Shown: positions 1 to 64,000 of the stretch, one piece after another
Position numbering within the stretch: the first letter of the stretch is position 1
How the letters are laid out: every line of letters starts with the position of its first letter
Origin: Octopus vulgaris
Lineage: Eukaryota
Length of the DNA: 64,000 nucleotides
Assembly: GCA_951406725.2 (NCBI GenBank)
Contig: OX597816.1
Span: 72,044,001 to 72,108,000 of the forward strand
Direction: 5' to 3'
Notes under the pieces: model-generated
Databases searched by the model: none
Told to the model about the DNA's origin: nothing
What the model saw: only the letters and a program-made list of their open reading frames with translations
Made by a program: the position numbers and the translations under genes

Positions 1-452
1 TAATATTCATTTTATTTAGCCTCTAAAATACTTAATATTTTCTCAATTAAAATGCAAAATAATATTCATTTTATTTAGCCTCTAAAATACTTAATATTTT
101 CTCAAGTAAAATGCAAAATAATATTTGTTTTATTTAACTTCTAAAATACTTAATATTTTCTCAATTAAAATGCAAAATAATATTTGTTTTATTTAGCCTC
201 TAAAATACTTAATATTTTCTCAATTAAATGCTAAATAACAATATTCATTTTATTTAACCTCTAAAATACTTAATATTTTCTCAAGTAAAATGCAAAATAA
301 TATTTGTTTTATTTAACTTCTAAAATACTTAATATTTTCTCAATTAAAATGCAAAATAATATTTGTTTTATTTAGCCTCTAAAATACTTAATATTTTCAC
401 GATTTAAAATGCAAAATAACAATATTTGTTTTATTTAACCTCTAAAATACTC
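1..452. repeat. AT-rich tandem minisatellite, ~59-bp unit, ~7.5 copies, intronic
   Basis: Unit AATAATATT(C/T)(A/G)TTTTATTTA(G/A)CCTCTAAAATACTTAATATTTTCTCAA(T/G)TAAAATGCAA repeats from the window start up to the acceptor at 461-463. Confidence 0.95.
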
Positions 453-463
453 TTATATTCCAG

Positions 464-545
464 GAAGATCCTACAGTGTTTCCTTATAATCCATTTGACC
501 CTGAAAGTGATGCAAAAATACTACAGAAAGCTATGAAGGGCTTTG
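464..545 (+). CDS. Annexin (A7/invertebrate annexin B-like), internal exon; upstream exons outside window
   Basis: ttccag|EDPTVFPYNPFDPESDAKILQKAMKGF-G|gtaag; start of annexin repeat 1; ends phase 1. Confidence 0.93.
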
Positions 546-1286
546 GTAAGCACTTAATGAACTTTATAACTTAAATGAATCTGTTTCCATAATGACAAGT
601 ATTGGGTTCTTTTACTTGGAATAGGGCAGGATTTTTTTTTATTAGATGGAGGTCAGTTTTTGACAAGGTGCACACATACAATTGTTTCAATGTACAGGAG
701 AGTGTTCAAATAGGCTGAGGGAAACCAAGCAAGGATTCGTAACAGGAAGGGATTCTGACCATAGAATATTGCCTCAATAACATCTCATCTCATACATTTC
801 ATCAGAGAAGATGTGGATATAAAAACAAGAATTCTGTTTTCTATCATTTAGTTCCTTTGCTTAACCTTAGTTCTTTAAAATAGCGATTTCTTAGAATTAC
901 TGTATTTTGATGTGTATAAGAAACCCTTTTTTGTCAAAATTTAGGTTAAAAAAATTTGGGAGTTTCTCATACATGGATAGTATTATAATCCTGTGCAAAA
1001 CCTTTTTTCCAAATTTTAAACACCCCAAAATTAAGTAAAAATACAGTATATCAACTGTGATACTTGTTGGTTTATTTGTGTCCTCATAACTTAGCAGTTT
1101 GGCTTCATTAAACCCCTCAAGGTGGTGCCCCAGCATGGTAGCAGTGTAAAGACTGAAATAAATAAAAGTCAAAATGTAAAAGATATACCCTCACCACCAC
1201 CACTGAAGATGTACGACAAAGAGAATTTCAGCAGGATTTGAATTCAGAGGCTTAATAACTAAATATTGTTTTTTGACTTAAAATAT

Positions 1287-2404
1287 TGTTATGGAGGCAA
1301 GAAAAAGTAAACGAACAGAAAACATTATGCCCCTTGTTCCCCTTTGTTGGAATTGAACCGGCGCTCCAGTTGTTTAGGACAAAGGAAATACCATTGTCCT
1401 GTCAAAGACCACGATTATTAATGGTCCTAGGCATTGATCTATAGTCCCCACATAGTCACGGAAAGTTAAAAAAAAAAAAATGCTACCCGTTATAAATACG
1501 GCTAGCATTAAGTTAGTTAGTCAGTTGGTAAGGAGCAGTCAGCGAGAAACCGTGAGAGGGTTGTGTGAGCGGAGTGGACAAGGGAGTGAGTTCGAGATGG
1601 TGGAGTCGGCGAGAGGCAGCAACAAAGATGACAGGCGTGGTCTAGAGAGAGACACAGTGAGTGTGAGAGAGAGAGGTAGTAAGGAAGATGACAGTGAAGG
1701 GGCAGAGAGAGACATAAAGAAGCCGGACTGTTATAGTGGAAGTTTTGTGATGTCAGGGGGTGTTGCAGGCGAGGAATATGCGGTAATGTTTTATTTGTGT
1801 TTTGAATTTCGATGTTTAAATGATTGAAAAAGAAAGAGAAAGAAAAAAAAGCGTGTTGTGGGCTGTTTTCAAAAGAAAAGAAAAGGAAGAAAAGAAAAAA
1901 GAACCTGGAAATGTTTTTGTTTTAAAAAGCAGACGGAACTTTGTGAACTGTTGTGTTAAAAAGAAAAGGGGGAGGAGAGTAGAGCTATAAGAGACTGCTG
2001 ATTTTGAACTTTGTGTTAAATGTAAACAAAACGATTTGTCTTGAAAAAAAAAAGACCAAACAGTATTGTGTCAAATGTTAAATGATTTTTTTTTTTTTAA
2101 CTCTGTATTATGTTTAAATGCATTTGATTTGGTTTTTCGAAATTTAAATGATTGTCCTTCGAACTCTGTACATGATTCATCAACCTTTGTTTTGGAATGC
2201 TTTGATTTTGTTTTGAAAAAAAATTGATAAATTACGCAACTTCTGCTGTGTCTCTTTCTTTTGTTGTCGTTGTGTTGGTTCCTGGCTGCGTTCGCCGCCT
2301 TCCCCACTTTCCGTGGTGGATTTCTGGTTTGCTGAGCATCGTCATCGCGAGTTAGGGCCTGTGGTGGAATCAGAAGGCCTTGGGCCCTGAGTGACAGCGT
2401 AACA
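1287..2404 (+). mobile_element. Possible solo LTR
   Basis: Compositionally distinct ~1.1-kb insert with TGTTA...TAACA termini and TATAAATA at 1491; no clean target-site duplication seen. Confidence 0.4.
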
Positions 2405-2446
2405 TTAAATTATGAAAGAAAAATATATTTGTTTTTATTTTTATAG

Positions 2447-2541
2447 GTACTGATGAAGATGCCATCATTGATGTAATAACCCATCGATCATGCGACCAAA
2501 GACAGAAAATAAAGCTAACCTTTAAGACCATGTTTGGAAAG
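2447..2541 (+). CDS. Annexin exon (repeat 1)
   Basis: ttatag|(G)[31 protein letters not shown]|gtgag; completes the KGFGTDE motif; phase matches previous exon. Confidence 0.95.
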
Positions 2542-3184
2542 GTGAGTTAGCACACTTTTGTTTTGAAGCCCCAGGATTCCCACAGCTGTTGTATCAACCA
2601 AATCTATGATCAAATGCATACCAGCCGTGACCATCCTGTTTTTTTTTTGTTTTTTGTTCTTTGCAATCAGATATTGAAATGGATTTGCATATTCTACTGA
2701 AATTGGAGATATAAAAATCAAAAGCAGTTCTTAGATGATTTGAACTCTGGATTTAAAGGGGGAAAGCTAAATTTCGTATTTGATGGCACATATGATGCAT
2801 TTTTTTGTCCAAGAAAATGTTTCAAAGAATCATCTTGGATCCTATATGATATTGGGCCTCCTGTATGCTAATTTTGTCCCTGACACTCTCTGCTATATTC
2901 TAATTTTAATCCAGACTGTCTCCTCTGCTTATCTCGTATCCAAGTCGGAGATTTGTAGCTTGTAATTGAGCCACTTCATCTTGATGGATGTGAAGGGTTC
3001 TGGCGCCTGAAGTGGCTGTTCAGCCAAGGACAATATAGAAGAGCAGGGGAGTTGTTGTTGCAGCTCTGCTCATTCAGGTGTAATTTGGTTAAACAATAAC
3101 AGCTGCCTTCACATTCAACACCAGAAATAAACCATGCAGACAGAAGTCAAAAGATTATAATTTCTGAAACCATTTTATTCACAG

Positions 3185-3298
3185 GATTTAATAAAAGAAT
3201 TGAAAAGTGAACTTAGTGGTTGTTTCTGTGATACAATTCTTGGTCTTTGTATGACACCAGTTGAATTTGATGCCACCAATCTAAATAAAGCCATGAAG
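3185..3298 (+). CDS. Annexin exon (repeat 1/2)
   Basis: cacag|DLIKELKSELSGCFCDTILGLCMTPVEFDATNLNKAMK|gtaag. Confidence 0.95.
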
Positions 3299-3995
3299 GT
3301 AAGTTGGATGAGAAAAGAATATAGTTTCATCATTATCATTGTTGTTTAATGTCTGCTTTCCATGTTGGCATGGGTTGGATGGTTTGATTGAGGATGGCAA
3401 GACAGGAGGCTGCACCAGGCTCCAGTCTGATCTGGGAAGGTTCCTACTGCTAGATGCCCTTCCTAATGTTAGCCACTCTGAGAGTATACTGGGTGCTTTT
3501 TACATACCACTGGCATGGAGCCAGTCAGATGGCACTGGCATCGATCTCGCTTGAATGATGCTTTTTATGTGCCACTGGGACGGGTGCCAATCAGGTAGCA
3601 CTGGCATTAACCACACTCAAATGATGCTTTTTACATGCCACCGACACATGTGCCAGTCAGGTGGCACTGGCATCGACCACACTTGAATGGTGCTTTTTAC
3701 ATGCCACTGGCATCAGCCATGACAGCGATTTTACTTGACTCAATAGATCTTCAAAAGCACGCACATTGTCCGATAATTGAAGAGAACTCTTAAATGGTCT
3801 GGTTATGCAACACTGGCATTGGCCATAGCTAAGATCTCACTTAGCTTGCCAGGTCTTTTCAAGCACAGCATGTCCCCAATTCCTATCTTACATAACTTTA
3901 GATTTAATAGGGTCCAAAAGACAGAAAAGTCAAAACCCAAAGGAATTAATGGTGGTCAGCATTGGTAATAATTATTCTCTAAAGTTCTTGCATTT

Positions 3996-4272
3996 TACAG
4001 TTCTATATTTAAGAGATGAGGAATTATGTGCATTATTTATGGTGTAGTAGTTAAGAGCGCAGGTTACCAACCCCAAGATTCCGAGTTTGATTCCAGGCAG
4101 TGACCTGAATAATAATAACAATAATGATGATGATGATGATAATGAGAACCCATGTTCGAAATTTCCCCAAGACACCTGATGAAGGCTGGAGAATATATCA
4201 ACCGAAACGTTGTGTTAACAACAAACAAGATTAGGACAAATATCTGTTGAATGTAAATAATGTAAATAATTC
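3996..4272 (+). mobile_element. tRNA-headed, hammerhead-containing short retroelement
   Basis: A-box-like TGGTGTAGTAGTTAA (4040), B-box-like GAGTTTGATTCC (4083), (AAT/GAT)n spacer, hammerhead, and a tail whose end is inverted at 4021-4039. Confidence 0.6.
4171..4216 (+). ncRNA. Minimal type-I hammerhead ribozyme motif
   Basis: GACAC-CUGAUGA-aGGcUGgagaauauauCAaCC-GAAA-CG-UU-GUGUU: stem I GACAC/GUGUU, canonical core, palindromic stem III AACGUU. Confidence 0.75.
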
Positions 4273-4512
4273 TTGCATTTTGATAAGCTTGTGTGTACTA
4301 AAGAAACAAAACTTCTCAACTGAAATTGTTTTTTGTGCCTGTATCAAAGAGCCATTGAAATTATTAACTTATGAGAGCTGCCTCTGTCTTGCCTCCTTTA
4401 GACCAGAACTTAAACCACTTAATGCAATTTGGTCTCAGAGTCCTGTCAAAAGTCATGTGGCCAGCCCCTCCCTCTAAATACAGACAGTAAGAATATAAAT
4501 AAAGTTGTGATA

Positions 4513-4812
4513 CCAGTGCTGGTGGCATGTAAAAGAACCATCCAAACGTGGCGGTTGCCAGCACCGCCTCGACTGGCCTCCGTACCAGTAGAACGTAAAA
4601 AGCACCAACCGGTCATGGCCGTTGCGAGCCTCGCCTGGCACGTAAAAAGCACCCACTACACTCACAGAGTGGTTGATGTTAGGAAGGGCATCCAGCTGTA
4701 GAAATACTGCCAGATCAGACTGGGCCTGGTGCAGCCTCCTGGATTCCCAGACTCCAGTTGAACCATCCAACCCATCCTAGCATGGAAAGCGGACGTTAAA
4801 TGATGATGATGA
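4513..4812 (+). mobile_element. SINE-like family C with (GAT)n tail; many other copies, e.g. 3330-3720(-), 5061-5328(-), 11629-11915(-), 12623-12822(-), 19047-19393, 25205-25457, 31646-31825, 38035-38280, 38320-38567(-), 53385-53581
   Basis: Shared core GGCACGTAAAAAGCACCCACTACACTC..GAGTGGTTGGCGTTAGGAAGGGCATCCAGCTGTAGAAA...CATGGAAAGCGGACGTTAAA(TGA)n, with ~45-bp internal subrepeats. Confidence 0.85.
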
Positions 4813-5432
4813 GATCGGAACATTTAATATATAACTACTCTTTTATTCTTCTTACTTGTCATTTGATTGCGGCCATGCTGGAGCATCACCTTGTGGGGTT
4901 TTAGTCAAAGAAATTGACCCCAGGACTTAATTTTTTAAGCCTAGTACTTATTTCTATCAGTCTCTTTTGCTGAACTGCTAAGTTACAAGGACTTAAAAAC
5001 ACCGACACCAGCTGTCTACGGTGATGAGGGGGACAAATACAAACACACGAACATAGATATCATCATTGTTTAACGTCCGTTTTCCATGCTAGCATGGGTT
5101 GGACAGTTCAACCGGGGTCTGGGAAGCCAGAAGGCTGCACCAGGCTCCAGTCTGATCTGGCAGTGTTTCTACAGCTGGATGCCTCTCCTAATGCCAACCA
5201 CTCAATGCTTTTTATGTGCCACCAGCACAGGTGCCAGGCGAGGCTGGCAACAGCCACAATTAGTTGGTGCTTTTTACATGCCACTGGCACGGAAGCCAGT
5301 CAAGGCGGCACTGGCATCGGCCACATTCAGATATAGATATATACATGTATACACAATGGATTCCTTTGACCAAATGCACTTGTGAGACTTTTCTTTTAAC
5401 ATACATATCTCAGGTAACATTTTTCTATCCAG

Positions 5433-5523
5433 GGTTTGGGTACAAATGAGAAAACTTTGATTGAAATAATCTGTACCAGAACAAACCAACAGCTGAAAGA
5501 AATCAAAGAAGTTTATAAAACAA
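5433..5523 (+). CDS. Annexin exon (repeat 2)
   Basis: tccag|[30 protein letters not shown]+A|gtaag. Confidence 0.95.
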
Positions 5524-5810
5524 GTAAGTGACTTAATTTAATTATTTTAAATTTTTCTTCATTTCAATCTATACCAGGACAAACCAACAGCGAAAAGAAA
5601 TCAAAGTAGTTTATAAAACAAATGGCTTAATTTAATTTTTTTTATAATTGTCTTTTTCATTCCATAGAAATTTATCATATGATAAGGCAAATAAAATATC
5701 CAGTTATTATATAGCTGTCTATTTAGGTTTAGTATGTGTGTATATATCATTTCCTTGATACGTGCATATACTAAACTTAAAACCAATATCTTTGATCCTT
5801 TTCTTCTAAG

Positions 5811-6137
5811 TGTTCAAGAACAGCCTGGAAGATGACATAGCAGGCGATACATCAGGACACTTCAGGAACCTGTTAATCAGTCTTGTACAAGGAAACCGAG
5901 ATGAAAAGAAGTCTTTTGATCGAAACAAGGCTAAGCAAGATGCTGAAGAACTTTACAAGGCTGGAGAAAAGAAATGGGGAACTGATGAATCTTGCTTTAA
6001 TGCCATTCTTTGTTCAAGGAGCTATTCTCAGTTGCGAGCCATTTTCCAAGAATATATTTTATTATCACAGAAGGATATAGAAGATGTCATCAAATCAGAA
6101 ATGTCAGGAGACCTCAAAAACAGTATGCTGGCCATAG
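5811..6137 (+). CDS. Annexin exon (repeats 2-3)
   Basis: ctaag|(M)FKNSLEDDIAGDTSGHFRNLLISL...GEKKWGTDES...KSEMSGDLKNSMLAI+G|gtaag; GEKKWGTDE is typical of repeat 3. Confidence 0.96.
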
Positions 6138-8332
6138 GTAAGACATTCAGTCTGCATTTTCTTGTTTAATTTCGTAGATTGCCTATTTCAACAGTGTCCA
6201 GGTTGGGGTTTCATGTTCATGGGTTTAGCTGGATGCCCTTCCTAATGCCAACCACTCCAAGAATGTAATGGCTACTTTTACGTGTTGCTGGTACAGGTGC
6301 CAGTTGCATGAGTACAATTTCACTTGGCTTAATGGGTCTTCTTTTCAAGCACAGCATATTGCCAAAGGTCTTGGTCATTTGTCGTTGCCTGTATGAATCC
6401 CAATACTCGAAAGGGGGGGGCTCTTTACGTACCACCAGCACAGGTGCTCGTTATGCAACCCCGACACAGGTGCTGGTTACATTGCACCAGCATCAGCCAC
6501 ATTACCTCCTTGAGACCCAATGCTCCAAAGGGGTGGTTTACATGCCACCGGCATGGGCACTAGTTACACAACACCAGCATTGGCCACATTGCCTCTGTAA
6601 TGCTCCAAAGCTGCTTTTTACATTCTACTGGCATAAGTGCCAGTTACATAACACTAGCATCAGCCAAACTCTCTTTACTCTTTTACTTGTTTCAGTTATG
6701 TGACTGTGGCCATGCAGGAGCATTGCCTTTAGTCAAGGAAATCGACCCCAGGACTTATCCTTTGTAAGCCTAGTACTTATTCTATCGGTCTCTTTTGCCG
6801 AACCACTAAGTTAAGGGGACGTAAACACACCAGCATCAGTTGTCAAGTTATATTGGGGGGGACAAACATAGACACACAAACATATACACACAAACATATA
6901 CACACACATACATATACGACGGGCTTCTTTCAGTTTCCGTCTAACAAATCCACTCACAAGGCTTTGGTCGGCCTGAGGCTATAAGTAGAAGACACTTGCC
7001 CAAGGTGCCACACAGTGGGACTGGACCTGGAACTATGTGGTTCGTAAGCAAGCTACTTACCACACAGCATATCACCAAAGGTCTCAATCACTAGTCATTG
7101 CTTCCGTGAGGCCCAGCTTTCAAAGATCATGCTTCACCATCTCAACTCGTGTTTTCCCTGTTCTACCTCTTCCACAGTTAGAGATCAGCACTTCTTTACA
7201 CAGCTGTCCTTGTCCATATAATAATATATGATTATAATATATAATAATTTTCTCAACTGGTTACTGCACAGTTTCTACTCTGCTATATTCCACACTCAAA
7301 ATGTTGGTTTAACCAGAAGTTAAGGTACAAGGCTATAATAGAAAACACTTGCCCAAGGTGCTACACAGTGGTGCAGAACCCAGAACCATGTGGGTGGCAA
7401 GCAAACCTCTTACTACATAGCCACACCGGTAAGACGTGCAATGGAATTGAACTCAGAACCATGTGATTGTAAAGTAAACTTGTTAGCCTTACAACTGTAC
7501 TTGTAGCATGGGCAGGGTTTGACTGTAGGCACTCACTGTTTTAGGCCCAGCTCAGTCCTGATGGTCAAAGACATTATACTCCTGGTCATCCTGTTTTGCC
7601 GAGTTTAGCACATCAAAGCAATGGACACAAAAAGAAGACAACACAGCAGGGCGAAGTTTTAATGAATGTTGTATTTGTTAAATGCTTAAAAGGAAGAGGG
7701 TTGTGACGTTTTGGATGCTAGTCCTTCATCAGAAAAAAAAAATGAGAAAGGTGGTAGGAAAAATAGAAAGAATGAGAAAAGGCAGTTAGATAGAAAAATA
7801 AAACATTAGAGTCTAGACGAGAATGCAGTTCTATGGGGGTGGATTAGAAAGACTTGAGGTGGTAGGGTGGATTGTGCAGGTATAGGGAAGTATCTATGTA
7901 TATAGAGGAGTATAGGGGGAGCTGTGTGTGTGTGTGGTGGTATGACATATATATGGTTTCTTGGGGTGTAGTTGTGTGGGAGGTTGGTGTTTAGGTGTAA
8001 CAGTATATCTAGGACTACATTTTCTAATGTATGCTTTATTTTGGGACAGTAGGGGTAACATTAAAACTCAATGATTTAGACCAGGATCGAGAATATATGG
8101 TCACTCAATCTGCTAGAAATGGCAGTTAAATCTTCTTTAAATCAAACCTTACTGTTTACAAAAAAAAAGAGGGAAGACATAGATAATAAAAAAAAATAGG
8201 ATGGTCATGGGTGGATGCTCCTTTAATATGATGTTCTTTATTAGAACTGTCCTGGGACTGAATAAAAAAGTGATTAGTTTTTTTGTTGTTGTCATTTCTG
8301 TTGTATTGATCTCTTTTATATTTTCTTTTTAG

Positions 8333-8514
8333 TTCAATGCATTCGAAACAAGGCCATGTTTTTTGCCAGTGCCCTGTACAAAGCTATGAAAGGACTTGGT
8401 ACTGATGACAAAACTGTAATTCGGATTATCGTATCACGTTCAGAGGTTGATATGGTACAAATAAAGCAGGAGTTTCAGAAAGCATACAAAGAGACTTTGG
8501 AAAGTTTCCTTAAA
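8333..8514 (+). CDS. Annexin exon (repeat 4)
   Basis: tttag|(V)QCIRNKAMFFASALYKAMKGLGTDDKTVIRIIVSRSEVDMVQIKQEFQKAYKETLESFLK|gtagg. Confidence 0.96.
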
Positions 8515-9642
8515 GTAGGTATTGACTGGCTTCATTTTCTGTGTGTGTGTGTGTGAGAGAGAGAGAGAAAGTGTGTGTGTGTGAGAGAGAGAGAGAGAAA
8601 GAAATATAAGAGGGGTGGTGTGAGGCGAGAGAGTAATGAAAGGACAAAGCAGGGAGAAATAAATACTTGACTCTCGCACTTGCAAAGGAAGTAAAAATGC
8701 ATGAGAATGTCTGTGTGTAAGTTTGTGTTAGTATGTGTTTGTTTGTACAGGTATGCATGTGTGTGTGTGTGTATATGTGTGTGTCTGTGTGTGTATATGT
8801 TTGTCATGGCTTTTTTTTTTCTCCAGCCATAGAAACCATGCCAAATCAGACTGGAGTCTGATGCAGCCCCTCAGCTTATCAACCCTGGCTAAACCATCCA
8901 ACCCCTACCAACATGGACAACAGACATTAAATGATATATATATATATATATGCATACATACACACACACACATGCAGTGGCATGAAAGATAAATCAAGAA
9001 ATTAACAGTAAGAAGCTTGCTTCCCAACCACATGGTTTTGGGTTCAGACCCACTGCATGGCACCTTGGACAGGTGCCCTCTGCTATAGCCTCAGGCTAAC
9101 CAAAGTGGATTTGGTTGACAGAAACTGAAAGAAGCCCATCATATGTGTGTGTATATATATATATACTGTATCTTCGTGTCTGTCTCTCCTATTACTGCTT
9201 GACAACAGGTCTTGGCGTTTTTATGTCCCCGTAACTTAGTGGTTCAGCAAAAGAGACTAATAGAATAAGTACTAGGCTTTAAAAAAGAAAGTTCTGGGCT
9301 CAATTTGTTCAATTAAAACTCTTGACCAGTGCTCCAGCATGACTGAAATAAGTAAAAAAAAAAAAAGATAAAATAATATATTGGTTGACATTCAGAAGGG
9401 CGTCCAATCATTGAAACCATGCCAAAGCAGAGAATGGAGCCTGATGCTGCTCTGTGAAACCATCTCACCCATACCATCATGAAAAACAGACATTGAATGA
9501 TGATGATGTTGTGGATGGATGGATGGATGTATGTGTGAAGGGGTAAGTATATGTATGTGACGAATTGTGTTTATGTGTTTAAATCTGTGTTCTGATGGTC
9601 AATACATATTTATTATCCGTGTTTTCTTGCTTGTTTCAACAG

Positions 9643-9699
9643 GGTGACTTATCAGGGGATTACTTGAAAACCATGTTGAATTTAACTGGAAATAACTAA
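9643..9699 (+). CDS. Annexin last coding exon
   Basis: aacag|GDLSGDYLKTMLNLTGNN-TAA; canonical annexin C-terminal SGDY motif. Confidence 0.94.
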   Translation, partial: GDLSGDYLKTMLNLTGNN

Positions 9700-9825
9700 A
9701 AGAAAAGAAAAAAAACATTCAAGGTCAGTAAAGCACCAGTTTAACCCTTTTGATACTAACCTGTAAGACTACTTTTGCTTCTACACTGAACTGATATCCT
9801 TTGTATCCAACTTATTCCATATCTC

Positions 9826-10050
9826 TTAACCCTTTTGTTAACTGAAACCAGCTCTGGCTCTGTACAAATGTCTTATTTTCATAAGTTTTGAATTAAACTC
9901 TTCCACCAAACCTTAGTCGCAATTTCTGTTCCTAACACTAGCTTAATGATAACTTAATGATAAGTTATTTTTCTAAATTCTTTGTTATATTTAAAGTAAT
10001 TGGAAGAAATACAGAGCATCTCAAAATAAATACAGTAACGAAAGGGTTAA
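9826..10050. mobile_element. piggyBac-type MITE
   Basis: TTAA|CCCTTT...AAAGGG|TTAA; near-identical copy at 26923-27151. Confidence 0.85.
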
Positions 10051-12825
10051 TCCTCTAGTATTGACATTATTGTCAAAGATAATGCTTATTTATTCAAAAT
10101 TGTTTTGAATTAATCATGCATTATCTTTGTTTTGAATTAATCATGCATTATCTTGTAGCTTTGTAATTTTGATAAGGTAACTGTTAATTTTTTAAAATGA
10201 TATAGTAGGGTTATTGAACATAAAACAGGTAGAATATTTTGGCTAGTCATGGCTGGTTTAAATTCTAAATACTCAATTCATCTGTCACATTATTTTCACT
10301 CGGAGCACTTCCAGTTTTGTCGCATATTCACATTATGCCTGGACTGCTTAACTCTTTTTCTTTCTCTCACTTCCCAGGCAAGCTATGTATGCACTTCTTC
10401 AGCAAGACACTTACTTCTCTCTCTGTATTTCTTTCTCCAGTCTAAACCCCGTTCGGTTGAAGGGTCTTGTCTTGTGGGTACTTGGTGACTTTGCCAATGT
10501 TGGTTGCCATGTAAAAAGCTCTGAGTACACTCTGCGAAGTGATTGATGCTAGGAAGGACATCCAGCTGTAGAAGCTAAGCCAAAGCAGACAGAGAAACTG
10601 ACAAAGAAGCCCTCTGGCTTGTCTGTTTCTGCTAAAATCATCCGACCCATGTCAGGATGGAAAAAGGGACATTAAATATGATGACAAATACAAGTTTCCT
10701 TTTTTCAAAGTGATCTAAATTAAAACCTTCCATCAAACTTTTATGCAAATTTATGCTCCAAACACCAGCTTCACAATGACAGCTATTTTATTAAATTCTT
10801 AATTATTAAAAAAAAATTAACATATTGCTAGCATGGAAAACGGATGTTAAACGATGATGATGATAACTGAAACAAAGGGAGTGCATTTCAGCAGAAATCT
10901 GGTCACTTCTTGTGGAAAGATATACAAACCTGGAAAGTTTAATTAAAAATCTTCGCAGTGTGGTAATAAGTTTGCTTTCCAACCACATGGTTCCAGGTTC
11001 AGTCCCACTGTATGGCACCTTGGGCAAGTGTCCTCTACTATTGCCTACAGGCCAACCAGAACCTTGTAAGTGGATTTGGCAGACAAACTGAAGGAAGCCC
11101 ATCATGTACGTATACATGTATATGTGTGTATCTTTCTTTCTGTCTTTGTCCCTCACCACTGCTTCTTCAAAGAAGTAGTACCCCAACATAGCCACTGTCT
11201 AATTGAAACAAGTAAAAAATGAAAGCTAGTGTAAGGAAGCTTCTGTTTATCTTTCTAACATTATTTGCCTTGTGACCCCCATTCCTTACTCTTCATTATT
11301 CTCTCTTAACCATCTCCCTTATTTATTCTTTCTTTTACATTTCCTACCAATACTGAATCCGGATTGAGTAGTAAGGAGGAAAAAAACAATATCTTTTTAA
11401 GGAGAGGTTCAAACACAAATGTTTTTCCTAAACATTACAATGCATTATAATATACAATGTAGTCCAGTGCCCTGGACTACATTATTAGACATAGCATACA
11501 TGGGGGAGAACATTATCAAACATAGTATATCTGGGACCACATTATTACCTCTAGGGTAGCGGGGATTACATTATCACTCACAGCCTAGCTGGGACTGTTT
11601 TATTAGACTACATTAACAAAAATAATGTATCATCATCGTTTAACGTCCGTTTTCCATGCTAGCACGGGTTGGACGGTTCGACCGGGGTCTGGGAATCCAG
11701 GAGGCTGCACCAGGCTCCAGTCTGATCTGGCAGTGTTTCTACAGCTGGATGCCCTTCCTAATGCCAACCACTCCATGAGTGCTTTTTACGTGCCAGGGGA
11801 GTCTGGCAGCGGTCACGATCGGTTGGTGCTTTTTACGTGCCACCGGCACAGAAGCCAATCAAGGTAGCGCTGGCATCGGCCACGTTCGGATGGTGCTTTT
11901 TACATGCCACCGGCAAGTATAAATTATAAAACAGTATACATAGAACTACATTATCAAATACTTCATGAGTGAGAAACATTATAAGACATAGCATATCTGG
12001 AACAACATTATCAGACTGTTTCAAACATTTCATTGTCAGACAATGTATAAAAGGTTGCATTATCCTCCTTTTATGTTAAAATATGAAACAAAAACATTAG
12101 AAATAAACTAAGCCACCAACCTCAAGCAATCAATGCATATGGAAATACGTTTCACTAATTTTCAATTTCTCTCCATTCAAATATTTTGGGCATAAAAGCT
12201 TGAATTGAAATTCTCATCACTATTTCCTTTTTATAGAGATAAGTGTTTGAATATTTCTCAACAAAGCCGTGTATCTGTGTAGCAGACACATCTATGCATC
12301 TGTTGAGATTATAGTAACATGCATATCTAATTGATGTTACAGCTATAGGTCTATGTAGTTGACTTTATAGCCATGTCCCCAAATAAAATAAAATAAAATA
12401 AAACATCAGGTGGTTGCTAATGTCATCAAAGCAGTTACAAATTAGTTATACAGACGTAGGTATAAATATAATTTAGCATACAAGGAAATAGAAGTCCACA
12501 GTAGTTTTTCATAGAGCACATACTCCTCGGATATCTATCTGTCTTATATCATAAGAGAGAGGGCTATCTAGGCAGTCCTTTACAGCTGTTTCTAGGGTTT
12601 GATAATCAGTCAGAACAGCAGTCATCATCATCATCATTTAACATCCGCTTTCCATGCTAGCATAGGTTGGACAGTTCAACTGGAGTCTGGGAAGCCAGAA
12701 GGCTGCACCAGGCTCAGTCTGATCTGGCAGTGTTTCTACAGCTGGATGCCCTTCCTAACGCCAACCACTCCGTGAGTGTAGTAGGTGCTTTTTACGTGCC
12801 AGACGAGGCTGGCATCGGCCACCGT

Positions 12826-13517
<692 letters not shown>

Positions 13518-15809
13518 AGGAAATTGGTGTAAGCAAATGTATATGAAATAACATTTAAATTACAGTGTCACCTGTGCCATCATTGGAAGGAATTTTAATG
13601 GCCGAAGACATTCAGTATGCGTTAATATAAAGCCCAGTAACCATAGAGAGAGTGATGTACTCTTAGCCATGAATCTCTATAGTCAACCATTATAGCTATG
13701 TGTCTAACTGAGATTTAACCAAAATATTTTTTTGATTTTTAATGCAATCAAAAGTAAGTTTTGTTTGAATTTTCTGCTTTTTACAGAGTGAACAGTTACT
13801 GGATCTGAAGACTGAACTAACCATAATCCTTTCTCACACACATTTTGCATTTTCTTGCTTTTGCAGTCATATACTCTCTAACAAACACTATGGCACTTAC
13901 ATGCATTCTCAGAAACACACACACTAACAAAAAAAAAAGTCAGTTTTTTTTTTTTTACTTTACAATTATTATAAAGTCACTCTTTCTTAGTTAGACAATA
14001 CAATGCTTTTATACAAAATAAATGTACAGACTTTCCCGCACATACATGCATTGTATTACACATTCACACAAATACATACATAACGTATTTTCTCATGCGT
14101 GCACCTAAACACATGCAGTTTTTATATGCTTATATATATAAAGTGTGTGAAAACTTACTGTTCAACCACCAAGGTTAGTATTGATTTCAATTAATGAATT
14201 ACAAAGGACCAAAAATAAAAATCAAGATGTTAAACTAATTAGTGTTTTTTTTTTTAATATTTAAATAGATATAACCCCACCCTCACTCTCTATACCCACT
14301 ACTACTACACTGGCTACCTGAGGTACCACCTGGACACCTCATCACTGCTCTAATTTATATTAATTCTCACTCTCTCTGTCCTTAATGTGAGGAGCCATGT
14401 AGCTCCTCCCAAACAAGAACCTGCTCTAGCCCAACCTTTTCCCTCTAATATTGATACACTACCCACTTCCCTCTCTGGGAATGTTGACTGCAAGTTACAT
14501 GGCAAACTCAAAAGTACCAGTGGCATGATTTAAAAAAAAAAAAAAAGCACCCAGTACATGTTGTGAAGTGGGTGGTGTTAGGGAAGGGTCTTCAGCTGTA
14601 GAAATCATGCCAAGTCAGATACTGGAGTGCAATGCAGTCCTTCAACTCATATCCTTGGGAAACCATTCAACCTATGCCAGCATGGAATAGACATTAAACA
14701 ATGAGGATGATAATATGCAAAACACACATTGTCAGATTAGTTTCAAGCTGGTTATGTTGCATAGTTCAGCAATGGATTTCCACTAATGTTTAATGCTTTA
14801 TACACAAATGTCATCGTAGGAGTGGCTGTGTGGTAAATAGCTTGCTTACCATCCACATAGTTCCGAGTTCAGTCCCACTGCGCGACACTTTGGGCAAGTG
14901 TCTTCTACTATAGCCTTGGGCCAACCAAAGTTTTGTGAGTGGATTTGGTAGCCAGAAACTGAAAGAAGCCCGTCAGATATGTGTGTGTGTGTGCATGTCT
15001 GTGTTTGACAACCGATGCTGGTGTGTTTATGTCCCCATAACTTAGCGGTTCGGCAAAAAAGACCGATAGAATAAGTACCAGGCTTACAAAGAATAAGTCC
15101 TGGGGTCTTACTAAACCACAAACAGCAACTCTGTATTGATTCAGAGATAGTTTAGAGTTGGGCTAATTTGATAATATAGCCATAACACAAAGGTACATTA
15201 AAGCTATATTACAAAGTGAGAGGGTTAATGTTATCAAACTATGTCTATGCCTTACCACTGCTTGACAAACAGCATTGTGTTTACATTCCCATAACTTAGT
15301 GCTTCAGCAAAATGAGACCAATAGAATAAGTATGAAGGCTGATTCATTCCAATGACTGAAACAAATAAAAGATAAAGATTAGGAAAAAAAAAAAATAAGA
15401 ACAAAGATAAAGATATAAATGAAATGTTTAATGAGAATTTGTGAATATCCGTATATATATATATGAAATAAATATACAGTGAAATTGAGAACATCAGCAA
15501 AACTTAAATTTCGTGAGTCTTTTTTTTTCTTTTTTTTTTCAAGGTTTTTTTTTGTTAAAAATATTTTTTAAAATCCCCAACCCCACTTAGGTTTTTTTTT
15601 TAAAAATATTATATAGCTTCATGGCTATTGTTAATGTTTTCTCAGATCAGATAAGAGATTTGTACAGATAAATTACAAGTAAAACTGTCTAAACAAAAAT
15701 GTAATAAATTAAAAAAAAAAGTTGGGGTTTTTTTTCCCCCCCCCTTGTTTTCTCACTGAAAGACATGCGTTTAATATTTTCCAGTTTTTCTTGAACCTCG
15801 TGACGGTCT

Positions 15810-17030
15810 TCAGAGTGAGGAAAAATTCAAATCGTCTGTACAGTTTGAAATACACCATTTGGTAAAGTGTGACGAGATCATTCGGTTGAGGAAAGATATC
15901 AAAAAATCATAGATTCCATGTGAGGGTTTCAAAGCCGCAGCTTTGTTGGACGTTAGAACTGGAGTTATATGAACAGAAACAGAGGTGAGGTTCATATATT
16001 CTACGTCGGGAATCACGTTCAACCGAAATATGGTTATTGGTTTTTCAGTGGAATCTTTCTCTGCGCTAATAATATGGTTGCTAATTTTTTTCTCTAGTTC
16101 AAAAGGAGTACAGTCGCCCTGGGCTATAAGTTTCTGTCGTACGTTCTTTCGATTGAACCAGATGTGGTGTTTAACAGTACAAACGAGGTCGATAAGTTCC
16201 TTTGCGTTTCCTTGTTTCCGCTTGGTGCCGATGTCGGACAACAAATCAACGCCTTCATGAACTTCTGTGATTGTGACTGCATCACTGTTGGGACCGTCGC
16301 CAAGGAGGTTAGAATCCTTTTGGCCAGTTACGGGACTGTCACTTCCTTCAGTGCTTTCAACATTCATAGCAGTTTCTGAAGAATTGGATGATGATTGATC
16401 AAGATTCTTGAGGTTTTCTTTAAGCATTTCCTCCTCCTCTTCTTCCTCCTCCTCCTTCTTCTCTTGACTCTGCTTCAAAATATCACCGAGTTTCAAAATG
16501 CCAGGAGTGACATTTGTCTCCGATTCGTTACCAGTCGATGGTCTTACATCTTTTGTTTTTTTCCTTTTCTTCTTTCCTCCTTTACTGGGAAATTCTTCGT
16601 TGCTGCATTCTTGGTTCAAAATCGAACTATCAATATCACACGTTTTAGAACATTCTATTAGAAGTAGATCACTCAATACTGTTTTCAGGAACACGCAGAA
16701 AACTTGGCACCATAAAAGCTGGTTGCATTCAGATTTTTTGGAAAATTCTGTCAGATGTTTGTTTAAACGGCAGACATTGATAGGAAAATTAAGGAGAATT
16801 GGTTGAGCAAATGACTGTCTTTCCTTAAATCTTTCTCTCCCCTTAGGGGGTGGTTCTTCAACAACAAGAATACTAGGTATGCCCCACAAATTTTTGTCAG
16901 ACTTGGGTGCGGAAAGTTGAGTTTGAGCTTTGAAAAGTCCTTTTATAAAGTCCATTTTCACTTTGTCTGTAACATTTCCCGCAGTGTTGATTACCAAAAT
17001 ATAAGGATCTTGAACACAAACTGAGCTCAA
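15810..17030 (-). CDS. TUT1: TUT1/Star-PAP-like terminal nucleotidyltransferase, last exon (10): nucleotide-recognition motif, basic NLS-like patch, acidic tract, probable KA1-like region
   Basis: tttcag|LSSVCVQDPYILVINTAGNV... is open for 406 codons to TGA and contains KGGKKKRKK and poly-E. The KA1 call is inferred from position in TUT1. Confidence 0.9.
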   Translation of the reverse strand: MSSVCVQDPYILVINTAGNVTDKVKMDFIKGLFKAQTQLSAPKSDKNLWGIPSILVVEEPPPKGRERFKERQSFAQPILLNFPINVCRLNKHLTEFSKKSECNQLLWCQVFCVFLKTVLSDLLLIECSKTCDIDSSILNQECSNEEFPSKGGKKKRKKTKDVRPSTGNESETNVTPGILKLGDILKQSQEKKEEEEEEEEEMLKENLKNLDQSSSNSSETAMNVESTEGSDSPVTGQKDSNLLGDGPNSDAVTITEVHEGVDLLSDIGTKRKQGNAKELIDLVCTVKHHIWFNRKNVRQKLIAQGDCTPFELEKKISNHIISAEKDSTEKPITIFRLNVIPDVEYMNLTSVSVHITPVLTSNKAAALKPSHGIYDFLISFLNRMISSHFTKWCISNCTDDLNFSSL

Positions 17031-18099
17031 CTGAAAAGACAGACAAAAAAAAAAAGATTACATTTTAGTTGACATTAATTTTTTCTTGTGTGTTTTCTGA
17101 CTATTTTGTTTTTCATACATGTTACATCAATTGTTTTTAGACCTAGAGAGTTTACTTTACATATAATGTATTTGAAGGCACAGATATAGCTATGTTCTTC
17201 TTAAGTTTGCTTCTCAACCACAAAGGCTTCAGGTTCAGTCCTGCTGCCTGGCACCTCGGACAAGTGTCTTCTACTATAGCACTGGGCCAACCAAAGCCTT
17301 GTGAGTGGATTTGGTTGACGGAAACTGAAAGAAGCCCGTCGTATATATATGTATGTGTTTCCTTGTCTTGACACTGATTGATTGTTGTAAATGAATGTGA
17401 TTTCCAATATTCTGCATAAACATGCATGGCCATGGGGTTCAAATATAAGCTTATTTGGAAACCACCAAGTCCTAAAAACAATTTGGTGACAGGAACAGCA
17501 TCTTGCCATAAAAAAATTCATCTCAATGACCTCCATCAAACCCATGCAAACATGAAAAAGTGGATGTTAAAATGATGATATACAGCTATATAAATACACA
17601 CAAAAGGCTTCATACAGTTTCTGTCTATTAAAGTTCATTCAAAAGTCATCGGTCACCTGAAGGCTTGAAGACCAGCTAAGGACCCACACAGTGGTTGCAA
17701 AGCAGACTTTATAACTACATAGCCATGCTTCATTTATATCAGAGCTGTGGAGTCAGAAACGATTAAAGGGTAGCTAGCGTAAGTAAAACTATACCAACTG
17801 CGACTCACAATGTCTTTATTCTTTAATATAAATCAGTTATAACATATATATTTCTTTACTACCCACAAGGGGCTAAACATAGAGGGGACAAACAAAGGGA
17901 TTAAGTCGATTACATCGATCCCAGTGTGAAACTGATACTTTATTTATCAACTCCGAAAGGATGAAAGGCAGCTCGCCGCCTTATAACATATAGGCGTACT
18001 CAAAGTACAAGCTTATGCTTCATGAGATATGTAGACCACAATCACTTAATTACATAAAGAGGAGTCAGGTGCCAATAGTAGAGGACAATAGGCATAAAC

Positions 18100-19026
18100 C
18101 AGTGTGAACGGTGGTTCCAGAAATTTCGAGTCAGAAACTACATCCTAGATGAGCGCCATCCTGGAAGATCTGTAGAGCTTAACGATGATGTCCTTCAAAC
18201 CCTGGTGGAACAAAATCACATCGTAACTGTTGAGGAGCTAACAGAGAAGTTTGGATTTGGTCATTCAACCATTCATTGACACCTGCATGCCATCAGAAAG
18301 GTGAGCAAATTGGGTCAATGGGTTCCTCACAAACTTTCTGAGTCTAATCATGCACAGAGTGAATGCATGTTCTTCTTTGCTGTCACGTCTCATGAATGAA
18401 CCTTTTTTTTTTTGGACCAAATAGTGACCGGTGATGAGAAATTAGTTCTCTATAAAAATGTCAAGCAACAAAGAAACACTGGCACCCCAGGCTAAAGGTC
18501 TTCACCCACGTAAGGTGTTGTTATCTGTTTGGTGGGATACGAACGGTTTAATCCACTTTGAACTTTTAAACCCAAACCAAACAATAACAAAGCAGATCTG
18601 CAAGCAGCTTAGCGGCTTAAGTCAGCACTGGAAGAAAAATGACCATCTTTGGTTTCAAGAGGAAAGGTGTTCTTCCATCAGGATAATGCTCGGCCACATA
18701 CAGCAAGGATGACATTCAAAAGACTGGAGCAGTCTGAATGGGAAACGATGCTCCACCCACCATATTCCCTGGGCATTACCCCATCTGATTATCATTTATT
18801 CTGCAGTCTTCCAAATCATTTGGATGGAAAAAATAAGACTTCTGTAGAGGAGAACAGAACTGGAGGAGTATTTTTCATCATGGACAAGTGAATTTTGGAA
18901 GAGGAGCCTAGCAAGTCTACCAGATAGATAGAAGAGCATCATAGAAAATGAAGGTGGGTATATTTTAGATTAAAAAAGAACTTATCTTTATTTTGAAAAA
19001 TAAAGCTGTATTATTTATGGGATGAC
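18100..19026 (+). pseudogene. Mariner (DD34D-type) transposase relic
   Basis: WFQKFR, WVPHKL, IVTGDEK, HQDNARPH and HPPYSLGITPSDYHLF motifs, interrupted by frameshifts and stops. Confidence 0.92.
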
Positions 19027-19820
19027 TCATATATATATATATAACACCATTCGAGCGTGATCATTACCGTGTGGCACATGAAACATTCGAGTGAGGTCGT
19101 CACCAGTGCCGCTGGACTGGATCCTGTGTAGGTGGCACATAAAAAGCACCATTTGGGCGTGGCCATTGCCAGTATCACCAAACTTGCCCTCGTGTCGGTG
19201 GCACGTAAAAAGCACCCACTATACTCTTGGAGTGGTTGGCGTTAGGAAGGGCATCCAGCTGGATGCCCTTCCTAACGCCAACAGGAATTCAGAGTGACTG
19301 ACAAGATCAGATTGGAGTCTGGTTTGCCAGACCTCAGTCAAATCGTCCAACCCATGCTAGCATGGAAAGCAGACATTAAATGATGATGATGATATATGTA
19401 TGAGTTTGGAGGGATATATTATCTGGGTGGCTCACAGTTAAGTTCCAGTTTACAACTAACCATATCGATCAGTATTTAACATCCTTAACTACTATTAGTT
19501 GTCAGTCACTCTGAATTCCTCTGGTGGTTACTTCCGTGTTTACTTCACTGGACAGTAATATTAACTGTATTTATTAGTAATAATTATAAAGAGTATGGTT
19601 CATCTTGTCCACTATGCTGAGTGGTTGGTGTGAAGGAAGGGCATCTAGCTGTAAAAATCCTGCTAAAATGGTTATAGAAGTTTGGTGCAGGCTTCTACCT
19701 GGCCATCTCTTATAAAACCATCCCACCCATGCCAGTATGGAAGGCGAACATTAAACGATGATGATGATATATATATCTGAAGATTGAAACATTGCACAGA
19801 GCAATGGTATTGTAAAGTGT

Positions 19821-20055
19821 GGCGGCGAGCTGGCAGAAATGTTAGCACACCAGGCGAAATGCGTAGCCGTATTTCGTCTGCCACTACGTTCTGAGTTCAA
19901 ATTCCGCCAAAGTCGACTTTGCCTTTCATCCTTTCAGGGTCGATTAAATAAGTACCAGTTACGCACTGGGGGCGATATAATCGACTTAATCTGTTTGTTT
20001 GTCTGTCCTTGTTTGTCCCCTCTGTGTTTAGCCCCTTGTGGGTAGTAAAGAAATA
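19821..20055 (+). mobile_element. tRNA-derived SINE family B; other copies e.g. 23558-23779(-), 24254-24468(-), 31022-31257(-), 34944-35170(-), 47966-48380 (tandem), 52433-52822 (tandem), 60360-60567(-)
   Basis: GGCGGCGAGCTGGCAGAAACGTTAGCA...GAGTTCAAATTCC...GCCTTTCATCCTTTCGGGGTCGAT (Nin/Deu-like block)...GTAGTAAAGAAATA. Confidence 0.88.
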
Positions 20056-20234
20056 GGTATTGTAAAGTGTTGAGGAACAGATAATCTCCTTGTCCAGAAT
20101 TGCAATGAACCAGTAGTCAGAATGGAAACACACATCAAAAGGCACTGTTGTTTACTCAACAAATATGAGATAAAACAAAGGGGTAAAAAAAAAAAAACAA
20201 TGAACAGGAACAGCGGTGACAAATTACTACAAAC

Positions 20235-20365
20235 CTTAAAAGTTTTAAGCTCTGGATCATTTTCAAAGTCGGACCGTGGCAGAAGCTGGCCTGTGTGCGT
20301 TGATATCACAGTACTTTCATAGTCGATGTGTAAGTAGAAGTCAAAGAATTTATTTAATAGAGTCT
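20235..20365 (-). CDS. TUT1: TUT1-like exon 9 (PAP-associated domain)
   Basis: ttgcag|(E)TLLNKFFDFYLHIDYESTVISTHTGQLLPRSDFENDPELKTFK|gtttg; LLxxFFxFY motif. Confidence 0.92.
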
Positions 20366-21383
20366 CTGCAAACATAGAAGTTACGTGTTTAAAGACTGAC
20401 AATTGTAGGAGCAATAGGGAATGAAGAATAGTAGTTAATCGGTTTAGTCATCAATGTATATAATAATGTATATACTCCACTGATAGGCCAGTTGCTGTGA
20501 TATTTATCCCGAGGTAACATCTCATGGATGTGCTGTGTTAAAGACATAGCAAATAGACTGAGACAAAGATTTCCTTGCAGTGGCCAGCAAGAATGCCAGA
20601 TGCCTTTTGGCCATTTCATTGTGTACTTGCAGCCAGCCACATGCCTGGATGAGAATTCGTTGCCTCCAATATAGGAGGCCATAAATAAAACATTCACTGA
20701 TATCATGAACAGCCATCTGACCGATTAAAAATCAGGTATATGCACTTGAGACAGTATTAAATTAAAATAGCTATCTACGTATCATACTAAATGTAGACAA
20801 GCTATTGATATGCCAGTCGCTGCAGTATTTGTCCTGAAATAGCATCTCTCGTGGATGCACCATGTTAAAAGCAATACATCTCATCCACACGGTAAAGTGG
20901 TTGGCCTCTGGAAGGGCATCCAACCGCAAAAACCATGCCAAAAGAGACACAGAAGTATGGTGCAGGCTCCTGCTTGGCCAGTTCCTGTTAAACCATCCAA
21001 CCCATGCCAGCATGGAAAGTGAAAGTTAAATGATGATGTTTAGAGGGAGATGAAAAATCAACCCAGCAGTGGCCAGTGAAAACACCAGATACATTTTTAT
21101 TTTTTTTTTGTGTGTGTGTGTGTATAGGGGGGTTGTTCTTCAACGATGTCTTAATCTTGGTCATCTCTGACACAAGGTTTTAAGTTTTGAGAATAATGAA
21201 GAGTCAATTCTCTCAGCACCCCACTTCTTGACTGGTCGTTATTTTATCAATCCTGGAAGTATACAGAAGACAAAGTGTATCCCAGTAAGATTTGAAATCA
21301 GAATAGAAATTGATGAAATTAAATACCACCAGGTATTTTTCTCTGCTGTTCTATCGATACTGCCTTTTGCCTGGGCTTCTTAC

Positions 21384-21482
21384 CTAAATTATCTGTGTTC
21401 TTGCTTGCTGGTAAAACTTGCTCTGGAGGTCTCTTGGGGCAGGAATAGTTGCAGTCATCTACAATATTTCTTTCTTCTGGAG
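21384..21482 (-). CDS. TUT1: TUT1-like exon 8
   Basis: atatag|(T)PEERNIVDDCNYSCPKRPPEQVLPASKNTDNL+G|gtaag; phase 1-1 bridges exons 7 and 9; corresponds to the DGWDCSF...PS segment of TUT1. Confidence 0.85.
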
Positions 21483-22764
21483 CTATATAACAGATTCAGA
21501 GAAAAATGGTGAGGCAAGGAAAATTAATATAAAGTAACTACAGCAAAAAAATAACCTATCAAAGATAAGATTTTGCATGTTTGATAATCATCTTTGTTTT
21601 GACAATCGTTTCCCACCAAGGTATGGATTGATGAAACTTGTAAACGAAATAAAGTGTAAAGGAATGACCACGGGATTGCACTTAGAAAGTTACCCTCTGA
21701 GGCACAAGTCTATGCAAGGTTGTTTATGGAAGACCAGTAATCACCCATGCATACCTCTCCACACTGCTGATGTTATCCAAGGGAAAGAAAAAGGCCAATA
21801 CAGCTTGATGCCAGTAATGTTGCAACTCGAAAAAGTTTGGGAACCACTACTCTCGGGTGCAAAAGGTATTGGCTGTACTTAATTCAGCAAGATCTCTCTT
21901 CACAGTCTTAAAAACGTTACCTATATCTAAAACTATCAACTGTGGTAATGCACAATGTGTTGGGACTTAGCTCAACTTTTAACATCCCAAACAGTGACAA
22001 GGTATCACACTCACTTAAGAATACAATTATCATATGCTTTCTTTACTGTGTGCATTTATGTCGTCTTATCTGATTTGGTGTTTGCGCTTAATGTAAAAAC
22101 AGTCCAGCTATTGTGTGGTCCGTTGCGGAAGACCAGTGGAATAAAGTACCTTACTTGGAAACAAATAGGGATTGGTGACATGAAGGGAATCGAAGTGTAG
22201 GAGACTGTCTTAACAAAGCCTTATCCAACCCATGCCAGCATGGAGAAAGGAAATGCAAAATCGATGACAATGAGCTTGTGTGTGTGTGTGTGTAGGCACA
22301 GGTGTGGCCGTGTGGTTAAGAAGTTTACTTCCCATCCACAAGATTTTGGGTTCAGTCCTGCTGTGTGACGACGCTTTGGTTGAGTGTCAACCAAAGCCTT
22401 GTGAGTGGGATTTGATGAACAGAAACTGAAAGAAGCCTGTAAGAGTGCATGTTTGTGTTGTCTCTTTGCCTTGATATCATGTGCTAGTTGTAAACGAGGG
22501 TCTCTGTCACACAAGCAGTGCTATCTATTTCCAATATTCTGCAAGAATATGTCTGATCATAGGGAAATATTACCTTGCTTCAAAACAGGAGTTGAGGATT
22601 GGCAACAGGAAGGAGAACATCTGGCCACAGAAATTCTTACTTCAATAAACCCTGCCTGACTCACAGAAGCATGGGAAAATGGATTTAAAAAACACAATGA
22701 TGATTATGAGAATATATTTTGCACAGAATTTATTCTAGAAGATGTAAAGTTTCTTTTTAAAAAA

Positions 22765-23128
22765 TTAACCCTTTAGCATTCAGATTCCTTGGTCCAATTT
22801 ATTGTTTATTCACATTATTTTGAATTTATCTGGCATTATCCCGTAGCTTCAATATTGCAATGATGTGATTGTATATTTTTTTAATGACATTGTAGGGTAT
22901 GTATGAGAGGCTGGATCTGATCAGTTTGAATATAGAAGAGGCAGAATATTTTGGCCAGAGTGGTTGGCATTAGGAAGGGCATCCAGCTGTAGAAACTCTG
23001 CCAGATCAAGATTGAAGCCTGGTGCAGCCATCTGGTTCGCCAGCCCTCAGTCATTCGTCCAACCCATGCTAGCATGGAAAGCGGACGTTAAACGATGATG
23101 ATGGCCAGTTTACATGCTAAAGGGTTAA
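22765..23128. mobile_element. piggyBac-type MITE with a nested family-C SINE fragment
   Basis: TTAA|CCCTTTAGCAT...ATGCTAAAGGG|TTAA; the inner SINE is flanked by a TGGCCAG direct repeat. Confidence 0.8.
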
Positions 23129-23189
23129 TAAGACATATAAGAATAAAGACAAAAAAAAAAGAGAAAAAGTAAAAAAAGAAAGGACTTAC

Positions 23190-23413
23190 TACACAGTTCT
23201 ATAAGTTCTTTGACAGATGGTAGGACCGCAGGTTGAGTGTTTTGTAAGAAAAACAGGATAAGTAAGGTGATTGAATAGCTGGAAAAACTTGTACCACCAA
23301 TGCTCGCTAACTTCTGGTACTTAGCCCATAAACGGATAATGCACACCAAAGGGGCTACTCTCCAGTCGTATGATGAGAAGTATTTGAGGAGAACTGTATT
23401 GTGTAATCCATTC
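23190..23413 (-). CDS. TUT1: TUT1-like exon 7 (fingers domain)
   Basis: tttaag|(K)NGLHNTVLLKYFSSYDWRVAPLVCIIRLWAK...FSSYSITLLILFFLQNTQPAVLPSV..C|gtaag. Confidence 0.94.
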
Positions 23414-25987
23414 CTTAAAGAATTAAGCCAGAGGCTCATTATAATACTAGCAATAATATTAATGGTTCGTTACAGACAGTAAAAGTAATCACACGAGAGA
23501 ATCACGATAATAATTAGTAAGAACAATATCAGAGATTCATTACAGAAACAGTAATTTCTTATTTCTTTATTGCGCACAATGGGCTAAACATAGAAGGGAC
23601 AAAGTGATTAAGTCGATTATATCGACCACAGTGCGTAACTGGTACTTAATTTATCGATCCCAAAAGGTTGAAAGGCAAAAGTCGACCTCGGCAGAATTTG
23701 AACTCAGAACGTAGCAACAGATGAAATACTGCTGAGCATTTCGCCCGCTGTGCTAACGTTTCTGCCAGCTCGCCGCCTTCATTACAGAAACAGTAATTTC
23801 TATTAGAAAAAGCAATTATAGCAGAGATTCGTTATAGTCATAGTAATTATAATAATCCATTCTACTATAGGCACAAGGCCTGAAATTTTGGAGGAGGGGA
23901 CTAGTCGATTACATCAACCCCAGTGTTTCACTGGTACTTAATTTATTGACCCTGAAACAATGAAAGGCAAAGTCGACTCGGCAGAATTTGAACTCAGCAC
24001 CCATGCCTGCATTGAAGACAGATATTAAATGAGGATGGCATCCATGCATATAATGATGGACTCTCCTGCCGAAGAAGACATATGGGTGTTGAGTTTTTGC
24101 CAAATGACTTGCCCACATGATTTGTTTATAGTGTTCAAACATCTCCCTCCTTCAAATCGACATTCTCTGAACAGGTGCACAAGTCTACCATGTGTCAGGT
24201 GTTGAAGTGATCGCAGAGCAGCGTGAAATTAAGTGTTTTGCTCAAGAATATATATTTCTTTACTACCCACAAGGGGCTAAACACAGTCAGACAAAGGGAT
24301 TAAGTCGATTACATCGACCCTAGTGCGAAACTGGTACTTTATTTGTCGACCCCGAAAGGATGAAAGGCAAAGTCGACCTCGGCGGAATTTTTACTCAGAA
24401 CGTAACGACAGACGAAATACTGCTAAACAGTTCACCCGGTGCGGTAATGTTTCTGCCAGCTCGCCGCCTATAAAGAATATAATGCACCACCCAATCTAGG
24501 AATTGAAACCATGTCATGATTGTGACTGAAATACCCTTACCACTAGGCTATATGACACACAGAGTTTCTGCCATATACTCTTCTACATTCTGACTATTTA
24601 ATCGTCTGTCATCACCTTCTCTTTGCCTTTTTGATCATGCCACCCTTGACAAGGAGTGAGAATTCTCTACTCTTGTAGGATCATAAGGCAATCTCGCTTG
24701 CTTGTGTCATGATAGAATGCACTCAAGAGGTTGGTGAGTGAGTAGAAACACTACCAGTTTGTGAGGACTCGTTTTGTTCAGCTGAGTAGATATATAACAA
24801 CATGAGGTGCCACCTAAAAGCGCTCAGCACACACTGTAAGTGGTTGGCATTAGGAAGGGCATCCAGCAGTCGAAAACACACCAGAACAGACTGGAGTTTG
24901 GTGCAGTTCCCCAGCTTGCTAGCTCTGGTCAAACTGTCCAAACCATGCCAGCACGGAGATTGGATGTTAAATGATGGTGGCGATGAACCGCTCTGCTATT
25001 GGTGCCATGATAAAATGCAACCATTGTACTTGGTAGTGATTACTGTTAGGAAGGGCAACCAAAATAGAAACCATGCCAGTGTATGTAAAATGATGATGAC
25101 ATACATGCGTGTACCAGTAGATTACATGCGTGTACCAGTAGATTCCATGCAGAAACTATTCCTACAAGGCAAGTTACTTCTTCAAGGGACATAACAGGTT
25201 AAGTTGGCCTGGCTCCAATGCAGGTGGCACGTAAAAAGCACCATTTGGGTGTGGCTGTTGCCAGTACCACCAAACTGTCCCTCATGCCAGTGGCACGTAA
25301 AAGCACCCACTACACTCTTGGAGTGGTTGGCGTTAGGAAGGGCATCCAGCTGTAGAAACTCTGCCAGATCAGATTGGAGTCTGGTTCGCCAGACCTCAGT
25401 CAAATCGCCCAACCCATGCTAGAATGGAAAGCGGACGTTAAATGATGACGATGATGATCATCATCATCATTTAATGTTCAAATTTCCTGCTTCCACGGGT
25501 GAAACACTATCTTTTTGGAGGCAGATTTTCTATAGTCATATGCCCTTTCTGTTGCCAACAATCACCTGTTTCCAATCAAAGTAATATTTTCCTATGACCG
25601 GATATGTTTTTCAAAGAAGACAAGGAAAAAAGAAAAAAAACCTCACACTGCTTGTATAACAACAATTCTTCTCATTTACAACCATTGCATGATGTCAAGA
25701 AAAGATCACACACAAACACACAAGTGTGCATGTGCATGTATGTCAACCAAATCCACTCACATGGCTTTGGTCAATCCAGAACAATATCAGAAGAGATTTG
25801 TCCAAAGAGCCACACAGTGGGACTGAACTTGAAACCACAGGGTTGGGAAGCAAGCTGCTTTACCACACAGCCACAACTACACCTATATATTAAGGATTTC
25901 ATTGATTAAATTGTTTTTCAAGGCAGTGCCCCAGGAGGGCCAAAATTTAATGACAAACTCATAAAAAAAATGAATAAAATTCCTTAC

Positions 25988-26232
25988 TTGTTTTGGAGAG
26001 ATAAGTCAAAGGTGATGTTGGATTTTTTGTGAATAAATCGGACAATTGGACACTGGACACTTGGTATGGGGAAGAAATTGCCAAATGTATCCCTGAGGTG
26101 TTTACTCAATATCTTTTGAAGAAATCTAACTTGTTTATAGGCCGTTAATTGAAGAAACTCATCCATGGGAACTGCCTGGTTTTTAATAAATTTCAGACTG
26201 GCGCTAGCATCATCTGATTGTTCCTTCAAATC
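25988..26232 (-). CDS. TUT1: TUT1-like exon 6 (third catalytic Asp)
   Basis: ttatag|DLKEQ...IPSVQCPIVRFIHKKSNITFDLSLQN+AA|gtaag. Confidence 0.93.
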
Positions 26233-26922
26233 CTATAAAAAAATAAACAGAAATGAATGAATGAATGAATGTTTGTGTGTGTGTGTGTGTAAAGACAGAC
26301 AGGTAGATTTGACAGGGTATCTATAGAATAGATCAAGGCAGATCAGGTGATGCAGTATGACACAAATCAACAGATAAAACAATCAATTCAGTTAGCAAAG
26401 AATGCTTGTAATGCATCACATAGAATCTCTCAAACATTCAGGTTATACCATAATACACACACACACAGTATTAATTGATAGTAGAAGCCTGCCACATGGA
26501 ATGTTGGTACTTATCTAAATCATGGATGAGAATGCATGAAGCTACATGAGACCATGAGGGATTTTGGGAAAAATAGACATACAATGGTACCTTTGTTAAT
26601 ACACAAATAAAGAATATTTATCCACCAATGCAGTGGTGAGCAATGGTTCTCACTGTTTAATGCAAACATCTCTGTCTGTCTATCTATATGCACACACACA
26701 CACACAGAGCTTCAAAATCTTCCTTTGATGGGGACAAGATATTTCCCAAAATAAATACTGCATTAATTGGTCAAAAGTTCAAATCATAAACAAATGAGAT
26801 AAAATGAATGTCTGTGTGTCTAAAACAGTACTCTTTTGAATTTGCATACTTCAGTTTAATAACTGATCAGATAAAGGCAACTGAACAGGATCTTAGGAAA
26901 GGCTGAAAATAAAACAAGGCAC

Positions 26923-27151
26923 TTAACCCTTTCATTACCAACCTGGCTGAAACCGGCTCTGGCTCTGTAGTACAAATGTTTTGTTTTCATACGTTTTGAA
27001 TTAAAATTTTCCACTAAACATTAGTCACAAGTTATGTTCCTAACACTAGCTTAATGATAACTAAGTTATTTTACTAAATTCTTTGTTATATTAAAAATGA
27101 TTGAAAGTAACTCAGAGCATCTCAAAATAAATACAGTAACGAAAGGGTTAA
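26923..27151. mobile_element. piggyBac-type MITE (second copy)
   Basis: TTAA target duplication, CCCTTTC TIR, body matches 9826-10050. Confidence 0.85.
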
Positions 27152-28511
27152 AAGAGTTTATAAAGTCACCAGAGAACATTTTGAATGATGTGATGTTGAA
27201 AGAACTGTTTGACAACAAAGAGCATCATAATATAGAGAGCAGTATAGCAACAGGGCTGGTGTACCACCCTCAGCAAGCAAATCTCTCCTTGCAGAGAGCC
27301 AGGTCAATCAAAGCTTTGTGGTTGAAATCTGGCAGAACATCAGAAGGGCTCTTACTGTTCTAGAGAATTCATGAGACACTTGGTTGTCTTTAATGAAGTA
27401 CACACTGTTGCAAGCATTTGAGTTAGATATCCAGTTTGAGGATGTCTTCCTCCTTGTCTCAGTGGCCATGGAAAGGGTCTGTAGACATAACCACACTGCT
27501 TTTGACAGTTGACATGTAATTTTTTTAATTATAAGGAGCAAAGGCAGGGATCTTGAGAATCAACTGAAGAAAGAAAATTCTTGTAAATGGGAGAGGGGGA
27601 AGTGGCAATATTTCAGGTGTTGAAAAGCTAAAGTATGATATAGAGACAAGCACAGGTGTTTTGTTACTGAGGGGAATACAAGGCTAACCTACATTATATA
27701 AGGGTGGATGGTAGTACCTAGGAAGAATGTAGCCACTTCATCTTGTGGAAACTATTTAATTAAAAATACACAACATGCTATGATATGAAACAAATACTAA
27801 AATCTTTGGAATGATTCAGGATGGCAGAAAAATAATAAAAAAACCTCACCCAAACAGCCCCTAACACTGTGCTGGGTTGCATGGCACCAAGAATAGGGGT
27901 AAAGAAACAGCGTAAATAAAACCTTAGTATTTAAAATTGACTTTCTACCTTGTAACTGCAAAATTAGATTAATACTCATTATCTCACCCTGGACACAAGT
28001 CTACAGGGTAAAGATGTTTTGCATTCCACACCGATTACTCTCACTTGCCTCCAGTCCACCTGTGAATTATCATCATCATCATTTAACATCCGCTTCCCAT
28101 GCTAGCATGGGTTGAACGATTTTGACTGAGGGCTGGCGAACCAGACGGCCACACCAGGCTCCAAAAACTACTGCTGCTGCCACCACCATCCCTACTACCA
28201 TTGTCAAGCTAAGACTATGTGAGTGATTTAGGTGAAATAGAAATAGCTTTCCCAAGCCATGCGCTACTGTCTGAAAAATAAAAGTCAGGATGCTCATGGC
28301 TGGGAGGTCTTTGTAGATCAGTTCAAACAGGGTCAATATGGGGGCCAAACAACAACAATTACTACTGTTGCTACTGCCATTTTATCATTCCCAGATTTTA
28401 AGGGCAGAGGACATTTACCCAATAGGACATGTGAAGGGATCAAACCCAGAATTTGAGGAGCAAATCTAAATTGGAAATGATTTTGCAGACAATGAAAGCA
28501 GTGTGACTCAC

Positions 28512-28609
28512 TTTAGGCATTGGTCTATGAAGATCCAGGAACACATCGATATCACAGCCTCTAACACCAAATCCATTAACCGAAGATCCAAAGAGACTAA
28601 CAGAACAAC
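28512..28609 (-). CDS. TUT1: TUT1-like exon 5 (Pol-beta NTase signature)
   Basis: ttctag|(G)CSVSLFGSSVNGFGVRGCDIDVFLDLHRPMPK|gtgag; hGS-x9-DhD motif. Confidence 0.96.
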
Positions 28610-29143
28610 CTAGAAATATATAACAAAGTAGAAATAAAAAGCTTAAGTTAGATAATAATAAAAAAAAAATAAAAAACAACAAAAGCAATTTCATTATTTT
28701 AAAATATTAACAAAGGACATTATTCCTTCCAACAGGCATGGCTGTGTGGTAAGAAGTTTGCTCACAAACTACATGGTTTGCAGTTCACTTCCACTGCATG
28801 GCACCTTGGACAAATGTCTTCTACTATAACCTCAGACCAGACCAACTAAAGCCTTGTGAGTGGATGTGGCAGATAGAAACTCAAAGATACCCAACAAGTG
28901 TGTGCGTATTCAGATACATGCATGTTACTGTCTCTTTGGTTTTATGCTACATGTTAGCATGATGGTTGTAAAAGAATGTTGTACCAAGTTAGCAATGTTC
29001 TATGTTACCAATCTTCTGTGATAACATGTCTGGTCATGAGCAAATATTACCTAGCACGCAGGCAGGTAAAGGTTGGTGACAGGAGGAGCATCCAGCCATA
29101 GAAAACTCTGCCTAAACGAATTGTCTGATTTATGTGAGCATAT

Positions 29144-29452
29144 GTTCCCCGTTCGTCTACACGCTGGGGCTACCAGCGACAGGCCTGTGCCAGTTGCCGG
29201 GAGCTCTGCCACACTACCGTGCCTGCAATCGTAAGAACAAACCAAAACTTGCGGTCTCGCCCACGTACATGTGGACATAGCCGCAACTGATGCCAGCAGT
29301 CGCGAGATCCACGCAGTCGATACTGTGATGTGATCCAACCCGTAAATTCACGTAAAACTACAGTGCCGCCCGCAGTGGCCGCCGCCAGTGGCAAGCCTGC
29401 GCTAGTCGCTCCACCGCGCTACCGTGCCTGCAATCGTAAGAATGGGGGGAAA
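29144..29452. mobile_element. GC-rich MITE-like insertion
   Basis: GC island in an AT-rich intron, imperfect inverted ends, internal direct repeat CTACCGTGCCTGCAATCGTAAGAA. Confidence 0.5.
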
Positions 29453-30290
29453 AAAATTAATAGTTTCTTCTCACAAAGAGACTAAAATTATGAAATGAAA
29501 TGAAATAAAAACTGACAAGATAATTTAGAATTGTCTTTTTAAAGTTTAGCCAGAAGGGAAGGCAGTATCTGCGATCTTTTACAGGGATTCCAACATTTGG
29601 GGGAAGAAGAAAGCAAGAAGGGTTCAACTTATTTATTTATCTGCTACAAGGTGGTAATTAGAAGTTTACATGAAGAAAAACAGAAAATACAAAATGGAAA
29701 TTTTCTTCTAAATTAGTCAACAAAAATGGGCACAGGTATGGCTGTGTGGTTACCAAAGCTTGCTTTGTTAATCACATGGTTCTGGGTTCAGTCCCATTGT
29801 GCAGCACCTTGGGCAAGTATCTTCTACTACAACTTTGGACTGACCAATGTCATGTGAGTGAATCTGGTGAACAGAAGCTGTGTGGAAGCCTGTCATATGT
29901 TTTATTTTTTTACTAGCATCCATGTTCCATGCTGTGTGTATGTGCATACGTCTTTGTGCCACCACTTGACAACAGGTGTTAGTTTGTTTACATCCCTGTA
30001 ACTTAGCAGTTCAGCAAAAGAGACAGATAGAGTAAGTACCAATCTTAGAGACAGATAGAGTAAGTACCAATCTTAAAAAATAAGAACTAAAGTCGATCTG
30101 ATTGACTAAAGCCCATCAAAGCAGGTCAGCAGCATGGCTGCTGTCCAATGACTGAAGCAATCACAAGATAGAAGCTAAAAGATGAAAATATAAAATTTCT
30201 CATATTTTTAAAAAAAAAAAAAAAAAAAAAAGGAAACTCCTAGAAAATCTTCTTTTGCGTTTTTAAATTAGTTTTAGATTAATTTATTAC

Positions 30291-30405
30291 CAGGAAAATA
30301 AGGATTCAAAATATTGCGGAAAAGCTTGCAAAATTCATCTCTCTTCTGCAGTTCTTTATCTGTCAATCGTAGCTGTTTGAATAGAAGCATGATTTGTTCA
30401 TCGAC
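30291..30405 (-). CDS. TUT1: TUT1-like exon 4
   Basis: gtgcag|VDEQIMLLFKQLRLTDKELQKRDEFCKLFRNILNPYFP+G|gtaat; phases 0-1 fit. Confidence 0.92.
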
Positions 30406-32846
30406 CTGCACATAAAAAAGAAATTAGCTATGATTACAAAAATATTCCCTCACAGATGTTGGCAACATTATAAATTGTAAAAGTTGAGGGTATTCTCAGA
30501 GATAGTGAAATGGGAGGAAAAAAAGTCTTATGTTGGAATCTATGTTGTCTTTCTTACTTTACAAGGTATATAAAATACCGGAATAGGATGACTGGGCACA
30601 GATGATTTGGTAAGGGCCCAGAGAGAGAAAAATAAAGATAATATACTGAAATGAGGAAAAAAAAAAAAAAAAGTTAAAATATTGAATTATCTCCCTTTAC
30701 GCAACAAAAGTACATTGCAATGAAAATGTTTTCAAATTTTCACACAACGTCAGCAATTTTTTTTGGGGGGGGGGGGGAGTAAGCCGATTACACTGCCCCC
30801 AGTGCTCAACTGGTACTTATAAAGACAGACTAAATGCCACTAACGTCCAGTGTGCCAATGGTTCTGCCAGTTTGCTGCCTTAACAAAAAGCAATAAAAAT
30901 AAAGGTTTCAAATTTTGGTACAAGGCCAGTATTGTTTAACTGGTACTAATTTTATTGGCTCCAAAAGGATGAAAGGCGAAGTTGGCCATGGTGAAATTTG
31001 AGCACAGAACGAAAAGACAGACGAAATACCTATTTCTTTATTACCCACAAGGGGCTAAACACAGAGGGGACAAACAAGGACAGACATAAGTATTAAGTCG
31101 ATTACATCGACCCCAGTGTGTAACTGGTACTTAATTTATCGACCCCGAAAGGATGAAAGGCAAAGTCGACCTCGGCGGAATCTGAACTCACAACGTAACG
31201 CAGACGAAATACCACTAAGCATTTCGCCCGGCGTCTAACGTTTCTGCCAGCTTGCCGTTAAGTATTTCGCCTGGTATGCTAGTGATTTTGTATACCCCTG
31301 GTTGTGTTTTTGCAACACAAAACCTGCTCCTGCTTGTTTGGACATGAACTAACCGGGAAGCACCCGACTGAGCATACGAAACATTCAGTAGGTAGTCAAC
31401 ACCCGTAGGTAACAGTTGCATACTGTCCTCCTCTTCCAGATTGTGAAGGCTTACCATAACACTTAATCTAATAACAGTGAAATTTTTTTATGGGCATATA
31501 TAGGTTAATAATAATGGCCTTATGCTTCAACAATAATAATAATGGCTTCTAATTTAAGCACAAGTCCAGCCATTTTGTGGGAAAAGATTAGCTGATACCA
31601 TTGACCCCATTACTTGACTGGTACTTAGTCTTAATTTTATTCATCTGGCACGTAAAAAGCACACACTACACTCTTGGAGTGGTTGGCGTTAGGAAGGGCA
31701 TCCAGCTGTAGAAACTCTGCCAGATCAAGATTGGAGCCTGGTGCGGCTGTCTGGTTCGCCAGCCCTCAGTCAAAATCGTCCAACCCATGCTAGCATGGAA
31801 GGCAGACATTAAACGATGATGATGAAAGGATGCAAGACGAAGTTGACCTTGGCAGGATTTGGATCCAGAATGTAAAGAACCAAACAAATACTGCAAAGCA
31901 TTCTTCCAGTGCTCTCAAAGCTCTGCCAATCATTCCACTAGTTTTAATAACGATGAGGTAGAATTTGAACTCAGAACGTCAAAGTGGACAAAATACTGCA
32001 AAGCATTTTATCTGGTGTGCTAACGATCTTGCCAGCTGGCCACCTTAATAATAATAGTTTCATATTTTGACAGAAGGTCAGCAATTTTCAGAGTGGGGAG
32101 TGGGGGCAAGTTGATTACATTGGCCCCAGTGTTGCACTGGTACTTATTTTTTTGACCCTGAAAGGATGAAAGACAAAGTCAATCTCAGTAGAATCTGAAC
32201 TTAGAACATAGAGGCAGACAAAAAGCTGCCAAACATTGCTTGGCATGCTAACGAGCCTATCAGCTTGCTGCCTTTTTAAAATTTTGGCAGAAATCTCAGA
32301 AATTTTGGAAGAGAAGGCATTTGAATCACATCAACCCCAGTACACAACTAGAACTCATTTTATTGGTCCCAAAAGGATGAAAGGCAAAGCCAACCTCAGC
32401 GGAATTGGAACTCAAAATGAGGACAATTTGACATGCAGACAATTTGGTCAACTTGCTGCCTTAATAAAAATAATAATAACGAGCACTCAGAGAACACAAA
32501 CCTCTGCCAAGGCAACACCAATGTCCTCTCAACGATTAGCCAGAAGAAAATTTGAAATAAACTTGGCTGCTCTCACAAGCGAGAATACTAAATATGAACC
32601 CAACTGCTCTCAAAAAATTAAGTAAAAAAAAAAAGCCAGAAAAATAATCCCGAATCCTTGCCTGGTACCAGATCGATCCCAAAATCTAATCAGTTCATGC
32701 CAGTCATGAGGCTAAACATCCCTGAAAGTTTCATCCAAAACCATCAAGCAGTTCTTGAGATATCTTGTCCACAGACAAACAAACACGACTGAAAACAATA
32801 CCTCCACCTATGCTAAGGCAGAGGTAGTAATAATAATAATACTTAC

Positions 32847-33113
32847 AGTGATTTTCTCCAAAATTTCTTTCTGAAGATTTGCAATGATGTCTTTGACATG
32901 AACCTGTTCAAGCGGCTGAATATGTTTACCCCTCTTCTTCAGTGGTGAGACTTTACGCTGGCCAGACTGACCGGGCCGATAGGGGAGTTGAGCATTAAAT
33001 TTCATTCTTTTCGGTTGTACACGGATGAAATGCTTACCAAAACAATGTTGTTTATATCTTAAAACATGCGAAGCAACAGCCAGATTTTCAAATTTAACAA
33101 ATGCAAATGGACC
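32847..33113 (-). CDS. TUT1: TUT1-like exon 3 (RRM C-terminal half and basic linker)
   Basis: tcaaag|GPFAFVKFENLAVASHVL...HFIRVQPKR...EKIT|gtaag; RNP1-like GPFAFVKF. Confidence 0.92.
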
Positions 33114-33322
33114 CTTTGAAACAAAAAAAATAAAAAATAAAAACAAAACATTAAACTTTTTTACACACACACACACACACACACAAAGGGATAATTCAAA
33201 TCAACTGAGTACTCCACAGCTATCCTTAACCTTTGCCCGTCCAAAACATTTTAATAAGTGGATTCTAAATATCCAGGATTCTTGTCCTGTGCATCACATA
33301 TAATGTACTACATATATACATA

Positions 33323-33850
33323 TCTATATATATAAAACTGTAGTTGTGTGAGTGTCTGTCCTCTTCTATTTAGATTCCTAACTACTCCCACATTTTGCGG
33401 TGCAGTTTAACCAAATTCGGGTATCTTATAGTCGTGATTCATATCGAGCCCGTCTGGCTATTAGCACGCGTCTACAATGAGTCTACGATTTTAAAAATAA
33501 TTTAACATCATTTTTTATTCCATTTTAATGCATAATTTTTCGTGTGTCGATGGCGGTGGAGTTGGCGTCCACGCTCACGCCTGCACCTGTTTGCTTCTCC
33601 CCCTTCTTCTCTCCCTCGTGAAGCTGTGGGGAAGGGAGTGTAAGGAAATCAACGTCGTAAAGCGTTGTCAAGGAGACCAGCGTTTTTTTAGAACGACTTC
33701 ATGGCTTGAAGACACTGAGTCAACGATTTAAAAAAAAAATTTTCATCATTTTTTATTCCATTTTTAATGCATTTTTTTGCTATAACTCTCTAAAAATGCT
33801 TATATAGTTATTTCCCTTACAAATCCGAGCAACGCCGAGCGATACTGCTA

Positions 33851-33851
<1 letters not shown>
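33323..33851 (+). mobile_element. Non-autonomous Helitron
   Basis: A|TCTATATATATAAAA 5' end; subterminal GC-rich imperfect hairpin; CTAG|T 3' end. Confidence 0.8.
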
Positions 33852-33882
<31 letters not shown>

Positions 33883-34326
33883 AACAGAAAAGAGATGACA
33901 AAGGGAAAAAAACAATTATCATATGAAGTTCATTAGCTTACAGCTGTTTCCACTATAAGATGTAGTGGACTTATAGTTGACTGTCTAAGTAACACCTTAT
34001 AGTTTCAAACGAAATATATATATATATATAATTTCCAATTAATAAAAAAAGGGTAAAATTAATTAATTAATTAATCAATCAATTAATTAATAATTTTACC
34101 AGGTAGATCAGTACATCAAAATAACCTTTATAGGTAAAATTATACAAATATTCTATAATTATAAACATAATTATAATTAGGGGTCAGCTAATTGCTTCAC
34201 CACATACCAAATTTGGAAATAAGAGTTAAAAATTCCTTTTCTACTACAATAAGTATCTCCCAGACAGTAACACACTTTTTTACGTAGGCAAAGAGAAAAA
34301 CAATGCATCAACACAACTCTGATTAG

Positions 34327-34384
34327 CCACAGACGCGTTTCAAAATCAAAGTGTTTTAATTACTTGCTTCTCTCTTCAGTGTAG
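34327..34384 (-). ncRNA. Minimal type-I hammerhead ribozyme motif
   Basis: CUACA-CUGAAGA-[weak 31-nt stem II]-GAAA-CGCG-UC-UGUGG: stem I CUACA/UGUGG, GUC triplet, palindromic stem III ACGCGU. Confidence 0.72.
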
Positions 34385-34800
34385 GAGTGTTACTGTCGTG
34401 GAGATTCTTACAGTAGTAGAAAAGGAATTTTTAACTCCTATTTCTAAATTCGGTATTTGGTGAAGCAATTAGCTGACCCCAAATTATATATATATATATA
34501 TATTCTTTTATGTACACTTTTTTATGTACATTCCTTTATGTACACTGATTTGTTCTGCTTTTTATATTTAACCCTACAGTCTCTTATGTGGTGGTTTAAT
34601 AAAGTTTGTGATTGAGTATTATCTGGTAATTGATATTTGATTTAGATGTATTTCTCCATTTTCTTAACTTGTATTTATATATATATATATATATTTATAT
34701 ATAACGGGAAGCTTTATGAAAATAAACAAAAGACGAAGGCAGGTGGAATACAAACAAACAATTGTATTAGTATGGCACTCAGGAATATAAATAAAATAAG

Positions 34801-34838
34801 TCTTTTACGTTTCGAGCCTACGCTCTTCAACAGAAAGA
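34801..34838 (-). ncRNA. Minimal type-I hammerhead-like motif with variant core CUGUUGA
   Basis: UCUUU-CUGUUGA-A-GAGCguagGCUC-GAAA-CG-UA-AAAGA: perfect stems I and II, GUA triplet, A6 replaced by U. Confidence 0.65.
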
Positions 34839-34875
34839 TACACAGAAAAGAAACACGGAGAGAAACAAGGAGAGA

Positions 34876-34937
<62 letters not shown>

Positions 34938-35646
34938 ATATATATTTCTTTATTGCCCACAAGGGGCCAAACATAGAGGGACAAACAAGGACAGACAAAG
35001 GGATCAAGTCGGTTACATCAACCCCAGTGCGTAACTGGTACTTTATTTATCGACCCCGAAAGGATGAAAGGCAAAATCGACCTCAGTGGAATTTGAACTC
35101 AGAACGTAACGGCAGATGAAATACTGCTCAGAATTTCGCCCGACGTGATAACAGTTCTGCCAGCTCACCGTCTGTGGCTAATCGGAGTCGTGTTGATTCA
35201 CTGTTTTTCTCTTTGCCTACATAAAAACGTGTGTTACTGTCTGGGAGATTCCTATGGTTGTAGAAAAGGAATTTTTAACTCTTATTTCTAAATTTGGTAT
35301 GTGGTGAAGCAATATATATATTGGGATTGTGGGTTTTTTTTTTTTGCCAAATAAACACATGCACTATATATATTTTTTCTTCACTCATTTATTATTGTTC
35401 TAGTGTTATCATTTCATCTCGTGTCCAATGTCTGGAATGGACAGGAGTTAAAATAAAAAATATATAGTGCGTGTGTTTATTTGGGAAAAAAAAAAATGGA
35501 CATTAAACAATGATGATGTTGATTTAACTATAAAAATACAGAGGGCGTTTTATATACACTTCAAATGGCTATGGAGGTCCAGTAGTGTGACACAATCAAA
35601 GGTGTCCATGGGTAAAAAGTGGTTGAGAACCACAGCCCTAGGTAAA

Positions 35647-36223
35647 TATTATATCCTGTCACAGGTTAGTATTATGCAGCAGAGGTTAAATCAATGTGTT
35701 CACACGACATATTTTGCGAGACTACCAAAACGCTCTCCCCGACTACTACCGACCACTACTCTTTATAAGAGTTCGGCTAGTCCATTCTTCCAATCCGCCA
35801 GGGGTGTTAATGACTCTCACCACAACACAATCCCTTTGAGATTGATTTCCGTTGGAAGTTAATATTATTTTTATTTATTTATATTTCTTTCATCACATCT
35901 CCCTTTTTGAGATTTTCCTCCAAGGGAAGTTTAATATTTCTTTCAATTAGGCAGTACTTCCATGCTAAATAACTTTTCTTTGATTTCGTACCCCAAAAAA
36001 ATTGGAACGTCCTATGCAAGCTTCGAATATCTCGTTGCCACCTTTATATCCTGCCACAAGTTGGCACATATAAATTATGCAGCAGAGCTTAAATCAATGT
36101 GCACACATGGTGTACTTCGCAAGACCTCCAAAATGCTCTCCCCAACCAACCACTACTCTTTATAAGAGTTCGGCCAGTCCATTCTTCAATCTGCCAGGGA
36201 TGTCAATGACTCTTGCCACAACA
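35647..36223 (-). mobile_element. TRIM-like miniature LTR retrotransposon
   Basis: Two ~180-bp direct repeats starting TGTTGTGG (36223-36043 and 35827-35647); PBS-like TGGCAACGAG after the 5' repeat; purine-rich tract before the 3' repeat. Confidence 0.72.
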
Positions 36224-36316
36224 GCAATAAACTACCATGTAAAATGGGATTCTAGTTTCATGTAAAGCAAAAATATGACAATAATTTGATGCAGAATTTG
36301 AGTGGTTGGTCCAGTG

Positions 36317-36729
36317 GGATCTTTTCAGTTTGAACAGCAGTTTTTAACATAATTTCTAGGTAACTAAAAAAAATTTTAAACTTCGTATACTGGTAGAATG
36401 TGTTTATAAAACATCTTTTTCTCTTGGCTTTATTGAGAAAATTCTATAGTTTGTAAGATATTTGTTGTTGTTTTTCTTCAATTTCTGCAATTTCAACCAA
36501 TCACTGACGTCTATTGAGGTAAAAACATTCTGTGCCGTATGAATATGTCCCTCGTTTAAGAAACAGATTGGGTTTATTTACATTTGTGAAGAAAAAAAAG
36601 ATACCCTTCCCCCCAACCCTAACCCTAAAACAGATTGAAATGCAATAGATCGATACTAGGGTCATAATTATGGGTGACAATTTCATATGACACCGCTAGA
36701 AAAAACTGCCGTTCAAACCGAAAAGATCC
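36317..36729. mobile_element. MITE with 8-bp target-site duplication (related fragments ~41160-41300 and 43900-44085)
   Basis: TIR GGATCTTTTC(A/G)GTTTGAAC(A/G)GCAGTTTTT; GTCCAGTG repeated on both sides. Confidence 0.88.
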
Positions 36730-36820
36730 GTCCAGTGTTCCAGATGTCCCTGTTGTACCCTTGAATCAAAACAGGATAGAAAAATAAAAGGCAATGAAGA
36801 AATGATGGTAACGTGCTCAC

Positions 36821-37020
36821 CCATGAGTTATTCTGATCAACATATGTAACATCAACAACTTTACCAAACTGCATGAAATAGTTGTACAACGCATCTTTGC
36901 CAACGTTTCGAGAAAAGCCTGTCACATGAACACTGTGGGCTGCTTCCAGTAAGCAAGAATGAAAAGCTTCAGCTCGATTCAAGTGTTTCTCACTTGTTTT
37001 GTGTGCCTTCAAAGCTGCTT
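36821..37020 (-). CDS. TUT1: TUT1-like exon 2 (H-x5-H half of matrin zinc finger and RRM N-terminal half)
   Basis: ctacag|(E)AALKAHKTSEKHLNRAE...SVHVTGFSRNVGKDALYNYFMQFGKVVDV...SW|gtgag. Confidence 0.94.
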
Positions 37021-39309
37021 CTGTAGAAAGAAAAGAAAAAAAATGTTGAAATAAAAATACACACACACACAAGAACAGCTTACCTATAACAACATTACTC
37101 TAAACTCTTTTTATTTTCTTTTTTTCTATATGAAAAGGGGAATCTTTCCCAAAATATTATCAGATGATTATAAAACCAGGAGTGGCTGTGTTTCCCGGGT
37201 TCAGTCCCACTGTGTGGCACCTTGGGCAAGTGTCTTCTACCATAGCCTCGGGCCAACCAAAGCCTTGTGAGTGGATATGGTAGACAGAAACTGAAAGAAG
37301 CCCATCGTATATATGTATATATATATATATGTGTGTGTATGTTTGTCCCCCCCCCCCCCCAACATTGCTTGACAACCGATGGTGGTGTGTTTACGTCCCC
37401 GTAACTTAGCGGTTCGGCAAAAGAGACCGACAGAATAAGTACTAGGCTTACAAAGAATAAGTCCTGGGGTCGATTTGCTCAACTAAAGGCAGTGCTCCAG
37501 CATGGCCACAGTCAAATGACTGAAACAAGTAAAAGAGAGTAAAGTAATACAATATTTTTCTCTTTGTTTTCCTTCACTGACATCACCTTACATATTTTTT
37601 TTATACAACGTCTCACCTGCATTCCTCAAAGGATTTTTTTCAAACATTTATATAATTCATTCACATTGAAAAGCTTCAAGCTCGTCACACTACTCTTTCA
37701 CAAATACAAGAGGCAGTGAAAGTAAAACAGACTCGAAGATAGGAAGGCGGAAGAGGCAGAATTAGACAGAGACAGGTGAGTAGCCACTTAGAAGACTGAT
37801 TGGAGAAAATTATTAGAGAGATACATGTACTAAGAACTGCAATGTTTATATCCATCATGGGGTAATTAAAAAAGGACTAATTCTTCTCCATGAAGTGCCA
37901 AACTACATGTGTCACATATGACTCTACAGAACAAAATGGGCTGCAAAACCCCACCTCACCCTATTTACTATCCAGACTGCTTTTCATCTCATTCCTTTCT
38001 CAAGCATCTCAGTAACTTTCTACCAGCATCGCCTTACTGGCACCCGTGCCGGTGGCATCTGTAAAAGATTCGAGCGAGGTCGTTGCCAGTGTCGCCTGAC
38101 TGGCCCCGTGCCACCGGCACGTAAAAGCACCCACTACACTCTCGGAGTGGTTGGCGTTAGGAAGGGCATCCAGCTGTAGAAACTCTGCCAGATCAAGATT
38201 GAAGCCTGGTGCAGCCGTCTGGTTCGCCAGCCCTCAGTCATACGTCCAACCCATGCTAGCATGGAAAGCGGACGTTAAACCATGAATGAACCAAAAGTCA
38301 GCTCAAGACATTATCATTATCGTCATTTAACGTCTGCTTTCCATGCAGATATGTGTTGGACAGTTTGACTGAGGACTGGTGAGCCAGAAGGCTGCACCAG
38401 GCTCCAATCTGATTTGGCAAGGTTTCTACAGCTGGATGCCCTCCCTAACGATTACCACTCAGAGTGTAGTGGGTGCTTTTTATGTGCCACTGGCAGAGAA
38501 GCCAGTCAAGTGGCACTGGCGTCAACTATGCTAGAATGGTGATTTTTACATGCCACTGGCATCGACCAAAGAATTCATTGGTTCAAGAACCCCAAGTTCT
38601 ATGCTACCACAACAAATAGACTTAATCTTATATAAGTAATTAGCATGAAATAGTGACGAGAAATAGACAAACTTTATGTTGGTTCAGTGGTTCCCAACCT
38701 GTGAGCCACAATGGTAGTTCTAGGGTCCATGAACATGTTAAGCTGATATTTCAATATCCTGGGATCCGTGGGAAAACTCATTTAAATAAAAGGGGTCCTT
38801 GGTAGTGAAAAGATTGGGAACCACTGTATTAGTCCAAATATATGTGTGACATTGTCGACAAGATAAGGGTTTCTGTATTCTTAGAAGTAATTAATGAAAA
38901 TACCATCTTCCTCTTTGCTTGCTGGGTCACACAGTAACTAGCTTAATATATAGAAATTGCTCATAAAAAAACGATGTTTTGAAATGAGATTAAGACAATA
39001 TAAAGGGTGTTGACTGTAAGTCTTAATGCAAAAATATCTGTAGTTTTTAAATCATCAATTTTTAAAACCGTATATCTCAACTAGAGTCTAATGTTGCCTA
39101 GCCCATAAAAATTTTCCTTAATTACAGTATTCAACCCTATTTCGGTAATTTCATATGTTGAAAACGTTAGAAATAATTCAACCTATGCTTTTATTATTTG
39201 AGTAAAGCTCATGCTTTATTATTAAATAATCATTTACTTCATTAGTATGAATGTTTCTGAACTGCTGCCAAGTAAGAGTAGGGTTGTTGTTTCATCCTTT
39301 GGGAGTAAC

Positions 39310-39606
39310 AGTTGTTTGTTTGTTCCTTCTCGAGCCATGCCTGGCTCATAAGAGGCGGTTTCCCGGTTTCCTTAGCATATAGGTTCCCCACCTGGACGGG
39401 ACACCAGTCCATTGCAGGTGAGCTGCAAGATGCACGAGGAAAGAGTGAGAGAAAATTGTGGCGAAAGAGCAGAAGTTCGCCATTACCTTCTGCTGGAGCT
39501 GTGTGGAGCTTAGGTGTTTCGCTCATAAACACACCGGTCTGAGATTCGAACTCACAATCTCTCAATTGCGAGTCTGCTGCTCTAACCACTAGGCCATGTG
39601 CCTCCA
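39310..39606 (-). mobile_element. tRNA-derived SINE family D (related copy ~48750-49033, -)
   Basis: Head TGGCCTAGTGGTTAGAGC...GAGTTCGAATCTC with A and B boxes; tail (AACA)n. Confidence 0.75.
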
Positions 39607-42136
39607 AGTCAAGTAAGAGTAGGGTTGTTCAGTGATATATTCAAAGTTGCAGAGTGTACAAAAGAAAGAATACAAAGAGAAGCTTTTCATTAGAGAATGT
39701 TCACAATTAACAGCATAAATTTTGCAGATATCAGCATAAATTTAACCATGAGCTATTTCTAAATTCTTTATTTTATGCTTAGTTCCTCACGAACAATGCC
39801 TACCTATCTTTGAACCCCACCCACATGTCAGCTCCCTCTCTTACACATCATTATTGCTATTCTGTTGCACCACCACTTTTTCTGCACAGTCAGTCATCTC
39901 CTACTCCCCCAACTCATATATCAGTTGTCACACCCACTCCTTATCTACCCTTCAACCCTATCTTATCTTTAGTTTTCGCAGCCACCGATATTCTTCGTTT
40001 CTCTGTCCCCGCCACACTTCTACTCACTGTGTACCATGAGGGTTCATCCACACATGCCACCATCATTATTTTTTATAGCTTTCCAGTCCCATCCAATCAT
40101 TCTCACCCTAAAGTGTGAGTAATCACGAAACCCTTCAAAAGTAAGAAACCTGTCCTGCTTTGGCCAACTTCTCATCTCCCAACATAGAGCCCCCACCCAT
40201 CTGGGTTTGTAGTGTTACAAGCTGCTGTATGGCAGCCTAGTGCTAGTATAACATGACTAAAACATCCGGCACATGGTGTAAAGTGGTTAGCATATGATAT
40301 AGCATCCGAATGCAGAAACATTGCCAAAGCAGATACTGCAGTCCTTGAACCCAATGGGTCGGTCAAACCGTCCAACTCATGCCAACACAGAACACAGACA
40401 TCAAATGATGACAATGGGGACAGAATTAAATGCAAGACAGACCAGTGTTTCTCAACCTTGTTATCCTTGCGTAACTCTTAAAATAAATTACACGTCTCAA
40501 GGAACCCCTGCAGAAAAAAAAATTATATATCATATCTTTCTCATATTTTTTTCATCGAATTTCACATGATAAATATATATCATTCAGCCACAGTAGTGGT
40601 TGAATATATTCTTAAGTCCACCATTTCTTCAATCACAGCAGCTTCCAAGCTTCACCACTAATTCAGTTCTCAACTAAATTGCAAACTGTTAATAGTTTTA
40701 AAGAGGACACCTCCTCAGCTACACTTTGGCATAAATAGTTTGAGATTTAATTCAGTAGATAAAAGGTACATCAAAATATGTGAGACCTCAAAGGGGGCAG
40801 TAAGGCAGGTATTCATCTTCAATTAACATAAATGTTTTAATTTTAAAATAAAAGTATACCTTTCTTAGGCTTAAATGATAGAAAAAAAGCATGAAGAATT
40901 CAGAATTGTTAGTCACATTGAACAAAAATTAGTAGAAGAGTTATGAGATAAAATGTCATGAAATGCAAAATACTTAAGGAAATAAGTAAGGGAGTAATGC
41001 CCCAAGCAATAAGAATATATTTCTAAAATGAATGTTTACATTGAAGGGTGAGCTGGCAGAAACATTAGCATGCCATGTGAAATGCCTAGCGGTATTTTGT
41101 CTGTCTTTACATTCTGAGTTCAAATTCCACCGAGGTTGACTTTATCTTTTATCCATTTCGGATCTATTCAATTCGACGTACAGATTAATTAATTTTTTTT
41201 AACTAAACACTTTGAAACTTCAGATACTGGTAGAATGTGTCACATAGAACAGGCTTTACTCTTAATGTTTTTGACAAAATTTTGTATTTTAGAAGTTATT
41301 TCGTCAGAACTTACAGAGTGACAATGGACAAATTTGTGTTTGATAAGTATCAATGCACGAAACTCTCAGCTTTTGACTTACTCTCTAACTTCTGCCCATG
41401 ATATTATACACATTACATATTATTATATACGCAATCGAACCAATGAAAGAGCCTCTACCTGGTCACTTGACATGCTAAAAATAGCAACCAAAATATCCCC
41501 CTACCTAAATCATATGCCCATTGTACCTAATGTCCTAGATTATCCCTAAAGAGATGGTTTGCTGAAGGCTGGGATGTCTTTGATGATAGGTTTGCAGTAT
41601 CAGGGTTGAATTGAGGCTAAATTACAACATTATGGTAAATTTCTATATTAACACCCGCATGATTTTCATTAAGAGAAAAAAATAAAAGGATTTTTTGCGT
41701 GGAATCAAGTACCTGATCTAATATATTGCAAATCCCTTATTTTGGTTCAGTAAAAATGGACCCCCACCCAATCCCGGAATCATTGGAAATTTTTGTTTTT
41801 TCATTGAATGAATTCCTGTCACCTCTTAATATTGCAAAATTAAGTTACTTAAGGTGAGTCTGGGAACTGATGGTTTTGGGGTCTTGTTGTTTGTAACTTT
41901 TGGTAAGCCATGGTGCAACAAACAGCATGGTAAAAATCTCTGCCACTAATTTGGTGTGGATGGGTAATATCAAATAATTCAATCATAACATATATTTAAA
42001 TTAAACAGGAAAAACATTGAAATATTATCTTTCAGTATTTTATAAGGTAAAATGCTAAATTATTAATTGACACATTATTAATTATCTTATAACAGCAATG
42101 CCTGGAAAAATCATGGATTACATGGAAAAATGCAAG

Positions 42137-42589
42137 CATGAAAAGCAATATTCTTAAGATTATAAACCTGGAAAAGTACAGGACAAGTCATTACACATGT
42201 AAAAGTATAGGACAAACTATTACTTCAAGTAAAGTAAAGAATAAGAAACTTTTTACTTAAAATATTGCAGCTAAAGATAAAATTTGAATATTAAAACTTA
42301 TTTTATTATAGTTTACAAATAACACTATGCTTGTTTAAGTAGAATTTGGCTAATTTACTACTTTAAATACAGAAAAAAGTGACTAATTAGACAAACTTAC
42401 AAATTAGCTGAACAGTTTTGTACAATAAATTTAAAAGATGAGAACTGTAAAGAGTGATAAATTAGAAAATCTGGCATTCTTTGCTGCAATATTTTAAGTA
42501 AAAAGTTTCTTATTCTTTACTTTATTAGAAGTAATAGCATGTCCTCTACTTTTCCAGGTTTATAATCTTAAGAATATTCCTTTTCATGT
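42137..42589. repeat. Imperfect inverted repeat (arms ~105-135 bp), probable MITE
   Basis: ...AAGTAAAGAATAAGAAACTTTTTACTTAAAATATTGCAGC is inverted from 42483 onward. Confidence 0.75.
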
Positions 42590-43136
42590 AATTCATATAC
42601 ATGGTTGTTATATTTTTTCATAACATAAGGTTAAATAGGATGATGTCTATATTACAATGACCAATAATATGTAGTGCATGTATAGTGACATTACGATCAT
42701 GAAATTAGCATTAGCTTATTTCGTCAATATAGCTCTTTAACTGGGACCCCTGAAAACCTTTTGTGAAACCCTAGGGTTCCAGGGACCCCGGTTGAGAAAT
42801 GCTGTTATAGACCGTGCACAGTAATTAAAACAAGCAGTGAACACTTATTCCTAAGCCAACATTTTTCTATTATGTCAAATGTGAAAGCTTTTGTGTAGAA
42901 GCTGATGCAGAATACAAAGTTTCCAATTTCAGGGAAAAGTAAAAAAGTGATCTCTAAATTAGAAAATTACTATTTTTAAATCAAACAACATGAGATATTC
43001 AGTAACAGTACTTTGTAGTAAAGATTGCTTAAAAATAGTAATTTTCTAATTTATAGATCAGTGACTAGTTGCCACTTTGAAAACTATATATTTCGAAAGG
43101 GGGATTTGGCAGCGCCGCCTCTAGCCGAACAGTTAT

Positions 43137-43181
43137 TCTGTGCTGATGAAGGGAAATAACCCGGAAATCATGATACACAGA
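43137..43181 (+). ncRNA. Minimal type-I hammerhead ribozyme motif
   Basis: UCUGUG-CUGAUGA-aGGGaaauaaCCCg-GAAA-UCAUGA-UA-CACAGA: perfect 6-bp stem I, palindromic stem III AUCAUGAU. Confidence 0.78.
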
Positions 43182-44169
43182 TATTGTTTTGAGCTGAGTG
43201 GGGGTGCTAGATTCCCTTGTTCAAAAATATAAGGACACAGATCGTGTTGTATAGCCAGCTGGAGATGATGTCTCCTGGGGCTAAATTAGAGCAACATTCG
43301 TCCTAAACCAGGACTTCCATGTTATGTTGGCAAGCAATCCTTACTACAAAAGTGATCTCCTTTACACCTCACCCCACCCCGTTTTCGGACCCCTGCCAAA
43401 GGGTTTTGTATCATATTAGGAGGTTACAGGAATTCATTCAACGACAAAAAAAAAATTCCAATGATTCCGGGATGGAGGGGGGACCCCCCCCCCACCTCTT
43501 CCGATTTGCAGCATATTATTCGACGCAAAAAAAATTTTTTTTTTTTCTTAGTGAAAATCGTCCGGGTGTTAAAATTTACCAAAAACCTGAGCCATGTGGT
43601 TGGGAAGCAAGCTTCTTGCCACACGACCACGCCTGAAGAAATTTTTTTTCTTCTTTTTCTATTTGGTCTATCAGATCCTTGAATTGAATACGTGTTGAAA
43701 CAGATTCGATTGGGCTATTTATGGCAATAATAAAATAACAACAAATGAAAATGATATCCTGTCCGTTTATAAATGCGCCCTCCACTCCACATAATTTACC
43801 GAAAATAATGTGACTGACACGTTCGTAGCTTTCACTTTCGACAACGAACTGAAATGGCAGCGGTTAAAAGTGAAAGACGCAATAAACGAATATGAAACAG
43901 GACCCTTAGAAATTGCCGAAATGCAAGAAATTAAATAAGAAATAGGTTACAAACTACAGAATTTTCTCAAGAAAGCCAAGAGAAAAAGATATTTTATAAA
44001 CACATTCTACCAGTATACGAAGTTTTAAATTTTTTAGTTACATTGAAATTATTTAAAAAATCTGCCGGTCAAAGTGAAAAGATCCGAAATCCGTCGTGCA
44101 ACACCGTTTGACAACCTGAGTCGGTTTGTTTACGTCTCCGCAACTTAGCTGTTCAGCAAACGAGACCGC

Positions 44170-44260
44170 GGCGGAGGTAAAGAATACGTACACAACCCGT
44201 TTTCGGTGTAACAAAAACTCTAACCCTTATCACCGGGTGTACGTATTCTTTACTTTCGCC
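44170..44260. mobile_element. 91-bp MITE with 9-bp target-site duplication, inside a SINE
   Basis: TIR GGCG(G/A)A(G/A)GTAAAGAATACGTACAC; CGAGACCGC repeated on both sides. Confidence 0.88.
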
Positions 44261-45577
44261 CGAGACCGCTAGAATAAGTACCAGACTAAGAACAGAATAT
44301 AATAAAACATAAGTACTTGGTTAAATTTATTTGACAGAAACCCCTGAAAGTGGTGCCCCACCCAAAATGGCTGAAACGAAAGATACTCTTTCATTTTTAC
44401 CAATAAACCAAAAAGGCATCGGTAAAAGTGAAAACAAGATGAAGTAAAAAATGCAATTAACTAATAACCAAATAACACGCAAACTTCATTCACTATAAAC
44501 GTTCTCGTTTTCAATTTGATGCAAAAATTTAGAAGATCTTTAAAAATTTCGATGTTTCCATAGTTTAGGTGATTTAATACGTATGACACGGACATCGTAA
44601 CAAGCGCAGTTAAAGCATAGATGTCCTTGGAGATAAAAAGGCCATTGCTGATTAACTACACAATTAATCATGCTATTTTTCCATGTGAGCAATAATAAAT
44701 TTCTTGGTGGGGCTCACGGCCTTTCTATGAGTATAGATAACTTAGGAAACCTATCCATATATAGTGAGACTGTTAACTCTTAACTTATCAAACATTAGGC
44801 AGTTGTATATACACGATACACATGCATTTGTAATTTGTCACACATTCCCGCACACATACGAATATCTGCATATTCTGGTTGCTTTCGTTATTACATAGAT
44901 CGCATAGTGAAAGATTATGTCAAACATGTGCAACCTGCGGCCCGCGGGACTTTCTGCAAGACACGCCTGACGAAAAGTTACCCCCTTTTTTTTTTTTTAG
45001 CAGTGCGGCTCTCTTTCCAAAAATAAAACAAAGTAAAAAGATTACCTATGCTTGCCCTATGTGATCAAATGACCTGCAAGAAATAGCAGTCGAATCTCTC
45101 AAACATCCTACAGTATTGAATAAATAAATAAATAAATAAAATAAAGATAAAAACACTTAAGATAACCTGGATCAGAGTTCACTACACTGAAAAAAAAGGG
45201 CTCACGGTTTTTATGGAGGGAATACTTTTATCGTAGGCCAAGTTGATCGTAACTGACCCGAGAGTAAACGCCAACAGCTTTAGAGACTTTAGTAAAAAAT
45301 ATGTTCCTAGACAACTAATATGGTAAAGCATTTACATCGTGGGTGAGACAGATTGGCCATTCAAAAACACAACGACTGTTCATTTTACTTAAACATGTAT
45401 TACTTTTAATTTGGTGCCAAAACTGAATAAACGTTTAAGTTTACAGTTTTTGTGCATGCTTTCGAATTGTTTAAATGCAGTCGTTCTCTACCAAGGACCC
45501 TATTTATTGAAACGAGTTTTTCCACGGACCCCTTTTAATATGCTTAGCCTTATGTAGATATATATATATATATATAT

Positions 45578-45930
45578 AATTAAAAATGAGGGTGTCTAAA
45601 AGACACCAACATGCCGAAATAGCAGTCGAAACACTGACTATAGTACCACGTTAAATGTTCATATTGCACCATGAGGTAAAGCGGAGGGACAAAACATACA
45701 AGCAAAAATTATTGAATAATTCAAGATCCAAGGATTTCTGGTTCTGCTTTAGATAAGCTTTACGAACCAGAAATCCTTGGATCTTGAATTATTCAATAAT
45801 TTTTGCTTGTATGTTTTGTCCCTCCGCTTTACCTCATGGTGCGATATGAACATTTAACGTGGTACTATAGTCAGTGTTTCGACTGCTATTTCGGCATGTT
45901 GGTGTCTTTTAGACACCCTCATTTTTAATT
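45578..45930. repeat. Near-perfect inverted repeat, 167-bp arms, 19-nt spacer
   Basis: 45578-45744 is the reverse complement of 45764-45930, with one mismatch (T45665/G45843). Confidence 0.97.
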
Positions 45931-47668
45931 GTTAAAATTTTTTTACCTTTGTAAGGTATTTCTTTCATGCTGGCCACTTGATAATTTCGACACTTAAATA
46001 TCGATATTATCCTCATATATAAATTTATATATATATATATGTGTGTGTGTGTGAAATTCTGAAGTTAGTTCACGGACCCCAGCACTAGCTTTGCGGACCA
46101 CTGGTCTTAATGTTTGTCTTACACACTGTAATTGTTTTAGCTGCAACATAAACACCCTCCGATCAAATCACTCGGCAAAATTATCTTCGAAATAATATGA
46201 AGTTGTCGAATATGTCACGCACATAAACAATATTCTGATATATAAACGTATGGGGCCCATATACGCAACCACATGCTTGAATCCTCGAATACCTACAAAA
46301 TTTTAATATACAGTACTTCACTGTTTATAAAACGGTAATAAGCCAGCTTAATTAGTCTCACTAATCACAGGTCTTTCCTCGTTGCTTAACTCGCATGCTA
46401 TACAAGCAAAATCTACAAAAATACACGTGTACTCGTTATATATCCTGTAAAATAAATCACAGACAGTAATTAACTCAGTTTAATTAATCTTAGTAGTTAT
46501 TTAAGTAAAATGCTGATTTATTCGTAAACTGGGTTGATGTAGCACGCCGTTCTGTACGTAGTCTCTTCCGTTTTGTACTGAGGGTCGTTATGTAGAACTT
46601 CAACAATTGCAAACATTTGGCGATTTGAACAGAGACAGTATATTGCAACTAAAACAATTAGGTTACAGTAAAAAGCAACCTTGGCCACTTAATCTACGCA
46701 TTTATTTATTCACATCCGTAACGTGATTCGCTAATAGGGACCAACACCCTTCGTCGTATATTATGCACGGCTTGATTGATACTCCGAAGGGGTCTTAGAA
46801 ATTACTTAGAGTAGAAAGGATTATTATTATTAATTATTCAAATTCCGTCAAAGCCAACTTTGCCTTTCATTCTTTCGGGGGGTCAATAAAATAGATACCA
46901 GTTAAGTACTGGAGTCGATGTAATAGACTAGCCCCATCACCTACACCAAAATTTCAGGCCTTGTGCCTACAGTAGAAAGGGAACAATGCCACCCTAAAAT
47001 AGTTTGGAGATGGATAAGGAGATTTGCAGTCACACTAACCCGCGATATAATAGTAAATCGATTTCTTTACAATCATTGCAAACATAACAAAAACATGCAC
47101 AAACTATATGAAACACAGCTAAGTTCCATCACATATTTTCTAGTTGTTAATAAAGCCCGCAAGTGTTAAATTTTGACACACCTTGCGTGTAACCAGCAAT
47201 ATGGAGCCGAGACAGGAGATGCGAAGTGGTTCTTTTTTTTTTCATCTTCAGAAATCTTTTTTAATTATTTATTATTTTTTTTACATCAACACAGAGCAGA
47301 AGAGTATAAAACAAACAAAGTAAGTGGGGAAACTAATGTTCATTCCCTTCTCAAAAACTATTTACTTTCTAACAGAGACACAAGGGGAGAATATTGTCTA
47401 AGATATCAAACGATGTTTGTGACGCGAAATGGTTAATTAAAAGATTAATCCGTGTCTTCAGTAACATCCTGCAAACTCTTTTAATATAAACTTAAACATG
47501 TCGATGAATGAATCCTCAAAAGATTAGACATCGTTGTCATTCTAGTTTTTAAGTTGCCATAATAACACACTTGGATTTGCATTGAGAATACACTTCATAT
47601 CTATATAGTATATAACCTTCAATGGAATATGGTCAAGCATTTAAAGAAAACGAAAGAATTATGCTCAC

Positions 47669-47711
47669 CGGACGCAAATCTAATATCGCATATTTCACAG
47701 GAAAAATTCAT
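47669..47711 (-). CDS. TUT1: TUT1-like first coding exon, proximal copy (1a)
   Basis: gccaccATG context; MNFSCEICDIRFAS+G|gtgag; phase 1 join to exon 2 gives C-x2-C-x12-H-x5-H. Confidence 0.88.
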
Positions 47712-47880
47712 GGTGGCGTGATAATAAAGATTTCAGACAACTAATAATGCTAAAAGAGGGACCGACTATTTGTATGTATCACATAAGGCTAAGTGAAACT
47801 TAGCAAGTGAAACCAGGACACTTGCTCTCAGACGTGTGTGCACAAGTAATACAGAAGGGGCGGGTAACTCCCTTGCAAAA

Positions 47881-47895
47881 TAGATGTCAGCACTG
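47881..47895. promoter_or_regulatory. Conserved upstream motif TAGATGTCAGCACTG (CTCF-like), promoter of exon 1a
   Basis: The same 15-mer lies ~170 bp upstream of ATG 1a and ~160 bp upstream of ATG 1b, while most neighbouring sequence has diverged. Confidence 0.5.
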
Positions 47896-49329
47896 TGCTA
47901 CAATTTCGCGCTCGGGCTACTAGAAATAGTAGCCAAATCTTTCATTAACTATGTCGTACGGTAAAGGCGGTGAGCTGGCAGAAACGTTAGCACGCCGGGC
48001 GAAATGCGTAGCCGTATTTCGTCTGCTGTTACGTTCTGAGTTCAAAATCCGCCGAGGTCGACTTTGCCTTTCATCCTTTCGAGGTCGATAAATTAAGTAC
48101 CAGTTACGCACTGGGGTCGATGTAATCGACCTAATCCCTTTGTCTGTCCTTGTTTGTCCCCTCTGTGTTTAGCCCTTTGTGGGGAGTAAAGAAATAGGTA
48201 TTTCGTCTGCCGTTACGTTCTGAGTTCAAATTCCGCCGAGGTCGACTTTGCCTTTCATCCTTTCGGAGTCGATTAAATAAGTACCAGTTACGCACTAGGG
48301 TCGATATAATCAACTTAATCCATTTGTCTGTCCTTGTTTGTCCCCTATGTGTTTAACCCCTTGTGGGTAGTTAAAAATATAAGATAACAAGATAGATGGG
48401 AGAGATGGAAAGAGAGAGAGACTCATCCGATGATATGGAGGGATTCTTGAATTTGTTTGTTTCAATTTCCACGTTGTTAGGTAATGCTAAAGAATTATGT
48501 TCGGGTACCAGCGAAGATTCTGTACATGCATTTATATGTATGAACGTAATCGTTTTCTATGCATGCAATAAATAGGACACGGTTCACCAAGGCAAATTTT
48601 CAAAGGCCGAATGCACACCTTGGGCAAGTGTTTTCTATATAGCCCTGGACAGACCAATGGCTCATGAATGGATAAGATAGACAGAAATTTGTGATTTGGT
48701 AGATAGAAGTTGAACACACACGCATATATATATATATATATATATATATCACCGTGACCGACCAGGCTATCAGATGTTGCTACACATCACTGGCCATAAT
48801 GCGCTTCGCATTGTTTTAGCCTTCAAATGACGCCACCCCGCTTGGCTAAGTGAGCAGGCCAACAGAAGAAAGAGTGAGAGAAAGTTGTGGTGAAAGAGTA
48901 CAGCAGGGATCGCCACCCGCCACTGCCGAATCCTCGTGGAGCTTTAGGTGTTTTCGCTCAATAAACACTCACAGCGGCCGGTCTGAGAATCGAAACCGCG
49001 AGTCCGCTACCCTAACCACTGGGCCATTGTGCCTATATGTGTGTGTGTGTGACTGTCTTTCACCACCTCTTGACAACTGGTGATTTTTTTTTTATATTCC
49101 CGTAACTTAGCAGTTTGGCAAAAGGGATTAATCGAATAAATACCAGACTTAAAAATAGTGATTTTTTATCTATTTGACAACCCTTTAAGACAGTGCTCCA
49201 GCATGACCACAGTCCAATGACTGAAATAAATAAAGGAAAATAACCAGAACTTTCTAGAGATGTACTTGTCTGACGAGTGTGTTTGGTATGGAGTGTTGAA
49301 ACCTAAACCATTACAGCATGGGAAACATA

Positions 49330-49842
49330 TTAACCATTCGAAAACACATACAAAAATTAACCTCAGTTAACCATTTATTATTTCATGTTAAAAATTTTCC
49401 CATGACAGCATAAGTGATCAGGATGCAGTTGATGTGATGAAAATTTTGACACAAAATTTTGGCACAAACCGCCATCAAGGCAACACCAATGCCCTCTCAA
49501 CGATTAACCGGAGATGATTTTTAAAATGAGAATATCTGAAACAAACTCAACTGCTCTCACGAACGAGAATACTAAAAATGAACACGACTGCTCTAAAAAA
49601 TTAAGTAAAAAAACAGAAAAATAATCCAGAATCTTTGTCTGGTACTGGATCGATCCTAAAATTCGTGCCAGACACAGGGCTAAACTTCCCTGAAAGTTTC
49701 ATGTGAATACATCCAGTGGTTCTTGAGATATCTTGCTCACAGACAAACAAACAAATACGACTGAAAACAATACCTCTGCCTTTGCTAAGGCAGAGGTAAT
49801 AACTGAGTAAAGTTAACGGTTTTTGTGTTTTCGAATGGTTAA
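49330..49842. mobile_element. TTAA-flanked MITE with a nested repeat (nested part shared with ~32480-32826)
   Basis: TTAA|CCATTCGAAAACACA...TGTGTTTTCGAATGG|TTAA. Confidence 0.75.
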
Positions 49843-50678
49843 TGTGTCTTCCAGGTTGTAAATGCTTGAATTTTCTATTTGCACCTCAAAGTTAAAATTA
49901 AAATGTATTTGGTATAATTAAAACACATTCTTTTATCCTTAGATTTGCTTAACATTCAGAATGAATCGTACTCATACAACACAGTTGACGCCTGTCCACT
50001 TTTAGAAAATCATCTTCACAATCAGAGCAGTTCTTAGATTCTTTTGAGTTCTATTATCACCTATGGGTTTCCTTTCCATATATTCCATGCAATAATGTCT
50101 TTATTACCATATGTTGTGATTCTTGAACAGTGGAACCTCAGTTTAAAAATTTCATTCGTACCTAAAAGCCATTTGTCATCCAAAACTATTTTTTCCCCAT
50201 AGGAAAGCCAAGAGAAGGCACAGAGAGTTTGAGCAGGGATGTGCAGTGAGCAAAAGCTAAAGAGCAACCGATGCTCTCCCACTCTCAGCTTGCTGCCAAT
50301 CATTTTCACCTGTTTACATAGTCACTACTCAAGTCACCTGAAAGGTTTTATGTCTGAAAAATTGTAAACTGATATTTTACCTCACAACATTTTGATACAA
50401 ATTTTTGTTGCATGGAACCAAAACTATGAAATTCTTCATGCTTTCTTCTATGATTGAAGCTAAGATAAATATATTTTGCATTTAAAATGATAAAATTATT
50501 TAGATCTTAACTTGAATGGTGGCATTACTTACTTTCCTATAATGTTGCTAGAAATTTTGATGTAAACAGTTTTCAATTTGGTTAAGAACTGAATTAGCGA
50601 CAAGCTCTGAAAAAAACTGCATGTGGTTAATTTGCAGCCTTAAGAATATTATTCAACTACTACCATAGTTGAATGATA

Positions 50679-51560
50679 TGAGATGGTATTGAAAGGTTCC
50701 CTGACTAGTTATGTTTAATAAAAAATAAGCCATCTACCTAAGTTTTAACATCATCTCTTTTGAAATAGTCATCTTGCGCAGCAATACACCAGTTCCAGTG
50801 CTTCTGTCGCTTTTGGAATCCAGCTTGGAGGTTGTTTTCCACAAGCGAGTCGAGGACCTTCTGTGATTTCCTCTGGATCTTAACAGTATTAAAATTGTGA
50901 CTTCTCAGCTGCACTATAATCTTGGGGAAGAGATGCAAGTCCACACATGCTAAATCTGGCAAATAGGGCGGGTGTGGAAGTGATATCGCATTGTTTTTGG
51001 CAAGAAACACACAAGTGAGGTGAGCTTGGTGAAAAATCCAATTCTTTGTGCACCACAGATTCGGTCACTTACACTAAATATCCTCCCTCAAATGCCTCAA
51101 AACATTGCAGAATTCTCGATTGGTGGTCTTGTCCTGGGGGGTGAATTCTTGATGCGAAATATCACGTTTCTGAGAGTGACGCTCATGGCAGGTCTTCCAG
51201 AGACGTTTTTCTGCTTTCCAAGCACCCATGCCACTTCAAAAATTATGTATGACCCATTGTCATGTGACTGTAAGCTCACCGAAGCATGCTTAATGACTTT
51301 GTAGCAGACTCCCTGAGTTCAAGGCAAAATTTCACATTGGCTCTTTGTTCCAACTTCTTGTCCATGACAAAAATCAAAGATTACAGCATACATGTGAACA
51401 CAAAAACATAAATTTCACAACTTGCAGAGCAAACACAGCAATGTCACTCGGTACACTGCCTCATGGCAGTCACTGCTGGCTCTCACTGCAAACGCAACCA
51501 TGTGCTGCCATCTGTTGACACGCTACAAAACAAGTTAAGAAACTTTCTGGTACCACCTTG
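50679..51560 (-). mobile_element. Internally deleted mariner-like element
   Basis: PHPPYLPDLACVDLHLFPK (YSPDLAP-D motif) in the ORF track; degenerate TIRs at both ends. Confidence 0.8.
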
Positions 51561-51611
51561 TGTATAATGGCATTACATGTATGTGAAAAAAAGCTCATGC
51601 TTTATTTAATA

Positions 51612-51973
51612 CTAGCACTATGACTCGGCATCGCCGGGTCATAGTGCTAGTGCATGCATATACAGCTGCATGCATGCGCACATACACGCGAGTACTGTCC
51701 AAATTTCCGACCAATCACATTCAGCTAGCTGGCATTCAATTGGCGTATCAAGTTTCAGGCATTTTGATTGGGTTTGGGATAGAAAATTCACAAAAAAATC
51801 ACTTCTGTTGATTTTTTAATGGCTTTGCGGGGTGACTGGGGAAATGTAAAGATGTGCACGACCACCCTTGGACGGTTTTGAATGACCAAAGAAAGTGTGA
51901 GCCCTCTAACTGAAAAATTGTGGATTTGTATAAAGGACACACACACAGACATTTTGCCGTTTATATATATAGA
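51612..51973 (-). mobile_element. Non-autonomous Helitron
   Basis: On the - strand: TCTATATATATAAACG start, CTAGCACTATGAC...GTCATAGTGCTAG hairpin, CTAG|T end. Confidence 0.78.
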
Positions 51974-54493
51974 AATTCTAAACAAAACAATGGAACAAAC
52001 AAAAAAAGGGGCACATTTATTAATGTTTCCTTTCCATTTACTCAAATGCATGTTATGCGTGCAACATACATGTACTTAAAAAGTTCACATCTCAAGTTTG
52101 TGGTCTTAAGTTCAGTCCTACCATGCAGCACTTTAGGCAAAGGTCTTCTACTATAACCCTCAACCAACCAAAGGCTTACAAGTGAATTTGGTGTGTACAA
52201 GCATGTGTGCATGAGTGTCTGTGTGCACCTGAGCATGCATGCATATGTATGTATGTATATATGTTTACATTTGACTACGAAAGTCGTCAGCTATGAGAAG
52301 CATTCTTGTTACTTCTCTCAACAGGTTGGCAACTTGCTTCATACCTTCAAAGACGCGACCTTACTTGAAAAACAGGTTAGGGTTAGAATCAGGAAGAGCA
52401 CCTATTTAACAGCTGCAAAACAATATCTCAATGGCAGCGAGCTGGCAGAAACGTTAGCACACCGGGTGAAATGCTTAGCGGTATTTCGTCTGCCGCTACG
52501 TTCTGAGTTCTAATTCTGCCGAGGTCGACTTTGCCTTTCATCCTTTCGGGGTCGTTTAAATAAGTACCAGTTACGCACTGGGGTCGATGTAATCGACTTA
52601 ACCTCTTTTTCTGTCCTTGTTTGTCCACTCTATGTTTAGCTCCTTGTGGGTAGTAAAGAAATAGGTATTTCATCTGCCGCTACGTTCTGAGTCCAAATTC
52701 CGCCAAGGTCAACTATGCCTTTCATCCTTTCGGGGTCGATTAAATAAGAACTAGTTACACACTGGGGTCGATATAATCAACTTAATCCGTTTGTCTGTCC
52801 TTGTTTGGGTAGTAAAGAAATAGGTATATTCATCTAACCCATGCTAATATGGAAAAAATGAATGTAAAAACAAACCAATGAATACGTTACTTGTGTTGGC
52901 GCCACATAAAAAGCACTTGTGCTGGGGCTGCTTAAACGCACCCTGCACACACTTAAGTGGTTGACATTAGGAAGGGCATCCAGTTGTAGAAACCATGCCA
53001 CAACAGACTACTGGAGTCTGGACAGCTCCCTTCTAGCCAGCTCCATGTCAAACCATCCAGCCCATACCAACATGGAAAGAGGACTTTAAACAATGACAAA
53101 TTTTTGAGGTGAGGAATCATCAGACAATTATAAAAAAATTAGGCTTAAAGCCCTTTATTTCCATTACAGTATGACATCTCAGGCAAGTAACATCTACTAT
53201 AGCCCTGGGCCAACCAAAGCCTTTTGAATGGTTGATAGAAACTGAAAGAAGCTCATATGTATCAATGAGCAGCATATTACTGGTTATGGCAAGTAACTGG
53301 TCAGAATGTTACCACTGGTTTTTGCGGCTCCTGTGCAAATTCGTGAAGCGTTCCATACTTTTTGGGTCATTGCCAGAACTGCCTAACTGGCCTTCGTGCT
53401 GGTGGTATGTAAAAGCACCCACTACACTCTCAGAGTGGTTGGCATTAGGAAGGGCATCCAACTGTAGAAACCTTGCCAGATCAGATTGAGCCTGGTGCAA
53501 CCTCTAGCTCACCAGTCCTCAATCAAACCGTCAAACCCATGCCAGCATGGAAAGCAGACATAAAACGATGATGATGATGATATTGTACCTAGAGAATACT
53601 GACGTGACTCCAGATATAATGGCCAGAAGTCCTTGATCCTATAGGAATCTAACCATCCCTCTTAATGCTACTACTTTATCTCTCACCATACACACCTCCT
53701 CTCTCCCTTTCTCTATTCCCTCAGACACGCTTGCCTTGAACAGAGACATTGCCAATAAGAGAGAACTGATTGGTCTTGTAGATAACAAAGTGATATCTCT
53801 GCTGGTGTTGCTATGATTAAAAGCACTTAGTGCACTCTGTAAAGTGGTTGGTGTTAGTATAAGCGCCATGATAAACTCTGCCAAGTACACTAAGAATTAT
53901 ACGTATCCAGGCATTGAGGTGGCGAGCTGGCAGAATCGTTAGCACACCAGGCAAAATACTGCCAAGTATTTTGTCTGTCTTTACGTTCTGAGTTCAAATT
54001 CCACCGAGGTTGACTTTGCCTTTCATCCTTTCGGGGTTGATAAAAATAAGTACTAGCTGAGTATAGGGGGGGTCAATGAAATTCACTACCCTTCCTCATA
54101 AATTTCCGGCCTTGTGCCTATAGTAGAAAAGATTATTTTTGAAGACATTTTCTTTGATCATATAGCATCTAGTTTTACCAGAACTACTAGTTCTAAGTTA
54201 CTTTTACTGGTCACTAGTTGTCAGTGTTACATATGCTTAGTATTCCAAGTTCTTGACAGTCTATGAAAGAATTCAACCTAGAAATTTATCCTCGTTTCTA
54301 CACATCTGTAAATAATGGCTTGGCTATGAGTAATAGGACTATTCTGTGTAAGCATCAACGGTGCTTATACACGACACAGCACAATGAATGGTAATGGCAT
54401 ACACCCACCATATGTGGTTCAAGATGAGACACTATTTTACACAAACTGGCATGGCTTGCCAGAAAGGAGCTCATAAGGAATGAAATGATTTTT

Positions 54494-54890
54494 GGCGCAG
54501 GAGTGGCTGTGTGGTAAGTAGCTTGCTTACCAACCACATGGTTCTGGGTTCAGTCCCACTGCATGGCACTTTGGGCAAGTGTCTTCTACTGTAGCTTTGG
54601 GCCGACCAAAGCCTTGTGAGTGGATTTGGTACACGGAAACTGAAAAAAGCCCGTCATATATATATGTACATATGTATGTATGTGTGTGTATGTGTCTGTG
54701 TTTGTCCCCCAACATCGCTTGACAACCAATGCTGGTATGTTTACATCCCTGTCACTTAGCGGTTCGGCAAAAGAGACCGATAGAATAAGTACTAGGCTTA
54801 CAAAGAATAAGTCCTGGGGTCGATTTCTTTGACAAAAGGCGGTGCTCCAGCATGGCCACAGTCAAATGACTGAGACAAGTAAAAGAGTAA
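54494..54890 (+). mobile_element. tRNA-derived CORE-type SINE family A; other copies e.g. 6680-7067(-), 9010-9355, 14818-15108, 29730-30170, 37176-37540, 55595-55977, 61810-62190
   Basis: GGCGCAGGAGTGGCTGTGTGGTAAG head, GGTTCAGTCCC B box, CCTTGGGCAAGT CORE-like block, internal (TA/TG)n, 3' GACTGAAACAAGTAAAAGAG. Confidence 0.88.
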
Positions 54891-56364
54891 GATAATTTCA
54901 AACAAATGAAAACTGTGCAAGATATGAACGAGTTAATGGTGGGGGGTATGAGGCATTTTGGCAGAGCTGTTTTGGTGCCACATATTTGGCATAGCTGATA
55001 AGACACTGACACTCTCCTCTCTCTCTCTGTTTATGGGTGTGAGCATATTTCTTTTCACATGTATGACGACAGAGAATGCGAATATTTTAATCATTTTCAA
55101 CTAATAAATTATGTCAGCCCCACATCCATCCCATGCTCACCTTTCTGTATGTGAATATTTCTGACTATGCTTACAGGTATATGTTTGGCTCCAGTATCAA
55201 ACAGTTGCCAAAATAGATTCGGTGCCCAGTCAGCCATGTCAAATTGCCAGTGTCCAAGCAGCTGCACCCAATCGTCTCATTATTCTGTTGAATGGATATC
55301 ATTAGTAATTATTTAAAACAGTTTTAATCATTATCATCATCATCATCATCATCATTTAATGTTCGTTTTCCATGCTGGCATGGATTGGACGGTTTGACTG
55401 CTTAACCAAAGCAGTTACAGAATGGTTCGTATGTTTTCATGAGTCATTGGGTTCAAGGCAATCCAATTGTTATCATTTGAACTAACCAAGATCAGTGGGT
55501 TTTCAACCAATTTTTAACTATGGACCTCTTTGATTCCTACATTACTCAGGTGGACACCCAGAGCCAGTTGATGTTTAAAAGTCCTATTATCCTAGGCGCA
55601 GACATGGCTGTGTGGTAAGAAGCTTGCTTCCCAACCACATGGTTCTGAGTTCAGTCCAACTGTGTGATACCTTGGGCAAGTGTCTTCTACTACAGCCTCG
55701 GGCTGACCAAAGCCTTGTGAGTGGATTTGGCAGATGTAAACTGAAAGAAGCCGTCGTATATATATATATATGTATTTGTGTGTCTGTGTTTGTTTCTCCA
55801 CCATTGCTTGACAACCGCTGTTGGTGTGTTTAGGTCCCTGTAACTTAGTGATTTGGCAAAAGAGACCGATAAAATATGTACTATGCTTACAAAGAATAAG
55901 TCCTGGGGTTGATTTGTTCAACTAAAGGCAGTGCTCCAGCATGGTCGCAGTCAAATGACTGAAACAAGTAAAAGATAGCTAAATATTATTAGGAATTTCT
56001 TCTTTCATTCTTTTACTTGTTTCAGTCATTTGACTGTGGTCATGCTGGAGCACTGCCTTTAGTCAAACAAATCGACCCCAGGACTTATTCTTTGTAAGTC
56101 TAGCTGATCCAAATGACAGTTCTGCAAGTCAAAACGAAGAATGACCCACAAAGTATTTAGTTCTTTTGATTGGATGTCAAGAAAAAAAAAAATGAAACTG
56201 ACGAATGCTACATTTTACATCTGAGACCCCCTTCGGTCATGAATGACCACGTAGAAATCTGGGCAAGGTTGTTTATGGAAGACCAGCAGTCGCCCATGCA
56301 TACCGGCCTCTCCTCTCCATGCCACCAGTGTTATCCAGAGGAAGGGCAAAGGCCGATACAGCTT

Positions 56365-56463
56365 GTCTTGCTCAAGAACACAACACGCAGCCCGGTCCGG
56401 GATTCGAGCTCACAACCTCACGATCGTAAGCTCGACGCTCTAACCACTGAGCCATGCGCCTTC
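56365..56463 (-). mobile_element. tRNA-Arg(ACG)-like SINE head fragment
   Basis: TGGCTCAGTGGTTAGAGCG-TCGAG-CTTACGA-TCGTG...GAGCTCGAATCCC, then TTCTTGAGCAAGAC; no pairing acceptor stem. Confidence 0.65.
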
Positions 56464-57197
56464 ACTACATTTTACATACTTCTCAACAATTACAAGAAGT
56501 AATTGTGTTTATTTGTTCAATAACTGGGCTGTCTTTTGGAGAAAAAATATCAAAACTAAATATATTTGGCAATTTTCGTAACAATTTTTTTATTTCTTCA
56601 AATTTTTTTCCAGCTGAATTCCTTGTTTGTGTATTTTTTGTGTATGTATGTATATTTGTATATGTAAACATATGTCTGTACGTGCTCATGTGCATGGATG
56701 CATTACAAACACACAAATATATACATACATATACTTACATGCACAAATATATACATGCATAGATTTACATATACATATATACATACATACACATACACAA
56801 ACAAACACACACAAATACATAAATATAAGCGATTCAGCTGAAAATGAAATTAAAGAAAAAAACAATTTTCACAGAAATTGCCGAAAAATACTTTCACTTT
56901 TGATATAGTGTCTTCGAAACATCGCCTCAGACAATCTTTCGATAACCATACACGAAAAATGAAACTATTTCTTCGACTCCCTTTTGATATACTTTCTCCG
57001 AAAACAGCCGTCAATCTATAAACAATCCACGGCGATGTTTTGAGGAAATCATATCAACAGAAAACCAAGAATTACGTGAGTGGTTAATACCAAGAAATGG
57101 AAACTTAAAATACGACGAAACATAAATTTAAGCACAAGAAAGGCTGAAAGAACGATCGCGGTATACTTTTCTGAGCTGACAATATCTGCTGATAATG

Positions 57198-57237
<40 letters not shown>

Positions 57238-57691
57238 AAAACTCGAGCAGTGTATAGCCAATTCTGTAATAAAGAGAAAGAATCAGCAATTCAAAGCGAA
57301 AGTTTTTTTTATTTTTAAAAACTTTCGTGTTTACTTTAGAGCGATAAACTTGTCCTGTTATTTAATATTCTAAATTTTTTTTCCACGGATATTTATCAAC
57401 CTCTTATTGGTTAATAAATTCTGGTGACTTTACTAATTCTGTTATGTGGGCGTGTGGTGTAAATAACTGGCCGATTTCCCGGTATAACGACCCACTTTCA
57501 CTTTTAATTTACAGCTAGTATTATTTCTTTAACGCATAATGGAAAAGTTATAGAAAGAGGAATAGGATATCGAAATTTTGAAAAGGAAAACATAAAATAC
57601 GTTTTTAAGAATCATAACCGATTTTTAAAAACATAGCAACCTCGGGGGTAAAATATGAAAAAATTGCAGACGGAGGTGTATCATTCAAAAT

Positions 57692-58840
57692 TCGGTTAAT
57701 ATAGGGCGTAACAAATATCAGAAAATCAAAAAAAAAATGTGTGTAATAGGTGTAAAACAACTTCCTATGAACGAATATGAAAAAAAAATTCGCGCACGCG
57801 AAAGGGGGTGGGGGAGAGGCCTCGGAAAATTCACATCGGGAAGTTCCGAAAGCGTCTGAGGGGCTGACCCGGGCACCAAAACAAAAAAAAAATAGTGTAA
57901 TATGTGTAAAACAACTTGCTCTAAACGAATATGAAAAAAAAATGCGCTCTCGAGAAAGAGGGGTGGGGGAGAGGCCTCGGAATATTTATATCGGGAATTT
58001 CCGAAAGCGTCTGAACCGGGCACAAAAACACAAACAAAAACAGCGTAATAGGTGTAAAACAACTTGCTCTAAACGACTATCATGAACAAAATGCGCGCTC
58101 GCGAAAGGGGGGTGGGGGAGAGGCTTCGGAAATTTCACATCTTCAGTCCACGGCCTTTAAACTAAGAAAAAATAGTGTAATTGGTGTAAAACTACTTGTT
58201 CTAAACGAGTATCAAGAACACACACTCACACATATTTGTTACGCCCTATATTAACCCAAAATTCGGCATACCCTACGACTTTGTTGCCTCATAACTTCCA
58301 GAAAAATGGATACTTTTTAAGGAAATTTCCAACAAATGCCGCTTAGATGTAGAAGATTCAGAGTATATAGGGATTTATGGAAAGAATTTTTCCGAAGGGG
58401 TGGGGAGAGGAGTTTCGGAAAATTCACGATCCGAATTTTTCCCTCATAACTTTCAGGAAAATGGATATCTTCTAATGAAATTTTATACAAATACCTTTCA
58501 AACGGCATAGATTACGATTATAAAGAAATTTGCCGGGAAAAAATTTTCTGAGGTGGGAAGGGGGTTTCGAAGAAGACCAAATTTCTTTATACTCGTAATC
58601 TATGCCGTTTGAAAGGTATTTGTATAAAATTTCATTAGAAGATATTAATTTTCCTGAAAGTTATGAGGGAAAAATTCGGATCGTAAATTTTCCGAAACTC
58701 CTCTCCCCACCCCTTCGGAAAAATTCTTTCCCTAAATCCCTATATACTCTGAATCCATAGCATCTAAGCGGTATTTGTTGAAAATTTCGTAAGAAAAGTA
58801 TTCATTTTTCTGCAAGTTATGAGGCAACAAAGTCGTGGGG
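57692..58840. mobile_element. Cluster of foldback elements with tandem ~130-150-bp GGGGGTGGGG(G)AGAGG modules
   Basis: Inverted repeat 57692-57718/58232-58257 encloses three modules; a second inverted repeat spans ~58273-58517/58593-58840; related modules near 60720-60940 and 63720-63980. Confidence 0.75.
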
Positions 58841-59263
58841 TACACATCTGTAGTTATGCCCCAAATTCCACCAGACTACCGTAAACATATACACATTGAG
58901 GATACTGCAATGCAAAAATTTCAAGGTTGCCGCAATCCAATGCTATAAAAGACTTCGGTCGCCAATCGAAACACAAGCTGCAAAGTGCAGCAGCATTATA
59001 TTCAACGATCGCCATCGTTAAATAAAAGCCCCGGACATATCAAAAGTTAAATTTCGGCTGAGAAGAGAGAGAGGTGACCAACAATATGGCGTTAGCTACG
59101 TTGCCAAGAGATGCCAGGTGGTTTTGCAGAAATTTCCATTTCTTATAGAGCCACAAAATACAGAAGCATAAGACAAAGAAAGCTGTAACGTCCAATTTCT
59201 TTCACAAACAAATCTTTACTTTCTAACATAAACACAAAAGGAGAAGACCGTCCAAGATTCAAA

Positions 59264-59618
59264 CGAACAGCGGTCTCGGTGCGCGCACTCGCGCTAGCTA
59301 GTCGTAAGTAGTCGATCCTACAACGCACTTGTAGGATCAACGAATTAAATATTTTTCGAACAAAGTAAATAAAACGCAAAGTAAATAATTTTTTAAACTA
59401 AATAAATAACTAATTTTTTATAAACAAACTAAGGTTAGGGTTAGAGTTAAAAAATTTTCGTAAAAATTATTTACTTTGTTCGAAAAATATAAAAAACCCA
59501 TTTTCTTTAATATGTATTCAGTCTTGAAATACAAACATACGCACAAGTCGTCGTAGGATCGACTACATACGACTAGCTAGCGCGGATGCGCGAGTGCACG
59601 CACCGGGACCACTGTTCG
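59264..59618. mobile_element. MITE with GC-rich ~70-bp TIRs, present only in the distal duplicated block
   Basis: CGAACAG(C/T)GGTC(T/C)CGGTGCG...GTAGTCGATCCTAC inverted at both ends; absent from the homologous 47.4-kb copy. Confidence 0.85.
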
Positions 59619-59854
59619 CTAATAGTACAGAAATGGTTGATTAGAGTAAGTTACCCCGGGGCTATCACTACAAACATCAATTAAACTACTTTCATTTAAG
59701 CCTTTGCATGTCGATAAATGAATGTATAAAAAAATTAGAAATATTGTTATTAATTCTACTCTTTAAGTTTGCAAAGGCAATCTAGGATCTGTATAAATGT
59801 ATATAACCTTTAATCGTATATGGTATTTAAAGAAAACGAAAGAATTATGCTCAC

Positions 59855-59897
59855 CGGTAGTTAAATCGATATTGCATATTTCGCAGGAATAACTCAT
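59855..59897 (-). CDS. TUT1: TUT1-like first coding exon, distal paralogous copy (1b), putative alternative first exon
   Basis: atcaccATG; MSYSCEICNIDLTT+G|gtgag; same length (43 nt) and phase as 1a; flanks homologous to ~47190-47895. Confidence 0.7.
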
Positions 59898-60058
59898 GGT
59901 GATGTGATAATGAAGATTTAAGACAACAAATAATATTAAAAGGAGAACTTAACAAATATATAATAGCATACAACACCACGTGGAAGTGTTAAAACTGAAA
60001 CTGACAGAAATAGTCTGTGTACAATTTGTGATGAGGGTTAGATAACTCTGTTGCATTA

Positions 60059-60073
60059 TAGATGTCAGCACTG
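60059..60073. promoter_or_regulatory. Conserved upstream motif TAGATGTCAGCACTG, promoter of exon 1b
   Basis: Identical to 47881-47895. Confidence 0.5.
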
Positions 60074-62324
60074 ATTTTCATACTGTTTAGCCCTAGGCCG
60101 GCCTTGATATAACAAACAAAAATCAATTGTGACCAGTTTTACGAATACACGCATTTCTCAGAAATGTTGAGTTATGTATTTTTCGACCTTACGTCGGTCT
60201 CAGCAACGTAAAGCATTAAAATTTTGGGAAAAAAAAGCGCTTAAAAACCAATACTGAAGTGGAAAAATAAAATAAAATAAAATACATGTGAAAACCATTT
60301 GTTAAAGCAGATATAAGGTAGATTACGATTGATTACGATTATATCGGAATTCCATATATATTTCTTTACTACCCACAAGGGGCTAAACACAGAGGGGACA
60401 AACAGGTTATATCGACCCCAGTGCGTAACTGGTACTTAAGTTATCGACCCCGAAAGGATGAAAGGCAAAGTCGACCTCGGCGGAATTTGAACTCAGAACG
60501 TAACGGCAGACGAAATACGACTACGCATTTCGCCCGGCGTGCTAACGTTTCTGCCAGCTCGTCGCCTTTTATGTCGGAATTCCATAGATAGAAAGAAATT
60601 GATGGACACGTGCACATTAATAATTTTGAAAAAAATTCTGATATGTCAATATTTGTGTGCGTGTGCTTACCATTTTTATTTCTTCATAGTAATTTCCGAT
60701 ATAATTGTAATGTACAGAATCTGAAAGGTATTTTTTAGAAAATTCCATTAGAAAAATAACTATATTTCTGAAAGTTATGAGGAAACAAAACCGCCAGGTG
60801 TGGATTTTACGGAACTTCTCTCCTTACTCTCGAAAAAAAATTTGTTCGCACAAATTCCGATATAATCGGGAATCTACACTATCTGAAGAGTATTTGTAGA
60901 AAATTTCATCAAGAAATATCCATTTTTCTGAAAGAGGAAACAAAGTGTGCCTCTCAGAGAGAGGCACTCTTTTGGGTACTAATTATAGATGTCCCGACGC
61001 ATCTACGTAACGATATAAAGGAAAGCTACAAAATATTTTAAAATTACGCTGTGTGGACGTGTAATGACACCCTAACTAGTGTGCACAATAAAAACGGTGA
61101 CCGGTTATAAAGTCACAGGAGAAGAAGTCAGTAATAAAGTCACAATTTTGGCTAGGAAAAAAGTCAAATAATTTATGGGATCTGGACACAAAATCCCCTG
61201 GAACAAAACCTCCTCGGACAACCCCCACCCCTGGACAAAACCCCCTTTGACTTTTTTTCTGTGACTTTCTACCTGGACCTCTGTATTTAAGTACTGCCCA
61301 CTTTTGTAGGAATGTCCCAAAACTTTCCATTGTGACCATCCCATTATTTGGAATACTAGGGTGAACTGTTTCCTATTATTGTAAGGCATGATTTATGAGA
61401 GTGACTGGTGGCTTCTTCGTCAACTCGTCTATTATATATTATAAGACTAAGATGTTATTTAAGGAAAATTCGACTGCATTTCAAGTGACCGCTTAGTACA
61501 TCAGTTTATAATGTGGGTCACAACGCTGCCTCGATATCTGTCGTTAAAAGGCAGATATCAAGGTAACATTGTGGTGGAAATATTTGATATTTATCGACTT
61601 TGCCTTTCGTCCTTTCAGGGTCGATAAATTAAGTACCAGTTGCGTACTGGTGTCGATCAAATCGACCGGTCCCCTACCCAAAAATTTCGGGCCTTGTGCC
61701 TAGAATAGAAAAGAAAAAGAATATTTGATATTTATAAATCTCGTAATTTTCCTTAGGCACGTTCAAGATTAAAACATCATCACGAGATCAGGTTTATTTA
61801 CAGACACAAGCGTGACTGTGTTGGTAAGAAGTTTGCTTTCCAACTACATGGTTCCGGGTTCATTCCCACCGTGTAGTAAGGGCAAGTATTTTCTGCTATA
61901 GTAAGGGCCAACCAAAGCCTTGTGAGTAGATTTCGTAGACAGAAGGTGAAAGTAGCCCGTTGTACATACATACAGTTTGTGTATGTGTGTGTGTGTGTCC
62001 CACACCGCTTGACAACCGGTGTTTGTTTGTTTACGTCCCCGTAACTTGTCGGTTCGGCTTAAGGAATCGATTAAATAAGTATCAGGCTTTAAAAAGAATG
62101 TATTGGAGTTTATTCGACCGACTAGAAATTCTTCAAGGCGATGCTCTAGCATGGCCGCAGTCTAATGAGAGAAACATGTAAAGGATAAAAAAAAGATGAG
62201 TGGGGCGTACCACCCACACTAACAATAATGAAGAAATAAAAAGATTTTTTTACACTACACACACGAATTGGTGCTTTGTTATAGCACTATTTTCTATTTG
62301 TAATTCTACCTTTACTGTGTTTTA

Positions 62325-62326
<2 letters not shown>

Positions 62327-62386
<60 letters not shown>

Positions 62387-62403
62387 GAGAGAGAGAGAGA
62401 GAG

Positions 62404-62468
<65 letters not shown>

Positions 62469-62508
62469 CATACATACATACATACATGCATGCCTACATA
62501 CATACATA
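62327..62508. repeat. Compound (TA)n-(GA)n-(GATA)n-(CATA)n microsatellite
   Basis: Directly visible. Confidence 0.95.
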
Positions 62509-62509
62509 C

Positions 62510-63317
62510 CCGGACTGTTGTCATAGTAAGGAAGATAAAGCACGCAGAGTGAAGCCGCTCGGCACAGATTGACCTTGAACTCTGCTGTACATGTGCACTA
62601 AGTTCTAACGTCCTAGTTAACTTCTGCTGTTTACAGCAGTGCTTGGAAGGAAGGTGTGTAGCGCGTGATCGTCGCATTGATTATGTCAAAGAAAGTTAAC
62701 ACGGCGACACCTGTTCAAAGGCCTACGCAAAGTTGCTGAAAGTGTATGGAGAGGAGAATATGAGCCGCACACAAGTGCTCGAGTGGTTCAGACGTTTCCA
62801 AAATCAGCAGAACTGAGAATAACATCGCAGATGTGCATGTAGCTGTGAGAGGAAATCATCGAATCACCATCTGTGATTTATCATAAGATGTGCAGATTAG
62901 TTACGGTTCAGTTCAATCCATTAACACTGAAGTTTTGGGTATGAGACGCGTGTCTGCCAAGTTTGTGCCAAAACTGCTTTCAGCTGACCAAAAACACGCC
63001 CGGGTTTCAGTTGCACAAGATCTCCTTGATTGTATCGAGAAAGAAGAAAACTTTTCGAAAACGTTGTGTAGGCCTCGGATCAGGTATCGCCAAGCTTTTT
63101 GCAAAATTTTATGCAGATTCTCTGTCATGCTCAATGCGACGATCACATGCTACACACCTTCCTTCCAAGCACTGCTGTAAACAGCGGAAGTAAGCTAGAA
63201 CGCTAAAACTTAGTGCACGTGCACAGTAGAGTTTAAGGTCAATCTGTACCAAGTGGTTTCACTCTGCGTGCTTTAGCATCGTTATTATCGCAACAGTCCA
63301 GATACTTATTGATCAGA

Positions 63318-63319
<2 letters not shown>
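62510..63319 (+). mobile_element. Mariner-derived foldback element with long (~180 bp) inverted arms
   Basis: 62510-62690 is inverted at ~63125-63300; the interior encodes HTH remnants VYGEENMSRTQVLEWFRRF and MRRVSAKFVPKLL. Confidence 0.85.
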
Positions 63320-63358
<39 letters not shown>

Positions 63359-64000
63359 TGTGTGTGTGTGCGTGTGTGTGTGCGTGTATGTGCGTGCGTG
63401 CGTTTGTGTGTGCATGTATTTTTGTGTGTGTGTCTGTGTTTGTCCCCCTGCCATTGCTTGACAACCGATGCCGGTGTGTTTATGTCCCCGTAACTTAGCT
63501 GTTCGGCAAATAAAACCGATAGAATAAGTACTCAGCTTACAAATAATAAGTCCTGGGGTCGATTTCTTCAACTACAAAAAAAAAAAAGACTTTTGAGGCG
63601 GTGCTCCAACACGGCCGCAGTCAAATGACTGAAGCAAGTAAAAGAGTCAAAGAAAAGAATATATATGGTCTATGTTAGTATTTATACATGCTCATCCACC
63701 ATTTGTTTTTGTTATATATATAAAATTTCGATATAATCGCAATCTACACCACCTGGAAGGTATTTAGAAAAACATTTTACAAATAAAACCCATTTTTCTG
63801 GAAGTTATAAGAATACAAAGCCAACTAGTGTGAATTTTTCGAAACTTCTCTCTTCACCCATCAGAAAGTTTTTCGACAACAAATTCCGATATAATTCGAC
63901 TCAAAACCAACTAAAGCATGTTTGTAGAAAATCTCATTATAGAATATTCATTTTCTGAAAGTTGTGAAGAAGAAAAGTTGTGGCGGAGGCATAGTCTGGT

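Follow-up and report, generated by a model that had tools for sequence, protein, structure and literature searches.

Can an enzyme exchange half of a zinc finger by choosing between two promoters, and would the exchange alter the RNA that it recognizes? The TUT1 locus of Octopus vulgaris, which lies in the window considered here (the whole 64-kb stretch of DNA that was analyzed), raises this question. A preliminary description had proposed that a duplicated promoter and first exon allow the finger's beta-hairpin to be swapped, including an Arg/Asp charge reversal, and so tune RNA recognition by tissue.

Results

Duplication of the promoter region and first exon

Both diverged block copies that the preliminary description had placed at ~47190-47895 and ~59075-60073 were confirmed in the assembly, on the minus strand. 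The block has two matches in the whole assembly and the similarity (E 8e-35 genome-wide) is not due to chance; it continues weakly to about 47110 in copy 1a and 58968 in copy 1b. A profile built from both blocks found no third copy in the 64-kb window or the 20 kb upstream. Each copy has, as described, a CACC-ATG start, a 43-nt coding exon, the residues CEIC and a phase-1 GTGAG donor, and 12 of the 43 coding bases and 7 of the 14 residues differ between the copies. The absence of a second exon 2 between them also held: the exon 2 sequence matches the whole assembly once. What had been called a MITE in copy 1b is indeed an inverted-repeat insertion, at 59264-59618, which we call MITE-like only. 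These data confirm that the duplication of promoter region and first exon in octopus TUT1 is real. The features are as follows.

47190..47895, minus strand: duplicated block, proximal copy 1a (upstream region, exon 1a and first ~480 nt of the intron)
59074..60073, minus strand: duplicated block, distal copy 1b
47669..47824, minus strand: exon 1a, contig-covered extent (the contig ends at 47807 and 47824 are not mapped starts)
47711-47669, minus strand: coding part of exon 1a, MNFSCEICDIRFAS, matching P0005 residues 1-14 at 100%
59855..59997, minus strand: exon 1b, contig-covered extent (contig ends at 59997 and 59940)
59897-59855, minus strand: coding part of exon 1b, MSYSCEICNIDLTT, matching P0006 residues 1-14 at 100%
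36821..37020, minus strand: exon 2, common to both forms, preceded by CTACAG, single copy in the assembly
47639..47671, minus strand: 33-nt donor run of copy 1a, the last 3 exon and first 30 intron bases, pyrimidine-rich
59825..59857, minus strand: 33-nt donor run of copy 1b, identical to 47639..47671
59264..59618, no strand assigned: MITE-like inverted-repeat insertion, present in the 1b intron only; self-inverted match of 67% over 384 columns
15813..33113, minus strand: exons 3-10, common to both forms (approximate tblastn limits)
33113-32844, 30405-30289, 28616-28512 and 26232-25987, minus strand: exons 3-6 (tblastn, approximate)
23421-23191, 21480-21385, 20366-20229 and 17030-15813, minus strand: exons 7-10 (tblastn, approximate)
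16989..16991, minus strand: ATC codon of Ile488, which aligns with human TUT1 His549, the UTP-selecting residue

Exons 3-10 encode the rest of the RRM, the nucleotidyltransferase palm, the PAP-associated fingers and a C-terminal alpha/beta domain.

Splicing of both first exons to exon 2

The two first exons share one exon 2 as their splice partner. Junction 47669>37020 was seen in public contigs from two studies (X12 and X18), and junction 59855>37020 in contigs from two others (X7 and X6). The possibilities that nothing splices from exon 1b, or that it serves a different gene, were not borne out, and a listing of stop-free frames, a weak test, gave no convincing frame for a neighboring gene in the 20 kb upstream. 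The comparison took in six of the 24 listed runs (X12 and X18 at exon 1a, X6 and X1 at exon 1b, X4 and X7 at both). The runs are presumed to be RNA; none carries an RNA record, which says nothing about expression. At exon 1a, where repeats dominated the matches and 32 of about 93,000 pieces were listed, two of the four runs compared contained 47669>37020 among the matches listed. At exon 1b two of the four runs compared contained 59855>37020, the loose end at 59855 being the start of exon 2. In X4 and X1 no contig was found on exon 1b, which is no proof of absence.

The four junction contigs, of 1391-3492 nt each and from four different studies, carry one first exon apiece, a hint that the dominant first exon may differ among samples. 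An X4 contig starts two letters before 37021; this start would fit the presence of both forms, as a 3-nt suffix common to both exons would begin there. Contigs stop 43-113 nt upstream of each ATG without an upstream exon, and they carry no start site, level or tissue information, so that their ends cannot show starts.

Existing annotations of O. vulgaris and O. sinensis include an isoform with each N-terminus. The O. vulgaris annotation, possibly derived from the same assembly, was not counted as independent, and O. sinensis adds no evolutionary depth because it is almost identical to O. vulgaris (one of 880 residues differs). A start of the 1b type did not turn up in protein searches beyond these two species, with a single N-terminus for O. 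bimaculoides and a single one for Argonauta; the lack of 1b says little, because protein databases hold one model per fragmented gene. The Argonauta protein is labeled 'isoform X2' and has no partner in its cluster. The literature searched, in which few subscription papers were covered, yielded no paper on cephalopod TUT1 or its first exons.

A zinc finger divided between two exons

As proposed, either first exon joined to exon 2 rebuilds C-x2-C-x12-H-x5-H. This pattern had been called a matrin finger; the pattern stands, but Pfam names the finger zf-met (PF12874), which scores 31.1 bits (1a) and 26.9 bits (1b), both above the cut-off of 21.2. For zf-C2H2_jaz (cut-off 22.6), 1a scores 29.2, above it, and 1b 22.4, just below. 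The beta-beta-alpha finger fold is present in the predicted structure of isoform 1b (strands at 3-5 and 10-12, helix from 15; pLDDT 61-78 over residues 1-30), and in that model exon 1 encodes exactly the beta-hairpin with the two Cys. Exon 2 supplies the finger helix, both His ligands, Glu25-Lys26 and the first half of the RRM. The two isoforms differ only within the first 14 residues, all else being common.

Identity of the enzyme and its departures from human TUT1

Several lines of evidence support the gene as the orthologue of TUT1/Star-PAP (TENT1). Human TUT1 is the best match by sequence and by fold; PF12874, PF00076, PF22600 and PF03828 score above cut-off, in this order, in both isoforms; and D228, D230, D317 and N328, corresponding to the catalytic Asp triad and Asn392, occur in 13/13 full-length rows of alignment A1. 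The octopus protein thus shares with the human enzyme (8IDF, 9J8P) the order ZF-RRM-palm-fingers, the three catalytic Asp and the Asn392 equivalent. A genome scan with PF03828 misses the octopus TUT1 gene and was left out of the evidence.

In other respects the octopus enzyme differs from the human one, which is known to bind U6: His549, R38 and several residues that contact AUA are replaced, and the N-terminal extension that carries human Arg13 is absent. According to the available part of one report, His549 of human TUT1 selects UTP (PMC5467268). The same position is Ile488 in three Octopus species and Thr in Argonauta; of the 48 relatives that the pattern scored (17 others went unscored), 39 have His. 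Human R38 corresponds to octopus Glu25, at a position that is Lys or Arg in 61 of 65 relatives, and the K39 equivalent is kept as Lys26; human Q53, F59, R124, R126 and E127 align with Glu (Glu40), His (His46), Gln, Lys (Lys116) and Arg. Octopod TUT1 therefore has neither the UTP-selecting His nor, Lys26 apart, the U6-contact set R38/K39, Q53, F59 and R126. Because His549 and the finger's conserved basic residue are absent, U6 uridylation by octopod TUT1 cannot be assumed.

Position 11 and RNA contacts

The proposal that an Arg/Asp reversal tunes RNA recognition did not fare well. In the 65 relatives that carry both this finger and the catalytic motif, position 11 is the finger column of greatest entropy, 3.6 bits (Thr 13, Ser 8, Lys 7, Asn 7, Glu 5, Gly 4 and Arg 3, with Asp in P0191), and it is Gly in O. 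bimaculoides. The 1b residues Y3, N9, L12, T13 and T14 occur 2, 13, 14, 6 and 8 times among the same 65. A single base change separates either codon, AGA or GAT, from a codon for Gly. A compensated frameshift behind RF/DL also aligns and may have occurred, but it is superfluous, since position 11 is accounted for by two single changes from Gly.

In the available parts of the published work on human TUT1, the residues named or mutated as contacts are R13, R38/K39, R50/Q53, F59, D88-K91, F94 and R120-E127, all outside human 14-27, the stretch matching exon 1, and the conserved basic contact pair is encoded by common exon 2. The same sources state that the human finger holds the U6 telestem and that Arg13 contacts the backbone. 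Because Arg13 lies one residue before the position of octopus Met1, the N-terminal end of the hairpin is probably near RNA. The Arg/Asp 'charge switch' is weakly supported.

Divergence of the two hairpins

Coding divergence between 1a and 1b (12/43) matches that of the intron (93/375; Fisher P = 0.71), which amounts to ~25% with many indels. The dN/dS is 0.65 and the ratio of dN to intron divergence 1.19 (P = 0.54), over 39 coding sites that give little power. A neutral-decay simulation put the probability of keeping the ATG, both Cys, the frame and the GT at 0.06 when the copy bears half of the intron divergence, 0.24 when indels are left out and 0.004 when the copy bears all of it; by itself, their retention is weak evidence of selection. 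The identical 33-nt donor run, in which 0/30 intron positions differ, could stem from gene conversion; a run of that length has P about 0.002 in the block, and one of 16 nt is within chance expectation (P 0.53).

Compared with O. bimaculoides, 4/14 residues of the 1a hairpin have changed, against 26/768 (3.4%) in the rest (P = 7e-4). The speed-up is octopod-wide, because Argonauta shows an excess (7/12 versus 29%) and the relatives P0007 and P0008 none (3/13 versus 38%). It could be adaptive; such fast change fits relaxed constraint, and is also compatible with selection.

Discussion

With the duplication, both splice junctions and the intact fingers observed, we consider it moderately probable that the change was regulatory: a tandem duplication would have placed two first exons, likely run from two promoters, on one exon 2 to make near-equivalent enzymes, without altering RNA recognition. 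The hairpin with its two Cys comes from either exon 1; the RRM and the helix, with both His ligands, come from exon 2. Once duplicated, the hairpins probably diverged by drift where substitutions are tolerated, whereas the start, frame, Cys codons and donor region were likely retained. If the enzymes are near-equivalent, the duplication likely affects the sites and level of TUT1 production rather than the choice of RNA. We infer separate promoters, used differently among samples, biochemical equivalence of the isoforms, and relaxed rather than positive selection.

A plainer history, with both promoters active, no division of labor between them, and one copy on its way to loss or missing from other octopuses, seems to us on the unlikely side. 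The neutral-like coding divergence, an intactness not clearly beyond chance (P 0.06), the insertion in copy 1b, the single N-termini of O. bimaculoides and Argonauta and the shallow comparison with O. sinensis all suit it. However, splicing of both exons persists at ~25% intron divergence, each exon being the assembled form in two studies, and the donor run is identical (P about 0.002); the absence of 1b from databases with one model per fragmented gene says little. That the hairpins instead diverged under selection, so that recognition of RNA or partners is readjusted from tissue to tissue through the promoter used, we judge decidedly unlikely. Half of the hairpin residues differ, exon 1 has changed ~eight times faster than the rest relative to O. 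bimaculoides, Arg13 touches the backbone beside the hairpin of a finger that holds the telestem in the human accounts available, and 1b falls just under the zf-C2H2_jaz cut-off that 1a exceeds. In the available part of PMC9741552, moreover, human duplicated-exon swaps are mostly tissue-specific (57/81 events with peptides); yet the tissue-specific cases with peptides there are all >450 million years old, whereas the octopus introns still align. Against retuning also stand the variability of position 11, the least conserved finger column and Gly even in a congener, the lack of a named or mutated contact within human 14-27, a dN not significantly above intron divergence, and the location of the basic contact pair in common exon 2. 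Highly doubtful, in our view, is the further idea that octopod TUT1 has left U6 uridylation, may adenylate or mixed-tail other RNAs, and picks tissue targets through two promoter-switched, fast-evolving hairpins. That the assembly is at fault, or that the copies are haplotypes of a single exon, is scarcely credible: only the general risk in repeat-rich genomes speaks for it, and ~25% divergence with many indels, the annotation of both exons in a second species, O. sinensis, and 99-100% identity of each exon in independent runs speak against it.

Tandem-duplicated alternative promoters and first exons are a known class, and both octopus isoforms are already in automated annotation. In UGT1A and the clustered protocadherins the variable exon encodes a large, specificity-bearing part of the protein. 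Octopus TUT1 resembles these genes, as treated in the available part of PMC9741552, in promoter choice among homologous first exons joined to constant exons; it differs in that their variable exon exists in many copies and its own comprises 14 residues in two. The available part of PMC8373072 counts N-terminal substitutions derived from tandem exon duplication as 39/236 human events, and reports that 91% of human tandem exon duplication substitutions are shared with fish; its main text has 0 occurrences of 'TUT1' or 'zinc finger'. The octopus case is like the human N-terminal substitutions in that a 5' coding exon was duplicated along with its upstream region, the downstream exons are common, and the homologous N-termini keep structural ligands. 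Unlike them, it divides one zinc site between alternative and common exons, and, whereas they are mostly ancient, it is young (the introns align), with coding divergence at the neutral level.

As it most probably stands, the locus offers a clean, young case in which promoter and first exon were duplicated and half of a zinc site can be exchanged, useful for asking whether duplicates are kept first for expression and later for protein function. It would carry more weight if the isoforms differed in RNA targets, or if loss of His549 meant that another enzyme tails octopod U6.

Finally, a 15-mer at 47895 and 60073 was considered as a promoter motif and rejected. It has 11 genome matches versus 0 for the reversed control (65 versus 5 in degenerate form), and a literature search on it gave only unrelated papers. 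We fetched 20 places, representing 21 of the 65 degenerate matches; all 10 with the commonest variant belong to one repeat family.

Two homologous first exons of octopus TUT1

Octopus TUT1 is one gene with two homologous first exons, both of which are spliced and both of which leave the zinc finger intact. They lie in a duplicated block:

47190-47895, minus strand: block copy 1a (proximal), made up of an upstream flank, the 43-nt coding exon and intron over about 480 nt
59074-60073, minus strand: block copy 1b (distal), made up of an upstream flank, the 43-nt coding exon and intron
59264-59618: inverted-repeat insertion in copy 1b

The blocks are spaced 12.2 kb apart. The preliminary description of the sequence was accurate: both copies carry CACC-ATG, CEIC and a phase-1 GTGAG donor, their 43 coding bases differ at 12 positions and the 14 encoded residues at 7, and the insertion is in 1b. 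It saw no second exon 2 between the copies, and exon 2 matches the 2.8-Gb assembly once; the block matches it twice, and searching the window and a further 20 kb upstream with a profile gave no third copy.

Exon 2 (37020-36821) was found in 24 listed sequencing runs, presumed to be RNA, and six of these were examined at the first exons: four at 1a (X12, X18, X7 and X4) and four at 1b (X7, X6, X4 and X1). The two junctions that had been proposed for searching were both recovered. In at least two of the four runs at 1a (X12 and X18), contigs cover 47807 or 47824 to 47669 and then continue at 37020; in two of the four at 1b (X7 and X6), they cover 59997 or 59940 to 59855, and the part beyond it matches the beginning of exon 2. 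Among the four runs compared at 1b, X4 and X1 had no contig there. The joins span 10.6 kb (1a) and 22.8 kb (1b), have exact GT-AG limits and come from four different studies. The X4 contig begins two letters ahead of 37021, and the two exons have their last three bases in common; such a start would be expected at the branch if both first exons were present. Each long contig has a single first exon, a hint that samples differ in their dominant form, although contigs are silent on start, level and tissue.

Both forms are already in automated annotation, since the 1a and 1b peptides head recorded isoforms in two species: O. sinensis (XP_029634138.1 and XP_029634137.1, 880 residues) and O. vulgaris (CAI9719460.1 and CAI9719459.1). 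Each O. vulgaris protein aligns to ten exons of the window, its first 14 residues falling at 47711 in one case and 59897 in the other. Neither record set adds evolutionary depth, because the O. vulgaris records may derive from this very assembly and only 1 of 880 residues is different in O. sinensis. The duplicated first exons are real, expressed and annotated as isoforms, and an artefactual duplication is very improbable.

Exon 2 matches proteins of O. sinensis and Argonauta hians that carry the name Star-PAP, which in human cells adenylates mRNA (PMC6309179). Human TUT1 is the best match both by sequence and by fold. Both isoforms score above the Pfam cut-off for zf-met, RRM, MTPAP-like palm and PAP_assoc. 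In a model of isoform 1b, strands are predicted at 3-5 and 10-12 and a helix from 15 (pLDDT 61-78 in this part), so the intron would separate hairpin from helix.

Divergence of the two hairpins

The copies differ at 93 of 375 aligned intron sites, with 22 gaps, and coding divergence is indistinguishable from this (P = 0.71). Between 1a and 1b, dN/dS is 0.65 and dN/intron divergence 1.19 (P = 0.54; 39 sites). A neutrally decaying exon would keep its start, both cysteines, frame and GT with P = 0.06 (0.004-0.24 by assumption), so an intact exon alone is little proof. One feature alone is clearly non-neutral: 33 nt over both donors (47639-47671 and 59825-59857) are identical against a background divergence of about 25% (P about 0.002), through either constraint on a splice element or gene conversion.

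The single recorded start in O. bimaculoides, MNFACEICNIGFTS (XP_014790624.1), is 4 residues off 1a and 6 off 1b, which implies change in both hairpins, not in 1b alone. The rest of that protein differs at 26 of 768 residues (hairpin versus rest, P = 7e-4). The hairpin is also faster than the body in Argonauta (7/12 versus 29%), and is not faster in two further relatives (3/13 versus 38%). The O. bimaculoides gene is split into two annotated proteins, P0045 and P0003 (106 and 703 residues), the first of which reads into intron 2; its database record is therefore unable to show a second first exon.

The pair belongs to a class already described, N-terminal tandem exon duplication-derived substitution (PMC8373072, PMC9741552), with N-terminal cases making up 39 of 236 human events (PMC8373072). 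The octopus pair stands apart from the class by its youth and by its neutral-like coding part. Among the matches listed, no relevant paper dealt with cephalopod TUT1 or these exons.

RNA contacts and alternative explanations

It had been suggested that promoter choice could exchange the finger's hairpin, with an Arg/Asp charge reversal (finger position 11), and tune RNA recognition by tissue. We compared 65 relatives with finger and catalytic motif, pattern-picked from 191 stored proteins and leaving out six near-duplicates and both query isoforms; the Cys/His invariance among them follows from how they were chosen. Of the finger's columns, position 11 varies most: it is Arg in just 3 relatives and acidic in 6 or more. 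The remaining 1b residues are found naturally among the relatives. Because O. bimaculoides has Gly there, the charge reversal would likely reflect two independent one-step changes.

Octopus residues 1-14 align with human TUT1 14-27. Human base contacts include Q53, F59, D90, K91 and R124-E127, and sites mutated include R38/K39, R50/Q53, D88/K89 and F59/F94, and in R38A/K39A the 2-min tailing falls to 0.29, compared with about 0.79 (PMC10415362); R13 and R120-R124 are further residues named (PMC11734702). The available parts of these two papers name or mutate no contact inside 14-27. R13 adjoins this span and the telestem is held by the whole finger, so further contacts within it are possible. 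The variability of position 11 and the lack of a named contact in that available text argue against the suggested tuning, and a specificity switch between 1a and 1b, though possible, is poorly supported.

On balance, we favor two promoters that would drive 1a and 1b with usage differing among samples, yielding near-equivalent proteins whose hairpins would drift under relaxed constraint. The hint of a sample-to-sample difference in the dominant form bears on this preference, as does the neutral-like coding divergence. Plain redundancy of 1a and 1b would share that divergence and seems unlikely. That the hairpins were adaptively retuned for binding RNA or partners seems less likely still; the fast hairpins of O. 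bimaculoides and Argonauta are to be set beside the intron-like rate between 1a and 1b.

Nucleotide preference and U6

Human His549 contacts O4 of UTP (PMC5467268), and the equivalent His confers UTP preference in Cid1, and in Gld2 once inserted (PMC3479196, PMC4931116). Its octopus equivalent is Ile488 (codon 16991-16989, minus strand); O. sinensis and O. bimaculoides share the Ile, and Argonauta has Thr, so the nucleotide preference of the octopod enzyme may have shifted. Of 48 scored relatives (another 17 were unscored), 39 have His at this site; Arg, Phe or Ile occurs in a few more, so the loss is not unique. Whereas human TUT1 requires G37-R38-K39 for U6 tailing, the finger G-K-K motif is S-E-K in Octopus and Argonauta (36983-36991, minus strand, exon 2), its Glu replacing a Lys/Arg present in 61 of 65 relatives. 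Several human AUA-contact residues are also replaced. The enzyme is a TUT1 orthologue, but by these differences its sequence is not that expected of a U6-specific uridylyltransferase; release from U6 could account for the fast hairpin.

Other features of the locus

Both leaders contain an upstream ATG on the minus strand, at 47784 (1a, start-stop) and 59969 (1b, 6-codon frame), which could give the two forms unequal translation levels. The introns hold several long self-inverted elements (45578-45930, 58269-58842, 38047-38561 and 34160-34500; up to 96% over 355 nt), which could pair into double-stranded RNA within the pre-mRNA. Upstream of 1b, an open frame of 247 residues (L003:7188-7930, plus strand) resembles a mariner-type transposase. 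Among the genome stretches compared, L005-L008, L010, L013, L015, L018 and L019 represent one dispersed repeat family, whose members have inverted ends, are about 75-90% alike and contain the most frequent variant of the 15-mer shared at 47895 and 60073; L016 and L023 have a different repeat in common.
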